From: Marsupella aquatica
Lineage: Eukaryota; Plantae; Marchantiophyta
Assembly (NCBI GenBank): GCA_973895155.1
Contig: OZ316893.1
Location: 11,165,660-11,229,659 of the forward strand
Length of the DNA stretch: 64,000 bases
Reading direction: 5' to 3'
Part shown: piece after piece, positions 1-64,000 of the stretch
Position numbering within the stretch: the first letter of the stretch is position 1
Layout of the letters: each line of letters begins with the position of its first letter
Made by a program: the position numbers and the translations under genes
Notes under the pieces: generated by a model
The model's database searches: none
The model's input: only the letters and a program-made list of their open reading frames with translations
Told to the model about the DNA's origin: nothing

Positions 1-39
1 TCATCTTTCGATGAGGATAAGGAAGACCAGCGAGGCCTT

Positions 40-175
40 ATCAAGACAATAGATATTGTTTGTGGAGGCCTCATCATAGACAATAATAGATATTGCTTTC
101 GTCCTCAGGTTTTATGAAGGCCTCATCATAGACGATAATAGATATTGTTTTCGTACTCAGGTTTTGTGGAGGTCG
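40..175. repeat. short tandem repeat (~50-bp unit, 2-3 copies)
   Basis: aggcctcatcatagac(a/g)ataatagatattg...tcgt(c/a)ctcaggtttt is repeated head to tail. Confidence 0.7.
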
Positions 176-766
176 TATCAACAGCAGGAGTACAAGTGAC
201 CCTAAAAACTAGTCGTGTTACAAGTTAAGTTTCCTCCGACATTTTCGCCTCCCCTTCCTCTGGACCGAAACGCGTTTTATAGAATCATTCGCTCGAGACC
301 GGATCCGATGGTTGTGGAAGGTAGCCTACCCCAAAATATGCCGGATTCTTTTCGGATACTTGAGAACGTACACAGAGCGTCCATATATTCCGCCTGTTGT
401 TTAAGCAATGATGTTGGCAAATTTTACTAGTACAAGATCATTCCTTACTTTACATTGCCAGTGCCCTGCAGATGCGAGATTAGAATTCTGGTATGTTCCG
501 TCCTTCAAGGTCCACCTGGGTAAGGGACTCGTGCGGAGTTCTTAAGAATAGTGGTGCCGTTCTGCAGCCTTTCGAAGTCCAATGCAATCTACCCTTTCAG
601 CTGGAGCTAGAAGATAGGCTAGGATCGATCACAACGACAATCACGTACTGGAGCGGCGATATGCCCTCGATCCATCCGTCCCGATTTGGATGAATCACAT
701 GTCAATTCTCCTTGCCTGGTCCAGCGAGAGGTAGAAGCACTGGTCGCTGGCCGCATTTAGTCAGCT

Positions 767-909
767 GATACTATTGTGGCGAACGACCAGATATGGCCAT
801 ATCTTCCCGTTCACGATAATAGTGTGAATATCCACGAACATCAGATATTCACACTATTCTGGTGAACGACCACATATGGCCACATCTTCCCGTTCACCAC
901 AATAGTGTC
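767..909. repeat. foldback made of two tandem quasi-palindromic units
   Basis: Outer arms gatactattgtggcgaacg / cgttcaccacaatagtgtc and inner arms aatagtgtgaatatc / gatattcacactatt are reverse complements. The unit actatt..gaacgacca.atatggcca.atcttcccgttcac..aatagtgt occurs twice. Confidence 0.7.
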
Positions 910-1164
910 ACGAAAGTATCCAGGGCACCAACGGGCCGGGATCGATGAGAGCACCTGCATGGTCGCCTACTGCCGGTATCAATAGATCCATAACTGTCCA
1001 AAAACGGTTATCCTTAGCAACAGTATCATTTCTCGTTCCCCATTTGGCAACGGCACGGGCTCCTCTCCGGCACTTCCAAGGACGGTATAAGGTCCCGCAG
1101 CTGCAACATTCACCAAGTGTGTTCATGGTCCGATGGCCGACTGCACATACTGAAAGCTTACAAA

Positions 1165-2640
1165 ACCACTCAGGTCAGCCCAGTATTCCGCGGTCACCTC
1201 GACATTTTCTTCTTGCAACTCCGTCCCGCTATAATGATTGAATACTCTCGCATACTACCATCGGTTAGTTCCCCGCGCCTACATCCTTATCGCGCATAAT
1301 ATCGTTTTGGATGTATATATTATTCTGATCTAGACATGCAGCTGATTGAACGCCTTAGCGCACTGTGAAGCCCAGATGAGTGCTTTTCAGTCCGGCTTAG
1401 GTTGTCAGATACCTTATGCTCCTATCTAATATCATAATCATGTTGTTTCATATATCATGTATGCGTAGCAGACCTTTCATCGGCATCTTCCGCCTACAAC
1501 AGTCGATCGATGCATTTGGAACGTACCACGTACAAGGAGGGCGGCACGAGTACCGTTAATAGCACAACGCAGCGTACCCACGTCCAATCAGATGGAGCAA
1601 TCAAATGGAAGACAACGAGCATGTACTTCTTGTAGATAGCACTCTGAAAGAAAGCAAATCCAGCAAATCCATCTTTCAGAGTGCTATATACAGGAAACAC
1701 ATGGTCATCGCCTTCTATTAGATATTTCCATCTGACGTACTACGTAAGTGGGTACGTTGCATTCTGCTATACGTCAACGCTGGTCCTGGTACTCGTGCAT
1801 CAACGCTGGTCCTGGTCCTCCTCGTGGTTCAACGCATACACTGTTGTTGGTGGCAGATCTCGATGGAAGGTCCGCTCCGCATAAATGATGAAACAGATGA
1901 TTCATCAGCTTAAGATATAAAGCTTCGAAATCAGATCTTCCACATGCAACAACACTAGTTGAATTCGGAAAAAACATTTCCAAATATCAGTAAATATCGG
2001 ACAAGTTAAGCTTGCGTTAGCTTCAAGAGGTAAGGTGACAAAATATAGATAAGTAGAAACGGTACCCGATGAGTCTATGAATATCAATGGTATGGAAGGT
2101 CTGACAGTTCGTGCTTTATTAATCAGCTCAAAGCCTGAACTACATATGAAAGACGCATATCACTCGTAGGAGAGTCCGGGAATCCCAGACTATGAATCAG
2201 CTATCAGATCTAATCCGATAGATTACATTATCAATAGCTAGCGAGGGCTGGTAGAATTTGGGAGACATAGAAGTGGATAACTATGTCTACTAACGTGTTG
2301 ACGGGTCTCCTTTGATCGTTGTGATAGCAATAATTTGTAGCGAGTGAATTTCAGTTCGATATACCGAAGATACCCCTAATTAAACTATCTGTACGCATAG
2401 TGGATTCAACAACCGGCCGGACTTAAATGCACTTAATATCTGAGCTAAACAGCGAAGGAGTTCAATCAGCTGCCCCGAGCAGAAATTGATACAGCCAAAA
2501 CGAATGCGCGATAAAGAACTAGGCGTGGAGAACTAATCGACGGTACGTATTCGAGACTATTCAAGATAGCTGGACGGCATTGTAGGGAGAAAAAGTCGAG
2601 GTCACGGCGAAGTATGCGGCTGACACTGGGTTGTTCTGTA
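1165..2640. repeat. diverged inverted duplication (~1165-1300 vs ~2500-2640)
   Basis: The + frame FRGHLDIFFLQLRPAIMIEYSRILPSVSSPRLHPYRA aligns with the - frame LRRDLDFFSLQCRPAILNSLEYVPSISSPRLVLYRA; DNA similarity is visible by eye. Confidence 0.65.
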
Positions 2641-3419
2641 TATATGCTGTCCCGTACTTTCAAAGTGCTCGATCCAAAGTTGTTTGAATGTCCCGTACGT
2701 TGCAGTGCAGCACTATCTGTTCGGTAGGCTTCCTGCCGTTAGTCAGGACATAATGACAAAACTTCGTAACTAGCTTAGGTGGGTACGGGGCAGTGTCATG
2801 CATGGACTGGCATCACAATGGAACCATTGGACAGTATGGAATATTTTTTCATTGGTGATACTTGCAGCGGATGTTTGACATCCAAAGAAGATCCTTCGGC
2901 GGGATCAAGGGTAAGGAGAGCACGTACCTTCAATTATGGTGAGCATGTTCACAAACGTCGTCTACTAGCTTGCTCTGGACAACGATTCTGAGTGACCATC
3001 AATCGACAGAACGGGAGTCTTACTTTCACTGACAATTCAGTTGTTGTCTCGCTTGCCCAGATGATGTGGTACAGCAGCCCACCACTGTCGCAAGTGAGAA
3101 TGTGCTGAATTAAGGGAGGAGGATGAGACTCGTACCTATGAGCTTATCAAATCTGATCTGAAGAGATTCAAGGTGAACCTACATTTCTACCTGCATGCAA
3201 CATGTCTATTCATTTGAGATATTAAAGGAAATTGTGTGATATTATTCACTTGAAGCAGAAATTAAGAAAGACAGAGCTAGTGGCATTAACAGCAATTTAG
3301 GAGGCAGCAAACAAATCAGAGCGAGAAAATCCCTTGGCGTTCCCAAACGGGGAACCCGATCCTCTTACTCATACCGTCTCTGATTTGTTTGTTCGAAATC
3401 TGCGCTACTGCCTGTGTCT

Positions 3420-5880
3420 CCTTTTCTGCCTCAAGTGCCAAGTCCATCGATCTGTGGAGTTTACTGCCAACAAGGTGGCCGGAGGAGCGTCACTAATTAA
3501 GAGTCCCACAAGCAGCAAGCTTGACGCTCCCTGTAACCCGGCGTGCTTCGTCGCTGAAAAGGTGTGTAGCTTCCAGATTGCGAGTTTCTATAAATGATTG
3601 ACAACAACACCCGAACTTAGATCGAGTAGCGATGCTAGTTTCATAGTTTTAACAAATGACGTTTACAATAGAAAGTAGCACCAATCTGAACCTGAGAGAA
3701 TGTTAGTTGCTGAAGATTATGTGACCAGCACCTTTAGATAAGTAATATCAACGCCAGACTGTTATAGATGAAATCGAACACGCTTCACGAGAGAGCTATT
3801 GCATTCGTGGAAACTGATTGTATGTACACATGTCTGTGTCGTTTTAAGTGAGAGCCAGTCAAGACAGCCATTAATCAATTGATCAACTGGATCCCTTCTG
3901 TCGGGTGACAACGAGAGTCCTCGATAGTTGTCTTTACAATCTGCTCTGTACGTGGTTTGCAAAGTGTTGCCTACATTTGGAGAATAGATGCGACGGCAGT
4001 TAGCATTCTTTAAAATTTCACAAGTTATCAATCATTCACAGTGAGGCCGCAGGATCTACTACTTCTAAGTACTTAGAGGTGATTGAACTGGAATCGAAAT
4101 GTTTGTAATGAATAGAATGACGTCATATTATTTTTGTGTTCCCAACGCGAAGTGATTCTCAAAGTTGCTCATTGAGAAAAGTTGCATTTGAGGAGGTCAT
4201 TTGTTGCGTGGACTCAGAGTTGTTTTATGATAATATAAACTTATAATCCAATTGGATTATTGTGGTCTGTTGAAGCTTTCGTTACAAGTTTGATCCAACA
4301 TTTAGCCGGGGGTCCGCATGAGCCAGAAGGTGTAAAATGTGGAACTGACTGCCACAGTTCATAGAAGTTGCCAGCGACCAGGTGAGGTCCATCCCGGCTT
4401 AGTTTTCGGCTTTATATATTTGCATCATACTTCTTGACTTTAATAATTCTTGTAAGCAAAGAAAGAGTACTTCTTGAATCTAATAATTGTTGTGAAGCGA
4501 AGAAAGAGTAGAAAACGGAGAGAAGAACATTCACTTGTTGATAGTGCATGGACTGGACTCGGGAATGACTCTGGAATCGACGCAGAGTCGAGCGAGGAAA
4601 GAAGAGAAATAAAGCAAGAGGGAGTCGGGGGGCAAGGCAAAGAAAATAAATCAAAGAGAAGGGAGAGAAATCAACCTCACTGGGATGTCGATATACTTCA
4701 TTTGATTGGTTGGATAATCTCGTGCAAAATGCCAAGTGTAGATATTGAGTCCGACAATAGACCACGTCAGGGAAAAACTAATGAATGGAATGTTCCGATT
4801 CAATGAGCTCTTAGTTCTAGTAATATTACCTCAGTGGCATGCCAGCCTTACATTAAGCAAGATATTAGGGACATTTAAGTTGAAACTGCACCATCAATCA
4901 TCAATTGAATATTAATTAATTATCAACAAGGATTCTGCACCGGCCAGCCAGTTCACCAATTCGAGCAAAGCACCGGATTCGCTTAGGAATTGAAGATGTG
5001 GAGCTTCCGCTTGAATTGGTGGTGTGCGGACTAACTGACCATTGAATTGCAGATTGCTCACTTGGGATTTTGCACTGGAGGATTGCCCAGTGAGCCATCT
5101 GCAACGGCCGGCCAGTTCTTCCACGGTCACCAATTCGAGCGGAAGCTCCAGAAGCTCCCGCGTCTACGTACTACAGCCACATGTTCCCTCGACTTTGCTG
5201 GCAGTTAACTTCACAGATGGAGGGACGTTCACATACGGAAGAGTACGTCCCAGAGGATCCATGAACTTCTCCAAGATTGGAGACCGGGTGTCACGAAAGC
5301 ACACCTATCCGGTTACTGATACGGCTGATTGGAAGCTGCTTTCACTTGAACTAGTGTTCTTTCTGCCTCAAGTGCTCAGTGTCTCCCGAAGTCCCTCCGT
5401 CGGTTGAGTTTACTGCCAGCAAAGTGGAGGAGCGTCACTAAGTCCCGGCCACAAAAAAGTAGCACCAATCTGAACCTAAGCAAAAGGAGTTGCTCAACAT
5501 TATGTCACCAGCACCATATAATACACCTAATCATCACCGCCAGACTGAGATAGATAACATCGAACACACTTCACGTGAGAGCCATGGCATATATCCGGAT
5601 CTTCAAATCCAGAGTACTGCTTGAATCTGGATTGGCTCCGGAGTTGAAGATCTGGAGCTGGATTGGCTCCGGAATTGAAGATCTGGAGCTTCCGCTTAAA
5701 TTGGCCTGTGGTGTGCGTACGAACTGGCCCTTGCATCCTGCTCACTTGGGATTCTACGAGGGTTGCCAAGTGAGCAGTCTGCAACAGCCAGCCAGTACGT
5801 ACATTCTCCCAGCCCAATTCCGCCAACCAGTACGTTCTCCTACCACCAATTCTCCGCAAGCTCCGCAAGCTCCTGCATCT
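3420..5880 (+). repeat. mosaic of diverged direct duplications (3420-3510 ~ 5360-5445; 3672-3800 ~ 5456-5585; 4990-5160 ~ 5675-5880)
   Basis: Shared strings include ttctgcctcaagtgc, gagtttactgcca, ggaggagcgtcacta, aaagtagcaccaatctgaacct, ggagcttccgctt, gctcacttgggatt and ctgcaac.gcc.gccagt. No recognisable protein family. Confidence 0.65.
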
Positions 5881-8210
5881 AGTACTGCGACTAATTGTTC
5901 CCTCAACTTCAGATTCTCGACATCAGGCACACCGATCCCGTTACTGATGTCGGCGGATTGAGGTTAGGATTTCAGCCATGCATGAATGACTAGATTTAGG
6001 AAAATCAATGATCATCTATCACTTAATTTCCAAGTCATAGATCAACCTGTTTTTCTCCAGATTTTGTTATCCAAGCAAAGTAATTATAAAGTTTTGACAA
6101 AGGCATGAAGATCGAGAGTGACCTCCGAAGTCCAACCCCAAAAAGCATAGAAACTAACAAATTTCTCTAAAAGTAGCTTGACCAGGTAGTGCACATTTCA
6201 AGCAAACCAAATTTGCTTTTCTTCTTTTGCCTTCAAAGAGTTTGAATGTCAATAAATAAATATTCCAGGAGGGCAGCACAAGTTTGATTGTGGTGCCTTT
6301 CTCATTCCCTTCAGGATAAAATCACACACTTTTATCTGCAAAACAAAAGCACACAGGTACAAACAAAAGTGTCGCAAGGATCCACCTCCATGACATTTGA
6401 CACTGAATGCGTCATAGAGATAAGTTAGGAGACACAAGCACTGCAGATTCCAAGGACCTCAAATGTTGAATCTGACATTGTCTGTAAGCCTTGCAAACAT
6501 TTCAGTCCGCTAGGCTACGACACATTGTTTTGAAACCAATTAGCAGACGCCTGATTGAGAGATTAATGTTTTTTATCACTTACCTCAACCTTGTCAACAG
6601 GAGGTGGCTCGGCCAAGCTTCTGCACGTTTGGCCATCTTCTCTTCCTCAGGTAACTACTTGTACACTTCCACAAAGCCCAGAAGCTGCCCAAGAATTTAG
6701 ACACAATTATCTATTACCTTATGTGACACATCAAAGCAAATCAGAAGTTGTTGCGCCCAATCATACTCTGTAATTTGTCACCTCAAGTTGAACCAATTTG
6801 TTTCTTCCAAATGCATGTCCACAAAGCAGAAACCATTGAGCACTAACTTTTGTATATTAATATGGAGAGTATACTAGCAACCATAGATCACAACTCATCC
6901 AAAAACTTATTTTCTTTCACCCCTATTTTTATCATTTTCTTTGTTTACTTGAAATGTTACTTTCTAGTAGTGTCCATTGTTTTTACAGGGTCTAATTGTT
7001 TTTCTTTGCCTTGCCTCAAACACAAACAATCAAATTTGGTTCTTCTTGTTCTTGTTTAATATGACAAATCATGTTGATGTGGCTGCATGCGCGTGCATCC
7101 TGGAATTTTGAAAAGAACTTCCCATGGGGGTCCGTACCCTTCCTGTGATCACGCATGGATTTTTGGCATGGATTTTTGGCATGGTTTTGGGGCTAGTAAG
7201 CTTAGGTTAAATATTAAGGACAAGCACATACTCTCACAAGGCCCCAAATCTGGTAGCGAGTCTGGTAGTAACTTAGTGATGATTTATAATTATATATAGA
7301 GAGATAAAGAAAATTAGGTCTAGATTTTTCAAAAAAATTGGTAGTTTTAAGAAATTGATCTCATAACCAAGGCCGGAGGAGAGGGGTGTTGGGCGGTGGT
7401 GAAATTTGGTCCAAGGATAACAATAGAGACATTGAGGGGTACAAGGAAGCCAAGGTGTGAGCATCCTGGTGGGTGGGGCTGACCGGAGGCTCCACACTAG
7501 GAGCAAAAAAAATAGAGAAAACGCTGAAATTTAAAGCAGACTTTGCTGCACTAGTGCTACTCCACTAGTGCTACTCCAAACATGGTCATGTTTGGATTTT
7601 GAAGCCCTTGATAATCCCCATGCAAAACCAAGGTCTACTGGTCAATTTCAATTTTGTACAAAACAACATACTCGTGGAAATGTAAGTTTATGACCTAGTA
7701 AATATAGACTTTTCTTGGGAGCCCATCGCAAAGCATGAGGTTGGCCATTCCTAAATTGGTCATCGCAGAGAAAGGAGCTGGCCATCATGGAGGGAGGATA
7801 TGTCCATTGGTGGGCAGGCCATCCATACGGATGTTGACTATATATTCGGAGGTCAATATCTTGACATCTTAGAATCAAAAGATTATAGGCTTGTCGGAAA
7901 GAGCTGAATGCAAAAAGGTATGGCAGGTGCACACTCCAAACGGACTGAGTCTAAATGAGTAAGATACAGGCCAGATCAATTTTGTGAAAATTTGAGTTTC
8001 ATCATCTTACAAACATCCATACAGTGACCAGGTGAGTGACCACCAACCAACCCCGGCATGCAGCCATGGCTGTGGCCTCCCCTGCTATAATTTCTTTGGG
8101 GGGCAGTCATGGCCATATGGACAAAATATGGGACGGTGATGATGATTGAGGTAAAACTTGAGACTCCGTAAGCCATATCTTGGTCATTTGAAGTCAGTTT
8201 TGGGAGCCAT

Positions 8211-11200
8211 TGTTGGATGCCAAATTAGGTAATAATGGTTTAAAAACAAAGTAACTGTGGTTAGAAGTAATCACAGGTAGAAGTAAACGTAGGTATAGAG
8301 TGAGGAAAAATGCATGTTGGGTAGTAGAATGATGAAACAACTGGGTAGTGAGTGTCGGGATAGATTAGATAAGATTAAGATAGGTTACAAAATTCGTGAG
8401 GTGAACGAGTAGCTTAAATACCTAGAATGCAAAATTAAGAAATAGTCTCTTTAGAAGAATTATAGAAAAGTCTTAGGATAGATGTAGACCCAGGAACTTA
8501 AAAATTAGTTAGACTTATATGTAAGGAACTCAACCGCCAAATTGTAGCTTAAACGGAGATTGGAGCATCAATGGAGTGAGGTGTTATGAAATATGAGGTT
8601 TCTTTACTAGTATATTAAAATGGAATACCGTAGAAGTGAGTTATAGGTTTCGAGTACCAGAAAGAAGTGTTAGGGGAGTTAGCAGGGAAGGCCAGGTGTC
8701 ATCACATGAGCCCTTCTAATAAGGACACAAAATACAAGAAGCAATTACGTAACTTGTGAAGGAAAGACAACAATTTCAAGCAACAATTCAAACAAGGAGA
8801 TTAGCTGGTGGCATTGAAGGAGAAGATAAATTTATGGTGCTCAAAGGAGCTCTGGAGATAGGGAAATTTCAGCTTCCTTGGAGCTATCGATGCATCTGCT
8901 ACATTCAGAGTCCTTGTATGCTGCTGAATTGAGATTGTTGAGTGTGCTGTTGAAAGGTTGCTGCTGCCGTTGCTAAGTTGAAAGACGCTACTGAAGGAGG
9001 ACGCTACTAAAGGAGGACATTGGAGCTAGGAGGTTATGCTGAAGCAGTGTCATCGTGCTACTTCTTTCTTGTTGCACTATTGGAAAGAAGCAGCTATGCT
9101 ACTGAACCTTAATAGAGCAACTGACATTGAGTCAGATGGAGCTGCTGAGCTTCGCAATGTACTGACATTGAGATGGAGCTGAGTTGCTAAAAGGGAGAGT
9201 GCTCCTGAATAAAAGCGTTGCTAATAAGTTGATCTCCTGAATAAAAGCGTTGCGTTGATAATTAAGTTGTTGAATTGAAAAGCAGCTGCGCTGTTGAATG
9301 GAGATTTGTTAAATTGATGAAGATGTTGAGCTTTGCAGCTGCAATTGAGTAAGAGTTGCGCTGCTGGAGAGGTCGTTGCTGAAGGAAAAAAGAAATAGAA
9401 AAAAGAAGAAGCATCGAGTTGCCTTGTGCAACTGCAAGCAACATTGCACTTCTTTGTGTTGCGGCAATCTTGCCGCTTCGCGCAACATCGGGCTGCTGCT
9501 GTGTGTGCTGCTTTGTGGAGCCAGCAACGCTGCAAAATAATGATGGTGAGGAAGAGGGTGGCGACATTGCACTTCTTTGTGTTGCGGCAATCTTGCCACT
9601 TTGCACAACATCGGGCTGTTGTTGTGTGTGCTGCTTTGTGCAGCTAGCAGCGCTGCAAAATACTGATGGCGAGGAAGAGGGCAGCAACCGGGTTTGAACA
9701 CGCAGCCTGCTGCTTGCTAAGGGATTCGAGTGGGTTACCAGGGAAGCACTCCTGGCTCTTTGTTTAAGGAGCTCCCAACAACTATACTCTCGCTGCAACA
9801 TCCATTCCGGGCCAGTTGGAGTACTTTGAGGCCAATTTGAGGCCGAGTGAGAGGCCAGGGCGAGTAGGGGAGGACCCAGCAAGGGTATCTCAGCTCCGTT
9901 GAGGCCCGAGAGACTGTTTTGAATGTAATTGAAATAGGTTCATGAGTAAGTTTTTGTTGGCCTAGCTTAAAAGTGCCTTTTGTAATAAGAGTCGGACTAG
10001 TATGAAGCCCGACACTTGGTGGATACTATTGGGAGATGAGAATCAGTTATAGTATTTCTGGTTAGTTGGGTTAGAAGTCATTGACTTTAGTTTACAAATG
10101 TCTATAAACTCAGTTGTATCACCAAAGGTTTGCCAAGGTTTGTTCTAGCGGAAGTACTCTCCGGATAGGTCTAAAATTGTGGAAATGGCAACCTGTACTC
10201 CTGTGGTAACCCGAGTCTAAGTGGCAAAACCCAAGACTCAACACTAACCTGGAACTCAGGGGCGTACCGACACTCAGTTGTAGGCCAAACTTAGAGTGTT
10301 TTCCGTCAGAAATATTGTTTATGGATAGTTTGTAACTCAGGTGGTTGTAAGAGTTACCAAGGGGTACCCAGCTGATTACTCATGTCACCAAGGGGTTGCC
10401 TCTATTTGTGTCCTGTGTAAAAACCAGATTGCTGGTAGTAGTTGATCCAGTTTTAACCTGTGGCTGGATCAACCAGGGTTAAGGTTTTAATGGGTCTAGA
10501 TAGTTACACTTGGGTTGAATTTCCAAGTGGCCACTAACCTGATCGAGTTGGCACCCTAGGCTTGGTGTGGTTTGGTTTGGCTTGGCTTGGTTTGGAGCCC
10601 TAGAGTGGTTCTGTGTGTGAAATGAAGAGGAGAAGCAAGGGGCTGACTCCTGACTTGTTTATTTGTAAACTCTCTTGTAGGTTGAAAGCTTGGGTGCCGA
10701 GGCTCTCACTCGGAGGGCAACAGCATTGGCTTAGCGCACTAAGGAGGGTGGACAGAGAACTAGTCCACTAGGTAAGCAACAAGGAGAGAGTCAACTCAAG
10801 GGATGTGTTATGATCTGAACTTTTATTATTTCCTGTAGTAAAGGCTTATGTGTAAGTCTCCACCTTGGAGCTACTATCTAGTGAACATGTGAGTCCAGTG
10901 AGCATGTATGCATACTCAGGCGTGACTTGACACAATCTGAGACGTGAAGCTTGAGAGTTGTGGGTGAGAGAGGAATTGTGCACTTGCCTTGTGATAGGAA
11001 GTGACATTACTGAAGCTCTTGGTGAAGGAAGCAAAGGAAACGTTTGGGGTGCCAGTCATGTTGGGAGTCTATGGAGACAGCTTGTGGGTGGGCACTTGTC
11101 GTGTTGAGATCGAGAGTGGGCTTGTGTGAGTGTTTTCCGGTAGGAGAGCGGAGGTCCGGAGTGATAACCACCTTTCAAAGTTATTTTTCCAATGGTGGAA

Positions 11201-11367
11201 ATAAAACTACCTAGTTGGGTGTGTGAGTGAAAAAGAAGGGACTTAGACAGAAAGAGACCTCCTGTTCTGCTATTTGCCCGTCCTAGGAACCCGGACAAGA
11301 TAAGAAGGGGCGTAGGTGATGAAGATAACTCTAGTGGAGAGTTAAGCCCCATTGCAAGGTGTTGACA
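8211..11367. mobile_element. solo LTR (or non-autonomous LTR-retrotransposon remnant), ~3.16 kb
   Basis: Begins TGTTG and ends TGACA, flanked by a 5-bp direct repeat GCCAT (8206-8210 and 11368-11372). No gag/pol ORF. Contains a ~118-bp tandem duplication (~9440-9680) and a (ttggy)n microsatellite (~10560-10595). Confidence 0.75.
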
Positions 11368-13759
11368 GCCATTTTTGGGGTTGCGATCAGGATAGCGGTG
11401 GCCATCTAACAAATTTCTCAGGACTAGATGCTGAGGAACTTCTACTTTCAAAAATTCTCATGATCAGGGTAGTGACAGGCAGAGGCAGCCACGTAGTAGG
11501 AAGGCAGGCAATGGAGTAGATAGGAATATGTTAGTCCAGGTTTCACTTAGCTCGCTAACCTACTAGTGGCACATGGATGCACTGCTAACCCTATTGCTAC
11601 CTATAGGCGGCCAACGGTGCCTTTGTTGGCCACCACTACAAGGGTGGCAACTGGCCAGGTTAGTGGCCACGCACACCCTTGGAATGCTTGTGTGCTTATG
11701 TGTTGATTTTTGGATATTTAAATGGCAGCCCCTGGTAGGAGCAGGAGTGTTTAATTGTCAACCACATGTGCAATTGTTCACGGAGGTGAGAGGAAGGAGT
11801 AGGGCATACTATCTGTTGTTGCCCACTTTATAATTTGGGAAGCTTGTTAAGTGCTTGGGTAAATATTCAGTCAATTTTGTACAAACTTTATACAATTCTG
11901 ACCATATCCATTTTGATCCATTTTATGCCAAAATTATAACAGCACCGCCCAGAAACCTAAATTTGCAAACATGCACTTTATGCAAGAAAAAAATTGCAAC
12001 TAAGAATAGCATTGAAAAACAAATCCTGAGAGCCCAGTTGAAAAGCCTTCAAGCTTCACATTAACTTGAAAAAACTTATCCCAGACAAATGAAGGAAAAA
12101 TAAAATTTGAAGGACACCTAAAAGAAGTTACTGAATTTACTCAATTGAAATGAATGCATTTGAGAGATTGAGAGATATAGGAAAAAAAGTAATGCACAGT
12201 GTTCTCTGTTCTGATGATTGCAACTCATTGTTTTGAGGTATCAAGTGGTCTTCTTTCACGAGTCCAATATGTTGGTGCATTTTTTGTTATTGTACTTTTG
12301 GCAATAAGTGTGCATCAGAAATTAAACAAAAAAACAGGATTGCCCAGAAAACTTGCATTGGTGTAGGGATGGCCCACAACCAAGGTGACACGAAAGTGCT
12401 ACTGAAAACCATCTACATGGAAGGTGTCCCATGCATTAGAGTTTACATTGGTCAATCTCCTTACAGGCATGATGCGGATACCCACAGGAACAATTGTGAG
12501 GACATTTCATGGGCATGGGCAGCCTATACAAGTGCCGAGAGTAAGACTATCGCTGCTCTAAACTCCTGATTACACCATGTCAAAGGATTAAACCATGTGG
12601 TGTGCCTGCGAAACTTTACACTCAGTGTAAAGCTGCTGATACTCGAGAACCCTGACAGTTTTGCAGGGTTCAGGTTTTTCTGGCAAAATTCTTGCAAAAT
12701 TCCCTGGTTAGGAGGATCAGGGCTACAATGCAGTCAACATTATTTAGTTCCAATAGAGATCCGCAAGTTAGAAAGAAATACTAATACAATCCAATAACAT
12801 GATCAAGCAGTACTAAATGAAATGTAGAGGTTTATTGCTACACATTCAAACACCCAGAATTTTACTGCACTTTGTGCAGCACTTGTAGCACAAAGTTTAC
12901 ATGACAAAATGAGAAAGCAAAATTTGGCAAATAGTCACCACATCGAGGACCTTCCATTCACAAGATAATGCAAATTTTTGTACATGATGTTTTTACTTTC
13001 ATACCAAATTTGAGGGAACAAGGCAAGAAGAACTCACCCATGCAGTGAGTCTCTTTCACACAAAGCTAGTAAAAGGTGCTCCTAAACCCTCTTTAGACAG
13101 ACCAATTGCCTCACTTTGCAATAAATTCCACGACAGTTCACTCATGTGCAATGCATAGCTGGGTGTTGTTGCACCCACAATCATTCGGATACAAAGACAA
13201 CTCTAAACCCTGCAATTTGCCTCGATAACCTGAGTTCTCATTTTTGTGGTGTATAATGTTGCACCAATGACAACATGCACAGAAGACCACAAGGACAGTC
13301 ATGCAATGCACGTTCATTGGGCTATCAAACACTACAACATGCATTGAGTCATGCCTTTTCAGGGCATTTTCTGTTTACAAAGCCCCAAGATGGAGGGAAT
13401 GGAAATTAAGTGGTCATCGATCCTCTGAAAAAACACCATCCTGGCAACCCTCTTTGCCTCTCCATGCATGCACCGTCTACCTTGCCCATTTGTACTTCTG
13501 CAACTAACAATGGGGCCACGATGCACCCGCAAATCTACAAAGTGTCAAGCAAGTTTGACCAAAAAATTGTATGATGAAATGTTATTTATTGAACATGAAT
13601 AAACACTGCATGTGGTGTATTATCTTCAATTTATGATCCTGGTGATGGTCTTCTTTGCATTATTTACTTCCTTTGTAGAGCCTTCTGGCTCTCATAATGA
13701 ATATTTGCATCATATGACCAAGGCATTGGACAATATGTCCTCATCCAATTATGTATCTA

Positions 13760-13900
13760 TAGCTTTTAAGTACATTGCGACTAAAGATGTTTGAATTTAC
13801 AATACTGCCACTAGTTTTTCGTATTTACAAATATACATAAAAAATTAGTGGCAATATTGTGAATTAAAACATCTTTAGTGGCAAAGTAATTAAAAGTTGT
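13760..13900. repeat. long inverted repeat / hairpin (~58-bp stem)
   Basis: The left arm cttttaagtacattgcgactaaagatgtttgaatttacaatactgccactagttttt pairs with the right arm aaaaattagtggcaatattgtgaattaaaacatctttagtggcaaagtaattaaaag. Confidence 0.8.
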
Positions 13901-14647
13901 ATGAATTTAAGGATCTTATTTATTAATATGTTTTCATTGCAGTGATTAAATTAATTCTATGTAGTGTTGAACTGTTTCCCTGCAAAAGACTTGCACACCC
14001 AAACACCATATATGGTCGCAACAATCACATGGCTGAGATGACATCATGACCGCAAGGATTGTGTGGCCACCACATCAACATGGCTGCAATGATAGCATAG
14101 ACAAAACAAACTCATTGCCGTAACAACAACATGCTCATGCGAATCTCATGGCCCAAATGATCTCATGGTTGTAACAACAATCTTGCCACATTGGGCTCGT
14201 TGAGCTATTTGTTTAACTCAACTAGCCTACAGTTGGCTGGGTTATCTATAATTTGAAAGCTAAAATATTAATAAGTTTTTGAGCAGGGTAGGTGCAAACC
14301 TGATCGTCCCTACTATGGTAGTCAACTGCTGCCCTTTGATTGCCATTATCTCTCAGGCTATGGGAGGACAAAATCATTTGTTGCCCACTTTATTATTATT
14401 ATTATTAATGGCTGATTATGGTGACCTAGATAGATACTCCAAATTTTGAAAATGGTTTGAAACTGAACGGTGTTGATTTAAGGGTAAAAGTGCACCATGT
14501 ATAAGTGCATTCCATGGGTAACTGCAAACTGGCCGTGTACTCCCCTAATATTACAGTGTTTTCCTTTGTAAATGCACCCAAAATTGCTCCTTCTGTAAAT
14601 GCAGGTCAATCTTACTAAATGACATATACATAAGTGCATTTTCATTT

Positions 14648-14930
14648 CTCAGGGGTTTCACTTCCACAAAAATGACATATCAAGTGTGACAAAGTATAAG
14701 GTCATTTTATTGGTTCAAAGGGAAGACTTCAAATTTATAAAAAAAAAACAATAGGATTTTTTAAATCAAATTTTGAGACTTATAAGAACATTATAACCAA
14801 ATTTTTAATATTTCAAGAATATTCCAACTTCATAGGGGTTGTAAAATAATTTTTTTCTTAAATTTTAGGGGGTACGAGGCCTAAATACGTCGCAGGTGAT
14901 GGGGAGACATCCATATAGTGAGACCCCGAG
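14648..14930 (-). mobile_element. MITE of the CTCGGGG family (~285 bp), diverged copy
   Basis: TIRs ctcaggggtttcact ... agtgagaccccgag. Reverse-complement homolog of 33968-34264 and 58143-58431. Degenerate 8-bp flanking repeat tttcattt / ttccatct. Confidence 0.85.
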
Positions 14931-15681
14931 TTCCATCTATAAAAGTGAACATGCATTTATCAAATACCGCAATGCATATGTTAGCGGGTATGTTAGAAGC
15001 ATTTATTGAGAAGTGCAACCAACAACTACCTAAGGTAGCTTTTCATGCACTTATCCAATTGAATCGTGCACTATGAGGGTTCAGGGTGGCATGATCTGAA
15101 GACTCCACATTGTATAGCCTGACAAGGAGTATGAGGAAATACATAAGCAATTTGACATGCACTTAACCAACAGTGCAGCATGCACATATGGCCAAGTGCT
15201 TAAATGATATCCCATGTACTTATGGCATAATGCATAACTTATGACAGAGTGCATCACTTGGATAAGTGCAGTGTTTGGGGTGTCTTCCGGGGAGCCTGCA
15301 CTTAGACACGGTGCACTTAGACACGGTAGATTGTAACTATGAACAGAAACTACAAAGAAAAACAAATGCACAGAAACTACGAAGAAAAACAAATGCAGTA
15401 GGGGGTTTACGGCGAGAAGTCAGAAGGAGGGTTGGTAGGGGTTTAGAGGAAGAAGTGGAGAGTGGCACCCAGAAGCGTTGATTTTGCAGGTTCAGACTTC
15501 AGAGCCAACATAGCTTTCTTTCTTCGATCGTTTCTCTGTGCACGCTTTACAACAGAATTCATGACCCTAGCTGTGAAATCTCGAAGCAGCATCTCCTGAA
15601 ATCACAGGGACCATCTATAATTGTCAAAAGGGCGGGTTCCAGATTCCAGATCGAGTTTGCTTCCAGAGCCGGAGGAAGGGG

Positions 15682-18212
15682 ATGCTTCGTCAATGGCTGC
15701 AAGCATCTATCCAAGCAACTCGCCGTGGTACGAATCTTGTGATTTGCCCTTTCTGATTTCTTGCGTTTGCTCATTCCCTCGTTCTGTACGACCTTCTGAA
15801 GTTCAGTTTGCCCGTGATGAAATGAGTTCTCACAGCCCATCTTCCGAGTGTTTTGTCACTTACGTTACCGTTGATGGCAGCTGTGGCATGGAATTTGAAG
15901 GATATCAGCCCTCCTGCAGAAGTTGTTCTCTTTAATTGCGGTAAGCCAGAGGATTTGAACCACTGGGAGGTGTATTCGGACTCTAAACATGGAGGTGAGC
16001 GAGTTTGGACGGAGTTTTTTAGGCCTCATCAATTTTTATTAGGTTCCACTGTTTCCAAGCCTACAATGCTGGAAAGCTTATCCAAAGGGAGTCCTTTGTT
16101 TTGTGCAATCTTCAGATAGCAGTAGTTACATCAAATTACGATCAATGAATTGTGTGTTATTTAAATCGTCAAGGTCGTTTACATCTTTGTAGAGGTCCTC
16201 TGGAATTGGGAGAACTGTCATCTATCTCTTTTGATAACTAGCTGCCGTTTCATAATTCGTTTATGTTATCAATGTTACGAGCACTCTGGCTCACAAGGAG
16301 GATATAGTCTAGCTACTGGACGCCCAGGGTTTCATAGTTTGAAGTTGGTTTTCCGAATTTTGTCGCCTTGGGGCATAGGTCTTCCGCACGTCTTTTGCGT
16401 CTGCTATTAGATCCCTTATTTGTGAGGTGCTCATCACTCATCATTTTTTGTCTTCACTTCAGGTTTATCATCTGCTACTCTTGACTTGACGAAAAATCAT
16501 CGGAATAGGGCAGGTATCTCAAATTCATGACATGAACTGTCACCTAGTTTTATACGAGTGGGTGGACTTAGTCATGGAGCTTCATTATAAGCTGTTGAGA
16601 ACAAATGAACGAACATCCTCACTACATTAGTTTCAGCATTAGGGTAGACTACAGAGAAGTAACGATACACTGGATCTGCAGTGATCAACTGCTTCACTTG
16701 ATGGTCTTCAGCTTTGACAGATGCGCACGAAATTCCCAATAATGCTTGATTCGCGAGGGACGAGTTCTTTCTTGTTGAACGTGGAGCTTGGCACTCCTTG
16801 AGATGGGATGCCATTGGTCCAACGGAAATTGACACGTAAATGTTGGTGCTATTGAAAATGGACACGACAGGGGCGGTGAAGTATAGATAACGATGTAACT
16901 GGTTATTCTGCAGGTGTTTTCAGCGGATCCCTGTCAGAAAATGTGTTGGATGACGAACTTGTGACACTGAAGCGGAGCGGGTTTGTAGGTATGCGAACCA
17001 TGGAGGTAAGCTTGAAAGGCAATTGTGATTGCTTTCTCGATATGAATGTCATATGCTATAATCGGACGTGGTATTGGACCACAAATGCTCCAAACTGTGC
17101 ATTCCAAGTTGAGTATGGCCAAGGAACTGCAATAGAAATGAGTGGTGTTGAGCAGGGGAGCTTCTGTTTTTGTTCTGCTACTTCTGATGTGTGGCTGGGC
17201 TCTCTCGTGGACAGGACAGATGTAGACTTGATCTGGAGCCCTTTCAGGCCCTTTTATTCCGTGTCAAGGGAGATGGGCGCTGTTACATCTCCACTGTATG
17301 TTGGGCCAACCACTACTATGTCTTCTTGATAATCGAAAACTCATAAAATAATCTTGGTCTGCCAAATTTTAGTAGCATTTGAGTTCACTTTTATGGTGCT
17401 TATCATAGTGTCTTTACATGTTTAACCATGCATGCCATTATGGTCAATGATGAGGGGAAAGTAGTAAAGTACTCCTGAAAGATTTCATATTGAAATAAGG
17501 AAGAAGTAGGTACATCTAGAGCCAGCGGAGAACAGACAATGATGTGTCAGTTTTTCTGACTACTTTGTGTTTCCCTTCAGCTTCGTACAGAAAGCTGGGT
17601 AACAGGACCGACCGAGGGCGGATTCAACACATGGCAGGCGTTTTTGTTTGCACCGAGGGATGAATGGAGTACAATTGAGGTAAGTCGTAAGGACCACATC
17701 TCTATCTGTTTTCATTTTGGATACGACACTGAAAATTTGAAAAACAACCTTCCAAATTTTGGACAAATTGAGAACCGACAGGAGATTCACCTTCGCGTTG
17801 GAAGTTATTAGATTTCTGTTTGATGAGTGCTGTTTATCGGCTGAAATGTTTTGTGGAGAATGATTTTGAGGGTGTAGTCTTCCTTGCTTGGTATCGAGGT
17901 GCTTAGAACTATATTACCTACATTGTCTCCTTGAATTGAGGTTATTACAATGGCTCAGATCATGCTCCAAAAAGAGAATTAGCTTGAAGTTTGACAATTA
18001 TTGTCTTCTCTGAATGTGCTCAGATTCCTATTTCCCGGTATCTTCCAACATGGAGGGGAAAGATACTACCTGTAGATCATAAGATGAATCTCAGAAGCGT
18101 TACTGGCTTGGGTCTATCAACAACTGTAGAAGGACCTGAAGTGGCCGTTAAAGGGCCTGGAGACTTCAGACTGGAGATCCAGTGGATCAAGGCAATTCAA
18201 AAGAACATCTAG
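15682..18212 (+). CDS. NDUFAF1: mitochondrial complex I intermediate-associated protein 30 (CIA30/NDUFAF1), 7 exons
   Basis: GT-AG exons 15682-15727, 15881-15994, 16463-16513, 16914-17005, 17215-17295, 17581-17679 and 18024-18212 splice in frame. They give MLRQWLQASIQATRRAVAWN...WEVYSDSKHGGLSSATL...GVFSGSLS...KRSGFVGMRT...VKGDGRCYIST LRTESWV...WQAFLFAP...IPISRYLPTWRG...GPGDFRLEIQWIKA, the plant CIA30 motif series. Confidence 0.93.
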
Positions 18213-20750
18213 AAGGTTGAGGCATTCTTCAGGTTCAGATGTAGCATTTACATGTGAGCGAGACGACCCTAAGCAAACCAACAGCTGGCCGTTGTGAGCT
18301 GTCTTTCCATTGTTTGCAGAAGTTAGGACGCAGAGTAGGGTCGTCATTTTTACCGGAGTAAAATGATCCCACGGTGCCACTGGACAGCTCATACATGTCC
18401 GGTCATAGTGGGAGCTTGGGGACGATCATGCGTCCATGCAAAGTAGATAGCACAGTGGGGACCATGGTTCCATCGTTACCCTAGAACTTGCTTGTTTCAT
18501 GAGCTGGGCAACATCATTTGCTTGTGCTTGAATCAGTGACGTATCTTGTTTGAAATCGAGGCATTAGACCCTAGTGTGGGTGGCTTTCAGAACAGACGTG
18601 TAGGAGAGACGTGTGTCCTTTCGGTGGTCTGACTTATTTACAATGACGTTGAGTGTTTGAGCTATTGATCATTCTTACCAGCTCCGGTGTGTTCGTGCCC
18701 TCGCCAGAGGGCAATTGGCGATATGAAAATTTCGGGAAAGGTGAAAGTAATAGCGGGCCTTACCTGTGAACCTATTTCGTAATATTTGCTGATTTTGTGT
18801 TGATAGACTAGTGGAAGGCAGGAAAGGCAAAAGACGGTTCCAAAGTGAGCCTCGCAAAATCATATCGTGGCTCAGATTAGACAAAGAAATACCCTGGATG
18901 CGGCAGGTCCTATATTTATGAGAAGATGAGCAAGGTTGCAGGCAAGGGCAGGAAGCTGCGCAAAGGCAGGAAATGGGATCAATTAGTTACTACATGACTA
19001 TTGAGATCGTCAAACGCCCTTCTACTGTCGTAGCTCTTGATGATGGTCAGCATCTTCTTACATTTACAGTAACGGTCATGCCTGTCTGCTCGAACGAGCT
19101 TCCTTCAAGCAAAGCTACGTAGTTGGTGTACGCCTATTTCATGGCCTTGAAACTGGTGACTTTCGACATAGCATGAAGCCACTTTGAATAATCTCGCTTG
19201 AATTCTCTACTGAAATGTCTGAGGTGGCAGTTTTCAGAGCTCGTAGCAAAAGCAAATCTCTTTCACAGCAACGACCAGCAGTAGAAAGCTTTAAAGACTG
19301 AAGCTCATGTGGCTTTGGATCAGAGAGGCGGATTACGTATATGATTTTCAAGGAGACAAGGCACTATGTTCGTCTGTTATTATTCTTGTCCGATCATCAA
19401 ACGTTACTACCCCAAAGAGCAATGTCTCAGCATTGGCGAGTGATCCCTGTTCTGTAGCTCGAGAGGGGTGGCACTTTCTACTACCTCCGGCCAGCGTTCA
19501 GTTCATAGAATATAATCAAGCCAAGGTTTCATATCTGCCTGGAACTGAAAATGTTATCAGAGAATGTCATGATGTAACGTGAAGAAAGCTATTTGCTTAG
19601 AGTCGAACAAGGTTTGGCTCATTGTGGTCTCCTAAACCCAGTGAACGCAAACTTACCCTTCTCAGTCACAAAAGGACTGTACATTGAATGCTGGAAACGG
19701 AACTTTGCTGCTTATCACCAAAATTTCATTGGTCGATGAGACATTTCAAAATCTGCATTCAAGAATGTGTGAGAACAAGCAGGGAATAGGGGTTAAAGAC
19801 AAAGACTAAATAGCAATATCCTTCAACATATGCTAGCCCCTGGATTGAAACCTTAGTGTAACCCTGATATAGAGACTTCCGAGTCATCAAATAGACTTCA
19901 ACCAATGCACCAACGGAAGGTAAAACAAAGGTCTTTCAAGTGAATTGAGAAGCTATCTATTTCAGAACCATGAAAACATGAAGCTCTCCAGTTCCAAAGT
20001 GGCCTGTGAGGTGCACTTGGTAGAGATGATACTTCAGCTACTTTCCGGGTCCTCAACGAACTGTCCAAAATCTCTTCTTAAAGAAAACAAATCTGCACCC
20101 AATTAACATCTGCACCCAAATCTCACTTTCTAGCCTGACGCCAGAACGAGCTGTCCAAAATTCGTGCACTGCATCGGAAGAACTAGAGAACCCGTCTAGT
20201 TTTGAGATCATTAAGCTGATGCATATATTATTTCCAAAATGGCTGGTGGCCGAGATGCTACTCTTGAAGCAAATGGATGATATGACAACCCAATTATCTC
20301 TCAGCACCCTGGGTTGAGGATTTCCAGCATTCCCAATACCCTAATCGGATCACATCGACCCGTTCAGAACGACTGAAGCAATGGGCACGGACGAAGCCTT
20401 CTAGTTCTCTCTCTATCCGGGTGCTGAACGAGCTTCCCAAATTACGTGATACTAGACCAGGAGTACATAACCTCCAGTGGCTTGTTAATAATTTAGGCCT
20501 ACGAATGACGTCTTCAATCTACATACCCAAACAGCTCAACTTGAATCCTTGTGAGTAAGGTAGTCCCGTCTTGCTTTGTGATGTTACTGCTATTTACAAC
20601 TAACTACACACAGTGAATGAGACTATGTTTTTGGAATGATCTAGAGTTTATGAAACCATGTCATTCTTTCACAGGAGATAAAGCGGATTCTCTTTGAGTT
20701 CATTCCAACATACACAGTCATCCGATCGGGCAGACAATGAACAAAGGGCC

Positions 20751-21221
20751 TCAATCGCCCACCAATCCTTTGGTACTGTTCAGAATCGCAGTGAAAAGGC
20801 CCTCCTGTCTCGACACAAACTGCTCCTCTGTTTGGCCATTAACTGGGTCCAATTCGAAGGTCCACACCACCAGAGTTTGCCAGTTCTCCTTGCTCTTGGC
20901 GTCGATGGTTGCAGTGTAACCAGTCCAGCCCAAATTAATCCATTCTGTGCTATAGCTGCTCCTGTGATTCACATCGTCGACGGAGATGAGTCGCTCGCGG
21001 GCCTCGACTGTCACCGAGCCATCAGGCAGAGGTGCAGTCAGTGCCCGAAGGGATCCTACTTTGTTCTTCTCTCCTTCAACAGTTTCGCATGACGAGAAAA
21101 TCTGCGGGAACAACTTGCTCAGTCCGTCAAAGTTGGAAAGAATCGGCCATACTTTGTCGATTGGTGCCGCAATGACCTCTGTCACTTTCCCTCTCCACTT
21201 CCCACCTTGTGTCCCTGCCAT
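20751..21221 (-). CDS. SRPBCC/START-fold polyketide cyclase/dehydrase family protein (lachrymatory-factor-synthase-like, PYR/PYL-related fold), intronless
   Basis: KWRGKVTEVIAAPIDKVWPILSNF...SCETVEGE..VGSLR...ARERLISVD...WTFELDPV is typical of Polyketide_cyc2. The first ATG is at 21221; the ORF track starts at a TTG. Confidence 0.88.
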   Translation of the reverse strand: MAGTQGGKWRGKVTEVIAAPIDKVWPILSNFDGLSKLFPQIFSSCETVEGEKNKVGSLRALTAPLPDGSVTVEARERLISVDDVNHRSSYSTEWINLGWTGYTATIDAKSKENWQTLVVWTFELDPVNGQTEEQFVSRQEGLFTAILNSTKGLVGD

Positions 21222-22939
21222 TGCTGCAATGGGATTCAATTATATGTGAGACAACCATAATGGAGAAGCAGGTCGCCTAGATAGTAAGAAACAAGCATAA
21301 TTCTCTCAGAGATTACACATTGTTCCGTATTCTTTTGGATAGATCACCATGAAATCGATCTTATATTTCCACTTGTAGAACATCCACTCATAAATTTTAC
21401 TTTCTGGTGCCCATAACTATAATGGACGGAACATCACCAACCTTCAACGAAAGCTACACAGAAAATCAGCTAAGTGAATAGCTCATTGACAGCCAACTTA
21501 ATCCGCATCAGTTGGACAGAAACCGGAAGTTGTCAGCTGGGTAGATACACCAAACGGAAAAGGTGCCATTTAGGCCGAAAGGATAACCCCGGTTGATTTG
21601 ACTCAGTGTTACCGTCAGTGAAGGAAAGAGGAAAGCAATGATTAAGAAGGAGATAGCATCAAGTTACCAACGGACGTAGTAGAGCAAACCCCAACGCAAC
21701 GTTTCACTCGATACAGAGTGGTGCTCCAGAAACAGTGAGACAGTCACAGCCGGCAGCGCAGAACTGAATGACAGAGGACAAGAAACTGTGATTCTCCAAT
21801 GATGGTACACAATTTAAACTGCTTTTGAAGGATTGGTGAAGCAAAACCAATTCAGAGAACGTGATGAGCACTCGCTGACGTTCTTCATCATCCAGCAGAA
21901 TGATGTCACAAGTGCTGCTGCTATAATTGGTACAGATCAAGTTGTCATGCATGCACCCACTTGGATCTTCCCTTGCCACATAAGCATGGACCTCTTCGCT
22001 TGTCCAAACGGGATAGGAGAAGCGTTCAGAGAGGACCAAGGGAAACTTAATTAGAGCAACCATCGCCAGGTCCTCTGTTGACTCTGCTCTACTCAATTCT
22101 CCGGTATTTCGGTACTCTTTCTATGGACTTTTGTTGACTCTGTTCTCGTTTGTGGACTCTCTGGAGTCTGGACACCATTCTCCTGTATTTTTGTATTATG
22201 TTGGCTTTTTTAAGCTCCACTGCACCAGAATTTGAAGCCCCCATGGACAGCAAGGCTGGTCTTTGAGCTTAATTTTAATAATTTGATATTCACACAGAGT
22301 GAATTTTTGGCCATTTTGGTTGAGATTGTCATCATAAAATGCGCCGAGGGTAAATTCTTTTAGATTAATTTTCATTGTGTAGTTTTTAAAAAATCTGCTC
22401 CTCCTCTAGTTGCCTGCAGGTGCAAACTAAAAATTATTGTAGTACTTATAATCATCAAGTTATGGGCCCCCAACTCCCATGGGCCCCCAACTCCCAGGGG
22501 CCACCAAAATGTGGTCCCAGGTAGCACTGTATCCAATAATATGGTGGCCCACCTTGGTTTCAGTTTCAATGGACTGAGGGTCTTTTACAAAATTAGCAAG
22601 TGTGGCAAATTGTACCTTGTGTTAGGGAGCTGATGTCAAGAATCTTCCTTGTGACAATTCTTATCTTAAGTCCTAATTGTGAAATCTCCCTAGATATCAG
22701 GAGAGCCATCAGATTGTGGCTACTTGAAGCTATGGTATGGTGAGAAACTGGTTAATGAGACCCAAGAAAAAGTGGCAAGTTTGACCCAAAGGTGGAATTT
22801 GGCAAAGTTTTATCACTGTCCATAGAAAACCCTGAATAGACGAGTCTGTGACAATCCCACCGTCTATGAACCGTCTATGCAAAAAATATAAATGTCCACG
22901 TAATCCATACAATCCATATTATATAATAAAATACACAGT

Positions 22940-23185
22940 CTATGCAAAATGTTCCTATGTCCACAGTAATTCAAGTGTTTTTTTAAGTACTCGTGGTATT
23001 CTTTTGTCCTTAGTACCCAAAAAGTTTTTCATGTTCCTTTATTATTCCTTTGTCCATAGTAGTGAAGGGTCAATTTACAATGTTCGAGTACCCAAAGAGT
23101 TTTTCATGTTCTGACTTTTTGTCCATAGTAGTGAAGGGTAAATTTATTATGTTCTTGTTACTCTTCTATCCATAGTACTTGAAAT
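22940..23185. repeat. degenerate AT-rich tandem repeats
   Basis: gtccatagtagtgaaggg..aattta and agtacccaaa.agtttttcatgttc each recur. Confidence 0.55.
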
Positions 23186-24219
23186 ATTTCTTAGCTTACC
23201 TTAGTCAATGTTATAGTAACTGAAGAGTTTATTTCTACCCAAATAAAATTCAATTAAATAGAGAATTTAAATAACATACCCATAAATACTCATATAAACA
23301 TCACAACCCATCCAAAGGTTATTTTCTATTATCTCGTTTTTACCTTTCTTGTTTATTTGAAATATTATTTTTAGTCTTCCTTTATTTACACACTTATCAT
23401 GTCGTTGTTTTTCTTTGCTTTGTAGCAAACACTAAAGTCATGTTCTATTCTTCTTGCATGCATAACCAACTTTTCTTGTTTATTATCATTTATAGTGCTC
23501 ATATGACTTACACGCGCTTGGAAGGAGAGTCATGGGTCCATAATAAGCATTTACACTTAAAAAAAGGTTTGCACCCTTCGAACCCCTCTTTCGGCTCTAA
23601 TCCCACTGTAGAGCTACAGTAGGACATTCAAGCAACTATAACTATAAAAGAGCTACAAATTTGATATAGTCTAGAAATCTCACGACCTGTAGAAATCTTC
23701 ATCCATCACTACTCAGGAACTACACGATGTTAAAAAGTGAGCAAATGATTGAATCAAATTAATAAACTTTCACTTTCAAGAATAGTCATTGTGGTCCCAC
23801 ATGACTTTGTGGTAGCTCACTTGAATAGTTTTGGGTTCAATTATTGTGACTTCCCTTTCTGTGTGATTTCAAAGATTTCTCCTTAAAGGAAAATTAAAAT
23901 AAAGTCATTGTGAGTCTTTGAAATATGATACACACCATGATTGAGATCATTGCCTATGAAGTAAGGTTGGTGGCAGTACTGGTCGTTTCTCCAGCGACGC
24001 AGCTATGAATCTAAAGTAGACTCTTTCGATCTCAAGTCTCCATATGGTCTCAAACTGAAGCTGACTGAAGTTCCTAAGACGCTCTAAAGCTTCAATAAGC
24101 TTAACAATTGGTCAAGCGAAGTTCAATGTTATATCAAATTGTGCATGCAGGCCAGACTTCACGAGGTACGTGATCATGAGCTGGCTGGTTTCTCTGATCG
24201 TCGTAATTGTTTGAAAGAC

Positions 24220-27200
24220 TTAGAAGCACTTGTTCAGTCTCGGAGGCGGCGGCAGTGTCTCGTTTATCCCGACGCCATTTTTGACGATAAATGCCATCTG
24301 CATTCCCCAGGATACGTGCTTATCGAGATGGCAGTGAAAGAGCCAGACCCCTGCTTCAATCAAGCCGCCAATCATGACAATGGGTTTCGTTAGATCATCG
24401 CGAATCATAAGCTGTTAAAATAATGGATCGCGAAACAAAAGATGTGTGCTCGGTCTGGGAATCATAATAAAAGCAGTCCTCTGGTCACTCCGAGGTTGGT
24501 CTTCACTTGCTCAAGGATAGATGTGGTCAGAAGGAAAGTTTCAATAATAAGAGCCTGGATGAGAACCAAAGACAATGGTAGTTCTGAACACCTAGTCAAT
24601 TATAGGTACGTGATATCTAGCTCGCTTTACAGCATCGTTTCAAATACAAGTACACCCCATAATTGCCCAAGTTAATTACCACGCACCTGGATTAGTAGCT
24701 CTGAACCTGATTGCCACCCACCCACCAGATTCCACATCGATAGTGAAGCGCGAAGGAGGGTCAACGGTGTTGAAAGTGGATGGACTGTTCACGAAATCGT
24801 AGTTTCCGGCCCCCCGTCCAATGACAAAGAAACTGTAACCATGCAGGTGGAAAGGGTGGTTCTCAAACTCAAAGAATACGGTGTCCTGAAGAACAAGCTC
24901 CACAGTATGCCCGTACTCGATCTCTGTCAGCTTCGTGCCTGGATGTGTAAGTATCCCTGACAGAGGCGGACTCGAAGGGTAGGTGTAGTTAAACGGAGTG
25001 GGCGGGTAGTCGGGGAAATCTGTGGTGAACACTCCGGGAATGTTATAGTAATAAGCCTGAAGCAAAGCGATTGTTGGCAAAGTGAATGAGACGTTGTTGA
25101 CGGACGCCGATACTCGATAAGTGCACTTCTGGTTCGGCAAACATGTCCCGTTTATCAATGACGAGATCCCCACCGTAAAGTAAAGATGGCGATCGACAGT
25201 TTGTGGTACTTTTTCGGGAGTCAGAGTCTTCAGTTTACTCTGAAAATTCTTGGCGGCTGCCATATCGGCGGTTCGAGGAAATGTGGGAAAGGAAATGTTG
25301 CCTTTGGTCATCTCGTACGAAGCTTCAGTGACCGTGGTGGTACTCGTATACTGCAGGAGCGCAGAGGTTTCCACCATGGGGAAGTCGAGTTCTAAATATT
25401 TCGCTTCAGCTGGAGTGTAATCAGTAAGGTCTGTAACGATTTGCGACTTGAATGATTTGGCCGCCATATAGAAGCTACTCCCATTTGGGAGATGGTGGGT
25501 CGTCAAAAGCACGTTGGTGGTTTGTCCCGGGGCAATGAAAATGTGGGAAGTTTGGAACGGTTTGACGTACTCAGAGTCCACCTCCACCACCGTGAGAGTA
25601 TGGTTGGCCACCCCAAAAAATACCTCTGTATTGAGAACCGCATTGATGATACGCAGAAGGTATGTCTTTCTTGGGGAGACCTTGAATGTAGTGATCCCTG
25701 CACATATCAATTTCTGGATACTGTTCATCAGCAATTGATCAAGATTCTGCTGGCAAGGATATTACAGATCGTAGAGACTCCAATGCTGAGGGATCGAGTG
25801 GTTGATTACCTTCAGTGGCGCTGCAATTGTATAGAGCGCCGGCACGGCCATTAATGAGCAGCGCATCTGCAACTTGAAAGGCCCCTCCAGATCGAAGGCC
25901 GGCCAATTCCACCTGCTCCACATCAGCATTCCACCATTCCTCTGCAGCCATAAATTCAGACACAGACATTCACGTAACATGCACTCATCTTGTGCTCAAC
26001 TATGACCCTATTCCAGTTTTCAGCAGACAGCTGCTGCAGCTTTGACACTCGTACATTGAATTGAACCAGCTGTAGTGTGTACGCCTAATATGATCAAGTG
26101 GCAGGTTTTGGATCCAAACTACAGTCACTTCAATCAGAATATATCGTCAAATTTTATTTTAGATATAACATGATATGGGGGCAACCACTTAAGCATAAAG
26201 CACGTGCAGGTCATTGGTGCTGAGATTGATCTTCGCCTTGAATTAAAGTTGTGTACATTTAGTGTGGACATAAAGCAAATTTTAATGAAAAGCTTCTACA
26301 ATCACATAACTACTGGAATCCCCTGTGACTGGTGGTGTACTGACATACGACAAGATTAGGCAAGTCAACTGGCCTTGAAGTTTTTTCAACTGGTAAGACA
26401 AGCAAAGACTGCAGTATGACATGTTCGGAGGGCTAAGGCCATGGCATTTGATAGGTTCCATTTCATAGCATGAAGGCTGCGAAGGTTGATCAAACGTTTC
26501 AGGCCTTCCAACGGTCTGTCGTTAGCCTTGATCATCTGTCTATAGGTCTAGATCAGAAAGCAGTGTACACTCGACAAGGAAAGGAGGCCGGATTGAACGA
26601 GAGGGGTGGCCGGGTGAGCTCAAGGTGTACCGGGCCTGCAGTTCTTGAGCGAAAATACTAAGGTCTAGTTTTACATACCAATGATCACAGGGAACTCGTT
26701 GGCCGGCTTGCCAAAAGGGTAGGAGAAATTGGATGGGTAGACAACGATGCCCCCATGCAGGCTGGCTCTTGCCCAATTGACGTGCGCATGCCAGAAGAGC
26801 GTCCCACGCTGTCCAGTTATCGTGAAGTTGTACGTGAAGTAGTCTCCGGGCTGAATCGGGCAATTCGAAACGTAACCCGTTCCGTCAGACCAGCATGACA
26901 ACATCTGCTTCACACCATGCCTGCAACCCAAGGAATTCCAAATTATTATCAGAAGTTAGCCTCGCAACCGCTATTAAGGTCATTTTTCATGCTCTGTCGT
27001 AAATTCATGCATGAACACTTCACAGTGATTGATTGGTGAACTTGTAAATTCGTTTGAACAGCTTTACATTATTTTCTGTCTCGCAGTTGTGAACGAGTCA
27101 ACTGGTTTTGAAGTATGTCTCGCTTCGTTGACCGTATGAATTAAGGTCTGATGGAGGGCTGTCTCTGCACCTGTGAAAAGTGGAAGGGCTATAAATCGCT

Positions 27201-28466
27201 GGGTTGCAAGACCCACATGATGCGAACTTCTATGAACTTCCTCTGGCTAGTCTTTGTAGCTTATTGATCAGACGAAGCCTTCCGAGAGAGAGAACCCTTT
27301 CGGATTTTCGAAATGCGCCTCCATGTGGTCATTTCTGGACTTTTAGACTGATTTGCTTTTGTTTCATTTTGGGTTTGACATCACACATAGGAAAAACCAA
27401 CAGAATACACAGGATAGCTACTAATACATCTGTACCAATGGATAGTCAAATTTGCATTGGCGTGATTGGTGACGTTCACGATAACGCGGTCGCCCTCGAC
27501 AGCATAGACGGTGGGTCCAGGGAATTCACCGTTCACTGTGAGGAGTGGTTTAGTGACACAATTCGCCGTCTTGCTGACATACCGAATCTGTACGTCACCA
27601 TACACAGCAAAAACAACATATCCCCTCAATATCAACAAGATACTGCTATTGTTGGACTAATTACTTTGATTACTTTAAGCTACAGTCTTGGTCGTAGCTA
27701 CGATTACTTCCCATGACAACCAATTTAAATATTTCTACACATATTCGCTGTGTAACCAGATAGCTCCGAACCGTTTCCTGAAGCTTTAAGTGATCAAATG
27801 CATCAGGCATAGGCAAATCTGCCGTGAAATTGCTGTAAAGGTTAGTCTGAGCTAGTTGAAGCGCTTTCTGCTCAGAACTCAAAGTTCTAGCAAACGGTAC
27901 ATCTAGCTCCTGTCGATATATCTATTCCCAATCATAGAGTTTGAATTAAGATTCCCAAATTGATCAGGAGGATTGGAACTATGCTCGCAGCAGGCGGTGG
28001 GTTGGTCTAGATAGAAAATTTATCAAGTATAGCATTGCTTCAGCAAGGAAACACCGATATGTACCTAGCCTTGCTTTATACATACGCTGCAAATTTCGAG
28101 CTGTACAGATTATCAGGGACCAAAACAAACGATGAAAGACATGCTCGACAATACGATATCACAAAGTTTGAAACTCAGTTTCTCTAGAACTGAATAATTC
28201 GCAACCACAGCAAAACGTTGAAGGAAGTAAATGGAGAATGAGAATGAACTGACATGGAAATCGTAGAACCTCGTTGTGGGTGTGTAGAGTCCATTATATT
28301 CGGGCCCCACAAGACGTTTTTCGACTGTCTCGATGCTTTCCGCCACGATGTCTGTCGTGGGCTCCGCCCGACGGATTGCAATGGCCGCCAGGAGACTAAA
28401 CAAAATGAATGTTACGGATGATCTCTGCAATCGTGAGTGATTATATGGACTTTGATTGAATTGCAT
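24220..28466 (-). CDS. LAC: plant laccase (multicopper oxidase), 6 exons
   Basis: Exons 28466-28254, 27587-27436, 26920-26679, 25941-25810, 25697-24687 and 24350-24220, all GT-AG. All four copper motifs are present: IHWHG, FWHAH, HPFHLHG and WLFHCHLDKHVSWGM. There is a hydrophobic signal-like segment near the N-terminus. An alternative in-frame ATG lies at 28532. Confidence 0.95.
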
Positions 28467-28863
28467 CGCCTCTTCCCTACGTGTCCTTGTTGGACAACTT
28501 GAATATGACTTCTCCTCATTTACATAGCTCATAATTATAAATGATAGAATGATGTAGATTGACCTTGGAGTCGTCTGAGCTTCCCCTGGCCAGCTACAAT
28601 CAAAGAGCAGAGCAAGGTCGTCTGGATGCTGGAACTTCCACCGTCCACGAACGTTGAAGCCTGGCTAGTTGACCTTCAGAACTACTTCGATCAACTACTG
28701 GTGCTCATACATAAGTACGGAAGTACAAGATAGTACTGTAGTAACTGCGAATTGAAAACTTAGGAGCCCTGGACAGGACTCGTCCTTCAATTCATGTCAT
28801 CTCGAACCTGCACAAAACCTAGAAAACGCATGAACAAAGAAGCACTAGTTGATCAGATCATAA

Positions 28864-28945
28864 CGAGGTAACATTTCGTACCCTGATAGCAAGGTATTAT
28901 TTCGTACCTTGATAGCAAGGTAACATTTCGTACCTTGATAGATCG
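28864..28945. repeat. three tandem ~25-bp repeats upstream of the laccase
   Basis: aggtaacatttcgtacc(c/t)tgatagc occurs three times; a related cgtacc.tgatagatc..tctatgg occurs again near 29100. Confidence 0.7.
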
Positions 28946-31900
28946 ATCAATCTATGGCCCAGTTAGCTGACCAACAACCATAACTATATATATGGACGAT
29001 GTATAATTCAAGTTTGCCTTACGATTGAACCCTAGTTTGAACTAAACACAAATGCAGCTAGGCGCAACCTGATATGCATGACCGAGGGAGTGAATGTCTC
29101 GTACCGTGATAGATCAATCTATGGAGCTAGCTCAACCACCGTCGGGATCAGGTCGAGGATGTCCGAATGTGTGACCAAGTTACGCTTGAGATTGATCTTG
29201 TTACAGTTACAAAACGTGACTATGTCTAGTAATTATGGGCACAGTTCTAGAGGCAGAATTATTGAAATCTGTGGAGTGTACTTGAGACGTAGCTGACTTG
29301 CAGAAAGATCTACACTCACTTGAAAATTATAAACCTCGGAATGTATGTTCGAGGCTATGTCTTCAAGATACGGATTGCCGATCCGATCGGTTGAGTGCTA
29401 TATATGTATGTCCGTCTCTAATGATTGTTCTAATCATCATTCAGTCTCTGCATTCTGGATCGTTGACAAGCGAGATATATACTCAAGCCTAGGACTGTAT
29501 CAATGGTCAGAAAACCTTCAAATTGGATGAAGCGAATTGAAACGCGTAGCAATTCTATTCATGAAGTGTTGGCGGACACGGACTGCTGATCACGTAATTA
29601 GGATGCAGCTACCAGCATTTCTTGATGATCTGGGCCGCACGGAAATCTCACCCTCAATTGAGTGTGGTCACCAATCAAGATCTCATCATGAATTTTCCCC
29701 GGTCAGCTGCAGCGCTACGAATAATGCCTCCCATTCCCAGAGTATGGCCAGCAGCGACATGATTATGTTATGATCGCTTTACGAACTTGAGCTAGCCAAC
29801 TCTTAAACCTAGATATCGCCACACAGAACTGCTGGCTGTTCGATTAATAAGATGGATTTTGTTGTACCAGCCTCGCATCTTTGTGGCACCAGCCTCGCGT
29901 TGATGCTTTAATTGCTGCTAGCAGTGGGTGAGCCACACATTCGGAGTGCTTACTACCAAATCAAACGATTCATACAATGCTACTCTTCCCAAATTACATA
30001 CCAAACTGTCGAGCATTGCCCGGATGAAAATAGACAAATGAATAGTCTCAAGCAAGAGCGCAACTTAGGCTAGAGAACTAATGAATGTACCTAAACCTGA
30101 AAATGACCTTTTAGCCTTACATTGGTAATTTGTTAAATTTGATATCGCTTTAAACCTGAAACCTGTCGTAAAATATTGTAAAAATTTAGAAGCATTAAAA
30201 ATTTATAGTTTTATTAGGTTGTCTTCAATCTTTGAAGGAAATTCAAATCTTTTGGAGACTGAAGAAGATAGATCTCTGGACGTACATGCATCTGATATGG
30301 AATATGTTACAATTGGCAGCGGCGACAAATATACTAGCGGTCGAAGATGAGCCTTCGGTTCGACAGTCATGTCAGTGCAAAAGAAATGTCCAAAGAAATC
30401 ATGTCTACCGTCATCGATCGGGTCATTATTTCATTCACCTGTCAGTAGCTTTACTTTAATTAGGTCCACAAGTTTGATCGACGAGGCCGAGGGTGTCCTT
30501 CGAGCATTTAGAGCATGATCTCCACTGGTGCTCCGTTTAGCACCGGAACAACTAAATGGCGAGAAAACTTCGTGGGGTACCCTGCATCATCAAAATTTTA
30601 GATATTATCACTCGACATCCAGATTTAAGCTGCCCGGGAAGCTGCCGCAGCCAGTTTTTGCACGAATGGTGTTCGCCAAACCAACCTGCCAATTAGACCG
30701 CAATTTGCATTGACGCATTGACGGCAGACGTAACACGACGAGTCCGATTGGAAGGCACCGATTGGAAGGAGGTACAAATGCGTGATTTCGGGATATACCA
30801 TACTCATCCTATAACATGTAAAGTTATTTTGTCCTCTACCAAAAAAATTAAGTTTTTTAGTGAAATATTTAAATGTTTTTAGTGAAATACAGATGATAAT
30901 ATAAATAAAATATTGATTAGTAAACGTGACATTGAAAAGTTGTGTACAAGAATAAAAATACACATGTAAAGAAAACTAATAATGAACAGAAAAAATTTAA
31001 GTTTATGGTATTGGGTTCTACACATACTATACACCCGTACAAATATTTATGTACTTGTCTTAGGTAATGACACTAAATAAATTAAACTCATAAATTTATG
31101 ACACAAAACCATGAATAAAACTTAAAGACATGAGGAGTGTACTTTAATTAGATCATTTTTTCTTCACTAAGGGCTAAAACTTCAGTGAGCTTTGTTAAAG
31201 GGTGGATGATCAAAAGTATAGCAAAGATTGAAAAATATAGAGGGGTGCCAGATTAAATTCAAAATATAAAGTATGCAAGAGATGCACCTTGGTAAGACAC
31301 ATTGAATTAAAATACACAAGAAAAGAAGTTTGAATAAGACAAAATACTGGAAGATGGATTCACCATATAGCAGTTTCATTCTGATTGGAGGTTAGCCTCG
31401 GGAGTTTTGTTCGGGTTGTCTAATGTTTTGTATGGCACTCTAGAAATTTAATAAACCAGACTTAGTCTAGCGTGCCATACAAAAACCTGCTCATGTACAA
31501 GGGCCGCATTTATTAACTAAGGTTATAATTTTCAACACTTACAGTGAAATATCTCATAGTTTTTACTCTCATCGCCATATTCAACCGTATTCCAATTTTG
31601 AAATCTTCACAGGCTCGAACTCGTTAAATAATTCCAAAGTTACATAACCAAGGGGTCCTTGAACTAATATACAAAGGTTTTACCTCTTTCCATTTTTAAA
31701 TGTTTTTAGGAGGTGGTGGGCTAGCTTCTCAGGGGTTTAACTTTATTTTATTTTAGGATGTCATGCCGTATTTTTTTTGCTTAGTTGTTATGCCGTGGAG
31801 CTTTTCTCCTTTGCCTGGGGAATAGAGGCTGGTGCAACTTCTTCTTAAAGTGTACCAGTGTTTGGGTTGTTTGTTGCATTCATGGAGGCAAGCGAGAGAA

Positions 31901-32771
31901 TTCAGGAGGACAAATCCTCCTTGGTCTTGGCCTGTCCCGTCCCTGTTGATGCTCCCCCTCCCCCCTCCCATGCATCATCTCTACTTATCTTCACTTTTCA
32001 ATGTTGATTATTTTCCTTTCACTTTGTACATTTTAATATTTTCTCCATAAATTTATATTTACCATACTACATCTTTGATGCTAGCTTTAATGCAATGGCG
32101 TCTTTTACGCTATGAAAACCTCAATGCAACAACCTCTTTAATTTGTGGAATAGCATTCTTTACGCAACTATCTCTTTTATGCAAATTCTGTTACATAATG
32201 ATGTCCTTTCTTCCACAACATCTTTTGCAAAAAGGCAACATTTCCACAACTACATTTTTTGCACAAAAACATCATTTCTAGTCAGATAACTTTTGTACAA
32301 TGACATATTCTGAGCAAATGAATGCATAAGTATTGAGCTTGATATATGATATTGATATTAATGATATATGATATTGATATTAATGATCTGGTTTGTTAGA
32401 AAATTCATTTGCTGCCCTTTCTGATGGGCTAAAGTGAGTCTTGAGAAGCTATATACTCTTAGGAAAACTAGCTCTACCAATCCCCCCTCTCCCGGAGCAG
32501 AAGTACGGTACTCAAACCCCTCCTTGTGAGTCTTCTCTTGCATTTCCATTGAAGGTCATGGGCCATATATAACCCCGTGACCAAGATAGCCCTTGATTTA
32601 AATCTCTTTGTAGTGGGGCAAACCAACAGTACTCCTAAAAGCATAGTTTTCAGAATACTTTCAAGGAGAGTTTATGCCTTGCCCTTAAGCATCGTCTAAA
32701 TATGAAAATTTCTCTTTTCATATTGGGTGTTTTGATCAATACAAAATGAATTGATCAGGCAATGATTTGAG

Positions 32772-32950
32772 TTACCAAGTGCACGGAGCCAGTAAGTGAG
32801 GGGTACAGAAGATCGATTTGTCAATTTTTTGCATCAAGAAGCCAATAGAATTTTCTTCCCAGTTGAAAAATCCAGCGACAATGTCATTTTCCACGAACTT
32901 TGGATCATTTGACAATACCACCTTGCCACTACCAAAGGTTGACAGAGATT
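32772..32950 (-). pseudogene. fragment of an NADP-dependent 2-alkenal reductase (MDR family)
   Basis: SLSTFGSGKVVLSNDPKFVENDIVAGFFNWEENS...LMQKID resembles the GxGxxKVxxSxxPxFxxGDxVxGxxxWEEYS segment of plant alkenal reductases. No other exons are seen. Confidence 0.6.
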
Positions 32951-33967
32951 GGCTGCAAAACCACATTGAGGGTCAGAACGCAACACAAAACCATTTCATA
33001 ACCAGGTGCGAGAAAATTCAACTTTACAATGCTTGATTGGACCACGGCTATGCTTACTTAATAAACATTCAGGCATAGCCCAGCAGGCCCTGGATGGATG
33101 ACAGTGAGTAAAAGGATGCGTCCTCCATCAAGACATGCAAGACATACTAGACTCCGTGAACCTAAGCATAGAGGAGCTACCAGAACCTCTCAAGAATTTC
33201 CACAAACATTCTTAACACGGTTTCGGACCGACCAAGAAGCGTGACACACTTCTCGTTTAGCCCGATTCCATTTTTTTTCTAAGGCAATGCAATCTCCGAT
33301 AAAACTGCCGAAAAATTAAAAAACACCAGTTTCCTACATTGCATCGCCGCAGGAATGCAGGGAGCTATACGTGCATTGGATTTTACATTCAGTCTGTGAA
33401 AAATTCCGAAGTGCAAGTAACTTGGTCCGAACCACGTAATCAAGGTCGACCACGCACTAACCCGGGTTAAGGGGGAAAGTAACCGTGGTTAATGGGGAAA
33501 GTAACCATGGTTAGAGCATCCCCTATATAAAGAGGAGCGGGCTGCCCGGCCATAAAAAGTTTATTTTTGCCGGAGCAAACAACACCTCACTTAGAGTGAA
33601 TACTAAACTCCTATCGAGTCTTACATTCCTCCCAAAAGACTTGACTCTTTCTCCAGATAACCCGATAAATTTATCGAAACTACCATTCCAGTTCGAGTAT
33701 CATCTATGTAAGGTTGACTTGTCATTTGGTGTCAATGTCCTGATCCAAGTAGACTGCGATAAATTTATCGCATTCTGCATTCCTATGTTGCATTCCTTTG
33801 ATCCAGTAAAACAAGAGGAGTCCACATTCATTCCATAGACTATATTCAAGGTCCGATAAATTTATTGGAGTCTTCATTCCTTTGATGGATAAAAGATTAA
33901 TTGAGACTCCGATAAATTGATCAGAGTTTCCATTACTGTGATTGACTGAAGATTGTTTGAGACTCCG

Positions 33968-34264
33968 CTCGGGGGTCTCACTATATGGATGCCTCCCCAT
34001 CCCCTGCGACGTTTTTAGGCCTCGGACCCCCTAAAATGTAAGAAAACAATATTATTTTTCAACCCCTATAAAGTTGTAATATTCTTGGAATATTCCAAAA
34101 ATTTGGTTAGAAAGACCCTAATGTTCTTATAAGTCTCAAAATTAAATTTAAAAGACCCTATTGTTCTTCTACACAAATTCTTAACTCTTCCCTTTAAACC
34201 AATAAAACAACCCTATCCTTCGTCACACGTGATGTGCCATTTTTGTGGAAGTGAAACCCCCGAG
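33968..34264 (+). mobile_element. MITE of the CTCGGGG family (297 bp)
   Basis: TIRs ctcgggggtctcact ... agtgaaacccccgag and a perfect 8-bp TSD AGACTCCG (33960-33967 / 34265-34272). Confidence 0.93.
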
Positions 34265-35099
34265 AGACTCCGATAAATTTATCGGAGTTTCCATTCCTGT
34301 GATTGATTGAAGATTGTTTGAGACTCCGATAAATTAATCGGAGTATCCCTTCCTTTAAAGGATTCAGGGCTTAGGCGGGGGCTTAGGTGTGTGAGGGAGT
34401 CATGTCTTCAAGGTGAATGCGAAGTGCGATAAACTTATCACACCCTCCTGTGAGACTCATTTTCCTCTATTTTGTTTGGAGACTCATCTTCCTCTGTGAT
34501 GTCGCAATGCTGCCGGGTTTAGGAGGCACAACGTAAGGTTGATTGCACTCGGTGGATCACGGGTACAGTGACCAATGGCTATCTTAATTCAAAATCGTGT
34601 CAAGCGTGGCCGGTTGTACAAGAAACTTGTGCAACGTAAAGTTCTCCCCATTGGTGTAGGAGCGTTGTGGATGGGTGGTACTCATCCCGGAGATAGGTAG
34701 AATCCTCTCCGGATTGAGTTTTGCGGAATGAATGGTGCAGAAGTTCCAATTTGTTTGAGGTTGATGTTAACGGCGTGTCTCCATTCTTTGGAGTTTTCTT
34801 GTAACTATTGTTGTTGTCGTCTTGACAACAAGTACGTACCATAAATTGGCATACTTATGTTGTTATATTTGGAATGAGGACCCTTGGGTCAACCTTTCAC
34901 GATGAGTGTTGCAACCTTCACATTGAGGCGCGTTTTGTAAGGACATATTCAATTAAACAAGTCTTACCCATGTGCAGCAAATATAATACGGTCTGAGTCC
35001 TAATCTTTAAACTGTCATGTAGGGTTGGTACTGTGGATATCTATGGTTACACCTGGTGATTGAAGGTACTTTTATTGGTGGTTTTGGTATCTCTACTTA

Positions 35100-38000
35100 A
35101 TGGCTGTGTCGGAGAACCTAATCGTTGCTAAGATGGCATCTGTGTTAGCCCACGAGCGTAGGAAATATACTCGAGGAAAAGTGGCCGGTGTGGAATGCGG
35201 AAGTTTGTTGAATGGACTTCGTAATGAACTCGTTGAATCTCACATTTGGCCTCTCTTGGCATTGTCTTGCACACACGATGAACACCTTGGCCATGACCTA
35301 AAACTTTTACCCGAAGAACGACTGGCTCGAATGAGAACAATCATTTGTCTTGGAGCCACCTCAAAGTGTCATGCGATTGACATGGGTCTTAACACCAAAA
35401 ACGTCACTATGGGTGCCAAAATCATCTCCTTGTACCTGAAGATCACAAAGGGATGTTGTGAAGGCCGGTAAACACCAATTTCTGCCCTTAACACCAGACC
35501 ATCATAACAAGACTCCGTCACACATCACCCAAGCTCAATCCCTAAGAACCAAGGTTGGGAATCAGATCCTGTGCTCATGATAGTTCTGGTGAGAAGGGGT
35601 CTTCATATAAGGCCCGTACACATAGGGCCTAGCGCTATGGTGCGCATATGTCTATATGTATGCTTACTGTCATAGGTATATTTCTATTCCGCCACCGGAA
35701 TGTACCCATAAACCAGTGACTCCTGATTGATTCCCGGCTTAGGGACTTCTAAGCCATTGCCCCACCACTATGCCATTCCACTCTCAGCAATCAGAGCTGT
35801 GACAGGCCTCACCCAACCCACTTCAATGCACCCGGTACACCTCTCAGTGGCGCTACTAGTCCCATCATACACTCAGATTGCCTCACACACACACACATCC
35901 ATGAGAGAAATGAGGCCTGAGAGGAAAACTCAATTAGATTCAAAGATGTGCACAACAATTCATTGAGAACACTTGATCCGAACAATAGGCCCGAAGGCTG
36001 TCTCCTCCAGATTGGGACGTGCTTGCCCTGCAAGCCTCGTGCTTGCCATGCAAGCTCAATCCTGAACCTGAGCCCGGCTCAATCTAGATTGCGACGGTAG
36101 ATTGGACTCAAACCGATCCCGTACTTGCCTTGCAAACTCAATCCTGAACTCAACCTCCTTCACTGCACCTCATTCTGGGTGGCACATACAGATCTCACAC
36201 CTCCAATCATTTCCGAATGTCAAGTAAGTTACGCATGCACAGTTGACTCGACTTCAAAGCTGGTACCAGGCCTAATGGCGATCTATCCCAGACTGCAATG
36301 AGGCCCGGCCTCACGCTTGCCCTGCAAGCTCCGCTCTGGCCATAGATCCCTTAGTGCTCTCCACCAGACAAAGGCCGGGACTCCCCATGGATCACATAGC
36401 CTTGCCAGACTGAACTGTAAATGCTCCTCCTGCTGCCCCTCAATCAGTGTCTCAGCCTCCCTAATGTGCTCACCGCAAATTGAATTGAAATCTTCCCCAC
36501 AGTTTACAATCACCAACACAGCACCTATCACCAAGGCTCTGTATCGGGGGAAAAGAACCCAGTTGTGTTGCCCACTACAAAGAGCCACAATCCAACTTGT
36601 AAACCTGGCCAACTATTGTTGTGAAGCGTGGTTGATTACTCCCTGAGTAATAGCACAACCAAGCACTCCCCAACACATAGCTTCCAGGCCCAGCCTTCCT
36701 TGCACAAAGCTCCTCCCTGCTGCTCAGTCTACGTGAGATCACACAACTGAAGTCCCCCCTGCCTCTACCGGGGGGCTGCTCTATATACTCTCATATTGAG
36801 CCCAAATGGGTGGATACTACGCTGCTGGAGCCCCATCCCAGCCCTAACAGAGCCGCCACTATCTCTAACTATTGAACCCTAACTTGCAACTTTATTTCTA
36901 TCTCAAATTGGCTATGTACTTCGGATTTGGCCCTCCTCCATGGTTTTTGCGAGCCTGCGCCTCCTCTCCTGATTTCTCTATTCAACCATTTGTTGCGTGG
37001 ATAGTAGCGTTAGAAGCGGCTTGAGCTCCTCTTTCCAACGAGGTCAATTATAGCCGATTTGGTCAAATACACAGAAAGTTATGCCCCCGTAACCGAGAGG
37101 GGGTACTCACTGCTATGTTAACCCGAGTTACATAGCTAACCCGAGTTCGGCTAACCTGGCTATCCTATCTAACCCGAGTAGAGCTAACCCGTGGTCTCGG
37201 GTTAGGCCGCTATCCGCTAACCTAGGCTAAGCTAAGCCTGAACCTGAACTTACCTATGCTAACCCAAGCCCGAGTTTAGGCTAACCCGAGTTCAGTCTAA
37301 CCCGGGATCAATCTAATCGGAACCAGGGTTAAGCCTAAGCTGAAGCCGTGCTAACATGAGCTAAGCTGAAGCCGTGCTTACATAAGCTAAGCCGTGGCCG
37401 AGCTTAGGTTAACCCGAAACCGAAGCCGAATCCGCTCATTCCGGCCACAAGTTAACCCGTCACACTAATTAGGCCGTATCTTTCTTAATACACCTCCGTT
37501 TCCCGAGTGTTTTATATCGATTTTACTCGCCTTGACCAGATCTTTTCAATGCTCTTTACAGATCCGAATTTGGTGACGTATTGAAAGAGATATGGTCGCC
37601 AACCACCCGCAACATAGCTTTTATTTCCCTAACATTCTAAGACTAGACTATGAACCACTAACCCAAATAACAAAATGAAGCTACACACCCAAGACATTCA
37701 GATTTTATCATGAGACATACCACACAGCTTCAGCTATGGAGACTCGCTTCCTCCTCTCTTCCCCAGTTTCTCCTTTGTGGCCTTGACAGTGACTACCTCA
37801 ACTGTGTCTGCCTTGGTTGTGCAGTCTTCAAGCTGAAATGCCTTTATCCCTACTCTTAACGCCATGATTGCCCTTATTCTTGCCAGCTTGCTAATTGTTA
37901 TGCAATATCAATAGCTACTCCTTGCATACAGCAACCTACTTACTCAGATTATAGAATAAGGACCATGTCAGCAGCGTCACACAAAGAAATGGAACCATCT

Positions 38001-38157
38001 TGTTGTTGGTACACAATTTTGGGCTTTAATAAAATACGCAGTCCGTGAGATTAATGACATAAACAAAATGCTCGCAAGCATTCTAATGCAGACCTTCTCT
38101 CAAACCTACATATTCCTAGGGTCTTCCGAGAGAAAACTCATTTCCTCCCTCCCATAG
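35100..38157 (+). pseudogene. F-box-like gene split by a solo LTR
   Basis: Removing 35367-37986 joins ...LLNGLRNELVESHIWPLL...RMRTIICLGATSK to KWNHLVVGTQFW in frame. This gives an F-box-like L-x-x-L-P-x-E/D-L...SKxWxxLV pattern. Stop at 38155-38157. Confidence 0.6.
35367..37981. mobile_element. solo LTR, ~2.6 kb
   Basis: TGTCATGC...GCGTCACA ends with a 5-bp TSD CAAAG (35362-35366 / 37982-37986). Its removal restores the flanking reading frame. It contains an array of ctaacccgag-like repeats (~37110-37460). Confidence 0.85.
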
Positions 38158-38600
38158 ATATGCTTGGGTGCTTTTTGTATGACCGATTAGATGCGTTTCT
38201 TAGAGTTTGGGTGAATCTTGGAGAAAGCGGGAAGCGGAAAATTCTTGCATGGCATGGACGAGTCTGGGTGGATGAGGCATTGCTGCAAATATCCGATAAA
38301 TTTATCGCACTCCTCATTCCTCTGGTCTATTTAGTAGTCAATTGATTTTAGTGGGTGGTTTTCTCGAGAAGAGCTTGTAAAGAAACATTTTGAATGTAAA
38401 TGACACTGAATTGCTTTGCCTGACTTCGGGTTGTGTGGTCCAGAGTGTAGTTTTTTGCGCATCTAAGGACGATTAGCTGACAAGTGCATGGCTTCACAAC
38501 CCGTTATACAAGGTACTATAAAGTTGGAATAAACTTGTAGAATTGGAATGAGTTAATGTTCTCCAAAATTTGTTCCTGATTTCCATTCGCTGATCAGGCC

Positions 38601-39074
38601 ATGCTCGAGCGACGCATTTTTGTACCCTTTGTCGATCCTCCGGAATGGGGGAATGGCGCTATGATGGACCAACTAAGGAGGCTGGATGAATCACTAATTT
38701 TAAAGATTTGCAGGCTGGTCACAAAACCGTTTTATAATAACGCATTTCACTTCTACGTAGACCAGGTAGAGGGAGAAATCTATATCCGGTGGGATAGATA
38801 TGTTGCATTTTCTAGAAGAGTTATCCTGCTCTTTCTGAAAACCGATGCAGTAAAACGGTTTATACTGCACTGTTGTCATGTTGTCAAGGGCAATCCTGCA
38901 TATGAACCAGAATTCTATGCCCACAATAGACGTAGAGCATTCGATGAGATTCATGATGTGATTGACCAGCTGGACAATCCTCTTGCCACCAAGTTTTTGA
39001 TTGACACTGGTGGGAAACTATATTTGTACATGACTATCACGGGACTTGTCAACTCCCCCACGGCCTTTATGTGA
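38601..39074 (+). CDS. hypothetical 157-aa cargo protein of the outer element
   Basis: ATG-initiated ORF with globular, protein-like composition and an AATAAA downstream (~39186). No family recognised. Confidence 0.5.
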   Translation: MLERRIFVPFVDPPEWGNGAMMDQLRRLDESLILKICRLVTKPFYNNAFHFYVDQVEGEIYIRWDRYVAFSRRVILLFLKTDAVKRFILHCCHVVKGNPAYEPEFYAHNRRRAFDEIHDVIDQLDNPLATKFLIDTGGKLYLYMTITGLVNSPTAFM

Positions 39075-39642
39075 GTTGTTTAAGTTAGTCTATGTATGTT
39101 GCCTATGGACGAACATCCTTGCCAATGGTGAGATGTGTCAATGTTGCTCAAATGCTTGTTGTGACATTCCGTCACGCTGATATTCAATAAAAGTAGTGAA
39201 CCTTGAGACTGGTGATGTTGATTTCCATTGGCTGCATGGGCTTATGATCATAGCGTCACTCATATTCCCCGATGGCCCAAGAAGCTAATCTCTCAATATG
39301 TTGTAGCGCGGTTTGATCTTGAACAAGAAGCCTTAAGGGATGAGTCCAAAGCCTTATTTCTCTTTTCAAAATCTTCATGATATTAAAAAGTGTATACCAA
39401 AAAACCACCAAAAAATGGTATGTATTTTTCAAACTAGACTCAAGAGAATTTTACCACCAAAATCTAAGCATATCTTATATGATATTCTCACAATTGTATA
39501 AACCTTGAAATATGCACTTTATAAAAGTAATCAAAATCAAACTCATCGATCAGAGTTTAAGTCAAACTCAAAGTTTTACAAAATATAACCCAACTTAAGC
39601 CCAAGTGGTTTCAAATGCTACGAGTCCCTCTATTTATCTAGT

Positions 39643-42600
39643 CTAATCCAAAGGGACCGCTTCCCCTTCCTCGGTTCCGGAAGTCCCTGTCGTCAATTCT
39701 GGAACAATTGTGGCATCGTCAACCACGCTATCCTCTCCGGCCTGAGGAATGTCTTCCTCACTCTCCTCATCCATCTCCCCCTGTCCGTCTTCCTCTTCAA
39801 TGTTATCTGCAAGGTTAAGAATCCTCCCTTTCAACACACTGCTCTGTCGCTCGTCAATCTCAATGGCAACGCAATGTCTCCCCATGGCCAAGGAGGAGGT
39901 TGTCCCAGTCCCTGATCCTGAACAAATATCCAAAACCCAGTCTCCAACCTGACTAAAATGACTCACTTCCCAATCTAACAATGCACGTGGTTTCTGATAA
40001 ACATTCACTGCCTTGTTATCCCCGTTGTGTTTCAGCTTCTTAGTCACAGCTGCGCATACAACCACATTGTTCCTTGATTCATTTGTGTCAAAATTGAAGT
40101 GCTCCAATGACCGTTTACCATCCTGGCTGTGAAAGCCAATTGTAAAGCACTCAAAGTTGCTGTTCAATCTTGGTCCACCAGCATTCTTCACATTATCCTT
40201 AACCCTGAAAAGTCACAAAAAGTCAAGGAGTTATTTAAACTGAGAAACATGGTTCATGAAATCATGAATAACTAATAGTTGTTTTTTTCAAAAACAAATA
40301 TTTCTTACCACACACAATTCTGGAACCCTCCATTACACTCCGCTTTCAAAACGGTCTTGATGGCCTCATATTGGTCAAGGCTATGGTGAATGATAATACG
40401 CCACAACTTTGCAGTAGTAGCCACCTTGAACGATTGGACCATTTTTGTGATCTCCTCAGTTCCCCATCCAATAGTGTCTTCATGAAGACATCCAGGCAAT
40501 GCAAACCCGTAGGGAATATCCACTAAAGCTAATGTGTAAGCCCGACCCGGAACCACCTCATGTAATCGCTGAGCATCATGAGTAAAAATATCATAGTGCA
40601 CATCACCAAACTCTGGATGCTCAAACGAATTTGGATGAAGTTCCCCCTCTTGGGTTTGCCGACTAGAAGTCTTCATGGATAGCCAATTTTGGGCTTGCAC
40701 AATATGCGCATTGAATTTGTCCGGGAATGACTTGAGATCTTTGCCTTCCTCATCTCCCTTCTTTTTCCGGGAGGTGGTATCTTTCTACAAAAAGGAACTG
40801 TAGAATTAGAAACAAGGATTCCAAATATTAAATGAATTCAAACAATCATTCGAAGAAAGGTGACAGAATCTTACCCATGTCTGGAAAACAGGTACGAAAT
40901 TCTTAAGCACATTGTCTGTGCAATTCTCAGGGTACTTGGTTTTACAACCTGACCAACTCTCCTTGTGTAGACACGTGAGGAAGGCCTTCTGCACCTGCAT
41001 CTGAAATTTGTGTCGAGTAAATTCGTGACCCATTTCCTGTAAAGAGAGTTCTTTAGTAAGAACTCTCTGTAACACTGGGCAAATCATATCAGGATCTTTC
41101 AAGGCCTGCATGTGTCTCCACTCTGTTAATTTCATGTCCTCATAAGGCAATTTGGCATCTCCAGACTTAGAGACTTTCTTCTTGCCTTTGTCTCCTTTTT
41201 GACCTTTGATCTCACACATCTCCCACTTGTCACAAATCTGCCTCACAAATGACCACACAGGATCTTGTCGGAATGCCAACTGAAATAGGTTATCATTGGC
41301 ATTAAGAACCTCAGCATCCTTTCGTACACCCCAATCCTTGAGATTGATTTCAGTAGCACACTCTTTCTTGAAATCCTGGTTGGACGACAATCCATTCTCA
41401 ACAAATCTCATGTGAATATAATTTACTCTCTGGATTGTCGTCATCTGTTGTCGAAATTCAGAATCAATATTGTGACTCCACGCCAGGTTTCTTGCCTCTT
41501 GCACACTCAATCCCGCAAATATCCAAGATTGCACTCTCCGAAATGCCTTGTTGTTAGGGAACTGAAGAGCAAGGTCTGCTTTGGCACAGGCTGAATGGTT
41601 GCCCCCAATCACATAATAATGGTAATCAGCTTTCCTTGAAAAATCAAAGTCTTGCCTAGTAGCACACTCCTTCGGATCCACCAAGAGGACAAACGGAGCT
41701 GCAAGTGGACTGGCACCTACAGTCTTCATCCGCAAGGTCAATTGGGTCAAGAAATATGGTTGGATGTGTCGGACCTGGTAAATGGGCAAGCCCACAGCCT
41801 TCTCTCTCACTGGAGGGTAAAGTTGACCAATGTCAACGGTCACGGTCTCCTCTTGAACACCACATCTTCCCAGAATCTCCTCCTGGTACAATACCCGTGC
41901 ATCCATTGACATTGATTGAGCCTTTTGCTCCAAATGCGTTGGAATTTTCTCCAAAGTCTTCTTTTTTGACTTTGTAGCACTGGGCTCGGTAGGCTCAGGA
42001 GTCATAGCAGGTCGCTTCTTTGAAGAAATGTGAGTTCCAGTCGTACCTTGTGCCGACCCACCAGTCAAAGCCGTTCCCTGGGATGATTTGCCAACTTGAG
42101 ATCCCCCTCCAGATGCTGCTGCTTCCCGGGAGGTTGTAGGCGCTACCACGGTCAAAATATCATTGGGTAAAATGCTAGGCCTCGATCCAGAAGGAACACC
42201 GGAAGCCCCAGATTTGGGTGGACGACTTACTCCCTTCTCTGCCGACCTTTTCCGGAGAATCTCTCTTGATTTTCGGATTGCACTCTTTAAAGTGCTAGCG
42301 TGAAATTCAAACACAAAACCGGAAATCTTTCCCGCAACGTCGTGGTAACGTTCCTCACTCGAAAGAGACTTGACAGTCTCAATGATGCTATCGATGTCCT
42401 CATCGAGATAGCAGGTGGCAGCCGTTCCAGAAAACCTCTCCACATCCACGACAATCAAAGTTGATGTTTCCTTCGTTGTGATCAACATGTTCACAACTTC
42501 GTCGCCCCGTCAAAATACATCGATGCGGCCGTAATTTACCCACCCTAATGCCCCCGATGGAAGCCCCTCAAATACACACAGCATTAGGAAGGGCTTCTTC

Positions 42601-42704
42601 CATGTTTCCGTCCCTAAGGAAATCGTCCAGGATGAGTTGTGGAAGTCCGTCAAAGGATGGCGCGAAAAGATGTCATCCACCAGCTCTTCCTGCGACATTG
42701 TCAT
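39643..42704 (-). CDS. ParB/Srx-like domain fused to a beta-class N6-adenine/N4-cytosine DNA methyltransferase, 3 exons, one upstream in-frame stop
   Basis: Exons 42704-40875, 40784-40309 and 40204-39643 splice in frame (GT-AG), about 955 codons. There is a single TGA at 42512-42510, and a downstream ATG at 42488 leaves both domains intact. ParB-like part: QVRHI...APFVLLVD...YYVIGGNHSACAK. MTase part, with catalytic motif IV before SAM motif I (beta order): YTLALVDIPYG...CVWVK...YQKPRALL...GDWVLDICSGSGTG...MGRHCVAIEID. Confidence 0.88.
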
Positions 42705-45700
42705 GTTTTTGCCTGATCTTCAAACCTGAGAACATACCACAAAATCAGTCCACTTCAACCCCAACCTGCGAGACAAAGTGCCACAGAACCAAGGAATGTG
42801 CCAACAAATGGCTACTAAAACCGTGTCCTTACGGATCTAACAACGCTCTCGGCCACCCCAGGACTCCTATCATGAATTCATGAAGGGAGTCTCCCTCTCG
42901 CTCCGACCTTCATGAATTCATGAAGGGAGTCTCCTCTCTCTTTGCTTGTACACCTCGGTGATGCAGAAGGGTATTTAAAATAGGGTTCGGAGGGGGGTGA
43001 CATGAAGAAATCACCCAGGGCCTAAATTACTACCTAAAACAGGGTCGAAATGAAGTGCGACCGCGACAACTCGCGACACGTCGCCGATGAGTGCTGAAAA
43101 TGGCACGAAATTGGACAGCGAGATTGTTTTTCACTCTTTTACAAAGGAAATCCAAATGACATTGAGTGAAAATGAATGGGCTGCCCCGTGTTCCTTGGTT
43201 ATACATACTAATCACGGATCAGGCGCGACTTAGTAAAATTAACCCAGAATCATGATAAATCAATGTTTTTGGGCCAATTATTCATGAATATTTCGGGGTA
43301 TTAACGGGAAAAAGCTTGCAAATTTCATGAATATTTGATATTTTTGAAGTTAAAAAGTTCCAACAATCCGTGAAAAACTATAAATAGGCTCGTTTATTCA
43401 TGACTCTTGGTCATTATTTTGAGAAGATTTGTTAGATTTTACTGATTTTCTGAGTTTCTTGTCAATTTGCACTAGTTTTTCCAATGGCGGCGTGTTACGA
43501 ATCAGATGATTATTCAGATGGAGTTTCTGATGATGTTTCATTGCCGGATGGCCCCGGCACAGTGGTTGGCCCAGATATCCCTGGAATAACTACTGTTTTA
43601 GATATGCCACCCCCCACCCCTATGAGCAAGTTAAAACATAGTCCTTTACGACTTGCAATTAGTGGGAAGAAATCATTGGTCGGTGGTAAAGAGAGGTCAG
43701 GGAGCTCCTCTGACTCCTTGGAGAGTATTGGTCCCCCTGGACGTCAAGTTGTATCTCCTTTGTCACCAACAAAGGACAAATTGGGGAGTAATCTGGAAGG
43801 TTCAATGCCTATTTGGATGTCTGGGAAACGGTCTCATGAATTCATGAAGACTGGATTTGGAAAGACGAAGAAGGCACTAAGTGGGGAAAATGACAGAGAT
43901 TTTTGCAGTCTCCAAAGTGTTCAGCGGCTGAAGCAAATGCCAAAAAGTAAAACCTTTGGTAAGCCAACGTCGGAAACATTTCACAGGGGGATGAGGGAAG
44001 AAACTAGACGACCAGTGTTATTGAAAAGTATTCCAGAAAAGAATTCTAATGTGCGTTCCTCAGTTTTACCTAGGAGTCATGGTGTTGGGGCAAGGAGCGG
44101 ATCAAGTCACGGAAACTCAAACAGGGAAACCAACCTGGTGGAGAGGGACCCTAGGAAAATATTGAAAGGGTCCCTACACGGTAATGGAGGGATTTCTGAA
44201 ATACGCCCAGGTATTCCAAGGGTGCATAGAGTGAAGGAAAAGCCTCCATCTCCGAAGGCTGCAGGTCTGGAATCTAGGCATGTTCAGAAGCAAATGTTGG
44301 TGACCATTTCATCATCGAATGAAAGCGAGTCTTCGGAGAGTGGGGAGGATGATGATGTTCTGGTGGCATCTAGTCGTTACAAACGTACGAGCAACGCCAC
44401 TTTGTGTGAAACAAAGTTGAAAGAGGAGGATATCAAGAAAACAAATAGTAAGTACTGTTGTCAGAGTCATTGTCTCCTAAGTCTATCTCCAAAAGAAATT
44501 CGTGAGGCGCGTTCTAAATTTTTGAGGCAGAAATCTCAGGATCGATCTTTATCTTTGCAGTGGCTTATAAAGCGAGACGGAAATGAAGGAGGGAGGCAGA
44601 CTATATCTTACACGTTTGGTCAAAAGAGTATTTGTCGGAAAGCTTTCAAGCTTATATTTTGCGTTGGCAATCATAGATTAAATAGAATTTTGAAATTAGA
44701 CAACCAAGACTTAGGATATTCTAAACCAGTTGGACGCCCTCCATCTGTTAAAAGATTAGTCTTGGTCAGTTGGCTTAGGTCGTTTTTTGAGACACGCGTG
44801 GAAACATTGCCAAATAAAGAAGTTTCACATTTACCGGATAATTATTCAAAGCTGGAGGTATGGAAGATCTACGACTCCAACTATGCCAAGATTGATGAAT
44901 CTTCAAAAATATCCTATCGACAATTCTTGAAAGTTTGGGTTCAAGAATTTGGTCATGTGAAGATTCCTCCAGTCAATCGATTCAGTGCTTGCGCGGATTG
45001 CGAGGAGTTCAAATCAATTCGGGACAAAGCTGTCTCGGAGACCGAAAAGAGTAAGTTACTTACAAGTTTGACAAGTTTTTGTTTCAAGAATATGGCTTAA
45101 CACATGATTTCTAATTTTTTTTGAAGAAACTAACAAGTTGTTTTTCCAGGGCGAGGGGAAATTATGTTACAAAAACATAGAGACCAACAATCCAAAGAAC
45201 GTGAGAAACTCGCGAAGCATCGTAAGAAATGTTTTTCAAATTCTGATAAATATTTGGGAGTTGTCATTGATGGGATGGATCAGAAGAAGACAAGGTTGCC
45301 TCATTGGCCGCGGCCCCCAAAATCGGTGGACGAAACATGTTTGATCCAAATGCACGTTGTCGGATGCCTGGTTTTCAATGGTGCACTATTTTCAAGAGTG
45401 TTTCTTAATTATCCTGTATTGCATAATGATGGAAACTTGATAGTCACAATCCTGCAAAGGGTGTTTCACGAATGGGAAGAAAAGCCTGGTGGCTTGCCGC
45501 CTGTTCTCTATCTTCAACTTGATAATACCAGTAGAGAAAATAAAAATAATTTACTCTTTGCCTATCTTCATATGTTGATTCGAAGAAAGGTTTTTCGGAA
45601 AATCAAACTAGGATTCTTGTTGGTTGGACACACACATGACCAAATAGATCAAATGTTCAGTCGATTTTCTAAACGACTAGCAAGGTTTAAGGCATTCACA

Positions 45701-46985
45701 TACGAAAGCCTATGTGATATTATTTGTGAATCATATCAACCCCAACCAAATATCACTCTTTTAAAGGAAACATATGATTTCCGTCAATATGCCTTCTCAG
45801 ATCCACCTTTAGTCATTGAAAGGATTCGAAATGTTACCTTCCACCACCAGTACAAATTTGCATTTGACAAGTTGGAAAATCAAGTTCCAACCCAATGGGG
45901 GAAGAAGTTTTCCACGGACTCAACTTGGAAACCTGACGGAGGCGTGAAATTTTTGAGGGAAGAGGAGCCAGAAAAGGTGATGGGTTGTGCTCCCGGATTA
46001 CCCCTTTTCAAAAAGGGGGATAAGAACGTTACAAGGACTCAACCAAATATGTCTAGTTCTTCAAGAATGACTTTGAAGGAGATGGATGATTCGTTAAATG
46101 AGATTCAAAAGGGAATACTTGCAGTTGAAACTTTATTCTCAGAAGAGGAAGTGAACTGGTGGAGAATGTTTTTTGAAGAGCAACGGGAATTGAATAAATC
46201 TTTGCTCCTTGATCAAAGACCATTGATTTTCCCTTTTCAATGGCCACGCTCCCAAAGGGAGATTGCTGTTGCTGCTGAAGTTCCCAGAGTCCTTGTCAAT
46301 GAAGAGGAAATTGAAGAGAGAGTATACGGACCTACCAGAGATATATACGTGGGTCCTTATCGGAATCAAGGAAAGATAGATGTAGAGAAGGAGAATATGG
46401 AAGGAGACTTTTCGGATCTTGAAGTCAACACTTATATTTCTGTTGCTGGAGAAGAATCGGAAACATTTTGGGTGGCCAAGGTGGAAAGAATTGACCAGCG
46501 CGACGAGTTCAACATTCCAAAAATGATTTATGTTTTATGGCATGCTACAAAAACCGGGTCAGATCCTTGGAAAGCCAAGTACTTACCAGAAGTCTTAAAC
46601 TACGAAAAGAAGAAAAGTGGTCGTGGGAAAGGAACTTTGAAACCAATATGGTTTCACCAAGAGCTTGATTTATCTTCAACGACTGTTTTTGCTTACAACT
46701 TCATGTTGACAAAATCTGATACATTGTACAAAAAGACAGTAGATCGAATCAAAATCCGATTGACTGAATTTTTGGCAGAAGAGAAAGAGCAAGAACAAGA
46801 GAATGGATCAACTAGAACCCCGCTAGGAGATAAATCTAGGGATATTTCGTTTCAAGAATTGAGGACTTCTGGATCTGAGTAATGAAAAGTAGTTATTGTT
46901 TGTGACATTACCATTGAAAAACATGGATAACTTGAAAATTTACAAATTTTCAAAATGCCTTTACCACTTATTCATGAATTCATGG
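40254..46985. repeat. dispersed 14-bp palindrome TCATGAATTCATGA (inner element)
   Basis: Perfect at 42870, 42910 (within a ~40-bp tandem duplication in the divergent promoter) and 43834. One-mismatch copies at 40254 (MTase intron 2) and 46972 (downstream of the transposase). Half sites near 39375, 43250, 43282, 43325 and 43398. Confidence 0.8.
43484..46882 (+). CDS. Sola1/DUF7869-like DDD transposase, 2 exons, apparently intact (~1099 aa)
   Basis: Exons 43484-45050 and 45150-46882 join in frame (..EK-R-RGEIMLQKH..). Catalytic-type motifs VIDGMDQ, LQLDNTSRENKN and GFLLVGHTHDQIDQMFSRF. Cys clusters CCQSHC, ICRKAF and CADCEE, a disordered N-terminus and a beta-rich C-terminal module. Confidence 0.88.
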
Positions 46986-47741
46986 TTAAAGTTTCTTGAG
47001 AAATTTGTAGTTTAATATTATGTTAGTGGGTTGTGTTTCAATTCAATTAGATGGTGTCATTTCTATTCTCTTTGTCTTCTTTTCACAATAATGTGTATCA
47101 GGTTAAGTTATAGTAATTTATTTTCTGGTTTTTAAATGACAATGGCTTTTGGAGGTGATTTAGTTGTTGTTTCAAAAGACACCTCGTGTAATTGTGAGAC
47201 CATTCTAGATAATAGTGTTGTATTTGAGATCATTTATTGGTGGAATGTAACTTCAGATGAATTTGGTCATTTTTAGGTGTCAAAACATAGCTAGTTTATG
47301 TCATATTTTGTTCGCTCCATATTTTTGCTCTAAAATAGGTGCTAATTTTTGCACTTTTTTGGACTTTTTCGTTGTTTTTCTGATTTTTTGGCTAGAGTTC
47401 CTAAAGTATGGGCTTGTTACTCATCATTTAAGGCTTCTTGTTCTTGGATGGGATGATTGATTAGGCACATTATCACATGTACACTCGACCGTCAATTTAA
47501 AAAAGGCTCACATTTTGTTTGGACTACTTTTGCGATAATTTTATCGGTGTTGGTATAATTATATTGAAACTTGAATGACCCCGTCTTGAGTTGAGCAATA
47601 AAATTATCGTCATCTGCATTGCGGGTCTCTTGTCCTTGTGTGTTATGAGATGTTGTGTTACATTTCCACATGTGCTATGAGATTGGCAACGATAATTTTA
47701 TTGCTCTTTGCATTGGAATATGTTTATTTGCAGACTTTGCC

Positions 47742-50700
47742 ATGGCTGCTAGTGGAAAGAGTGGATCTGCCGAGGCTGAAACTCTCATGACAAGCCTCAC
47801 CAATGCAATTTGGATGTGTGAAGACATTTGTGAAGAGGTCAAGTGTATCAGGAAGCCATGGTACTTCCGTGACACCAGATTAGAGTCCACGGGTTTCCAA
47901 GATTGTAATACCCCAATCCTTTGGGTCCAGTTGCAAAAATCTGCAAAGGTTAATGTTTTGTATGGCCCTGTGATTGCTGTGGCCATCTGTGAGTTCATGG
48001 TTGGCCACGGGGAGGGAAAAGTGTTGACAAAGGGCCTTAGTTTCTTGACAATGTGTGGACGCAAGGGTTTCACATCTCTCATTGTTACTCTTGACAACTT
48101 TGATGAGAAATCTGTTGACAGTTATCCAGAAGATCTCCTTGTCGCAGAAGTCTGGACAGCAAGAGAGATGAATGTTATGGGTTTGGCTTGGGTGTGCCAA
48201 TATGTCCAAGATTGTGATGCTATCATGCTACCAAGGGTGAACTCAGAGTACAAGAGACTTGTGGGTGAAGAGTTCAAACCTGTCCGGAAAATTGTTTTCA
48301 AGAAACCTGGTTCAAGCGGGAGTGGTGGTTCTTATGTCAATAAAATGTCGGGCCGTAAAGAACCATTACAAACCTCTCCACCTATTGATGTGGACGAACC
48401 CGCAACTTCTGGTCGGGTTTCGGGAAGTGGAAGAGGGAAAGGGAGAGGTAGCAGGAGGGGAGATGCCGCGGGAACTTTTGACGGTGGGAAGAGGAGCCAG
48501 GAAACTGGCGGTAGTGGAAGGGGCCGGGGGCAATTGTCGAGGACGTGCATCAGAAGCACCGTCCGTTAATCCAAGCAAAAATAAAGGATCCGAGGGATCC
48601 GGGCCATCTGGTTCTAGACTTAGCACAAAGAGGAAGAGAACTGGCTGGAGTGAAACGGTCGCTCTAGAAGTAATTAGAGCTCCAACTAATACATTAATTT
48701 CTCCAGTTCCAGTCGCAGTTCCTATGATGCCACTGGTAAGTATTACATTGTTCAGTTTTGTTGATCAAATGTGGATTCCGATAAAAATCTCGCTGTTTCT
48801 TTCGGCCTCATTCACAATTGGAGGACCCAAAAGGAACGTCACACTCAAAAGTGATCATAGTTTATTATGCTTTAGGATATCATTTGTAGGGTGTAATGAG
48901 ATGATATAGAAAATTTGATGTACTATACTTAATAAACATCCTGTAGGTTCATAACATTCATTAAATTATCTAGCATTTGAGACTTTGAAGATTTCCTTAT
49001 ATGTCCTTCAAAGATTGATAAAAGGACTTGTCACGCAACGAGTCACATCATTTCAGGACTCAAAAGGACTCTAAAAATTGCATTTTAGACAATGAAATTT
49101 TATCAAAGCATGCATACTAATAGAATAATCTTATATTTCAAAACTCAAATACTGACACACACTAAACCTTTATGTATAGGACAAAAATAATCATTAATTT
49201 TGGCTTATTTAGGGCCAACAATAATAGGATCCCTTAAAACAGTTGAAAACTTGATTTATCTACATGGTGAGGTAGGTTACACCATGTAAAATCGTCTTGT
49301 GAAAAAATTAGAGTTAAATGTCTTTTTCACGTTACAAAAGTCATTATTCACTAAAAAAACATGTTTTTGAGTCCTGAAAATGGTTCCTGCGAGGTACACC
49401 CAATTGTGAATGAGGCCTTTCCTTAATTGAATTTGCAATGTTTTTTGTGGACAAATGCGGATTCTGATAAAATTCTCGCTGTTTCTTTCCTTAATTGAAT
49501 TCACAACATTTTTTGTAAGCTAATTAGGAGGAGGAGACAACTCTTTCAATGTATGAGACTGATGCCATCAAAGCAGAGCTCAGTCTATTGATGCAACAAA
49601 GGGTGCAAAGGACAACTAAAGTATCCTTCTGCATGTCAACAATCTGATATTTGATGAGGAGGGGGATATGTCAACTTTGATTAGACCAGTGGATAGATTG
49701 CATGTGGAGAATATCAAGATACTTCTCATGAAAAACCCCACGAACTTCAGTGCACCGTTCGTGCTGTGTGTGGATCCGGAGGATTGTCCGAAGATTGGGA
49801 CATCCTGAAGTCAAGGGTATGGAAGTATAGAATTATTGGAGGGAATCATGGTGCTCGGGCAAACTCCAACTTGTATAAAATGTATGGCAAGCACATTTAT
49901 GGTGAGCTGGAAGCTTGGGTTCACGCTGGGTTTACAAGATCCAAGGTCCAAAAGTTGGGCTTCCAGCATAATTATGACCAGGAGTACGTAATAGGAAGAA
50001 CATGACTCATATTGACCAAGTTCGTGCTTGTCACAATATTTATCTTGAAATGGGTGTGGGCTCGAATAAAGATGTTCGCAAAGCATGTTGTGAAGAATGC
50101 ATGATGGATTACACGCCAGGCGTTCGTGACTCCATGGCCAAACATGACCCAGCTTTCCAAATTGCTTTCCAAACAGGTGAAATCAGGGATCTTCAGGAGA
50201 AAATTTTCCAGATGTGGGAGAAGGGTATTGTCTTAGGACAACCCAAAAAAATTGTGGCAATGAAGAACGCAAAGGGAAAGGTAAAACCTTTGACAATAAG
50301 GGAGATTAAAATGAATAAACTTGCTAGGGACCTCAACTTAAATTCACTTTGAGGTCTACAAGGACTGTCAAATAAGGAGCATGTCAAGTGTCTCTTGAAT
50401 AGGGTTATCGGGAAGGTGATCACTTTGGATCAAATGCACAAGGAAGGTGAGAAGCTGAAAAAGCTTGCCAAGGTGAAGAAACTATTTTTCAGATATCTGG
50501 TCAGCCAGATTGGGCAACGTGCAGAGAAATGTTTCCCACTAAAACATATGTTTCGGTCCTTGGCATATGGGCTGAGAAATTGAGTGACGCGGTAAGCATT
50601 CCTCTGACCGCAAGATTTTTATCGGCTTTAGCATTCTATTTGTAGGTTTCTAAGCGATTGTATTTATCGGCGATAGGATTTCATTTGTAGATACGCATGA

Positions 50701-51913
50701 TGCTTATGGGCTATCGTGTTCCATCACAAGATTTTTATCGGGTTTTGGATTCATCTCACGTTATTCTAACTGGACATGTGTGTGACAATTGTACAGCTGA
50801 AGATTAGTTCAAAAAGGAAAAACAAAGTGGTTCCGGCTATCACTTATAATTCTGTGGGGGAGGTTATTGTTCTCTTGGCTGACATCCCATATGTGTTTAA
50901 GAATTTTGTGCTTGCTACAATCAATAGGCACAACCGGCTACAGTCCTTAGGCCAGGGCACAGCAGAAGCGTTGGAACAAACATGGAAAAATGCTGATGGG
51001 GATTCTTTCCCCTACTATCTCCATGTTGGGGATGTTTGAATTTTGTATTCTTTTGTTGAGCCAAGGGCTTACACCCTTGCGGTCGCGGATATTCCCTATG
51101 GTTTTCATGCTCTTGGTTCGGAGTGTGATGAAGTGTCCTTCGCAGAAAAGGACATTTTAGATATGGTGACAAGTTTTTCAAAGATGACAACCGCTAAGCA
51201 ACTGGTGCAGGTTTGTTGTGATCCATTCACTACAACAAACTCATATGGTGATGTCTGCACTTGAGAGTGTATGCAACTGTGGGGTCGAGGCTGGAATTTG
51301 GGAGAAGACTAACATTCATGAGCGTCCTGCTGGCGCTCGATTGGCGTGGGGTTTTGAGAACTGGTCGTTGGGTTTCTATAGCGAGGAAGGAATTTGGAAC
51401 ATGACACATGTACAATTTCCAACTGGATGAGTCTCGCGTCAATATCATCAAGGTTCCATGTGTAACCAAGAAGCCCGTTGATCCGTTGGGATGTGTTGTA
51501 AACCCGTACTGAAGCCTGTTGGTTTGGGGGCTTGGTTTGTTTCCCATTTCTCTGAGAAAGAGGATTGGGTTATAGATCTTTGTTGTGGAACCGGATCGAT
51601 GTTAGCTGCTACGCTCCTCAATTCTTGCCAGGGTTGATTTGTCGATAAGAGTTCTGCACAGATTGATTTTGTGAAATCTTGGATCATGACTCTGGAGTCA
51701 AACTGGAATTTATTTGCGGAATCCCAGATTGAAGGGCACGGTGTTGAAGGTCATGAGATTGAACCACCAATTGCAGGCCAGTTGGGTGTTCTCGGGACAT
51801 TGACTTACACAATTGAAGTCGTGAAGGTGACCAAAGAGGAACAAGAAGCAACTGAGGAAGAGCCTCCTAGAACACCAAATGAGGATGATCTCAACGACAT
51901 GTTATTAGATTAG
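47742..51913 (+). pseudogene. decayed paralog of the ParB-like/DNA-methyltransferase fusion (outer element)
   Basis: Frameshifted pieces colinear with the inner copy: LIRPVD...SAPFVLCVDP, YRIIGGNHGARA, QHNYDQEY..MTHIDQV, AYTLAVADIPYG, IWEK, KPVGLGAWFVSHFSEKEDWVIDLCCGTGS (~51512-51600), acidic tail. Probable first exon 47742-48735 and introns ~48736-49527 and ~50592-50797. Confidence 0.85.
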
Positions 51914-52074
51914 TTAGTCAAATGTGCTAGTTAGAATTTCTTGGCATCATAGTCATGCTGTTATCAATGAGGAATAGAGTTGTCGATAAATTTATCGGAT
52001 TGTGTATTCCATCAAGAAGAACCGTTGTAACCTTTGTTCATGCAATAAATTTATCGGACTTTGCATTCCATCAA

Positions 52075-52320
52075 GAAGCACTTTGCATTCCACGCTCTAG
52101 CTATTCCACTCCCTTCGCTCTAGCTATTCCACTCCCTTGTTTGTCACGGTGTTCTAGCTGTCAAATGGAGTTGTCAATAATCTTATCGGACTTTGCATTC
52201 CATGTTCTAGCTATTACACTCCCTTGTTTGTCACGGTGTTCTTGTTGTCACGGTGTTCTAGCTGGGGGAATGAAGTCATCGATAATCTTATCGGACTTTG
52301 CATTCCACGCTCTAGCTCCA
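52075..52320. repeat. tandem repeats between the convergent genes of the outer element
   Basis: gactttgcattcca, ctagctatt(c/a)cactccc, ttgtcacggtgttct and ataatcttatcgg each recur 2-4 times. Confidence 0.7.
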
Positions 52321-52485
52321 CAATAATTTCAAAAAAATTTATCATTATAGCTTTAAAGAACGACATAGTCCAAGATGTTCACGATTGCAACCATCCTCAT
52401 GGGAACGATAACTATTATAACTTAAACCTTTACACTAGCTTCTACTATCAACGACTACAATGTCCATCATTGCATTTTGAATGAT

Positions 52486-55400
52486 TCATCTTGTTTGTAC
52501 AAGGAGAGTACTATTTGCCAATAACGCAAAGTTATACGCATAAACTGTAGTTTTTGCTAGGGATAGTTCATCCTCCAGTACTTTATTAGACAAAGCCTCT
52601 TTCTCCGGATAATATTTGCCTTCAATTGTAGACTCCTCTTTGGAATCCATTGCATACCAAGTGATTTTAATTTGCTCGAGGATGTTGTTAATTTTTGTGA
52701 GAATCTCAATCACTTTTGCCATCTTCCTTTGGATCCTGATGGGCTGCTACACGTACATATCATTGCAAATTTAGTATTCACCTCTAGATCCTTGAAGTCT
52801 CCAATTTCCGTGACTTTTCTCCGACTTCCGGAATACATGACTGTCCTCACACCCGCTATTTTATCAACCAAGATAGGTTCCATTGTTGCTTCTGTAGGAT
52901 TGGTTGTAAGTTCTCTTTGTATGTTTACCTTGGGCCAACTCCAATCAAAACTCCATTGTGCAGGTTTCAGGTGGTGTTGAATCACTTCTTATAGTTTGTC
53001 AAAGAAACGACCCCACCATAGCCGATCTTTGTCATCAAAGTAATTGAATCCATCTTCAATTCCTCTTCGATATTTTTGAAGAGTCGAAAAATGATTTTGC
53101 GCCGCCCGCTCATCTTGTTCCTCAGTATCATTCTCTTGATCATCATTGTCTCTTGTCGCTCCCATGGCCGACTTCAATGTCATTTGTGGTGCGACCCACA
53201 TTCCAGATGAAGGAATGTACCGAACAAATTCCATGGGCTCCCCCCAATCTGTTGTCGTTGAAAGATGTTTGGCATGGAAGATAGACCAAGCACTTCCATC
53301 TTCGAGTACTCTCGTAATCCAAAATTTTTCTGAGCACTTATGCCGTGGAGAGTACGCAAAACCTGACCATCCATATCAAGGTTGTTATTTGCTTGATCCT
53401 TGTCAGACACAAATTTTTGAAATCAGCAACCTCATCGACAAAAAATATCTTTGCCGTAGGATTGTAGGATTCCTCTATGATTAATTGCGGAAAGAGTGTC
53501 AAACCAAAAAGCTTTTTGCTTGTTCAATTTTGAAGAAAACTTGCTAAACATTTGATCAATTTGGTCATGGGTGTGCCCCACCAACACAAAACCAACCTTT
53601 ATTTTCTGGAAAACACCTATCTCCACCAACATGTTCAAATATGCCATAAGATATTTATTCTTGTTTTCCTGAGCAGTGTTATCAAGCTGGAGATAAAGCA
53701 CTGGAGGGAGCGGACCTTCCCACGTATTCCGAATATGTTGAATAACGTGGATGGTCAGGTTGCTATCATTGCAAATATTTGAATAGTTCAAAAAAACATT
53801 TGAACTCAATTGTTTGTTGAAGATCAAACAACCCACTACGTGTATAGGGATGAAATACTTCTCATCCATATTCTTTGGACACCAAATGAAATGAGGTAAC
53901 TGTGTCTTCTTTTGATCCATTCCATCAATACAGATGCCCAAATATTTCTCCGAACTCTTGTAACATTTGCTCCGGTGCTTTGCTAACTTCTCCCTCTCCA
54001 TTGTTTGTGCCTTCCGATACTCGTTTAGCAATGTTGAGAATTTTCCTACAATAATAAAAATGTTTAGAACTTTTCTGGCCTGACAGCGATAAATTTATTG
54101 GGTTCAATATTCAAACACTTGATTTGATAACCGCAATGTTAAACCGTGACAACGATAAATTTATCGGGATAAGTATTCAAACTGTTCAAACGATATATTC
54201 ACACACATTACCAAAGAAGAAGCATGGGAATACTCAACCTGATAAAATTATTGGGAGTAACACATGGGTTTAGAAACTTACTCTTTTCTGCTTTGAGTGT
54301 TGCCTTATCACGTAGTGCTTTGAATTCAGTACACGGGGCGCAGGTGGAGAAATGACTCCTTTTGGGGATGCGCACGCGAGGAAACTCCTTGTTCCAAATG
54401 CGAACAAACCATGAATATGTCACGCCTTGTTCTTGGCGCATTAGAGTTTTAGAACTTAGGAAGGCATCAAAAACTTTAGTTTTTGTCCAATTGTCAGGTA
54501 AATGAAAGATATCCTTGTTGGGGAGACTCTCTACATTTGTGGTAAAAAATCATCGAGACACTGAACGAGACCAAGATGTGCGGACAATTTTTCTCTACAA
54601 AATGTATCGATCTGAATCCGAGAAAACATGTTCTTTGAGATTTTTTGGAGACGATTATTTCCTAAGGAAAATAATTTCTTAAAACCACTCCGACAAAAGG
54701 ATCTACCGCTAACTGAGTAACCACTTGCACCGGCATGCCCACCCTTCACACATCCTCTTAGAAGTACGTTCTTTTCTTGGTAAAATAGCCCATAGTAATA
54801 TGTGCGTTGTTTCATCACATCCTGCAGACCCAAATTCCTCAGACAAAAATTATCACAACAGGGATACTTATAAATTTCTTTCATTTTGTTTCTATTCAAT
54901 TTATCATTTATCACATTGTCTTTCGTAATAATTTGGTCTCTATCTTTTTTACTAGGTTCATTTGACTTCTCTATAGATTGACATCCGATGAGAACATCAA
55001 TTGACATTTTTGGGTCCTTCAGGTACCTCGCGAATAGATGCATCACTCTCTGCTGACCTACCATCCTCCACAGATCTCCTCGCCGGCGGAGGGGCATTGA
55101 AAAGGCAACTATAACTATTCTCTTCTATAGCTCCTTCTAAACATTCAGACATAACTTGTGCTATGATATCGGATTTTGTATCTCCTTCCTAATTTTTGTC
55201 CTCTTATCCACTCGACTCATCTAAAAACACAATTGGACTTCGTGGCTCTCTATACATAACCCGAACGCCACTAAGACCTCTCCTTGACACTTGGAGCTTG
55301 GAACCAATCACAGTCCGCCCTGGAGAACTTGGAGAACTATTCACACGTGCAGTCCCAACGACTCCGCGAGCTGCAGGAAAACTGAGCACTTGTTGACCAC

Positions 55401-55950
55401 AATTCCCACGGACCATTTGGGAAAGGGCCAAGTCTAGACTTTGCAATCCAATTCCCTCGCTTGCTTGCACATCTAGTCTAGGCAATGCAAAGACCGATCG
55501 CCGTATCGGTCTTTGTATCTGCCTCCTGATCCTCACCCGGAGACTGAAAGATCCGTCATTGAACGTGTGTTGAATGTGGTAACTTGAATGCCAAGTGCGA
55601 TACGCGTATTGGTCGCCGGATACCCTCTCCATAACCCGGGATGGATGGCCTAAAGCGACGTCTTGGACCTAAACCTGGGATTGAAAGTTTCTCATTTCTT
55701 GGCGATGGAACGCTCAAGAGACGACGCTTCTCAGGTTTACTAGGAGACACATAGTAAGAACTGGACTCAGGACCAAAACTTGCATCAGAATCTGAATCAG
55801 CGTCAAAGATTTCGAGCACTATCTACTGTGAGAGAGGTAGCTTTAAGTATGCGACTTGGCAAACACCGAGCGACAACATTAGGGGAGGATTCAACTAAAC
55901 TTGAAGGTGAATCTGTGTCTGATTGAGAGATGGCTATCCGAGACACTATG
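52486..55950 (-). pseudogene. decayed Sola1/DUF7869-like transposase (outer element)
   Basis: GICIDGMDQKKTQLP, LQLDNTAQENKN, GFVLVGHTHDQIDQMFSKF, CCDNFCL, FCRSGF, STCAPCTEFK and TTVYAYNF all match the inner transposase. The intron is at the same position (EK-a|gtaag near 54280). Many frameshifts and stops. Confidence 0.9.
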
Positions 55951-55973
55951 GGGCTTTGTATTCCTCCCTCAAT

Positions 55974-56165
55974 CTTGGGGGGATCACTGTATGTAGGGCT
56001 CTACATCACGTGCAGCGACGTTTTAGGGTCTGGACCCCCTAACTTTTAAGTGAAATTTGTTTTTCCCCACTCCCTTACTTTCTGAAAAGCGACCATTTTT
56101 TGAATTGTTTACCCCTATAAATTTTTATGGAAAGTTTTATGATGATTTAAAAAATGCCTATTAAG
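55974..56165 (+). mobile_element. terminus related to the CTCGGGG MITE family (truncated copy or end of a larger element)
   Basis: cttggggggatcact...gcgacgttttagggtctggaccccctaa...acccctataaa resembles the first ~190 bp of the MITE. No matching second TIR or TSD in the window. Confidence 0.55.
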
Positions 56166-58142
56166 GAAAGTTAAGTAACTCAATAGTGTAGAGCCAATTG
56201 ATGCAAATTGATACATTCAATGAATTTACATCATGAAGCTGAATATCTTGTAAATATCATCCAACAACTTGTAGTTTTCACTCTTGAATAGTGAAGCATG
56301 GTGGGTGCTAGATACTATGAATAGGTAAACAACATAGGTTGCCTATTCAAGGCATCGGTACTCTACCTTGTTTCACAAACTCTCGCATGATGATGTCCAC
56401 ATCTCTACCCTCCTTCACAGACTCATGCATGATGATGTACACATGACGGAGGGGAATTGAACCCCTGATTGAGCATAAATCTCAATTTGCCAATTTGCCA
56501 TCCCCTACTCTACTCCCTCCCACTAACCCTACAAATGCATCACATACACACATAACAAACTACTTTTAATAAACAATAGTAAATTATATATCACAATTTA
56601 CTCACATTTTGAATGTATGTAGTCAAAGCCTGCAAGTCACTTGTATCTAGTACATACACTCTGTCAACTATCCCAGACTTCATTGTCAAGTTCACATTTG
56701 AAATTACCATCTCAATATCAATCCATTGTCCATCTGTTGCATCATAAGTGAACAAAGTTTCAATTGTTGTTACGAGTAGATTTGTACCAATTACACTGCA
56801 AGCGGCACACACTTCCACTCTGTCCAACTGTAGGTACAGGCCTATCCAATAGATCTATTGCTTTTCGACGTCTGACCCAATGGGAGCCATTCTTCTGTAT
56901 CAGAAACTCAATCCTACCCAACCAATATTCCTTCTTTGCAGATGTTGCGTCAACAACAGGCCCTTTATCTATTCCCTTCCTCTTTTTTGACTTGGATGAT
57001 CTGGTAGAAGGACCAACCTCTGCAGCAAACTCAAACAAAACTGCTATATCAGTACCAATGTCAACCAAACAAGTCACAAAGTCACCATTTTCCTTCTCCT
57101 TACCAGTAGTGTAATAGGTCTTTTGGGCTATCCTAGTTAGCCTATCCTTTGACATGAAAGGATTGCAGCACAATTGACTCACAAGAGTGGACTTGTAGAT
57201 AGTCCTTCCCTCATAAGTTACAGTAGACACTACTGACCGGGGTGTCTGCACATCAGCTAAGTTTGCTTGAACTCTAGCCAAGACATGCCTTACTTCATGT
57301 CCTAGTGTCTCCATCTCACAAAATGGGTTAGTGTCCACCTGAGCAATCAAACAATCATCAACTATTAGTGGCTCAATACAATCCTGACTGTCCAGAGTGT
57401 CCCATGAATCAATCCGATTGAGATCTTCTTCCGGATCTTCAAACTCTAGAAACTCTCCAATTGGGGGCTCAAGTCTAGGGCCTACAGTAGATCGATGCTC
57501 AATTGTGTCTTCAGCATCATCACATAACATAGCCTCTTTCATGACACTTGTATCCGGCCAAGTCTCTGCCTCCACCTCCCAAGGATGAACCCACCATCGT
57601 CTTTTCGCTGCTGGCAAAGAACTCCTTGGTGACATGTTCAGTTTGCACAACAAATACTTTGCTTCCTGCAAACCTTCCTTTAGAGCATCAACAACCAGCT
57701 CATTAGTCTGAATTGCAGAGTAATCAAATAAATTTGGAGCTTGTTCTTCTTCATCCAAAGGATGTAAAGTTGCCCAAACATGATCCTGTTTAGATCATGT
57801 GATCGACGTATCTTCAATCCCTCTGGTCCATACTCTAATCCAGCTAGTTGATTCAGTCCCACTGCACTGTCCAGTAGAGATCCAAAGTCATAATTTCTCT
57901 CATGGCCACTCATGCCACCTACCTTGCTGAAAAATATCTCACAACAATCTGATCCCAGCAAGTGAAATGGAACTTGTAGATATGGGAACTTGTCCTGAAA
58001 GGCACAGATTAACAATACTACAAAATGACAAGACATGTTGATATCATGGAAAGCCTGCACAGAAATCATGTTCTTCTCTGTGATAGATCCAGCATTCCCT
58101 GTCACAGAATGATCACCATACCTCAACCATAGCCTCCACAAT

Positions 58143-58431
58143 CTCGGGGGTCTCACTATATGGATGTCTCCCCATCCCCTGTGACGTTTTTAGGCCTCAG
58201 ACCCCCTAAAATGTAAGAATTTTTTTGTTAAATTTTTCAACCCCTATAAAGTTGGAATATTCCAAAAATTTGGTTAGAAAGACCCTAATGTTCTTATAAG
58301 TCTCAAAATTGAATTTAAAGGACCCTATTGTTCTTCTACAAAAATTCTTAAGTCTTCCCTTCAAACCAATAAATTGACCCTATACTTCGTCGCACGTGAT
58401 GTGCCATTTTTGTGGAAGTGAAACCCCCGAG
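58143..58431 (+). mobile_element. MITE of the CTCGGGG family (289 bp)
   Basis: Same TIRs as 33968-34264 and a perfect 8-bp TSD TCCACAAT. Removing it restores FFRLWRLWLRYG in the P-like transposase. Confidence 0.93.
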
Positions 58432-58971
58432 TCCACAATCGAAAGAACCAAGATACCTTTGATGCAAAGACAACACGGGTTCTTAGGTCATGCTTAACAG
58501 AGAAGAAAATATCTATGTAGTCTGCACAAACCTCCAAGTATATCATGGTCCCAAAGCTTTTGTCATGACGAACATCTTGTCGCTCATACATATGCTGCAG
58601 GCAGGCCTGCACTCTCCTGGAAGCTATTTGTTGTGGGCCAGCCCAGTTTTGTCTATCTGTCCTATTCACATCATCCCAATGCAAACCATGCTCATGAATT
58701 GCATAATGGTTATAAACAGATGTGACACAATTATGACAAAGATGCATGCTGATCACCAAGAACTAACATAGCAGACACTCAGTCCAATGGGTTAATTGCC
58801 TTCTTGCCATTGTGAGGTGGGTCTTGGTCTCCAAAACCATAGAAATCTCCATTCGGAAGTATGGACACTGAGTATTGCCACCCAACCCATCCTACACTGT
58901 ACCTAGGAAAGGAACCATTCACAGTAGTATAATCTTCCATCATCAATTTCCTATGACGAGCATCATTCACC

Positions 58972-59266
58972 ATCGGGGTCCTCACTTCTTTTCTTCCGAC
59001 CCATCACTCGCGAATAAGTATAGGGTTTTTTATTGGGTTTAGTGAAATACTTTTAAATTTTTGTTGAAGAACATTAGGGTTATTTTAATCCAATTTTGAG
59101 AATTATAAGAATCATAGGGTTTTTTAAAGTCAAATATGGGAATATTCCATTAAGTTAGGGGTTACAAAATTCCTAAAAAAAACTTTATTGACTTAACTTT
59201 TAGGGTGTTTATTTCCCCAAAACTTTGGGCGTGATATGGGACACCCTTTGGATTGAGGCCCCCGAG
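58972..59266 (-). mobile_element. diverged subfamily MITE of the CTCGGGG type (295 bp)
   Basis: Ends atcggggtcctcact ... ttgaggcccccgag with an 8-bp TSD CATTCACC. Inserted at the SDG motif of the P-like transposase. Confidence 0.85.
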
Positions 59267-61904
59267 CATTCACCATCACTAGCATGGCCCAACAAAGGAC
59301 CAACATTGTCTCTGCAATGTGTGTCCCACATGGACTTCAGCTGCACCCAATGCTCTCTTACCCAGGGAGCTCAAAACTTGTTACATGTTGGTAGAACACA
59401 CAATGCCAATTTAGGCATCTTTGCATGCAGAGGATTGACAATGATTACTCTAGCATACATGCCTTTGGCATATTGCTCAAAAGTACTTACAATCTTGTCA
59501 TACCCTTCAGTACCTACTCCAACCAGTACTTCCAAGCCAAAAGAACATGTGTGCTCTTCTAAGGGGCCACAAAAACCAATGAGGGTGTCATATTTAGCTT
59601 CCCATCTGTCACACACAATAGAATACAGACATCAGCTCATGACATGCAAACTCACCCAACACATTAAAAAAAACAAGCTAATTTACTACAGAGACAAAAA
59701 CACAAACCTGGGTCTCTCTTTGATCCTTGTTTCATCCTCAGCAAACATTACTGGTACATCTCCTGCAATTCCAAGTGACTGCTTTGATGCACACAGTACT
59801 CTGCACACCTCCTCGAATATCTCTTTTCGAATGCCAGCTCTAAAGGGTGGGAGTTTTGCTCTATCACATTTCACGGTCTTTAGACCTGGACCACCTAGGT
59901 TAGCTTGGAAACAATGAACCACTTGTCTGCCTCCAAACTGAAACATGGCTTGGGAGAAGGCCTTGGTTCTCTTACTGTATCTATAACCCTTAGCAACTCT
60001 CTGCAAGTTCTTAGCTACATCTGTCAGGAAATCCCACAACCCTTCCTTGCCACAAAAAGCACCACATCTATGTCCATTCATAATATTTCTCAGAAACAGT
60101 CTTAAATCTTTCCTATCATGGGCTACTCCTAATAAATCTTCTAGCTTCTTTCGCCTAACACTCAGGGCACAAATTTTCTGAGCCTGTTGTGCCAACAGCC
60201 AACGCTGTTTCCTAAAGCGAGTGGTGAGGTTACCAACATGTTCCCTCAGTTTGGTTTCGGTCAAGTATGCCAACCTCATCCCACCCTGTGTAGTCCTGTC
60301 TCCTCTCTGCACTAATGCTTCCGCTTCCCTATGCACCCTGCCATGAAAATCATCTTCACATTTTATAGAATCACATAATGCAAGTGAGGTTTTGAAAACC
60401 ACCTCCATTAATGGACACCCTGTGACATTGCTTGTGCCTAAAACAACCCTGTATACCAACAATTAACTGACTAGTTACATTGAAAACCTCAGCATAGGTT
60501 GTACGGTCACAATCTCACACATTTCCTCCCTCTTGATCATCAAGTATGCCTTTCACAACCATAGAATCCTCTATCCACTTCACCTCTGACTCCCACAGGC
60601 CCCAACAAAGCAAACTTAAACTTGGCTCAATGGAGGAATACAACCCACCTCTGCCTGAACTGCTCCCTGCAGCAGAGCTGTCCTCTCTAAAGAAATTCAG
60701 AATAGAATTTTGAGATGGAAACAGATCACGAGCATCAACTTCCTTGGTCTGCCCTCAGTGCAGCCTGGGTACTAGTGACAACGTTCTCAAGTGCATCCAT
60801 ATGATCCCGACTGACAAGGTGTTGCCTTAAATTGTGTTCCAAATTGGATTTCTTAGGGCACATGTCAGTATGTAGCTTGCCATAGACTGTACATCTGACC
60901 TTAAACAGGAATGACCTTTGTGCAAATGTTGGATCAGTGGGAGATGGTGTGATAGCTAGAGAACACTTCTACCACCCCACCTACCTCTGCATTCAACTTT
61001 CCCACTATTTCCACACCAGCCCCTATTTGCATACTATGATCAAACAATGGTTGTTGTATAGTGTCAGTAGCCGTCACCAAAGCTCCAGGTATACCCCTTC
61101 GCTTACACCAGTTCTCCTTGTGTTTAGGGTTGGTCAGGTGCTTTGTCTTGAAATTGCTAAAGCAATTTGCGATGGACTTGAGCACCTGTGAATTGGCTAC
61201 ATTCCCATAAGTCTCCCTACACTCTAAGCATTCTAGATGACCTCGACACTCCCCTCCCTCATCCCACGTCCGCACTCTCCACTTGTGCTCACCAAAGCTC
61301 TTCTGGTTTACCCAGGATCGTAGCTTCAACCACTCATCATTCCAGGTCTTTGATGCAGCCTCAGACATGAGGTGAGACTCAAAGGAGCCTGTGACAGGCG
61401 GTACAAGAGCCTGTGACAGGCAGTTCAATAGCCTGTATAGGCACCCCTTCTGTTTGTCCTTCAGTCAAGGGAATTGTGCCTGCCAAATTGGACACAGTGG
61501 CAGCAGATGAATGAGAGGAACCAATTGTGACCCTCTCAATTGGCAAGGCAACTGAGGGTAACTGTGCAATCACGTAAATTGTCCCTTGAATTTCAGTCAC
61601 CCCAATAGTCTTCTCTGAAAAGCGCCGGCTCGACCAGGCAACCTCTCATCCCAAAAATCAAAGTCAAACTCTACTGCACCTACACATTTCAGACAGAAAT
61701 CTGCCAGAGTCTGCCCTTCAGACAGCAATCTGACAAAGCTCATGCCTAGGTGTGCCATGATGGACAGTTATACAGGCTGTGAAAGTAAGGGACAGGGATT
61801 AGGTAGATGAACCTGTCATACAACAATGGACAGACATGGAAAAAGATCAGGACTCAAGTCAACCATTCACAATGTCATCTGAACACTCAATCTATTGTAG
61901 TCAA

Positions 61905-62055
61905 TGAGACTTACTTAAGTCCATTTCAATTCATCAAAATTCCATTTCGTTCAAGCAAATACTTAAGTCCATTTCATTCATCGAAATACTTAAGTCGATA
62001 GTATGCAACCAAATACTTAAGTCCATAGCCTTCAACCAAATACTTAAGTTCATAT
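61905..62055. repeat. short tandem array aaatacttaagtcc (about 5 copies)
   Basis: The palindromic core acttaagt recurs at roughly 20-45-bp spacing between the PHD pseudogene and the P-like transposase. Confidence 0.7.
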
Positions 62056-62133
62056 AATTTAGGTTGTCTTATGGGTCCCATACAAAGAAGGTTCAAGTTA
62101 TAAGATGGTGAAATCAATAGCAGTCATGCTGGT

Positions 62134-63998
62134 CTAGTCATGGGTACTAGGGATATCAGAACCCTCACGGATGACATGGCGAGTACAGTAAATCATGCGC
62201 CACTGTCCAATGTCCCAGGTGTCTCGGCCCCTCACCCTTCTCCTCAAGTGTCTGTCTGTTGTTGGTCCTTCATCATGACACCATGCACGAGGGCATCTGC
62301 GACATTGGACAAAATCCCAAATGCCCTCTTGATCCTCCTTACAGACCCTCACAGTAATGTCGTGGGCATATAAGAGCATCGGGATGTGCATCAGGGCGAA
62401 AGGGAGTAAAGTAACATCATCAGTTATCAATCATTTCCATCAGTCGACCTGATATCAGTCGCCACATCATCTCAGAGAGGCCGCCAAGATGCGGCGCCAA
62501 AAAAAATGCAATTTTTTTTTTCTTCATTTTTTTGCAAATTTTTTCATTGTGGGTGTCCGTATTGTACGGACATCGCTTCTTGGCGGGGTCAGCCAAGATG
62601 GCCAGGTGTCCGTATGGTACGGACACTGAATTTTGGCCAAACAAATTTTGAATTTTTTTTTTGTTTTGAAATTTTCAAGAAAATAAAATTTAAAATTGTT
62701 TTCCCGTTTTTTTCGTCCGCTCGCCGATCTCAGCGAGGTCAGCTAAGATTGAGTCAATCTCAGCTGCCTAGCTGAGATGCGTGGAAGTGCAAAGTCGTCA
62801 TCTCAGTTGCTCAGCTGAAATTCAGAAAAATTTCAGCGGAAAAACTGATAATTGATATCAGTCGCTGATGTCAATTATCAATGGCTGATAACTGATGATC
62901 CTCGCTACCCCGGTGAAAGGCATTTCCCCCAATCGCAGAAGTCTCCAGAGACAGCCCACATGGTAAAATGAGTAGCAGTCATCATGAGAACACTGTATCA
63001 CAAGGGGCTCATCTGTGGTGGGTCTCAAGGTTCTACCAAGGAGTCCACAGCCAAAACATCTTGAGTTCCTTGGTTTTGCTGACAGATGTCACAAAGCCAA
63101 GCTGCAGCCCAATCATGACCTCTGGAAATGACAATCCGTTGACATGTAGGTCCATGGCCATCTTCTTCATCAGGGTTGTGGCCATCAACTACATAATGAA
63201 AATGGCGACCACAAGGGCATCACAGAACAAAATAGTTCCTCCCTCGTCGCAGTGAAAACAACAAGGGGGATCCATACAAAGGTGCTCCCTATGCCCAAAT
63301 CTTGGATCCAACAGCTGACGAGCAATGTGTGCCATGTTGAACAAGATTTGCAAAATTACCTTCAAAAATTAGGGGTAGGCATGTGATGTACCAGAAGGAG
63401 CAACAGTCCACCAGCAATCATAGCAAGTAGCCTCCACCAGGGGCATCACTTCCCTGTGGGATCCATCCTGCAATGTGAGCAATGTAGAATCAGAAGTCAG
63501 CAACTTGAATGTGCATCACCATCATGGGCAAAACCTGGAAGTGTCCCACCACAGACACAATCATTGATGAAACGACAAGTATTCCATGCCAGGCAACTGC
63601 CCCATGCCATTCTTGCCATGTACTGTGCTTTAGTCTGCACTATGTTTGAGTCACCTCCCCTACAACGATGACATGTTTGGGTGTGACAACATTTGGAGAC
63701 AAGCCTCCAATAAGACACAGCTCTCATCCAACACTCCATCTACTTCTTTAACAAGACGGATACTGTTTGGCACTGGTGGGGATGTACTCAGCCTGTTGTA
63801 ATGGTTGCCAGGCACAGATGGATAGCCCCAGCTTACAGCACAGTTTGCAGGCACGATCCCAGAGTGGATCATCTTCACACGAAATCGCACACCCTTTTGC
63901 TGATGGTACTCAGATAGAGCATTGCGTGTGACAACCATCTTCAATGCACTTGGGAATGCACCTAGACTAAGATTGTGCTCACTCCAACAAAATGACAA
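62134..63998 (-). pseudogene. EDM2/NSD-type tandem PHD-finger pseudogene, possibly preceded by a degenerate SET domain
   Basis: Reassembled across frameshifts and the 62403-62911 insertion: CFHCDEGGTILFCD.PCGRHFH...WLCDICQQN..RCFGCGLLG...VIQCSHDDCYSFYHVGCL...ICPRHYC..CKE...FVQCRRCPRAW...TWD...RMIYCTRH, which is the EDM2 composite-PHD order. Upstream WG..., KEVDGV, NTCRFINDC and REV.P..E..YD are only weakly SET-like. Confidence 0.72.
62403..62911. mobile_element. non-autonomous TIR element (509 bp) with an 8-bp TSD
   Basis: Ends ggagtaaagtaacatcatcagttatcaatcatt vs reverse complement ggggtagcgaggatcatcagttatcagccatt. Flanking repeats GGCGAAAG / GGTGAAAG. Its removal rejoins the PHD coding sequence. 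Confidence 0.75.
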
Positions 63999-64000
63999 GT

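Follow-up and report, generated by a model that had tools for sequence, protein, structure and literature searches.

Family-specific palindromes in two nested Sola-type transposons of Marsupella aquatica: likely binding sites of the elements' own ParB-methylases

The palindromes of two nested Sola-type transposons of Marsupella aquatica are family-specific words and, on balance, likely binding sites of each element's own ParB-methylase, whose predicted ParB/Noc-type HTH would let each monomer read one 6-bp half-site. In the window (the whole stretch analysed, 64,000 nucleotides) the distribution of CGATAAATTTATCG (outer element) and TCATGAATTCATGA (inner element) was exclusive, as the initial annotation had proposed in giving each related element a palindrome of its own; the motif-by-element table was almost diagonal, the two words being mutually exclusive in one nucleus. 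Introns, promoters and spacers retained each family's own dyad, which was multiplied by local duplication. The features were located as follows (no strand assigned unless given):

33231..55974: outer Sola-like transposon; left end approximate, right part removed by another element.
33663..34440: outer cluster 1, seven palindromes 3' of the TATA-like box 33521-33532; part of it is a 56-bp tandem array.
33968..34264: hAT-like MITE within the cluster-1 array; 8-bp duplication AGACTCCG.
35367..37981: TG...CA insertion, 2.6 kb; 5-bp duplication CAAAG; contig joint 35361-37982.
38294..38307: perfect outer palindrome, accompanied by a CATTCC box, 5' of ORF 38598-39074.
39322..47442: inner Sola-like transposon, 8121 bp; TIRs of ~32 bp (5'-AACAAGAAGCC); 4-bp target duplication CTTG.
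39643..42698, minus strand: inner ParB-methylase gene; inferred exons 42698-40875, 40784-40309 and 40204-39643; Pfam N6_N4_Mtase.
40254..40267: inner palindrome, within the second intron of the ParB-methylase gene.
42870..42923: pair of perfect inner palindromes, spaced 40 bp, 5' of the ParB-methylase start codon.
43484..46882, plus strand: inner transposase gene with DUF7869, probably Sola1-type; inferred intron 45051-45149; palindrome 43834 in the variable 5' coding part.
46972..46985: inner palindrome 3' of the transposase; right end of the element 470 bp away.
47533..47703: outer cluster of three palindromes directly 5' of the outer ParB-methylase start codon.
47742..51910, plus strand: outer ParB-methylase gene, decayed in the window copy (stops, frameshifts); intron sites 48779, 49465, 50611 and 50727.
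51984..52293: outer cluster of four palindromes between the convergent genes; three of the four with a YATT box on both sides.
52430..55974, minus strand: outer transposase gene, truncated at its 5' end and decayed; sites in introns at 54087, 54153 and 54240.

A 4-bp target duplication with terminal inverted repeats characterises the Sola superfamily, and the inner element had CTTG on both sides of 39322-47442 together with its TIRs; DUF7869 of the transposase contained the blocks DGMDQ, LQLDN and GHTHDQIDQ, which we take to be those of the Sola1 group. Contigs without the inner element jumped from 39316 to 47442 (empty-site joint). Its summed contig depth was 480-620 vs 21 for single-copy DNA (run X1), and its copies differed by 1-6 per 0.6-1.8 kb (run X1 contigs); it is a young family of, as a rough estimate, 25-30 near-identical copies. 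The left end of the outer element was placed from the depth-21 single-copy contig, which ended at 33270, depth beyond that climbing to hundreds; the element opens at 33231 with ACCAAGAAGC, which resembles the inner TIR AACAAGAAGC. The outer right end is missing, the element being broken at 55974, where loose ends of other copies continue. Stretch 33941-34379 was absent from most other copies of the outer element (contig joints); the MITE within it, called hAT-like because of its 8-bp duplication, had more copies at 58143 and 14647 and many different flanks. The 2.6-kb insertion is likely a solo LTR and contained 0 palindrome sites. Both window elements carry, on the opposite strand, an accessory gene (ParB-like domain and N4/N6 methylase), and both genes are broken in these copies, the inner one by one in-frame stop at 42510-42512.

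CGATAAATTTATCG was found in 33.6-54.3 kb as 6 perfect copies (33663, 33757, 34271, 38294, 51984 and 54153) and as imperfect copies with one (5), two (5) and three (4) mismatches, i.e. 20 in the outer element at ≤3 mismatches; with the 4-mismatch copies at 50611 and 50727 the total was 22, in agreement with the 6 perfect and about 16 near-copies first reported. None occurred at ≤3 mismatches within the inner element, so that the absence reported for 39321-47443 stood, the boundaries being corrected to 39322-47442. The proposed check on motif frequency outside the elements was run on 41 kb of flank and revealed no excess: CGATAAATTTATCG occurred once at 2 mismatches and twice at 3 (chance expectation per 64 kb: 0.13-0.2 and 2.3-2.8, respectively). 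Position 54252 was C in all compared contigs of runs X1, X2 and X7, giving TTATCG. The number of outer sites differed between copies through local duplication (joints at 47546, 50668, 54182 and 54253).

Placement of the sites in introns, promoters and 3' regions, as first described, was observed for the outer element, none of the 22 sites lying in coding DNA though ~68% of the element is coding by homology-estimated spans (8 clusters, p ~1e-4); it was not observed for inner site 43834, which lies inside the transposase coding region. The described distance from the termini applied to the inner TIRs, the nearest full sites being 470 and 932 bp in, and could not be carried over to the outer element, the first cluster of which lies ~0.4-1.2 kb from the probable left end. 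The outer site proved longer than the 14 bp originally assigned to it: a second box, YATT, was found exactly 7 bp outside the core of outer-clade sites, ATT occurring at offset +9 in 16/22 right and 8/22 left flanks (other offsets ≤2). The AATT centre was variable, relatives showing TA, AA or AT there.

TCATGAATTCATGA was perfect at 42870, 42910 and 43834 and had one mismatch at 40254 and 46972, all five in the inner element; YCATGAWWTCATGR gave 5 matches vs 0 in 100 shuffles. The consensus of the inner site was YCATGA-WW-TCATGR (5 copies in 8.1 kb); more single TCATGA words were present at 43250-43403, and no second box was found at inner-type sites. Inner and outer half-sites were identical at 4/7 positions, which chance yields 9% of the time.

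Independent elements bore out the proposed family specificity, the words tracking the family tree. L001, the sister of the inner element (64% transposase identity), contained 7 YCATGA-WW-TCATGR sites, mostly at other positions; its non-coding DNA barely aligned with that of the inner element (one 80-bp match outside the transposase region). Outer-clade loci L039 and L050 contained 4 and 6 CGAGAC-NN-GTATCG sites, respectively; the ATT second box was present in 9/20 of their flanks vs 2% background, two L050 site pairs being duplicates. A third group, probably from one host, had arrays of CGATAC/CGATGC-N3, and CGATRC-N3-GYATCG was found in 20/23 loci with ≥2 kb upstream; the other three look rearranged. 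Half-site variant and spacing changed by clade. In the inner and outer elements, L001 and the third group alike, sites stood directly 5' of the ParB-methylase coding sequence. The ParB part was present in 14/79 fetched loci; in Riccia, genes R1sor_010795 and R1sor_010796 adjoin. No ParB-less control family was obtained among the 79 loci: in the low-GC clade (L006, L007, L041, L056, L065 and others) there was no ParB match, the contigs being short or broken upstream. A divergent ORF of L065 looked like the N-terminus of the accessory protein on visual comparison only, phmmer giving no match. Dyad matches in L006, L007, L056, L065, L072, L075 and L077 fell within ordinary tandem repeats, in several cases coding ones, and were left uncounted; L070, with 7 TAATKC-NN-GMATTA sites, was left out, the accessory gene being absent from its contig. 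Viral and prokaryotic contigs yielded no relatives.

The accessory protein was predicted, as had been suggested, to combine ParB and methylase: a ParB/Noc (ParB/Srx) N-terminal domain followed by HTH, and beta-class N6/N4 methylase motifs. The model of the ParB part (pLDDT 93; single-sequence prediction, pLDDT 40), the ParB/Noc fold being predicted for inner segment 41888-40875, was matched by Foldseek to Noc 7ng0 (E 2e-5) and ParB 6sdk over ~280 columns, the alignment spanning both domains; there were 13 matches at E≤0.001 and, among the matches listed, all were ParB/Noc. VIA Z was 8-10 (middling), with high rmsd (5-13 Å). Structure comparison alone found the relationship, sequence search of PDB and Pfam detecting no ParB; in the Atlas, DUF3723 was a weak lead for the ParB part, and the N-terminal domain of the accessory protein had no match. 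Homologs of the accessory exon numbered 231 by HMMER; word-based search gave 0 longer ones. The GERRxRA patch position reads G-G-N-H-S-x-x-A, the G and A of the motif being kept; at the arginine position S (39), T (12), G (6) and R (1) were counted in 74 sequences, the register being aligned by eye to G and A. Because this arginine is absent, a CTP clamp is doubtful, and the ParB-style CTP spreading considered at first is weakened accordingly. The inner methylase has the order DIPY ... QKP ... DICSGSG, motif IV standing before motif I with QKP between; DIPYG was found in 10 loci and DPPY in 6 distant homologs, the second position of DIPY not being P. It is a predicted beta-class amino-methyltransferase with intact-looking motifs; 6mA is the more likely product because of DxPY and of the best matches, CcrM and RsrI. 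The element showed no ParA gene.

The third group retained one palindrome of 6-2-6 geometry, as in the window's sites, whose distance to the right transposon end was 104/105, 114/115 or 125 bp. It was present in 26/26 clade A/C ends and 5/6 clade B ends, the 10-bp steps in its distance to the end having arisen more than once; the spacing is helical phasing. A degraded site was read by eye ~118 bp from the end of L059 (clade B), off this ladder. At the ends of the window's own elements, neither type of dyad was found in an end-phased position.

The reading of the dyads by the transposase, or by a split product of it, in the manner of CACTA TnpA and AtMu1 transposase on their cognate motifs, the ParB-methylase being recruited second or acting elsewhere, is rather unlikely but is still a serious rival because the protein trees are congruent. 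The internal position of the sites had been taken as an argument against it; this argument is weakened by the end-phased dyad of the third group, which fits the transposase equally well. The supposed joint divergence of motif and enzyme is correct in so far as motif variants follow clades, but they follow the transposase tree as well as the ParB tree (both quick trees), so that co-variation does not single out the reader; within the predicted recognition region, residue changes were too few and too bound to the tree for a test. The clade A end dyad, with half-site mostly TGATAC, is unlike the array half-site CGATGC, which counts against the ParB-methylase, and AtMu1 transposase alone is described as binding cognate motifs and lifting silencing, with hypomethylation (bioRxiv 2026.08.24.746577). 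However, its peaks sat at TIRs, according to the same preprint; the TIRs of the window and of relatives were devoid of dyads. Most dyads lie kilobases inside, in introns and at the accessory-gene promoter, and a 14-15-bp dyad with unread centre suits a dimer with a ParB-type HTH, a protein encoded by the element itself.

It is improbable that the palindromes are inert by-products of tandem or inverted duplication, or hairpins. Several sites do lie within tandem units, and in the third-group arrays the arms are complementary 5-10 bp past the core; in the window, however, arm complementarity past the core was weak (0.09-0.59), coding DNA was avoided, the core persisted at mostly non-orthologous positions between elements whose transposases are 64% identical, the 10-bp end steps originated repeatedly, and there was no Rfam match. 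Slightly less probable still are host transcription factor sites (e.g. paired GATA-like words) gathered by each family for expression: location in promoters and introns and change of site number between copies by local duplication would suit them, but two mutually exclusive words in one nucleus, the shift of half-site and spacing by clade, and the lack of excess in the 41-kb flank would not, and a fixed second box and end phasing would be unexpected.

The overall design, a transposon with a ParB-like accessory protein, is already published; the comparisons below refer to the available parts of the papers cited. Sola1-1_Ec32 of Ectocarpus, a Sola1 transposon, likewise encodes on the opposite strand a fusion of a ParB-like domain with an N4C/N6A methylase, which its authors propose to bind and modify its own element; unlike the window elements it comes from a brown alga and is 21.5 kb long, the likeness being by description, and the account, the main text of which is without 'palindrom', gives neither a binding site nor family specificity, and no nested pair (PMC12477816). 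Plavaka PAG3 of Bostrychia shares the ParB-like accessory protein, gene-side tandem inverted-repeat arrays and proposed self-binding, but has an EnSpm/Plavaka transposase, ParB fused to 2OG-oxygenase and the methylase on a separate gene, and no family-by-family motif code is reported in that part of the account (bioRxiv 2025.02.11.637652). In VANDAL/VANC of Arabidopsis, family-specific short motifs in intron, intergenic and terminal non-coding DNA are tandem-duplicated and co-evolve with an element protein; there, however, the superfamily is Mutator, the motifs are non-palindromic and of 8-9 bp (here DUF7869 and palindromes), VANC is not described as ParB-like or methylase in the text available, and binding and demethylation are proven, those of the present proteins being inferred (PMC5735166). 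Bacterial ParB-parS, Noc-NBS, KorB and VirB have the same predicted N-terminal and HTH fold, related proteins reading related palindromes (PMC7383237, PMC7333895, PMC10653881); four substitutions turn ParB from one related palindrome to another (PMC7383237), and VirB, of the ParB family, is an anti-silencer on a parS-like palindrome, likewise without ParA (PMC10653881). The transposon proteins differ from this group in GGNHSxxA for GERRxRA, the C-terminal methylase and the unassigned N-terminal domain. MpDN4MT1 of Marchantia is also a prokaryote-type amino-methylase in a land plant, but is encoded by host genes, has TSPPY and gives 4mC at CG in sperm; here the enzyme has DIPY, is ParB-fused and is transposon-borne (bioRxiv 2021.02.12.428880). 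The literature search gave no earlier account of a code specific to each family, of the second box or of phasing to the end; the supplements of the two algal papers, outside the search, may list such repeats.

If the ParB-methylase is the binder, its bound dimer would tether the beta-class methylase (6mA more likely) at the dyad, where it may mark or shield its own element against host silencing; it may also regulate its own promoter, and the dyad-bound protein would probably aid transposase assembly on the element end. Site and reader would drift together and therefore nested relatives would not cross-react. A fuller version is put forward only tentatively: a eukaryotic parS/ParB system in plant Sola transposons, in which the ParB-methylase would load at a private palindrome, deposit a bacterial-type mark at fixed offset (in the YATT box, one turn of the helix out, or else at the ApT that nearly all half-sites contain), shield the element from silencing and license the transposase at the helically phased end site, the palindrome being a family password for expression and transposition.

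Two 2025 papers proposed transposon ParB proteins that bind and modify their own element, the site not being named in the parts available; here, candidate cognate pairs from at least 5 families are given, and since two orthogonal ones are nested in one genome, a cross-over binding/methylation test is ready. If true, VANDAL would be joined by a second self-recognition system, independent of it and assembled from bacterial components; land plants might owe site-specific 6mA or 4mC to this system, and its enzymes would form a natural collection of methylases targeted by sequence.

The family-specific palindromes of the two transposons in this stretch are a real feature. The inner transposon (8121 bp; terminal inverted repeats 5'-AACAAGAAGCC; target duplication CTTG) lies inside an older Sola-like relative, the outer element; contigs of public sequencing runs lacking the inner element join exactly at its boundaries. 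Both elements encode a DUF7869 transposase and, on the other strand, an accessory protein (ParB-methylase), the inner gene pair being divergent and the outer pair convergent. The outer copy is decayed and holds a MITE and one 2.6-kb insertion; the inner element has about 25–30 near-identical copies (rough estimate, summed contig depth in sequencing run X1), and its accessory gene has one in-frame stop. The window is DNA of a land plant: named relatives of the element proteins were from Riccia, Ceratopteris, Adiantum and Chara, and a laccase exon in the flank had ≤50% identity to named seed-plant laccases. Features of the window:

33231 (near) to 55974: outer element, cut at 55974; its transposase is truncated by an end related to the MITE family below
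39322–47442: inner element
43851–47383: inner copies with an internal deletion, abundant in X1 (depth 293); breakpoint 4 bp past the palindrome at 43834
38598–39074 and ~34560–35361: two further ORF-like regions of the outer element, no significant family match; the latter is broken up by the 2.6-kb insertion
33968–34264, 58143–58431, 14647–14927, 58970–59226 and 55975 onward: members of a MITE family that occurs in very high numbers, has CTCGGGG...CCCCGAG termini and is flanked by 8-bp duplications
56760–61464, minus strand: several ORFs without Pfam match, located in a repetitive, CpG-poor element that follows the outer transposon on the right
33458–33513 (outer element): repeated TAAC-N4-GTTA palindromes next to a TATA-like box, possibly host MYB-type sites
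37100–37450 (2.6-kb insertion): TAACCCG repeats resembling these palindromes
31088–31101: lone perfect palindrome TCATAAATTTATGA, a hybrid of both motifs in AT-rich DNA outside both elements; it may be chance or a relic

Within ≤3 mismatches of CGATAAATTTATCG, 20 sites were found in the outer element and none in the inner; the 41 kb of flank gave one at 2 mismatches and two at 3, in agreement with chance expectation. The inner element has five exact YCATGAWWTCATGR matches (0 in 100 shuffles). These counts confirm those of the initial annotation. Its non-coding placement held for the outer sites (0/22 coding, though 68% of the element is coding) and failed for one of the five inner sites. CG-to-TG/CA changes account for many near-copies; at 54252 the consensus base is present in other copies compared, and site gain and loss between copies is visible at contig joints.

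The outer site had been taken as 14 bp; it is longer, with a second YATT box outside the core. ATT stands at offset +9 past the core in 16/22 right and 8/22 left flanks (≤2 at any other offset), and core-N7-YATT gave 25 matches on both strands vs 0.04 expected, so that the complete site reads approximately (G)AATR-N7-CGATAA-WW-TTATCG-N7-YATT(C). No YATT-like box was found at inner-type sites.

Scanning metagenome contigs for the transposase yielded 79 loci, 14 with the ParB part. L001, sister of the inner element (support 99), has seven YCATGA-WW-TCATGR sites (upstream of the accessory gene, within the intron of the transposase gene and in its variable 5' part); its non-coding DNA is barely alignable with that of the inner element. 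L039 and L050 join the outer element (support 91) with the word CGAGAC-NN-GTATCG and a YATT box in 9/20 flanks (two site pairs are duplicates); no site was found in L033 and L037, short loci of this clade. The third group (46 loci, probably from one host) carries CGATRC-N3-GYATCG arrays between the genes, in 20/23 loci with ≥2 kb upstream; the half-site is CGATGC in clades A and B, CGATAC in C and mixed in L004. The motif-by-element table is almost diagonal (off-diagonal, five single matches), and ApT occupies positions 3–4 of nearly all half-sites. The motif diverges with family and clade; its reader has probably changed in parallel, as first proposed.

A single 6-2-6 dyad of the third group keeps a constant spacing to the right transposon end, in a 10-bp ladder of 105/115/125 bp. 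In clades A and C it is TGATAC-NN-GTATCA, present in 26/26 ends (14 rows with 114/115 bp, 12 with 125 bp); in clade B it is TTACGC-AT-GCGTCA, present in 5/6 ends with 104/105 bp (row counts include near-identical copies). The 10-bp deletion is placed differently in L051 and clade C and therefore has at least two independent origins. The phasing suggests helical-phase contact of a dyad-bound protein with the end complex. No end-phased dyad was found at the window's own transposon ends. Features of the relatives:

L011:3420, L005:11959, L021 ~7587: end-phased dyads (examples from the L002–L051 right ends)
L012 ~1030–1090, L027 ~3490–3580, L032:775–1110: TAAC-N4-GTTA repeats by a TATA-like box, third group
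L070:197–1606: distant transposase locus, seven TAATKC-NN-GMATTA dyads, mostly intronic, ApT again at positions 3–4
L041:2849, L042:3042, L061:1628, L064:1788, L066:2022: TGATGT-WT-GCATCR near-dyad directly 3' of the transposase, low-GC clade; it may reflect shared descent only, because the flanks are also similar
L075:1312–2025: ORF upstream of a distant transposase, HTD motif (by eye), perhaps a 2OG-oxygenase-type accessory gene

The central 338 residues of the accessory protein gave a predicted fold of pLDDT 93 (99-sequence alignment). Its two domains, N-terminal and HTH, both match Noc and ParB (E 2e-5 by Foldseek; Z 8–10 with high rmsd by VIA). The GERRxRA patch of ParB (described in PMC7333895) is replaced by GGNHSxxA, with arginine in 1/74 homologs, so that CTP clamping seems doubtful. 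By sequence, the C-terminal domain belongs to the beta-class amino-methylases: its DIPY, QKP and SAM motifs are conserved from locus to locus, and the adenine enzymes CcrM and RsrI match it best. An Atlas search with the N-terminal domain (~170 residues) was without match. One homolog of the ParB part, P0060, has an N-terminal SAM (sterile alpha) domain.

It is rather probable that a ParB-HTH dimer reads the dyad of its own family, tethers the methylase, protects and regulates its own element, and assists at the transposon end. What is observed is the family specificity, the placement, the second box and the phasing; which protein reads the dyad, which mark it leaves and with what effect are inferred. 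Binding of the dyads by the transposase is unlikely; it is the main rival because the ParB and transposase trees are congruent, no ParB-less control family was found among the 79 loci, and bioRxiv 2026.08.24.746577 describes a transposase that alone binds and de-silences cognate copies. Inert repeats and host-factor sites fit poorly, and both are improbable.

The combination of Sola1 with a ParB-methylase, and the proposal that it modifies its own element, are already published (PMC12477816), a Bostrychia preprint (bioRxiv 2025.02.11.637652) has ParB with neighbouring inverted-repeat arrays, and other methylases are linked to ParB (Iyer 2016, PMC4738411). VANDAL elements are alike in having family-specific motifs; there co-evolution of motif and protein is established (PMC5735166), whereas here the protein reader is a presumed one. 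The family-specific code, second box and phasing were not found reported in the main texts of openly available papers. With them, the published guess of transposon self-modification becomes directly testable.

What the first reader, a model, noticed from the sequence alone, without database searches (positions are those of the whole stretch)
47742..55950. Second, diverged copy shows the transposase-MTase partnership is old and has been rearranged
Seen: the outer element has the same two genes but convergent (MTase +, transposase -), whereas they are divergent in the inner element. The proteins are clearly diverged yet keep DIPY, GGNH and DGMDQ/GHTHDQID. The transposase intron position is shared. 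The MTase genes appear to share one intron and differ in others (the inner CVW intron is absent; an extra intron lies at ~48736-49527). Inference: the cargo has been kept by selection over a long period and is not a one-off capture.
Basis: partly seen in the sequence, partly recalled or inferred. Interest (0 to 1): 0.7.

Follow-up and report, generated by a model that had tools for sequence, protein, structure and literature searches.

The report
Old plant transposon carrying DNA methylase
Two distantly related copies of a plant jumping gene sit one inside the other, and each carries a bacterial-style DNA-methylating gene that relatives have kept intact for a long time, likely because it marks the element's own DNA; a similar design is already described in a brown alga.

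Summary
Confirmed, with one correction. 47.7-56.0 kb is the right part of a Sola1-like DNA transposon into which a second lineage (39,322-47,442; 4-bp target duplication) has jumped. Both carry a DUF7869 RNase-H-fold transposase and a ParB-fold plus beta-class amino-methyltransferase gene, convergent in the outer element, divergent in the inner. Correction: the outer copy is a pseudogene (at least 8 frameshifts and 3 stops in the methylase), and inner-versus-outer dN/dS is saturated. Relatives carry the argument. 17 of 79 related loci hold both genes (15 divergent, 1 tandem, 1 convergent); the convergent one is in the outer element's clade. The two gene trees show no supported conflict, the methylase is under purifying selection (omega about 0.1), and contigs of other copies reopen one outer exon. 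An element-specific palindrome ties both outer genes together. The design is in print for a brown alga (Sola1-1_Ec32), and this scan found it earlier in animal DNA (e1-6729163); my paper searches found no land-plant report. Self-marking is inferred, not shown.

The parts
33214..39321 (.). Left arm of the outer element (left end at 33,214 is only a candidate: AAC start like the other termini). Holds 8 copies of the outer palindrome, two ORFs of unknown kind, a 297-bp inserted element and a very high-depth repeat
   Evidence: contigs join 39,285 to 47,526 and 39,293 to 47,438 across the inner element
39318..39321 (+). 4-bp target duplication CTTG, left copy (right copy 47,443-47,446)
   Evidence: an empty-site contig reads as one copy (tables 5 and 5c)
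39322..47442 (.). Inner element, 8,121 bp, termini AACA..TGTT, imperfect inverted repeats of about 32 bp
   Evidence: I20; the only 14/14 pair found
39643..42698 (-). Inner ParB-like plus amino-methyltransferase gene, predicted exons 42,698-40,875, 40,784-40,309, 40,204-39,643; 953 codons, one in-frame stop
   Evidence: PF01555, E 1.6e-8; Noc/ParB fold, E 9e-6
43484..46882 (+). Inner transposase, predicted exons 43,484-45,050 and 45,150-46,882; 1,099 aa, open
   Evidence: DUF7869, E 1e-50; RNase H/integrase fold
47742..51913 (+). Outer ParB-like plus amino-methyltransferase pseudogene, predicted exons 47,742-48,735, 49,528-50,591, 50,797-51,913
48736..49527 (+). Predicted extra intron; about 647 bases of it are missing in the majority contig form; two palindrome copies
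   Evidence: (joint 48,803 to 49,451)
51914..52435 (.). Spacer between the two 3' ends; 4 palindrome copies, no terminal repeat
52436..55973 (-). Outer transposase pseudogene; predicted intron 54,281-54,046; 5' start not fixed
   Evidence: (DUF7869, E 2e-42)
33663..54253 (.). Outer palindrome CGATAAWWTTATCG, 20 copies (up to 2 mismatches) outside the inner element; predicted binding site
   Evidence: 21 in window, 0.54 expected; 0 in the inner element
40254..46985 (.). Inner palindrome TCATGAATTCATGA, 5 copies; predicted binding site
   Evidence: 6 in window, 0.77 expected; 4 copies in the inner relative L001
55974..64000 (.). Unrelated insertion(s) that cut the outer element; its right end is not in the window
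   Evidence: loose ends behind 55,974 in runs X1 and X3; no match to the continuation in the window

Best explanation
The region is a decayed copy of one lineage of a Sola1-like cut-and-paste transposon of non-flowering plants, whose members carry a ParB-fold DNA methyltransferase gene that has diversified together with the transposase and likely marks the element's own DNA. Shown: nesting, ends and target duplication of the inner element; two genes in each element; folds of both proteins; tail-to-tail layout in the outer lineage and head-to-head in three other lineages; matching gene trees; purifying selection on the methylase in relatives; one private palindrome per lineage. Inferred: head-to-head is ancestral and the outer lineage flipped its methylase gene and lost the CVW intron. 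Predicted mechanism: the ParB-like domain would load at the lineage's palindromes, as bacterial ParB does at parS, and the beta-class domain would write N6-methyladenine (motif D-x-P-Y; 4mC not excluded) nearby, which would help the element stay transcribed or transposable against host silencing. About 0.85 for the history, about 0.45 for the self-marking mechanism.
For: 17 of 79 transposase loci carry the methylase: 15 divergent, 1 tandem, 1 convergent. L039 transposase core is 72% identical to the outer, 58% to the inner; L001 is 78% to the inner; both groupings have high support in the transposase tree. Further pairs: Riccia sorocarpa R1sor_010795/010796 (adjacent tags), and two same-source, same-contig-length pairs. 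Trees: Mantel rho 0.91 for 20 pairs (0 of 10,000 permutations), 0.69 for 6 deep lineages (30 of 720); AU tests. Selection: methylase omega medians 0.077 and 0.11 against 0.071 for the transposase; other pairs have pN near 0.1 with pS 0.7-0.95. Five indels seen in majority contigs of run X3 take outer exon 2 from 10 stops to 1. Folds: Noc/ParB, RNase H/integrase; DpnA and CcrM are the nearest solved methylases for homolog P0043. Palindromes. Precedent: PMC12477816.
Against: No methylation, binding or expression was measured. The catalytic motif is DIPY, not canonical DPPY; across 37 rows it varies (DIPY, DFPY, DAPY, DPPY, DIPH, DFPC and others), so some members may be inactive. 13 of the 17 paired loci belong to one clade from one contig series, so there are only about 6 independent lineages. 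Convergent layout outside the window rests on one contig with only the last 160 codons of the methylase. Only 2 of 78 pairs per methylase region had a usable dS (13 of 78 for the transposase). 62 of 79 loci show no methylase; most are short, and the long ones (L056, L060, L069, L070) are decayed or flanked by retrotransposon ORFs, so loss is neither shown nor excluded. 8 of 17 splits differ between the trees, with weak support. 5 of 14 paired loci scanned de novo showed no recurring palindrome (L008, L019, L024, L025, L052; L039 has only three degenerate copies seen by eye). No contig bridging the outer spacer was listed (piece tables were cut).
Confidence: 0.65

Rival explanations
1. The accessory protein works as a DNA-binding or bridging helper of transposition (like the second protein of two-gene transposons); the palindromes are its sites, and the methylase fold is a non-catalytic or SAM-binding relic.
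For: Position 2 of the catalytic motif is not Pro in most plant members, and position 4 is not aromatic in some. DIRS retrotransposon methylases are described as likely inactive (PMC4738411 passage). Palindromes lie in arms, introns and spacers.
Against: D, P, Y and the SAM-binding D-x-x-x-G-x-G motif are kept in nearly all paired loci, and the catalytic exons are under purifying selection as strong as the ParB region.
Confidence: 0.2
2. The methylase gene is a mobile cassette picked up several times by related transposases; the orientation difference reflects separate captures, not an inversion.
For: N-terminal domains do not align; three layouts exist; accessory genes of red algal transposons move between superfamilies (bioRxiv 10.1101/2025.02.11.637652 passage); deep nodes of both trees are weak.
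Against: Shared intron between inner and outer methylase; no supported tree conflict; the charophyte-like pair has both genes in Chara clades.
Confidence: 0.1
3. The two outer genes are remnants of separate elements that lie side by side by chance.
For: The outer element's right end is not in the window and its left end is only a candidate.
Against: Same tail-to-tail pair in L039; shared palindrome; no terminus in the spacer; majority contigs of similar depth along both genes.
Confidence: 0.03

Closest known systems
Sola1-1_Ec32 of Ectocarpus (PMC12477816; passages and supplement rows read)
   Same: Sola1 DNA transposon with 4-bp target duplication and AAC..GTT termini (AACCG-CGGTT); accessory gene on the opposite strand with a ParB-like domain and an N4/N6 methyltransferase (1,104 aa; here 953); the authors propose binding and modifying the element's own sequence.
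   Different: Brown alga versus streptophyte plants; 21.5 kb with 282-bp inverted repeats versus 8.1 kb with about 32-bp repeats; no co-divergence, selection, orientation flip or lineage-specific palindromes in the passages I read. Sequence homology to the Ectocarpus proteins was not tested.
Plavaka accessory genes PAG2 and PAG3 of Bostrychia (bioRxiv 10.1101/2025.02.11.637652; passages read)
   Same: DNA transposon with long-kept accessory genes, a PF01555 methylase, a ParB-like domain and nearby arrays of inverted repeats.
   Different: EnSpm/Plavaka transposase; methylase is fused to SET and ParB to a 2OG oxygenase, in separate genes; here ParB and methylase are one protein.
MpDN4MT1a/b of Marchantia (bioRxiv 10.1101/2021.02.12.428880) and N4CMT of bdelloid rotifers (PMC8885841); passages read
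   Same: Beta-class amino-methyltransferases of bacterial type acting on eukaryotic DNA.
   Different: Host genes with (T)SPPY and 4mC activity; the Marchantia enzyme has no extra domains. Here D-x-P-Y, ParB fusion, carried by a transposon. Relationship not tested.
VANDAL/VANC anti-silencing transposons of eudicots (named in a passage; details recalled)
   Same: Accessory protein thought to act on its own element family through private motifs.
   Different: VANC removes host 5mC and is not a methyltransferase.
Earlier finding e1-6729163 of this scan (AI note)
   Same: Sola/DUF7869-like transposase with a ParB-methylase-like gene and palindromic arrays.
   Different: Animal DNA, 13.75 kb; not checked by me beyond a hemichordate homolog (P0128).

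Membership tests
Sola superfamily (Sola1) | 4-bp target site duplication (PMC10741241 passage) | tested here: met
   CTTG on both sides of the inner element; not testable for the outer (right end missing); flanks of L019 and L052 do not match, perhaps collapsed assemblies
Sola superfamily (Sola1) | Terminal inverted repeats; AAC..GTT termini as in Sola1-1_Ec32 | tested here: met
   inner AACAA..TTGTT; L019 and L052 also AACA..TGTT
Sola superfamily (Sola1) | DDD transposase with RNase H fold | tested here: met
   model pLDDT 86 matches PIWI, integrase and RNase HI (best E 3e-4); Asp of DGMD, QLDN and QIDQ conserved at 90% or more of 28 rows; that these form the triad is inferred
Sola superfamily (Sola1) | Sequence clustering with Repbase Sola1 transposases such as Sola1-1_PPa | not testable with these tools
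   no Repbase library; that DUF7869 corresponds to Sola1 is inferred from the features above
Beta-class N6/N4 DNA methyltransferase (PF01555) | Profile match and motif order IV before I | tested here: met
   35.3 bits over the 26.7 cut-off; CcrM model E 3e-10; DIPY precedes DxxxGxG
Beta-class N6/N4 DNA methyltransferase (PF01555) | Canonical catalytic motif DPPY (6mA) or SPPY (4mC) (PMC8885841 passage) | tested here: inconclusive
   DIPY in both window copies; DPPY only in distant homologs
Beta-class N6/N4 DNA methyltransferase (PF01555) | Methyl transfer to DNA | not testable with these tools
   needs an assay
ParB/Noc CTPase fold | ParB N-terminal fold followed by helical domain | tested here: met
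   model pLDDT 85; top Foldseek hits Noc and ParB, E 9e-6 to 6e-4, 12-14% identity; no Pfam or PDB sequence hit
ParB/Noc CTPase fold | CTP binding and parS-type palindrome binding | not testable with these tools
   palindromes are present but binding is untested
4mC enzymes MpDN4MT1 / N4CMT | SPPY motif | tested here: not met
   no S at motif position 1 in any of 37 rows

The most novel reading that the evidence does not exclude
Streptophyte Sola1 transposons run a self-addressed read-write system: each lineage's ParB-like clamp loads at its own palindrome and writes 6mA (or 4mC) on its own copies, an anti-silencing mark inherited with the element since before land plants split from charophytes. 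It would be a transposon-made source of amino-methylation in plant genomes, and the nested pair here would be two such systems with non-overlapping addresses.
Probability: 0.3. Interest if true: 0.8.

Novelty: new member of a known kind. Interest (0 to 1): 0.55.

Why it matters
The source and role of 6mA and 4mC in plant DNA are debated (general knowledge). A transposon family that has kept a bacterial-type amino-methyltransferase under selection across liverworts, ferns, Ginkgo and charophytes gives a concrete candidate enzyme and, through the lineage-specific palindromes, exact sites at which to look in long-read kinetics. The nested pair supplies a built-in specificity control: two proteins, two palindromes, one genome. 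The design itself is already proposed for a brown alga, which caps the surprise.

Tried and rejected
No whole genome is held, so copies could not be counted. No RNA holder listed; no evidence on expression either way. Contig depth: majority contigs are about 25 times deeper than diverged single contigs, which would fit tens of copies of each family, but the tool warns depth is no copy number and no single-copy gene was laid; not used as a count. Search for longer fused methylase proteins: none among 1,145 candidates, weak evidence. Viral contigs: nothing for either gene. Prokaryote genomes with one distant methylase as query: nothing, so the bacterial source is not identified. ParB region by sequence: no Pfam, NCBIfam or PDB hit. 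Protein atlas: no usable hit for the 38.6-kb ORF. First reading of the inner ends as GAAC..GTTC with a 2-bp duplication was dropped for AAC..GTT with CTTG. dN/dS inner vs outer and outer vs L039: saturated. 'TAGTCC' palindromes in methylase-less loci are coding repeats, rejected as sites. A weak AAC..GTT pair 52,543-62,050 (11 of 14) starts inside the transposase frame; rejected as chance. CpG observed/expected does not differ between elements and flank (0.55-0.66). Rows left out: 14 of 201 from the transposase tree and 90 of 177 from the methylase tree (under 150 filled columns); L001 and L002 from the paired trees (little methylase covered). The metagenome scan kept the best 80 of 238 confirmed stretches.
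Full report
Setting. The window is plant nuclear DNA: laccase-like and Bet v1-like ORFs lie left of 30 kb (names recalled from the translations) and named homologs of the genes studied come from liverworts, ferns, Ginkgo and Chara. A non-flowering host is inferred. No genome is held.

Observation. The outer genes are tail-to-tail, the inner head-to-head, and the named motifs are in both. Identity is 54% in the transposase core, 25% in the ParB-like region and 34% in the catalytic region. The transposase intron sits at the same codon and phase in inner, outer, L001, L039 and L051, 5 of 12 sequences examined. One methylase intron is shared; the CVW intron is absent from the outer copy but present in 8 of 8 loci of a third clade that cover the site, so loss in the outer lineage is the simpler reading. 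The inner methylase has one stop. The two N-terminal domains do not align above shuffles.

Anatomy. The inner element runs 39,322-47,442 with AACA..TGTT ends and a CTTG duplication; it was the only 14/14 pair in a scan of all AAC..GTT pairs right of 30 kb. Contigs of public runs join across it (39,285 to 47,526 in X3 and X4; 39,293 to 47,438 in X3), so other copies of the outer family lack it. Contigs leave the window's sequence at 55,974, where another element has inserted; the outer right end is not in the window. A palindrome, CGATAAWWTTATCG, occurs 21 times (0.54 expected), 20 of them in the outer arms, introns and spacer and none in the inner element; the inner has its own, TCATGAATTCATGA, 5 of 6 window hits, also 4 times in its relative L001. 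Other clades show other palindromes between the genes, for example L004, L020, L023 and L079, while five paired loci show none. No terminus lies in the spacer. Majority contigs in X3 carry indels at the outer frameshifts; applying the five listed for exon 2 leaves 1 stop instead of 10, and listed substitutions remove two further stops. Changes run mostly from window A/T to contig G/C (205 vs 72 for the reverse transitions), as expected for a decaying copy.

Proteins. The transposase is DUF7869 and its model has an RNase H/integrase fold. The partner has a Noc/ParB fold, then a beta-class PF01555 domain with DIPY and a SAM-binding motif; DpnA and CcrM are the nearest solved methylases for a homolog. 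219 cluster representatives match the ParB exon at E 0.001 or better, among them Riccia, Calypogeia, Adiantum, Ginkgo, Chara and a hemichordate.

Is the partnership old? Of 79 metagenome loci found with the transposase, 17 hold the methylase next to it: 15 head-to-head, 1 tandem (L024), 1 tail-to-tail (L039). 13 belong to one clade of one contig series, so independence is about six lineages. L039 lies in the outer clade and L001 in the inner clade; the distant L079 (37% core identity) is head-to-head, which makes head-to-head the likely ancestral state. Three more pairs rest on adjacent locus tags (Riccia) or equal source and contig length, orientation unknown. For 20 pairs the two trees share 9 of 17 splits, including all with bootstrap 95 or more in both; distance correlation is 0.91 overall, 0.60 within the large clade and 0.69 for six deep lineages (30 of 720 permutations). 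AU tests do not reject the three best conflicting clades. Inner versus outer dS is saturated. In the large clade only 2 of 78 pairs per methylase region and 13 of 78 for the transposase had usable dS, giving omega 0.077, 0.11 and 0.071; the other printed pairs have pN near 0.1 at pS 0.5-0.95. The 62 loci without a methylase are mostly short; the long ones are decayed or flanked by retrotransposon ORFs. Shared ancestry of hosts can also produce tree agreement, but agreement within one contig series and two lineages in one genome argue for inheritance as a unit (inference).

Mechanism. Most likely the ParB-like domain binds the lineage's palindromes and the methylase writes 6mA nearby, helping the element against host silencing or timing its transposition. 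Binding, catalysis and benefit are all inferred. The main rival is a non-catalytic helper, since DIPY is non-canonical.

Known. [quoted passage not shown] I read passages of the Bostrychia preprint (its supplements were not seen), PMC4738411 (passages and section 8; no such clade there), PMC5890265, PMC8885841, PMC10741241, PMC4455052 and the Marchantia preprint. The 2011 review cited for green algae and the 2009 Sola paper were not read and may mention plant cases. Nine searches (listings only, except the papers named) showed no land-plant report of this pairing.

Verdict. Observation confirmed, interpretation supported by relatives rather than by this copy. New member of a known kind; interest 0.55.

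Noticed in passing
window 33,968-34,264, 58,143-58,431 and about 14,647-14,927: A roughly 290-bp element with CTCGGGGG..CCCCCGAG ends and 8-bp target duplications (AGACTCCG, TCCACAAT); three copies at 79-89% identity. One sits between palindromes of the outer left arm.
   Followed up: partly
window 55,974-61,500: Larger element with a related left end and broken minus-strand ORFs (56.8-61.5 kb) without Pfam or NCBIfam hits; motifs recall P-element-like transposases (recalled, untested). Its matching right end is not in the window.
   Followed up: partly
window about 35,500-38,300: Repeat with contig depth 10-20 times that of the two elements (37.0-38.3 kb laid) and short tandem arrays; probably an LTR-type insertion in the outer left arm; ends not found.
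   Followed up: partly
window 38,580-39,074 (+) and 35,064-35,471 (+): Two ORFs in the outer left arm with no family, locus or atlas hit; possible further cargo. The first has contig depth like the rest of the outer element.
   Followed up: partly
window 39,322-47,442: Inner element is about 99.6% identical to long contigs of run X3 (1-6 differences per 0.6-1.8 kb), which suggests a young family; it inserted into a member of its own superfamily.
   Followed up: partly
L079:11-8,596: Distant complete-looking element with terminal repeats, an intronless 929-codon ParB-methylase ORF with DSMY motif, an extra 273-codon ORF and 17 palindrome copies.
   Followed up: partly
L024:230-5,964: Tandem layout: methylase on the same strand directly before a transposase that lacks its N-terminal part; a second independent flip or a misassembly.
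   Followed up: no
L006, L007, L071: Transposases with long tandem acidic repeats in the N-terminal region and no methylase within the DNA held.
   Followed up: no
P0027 (Chara braunii CBR_g41648): Annotated protein holds two ParB-methylase units in a row.
   Followed up: no
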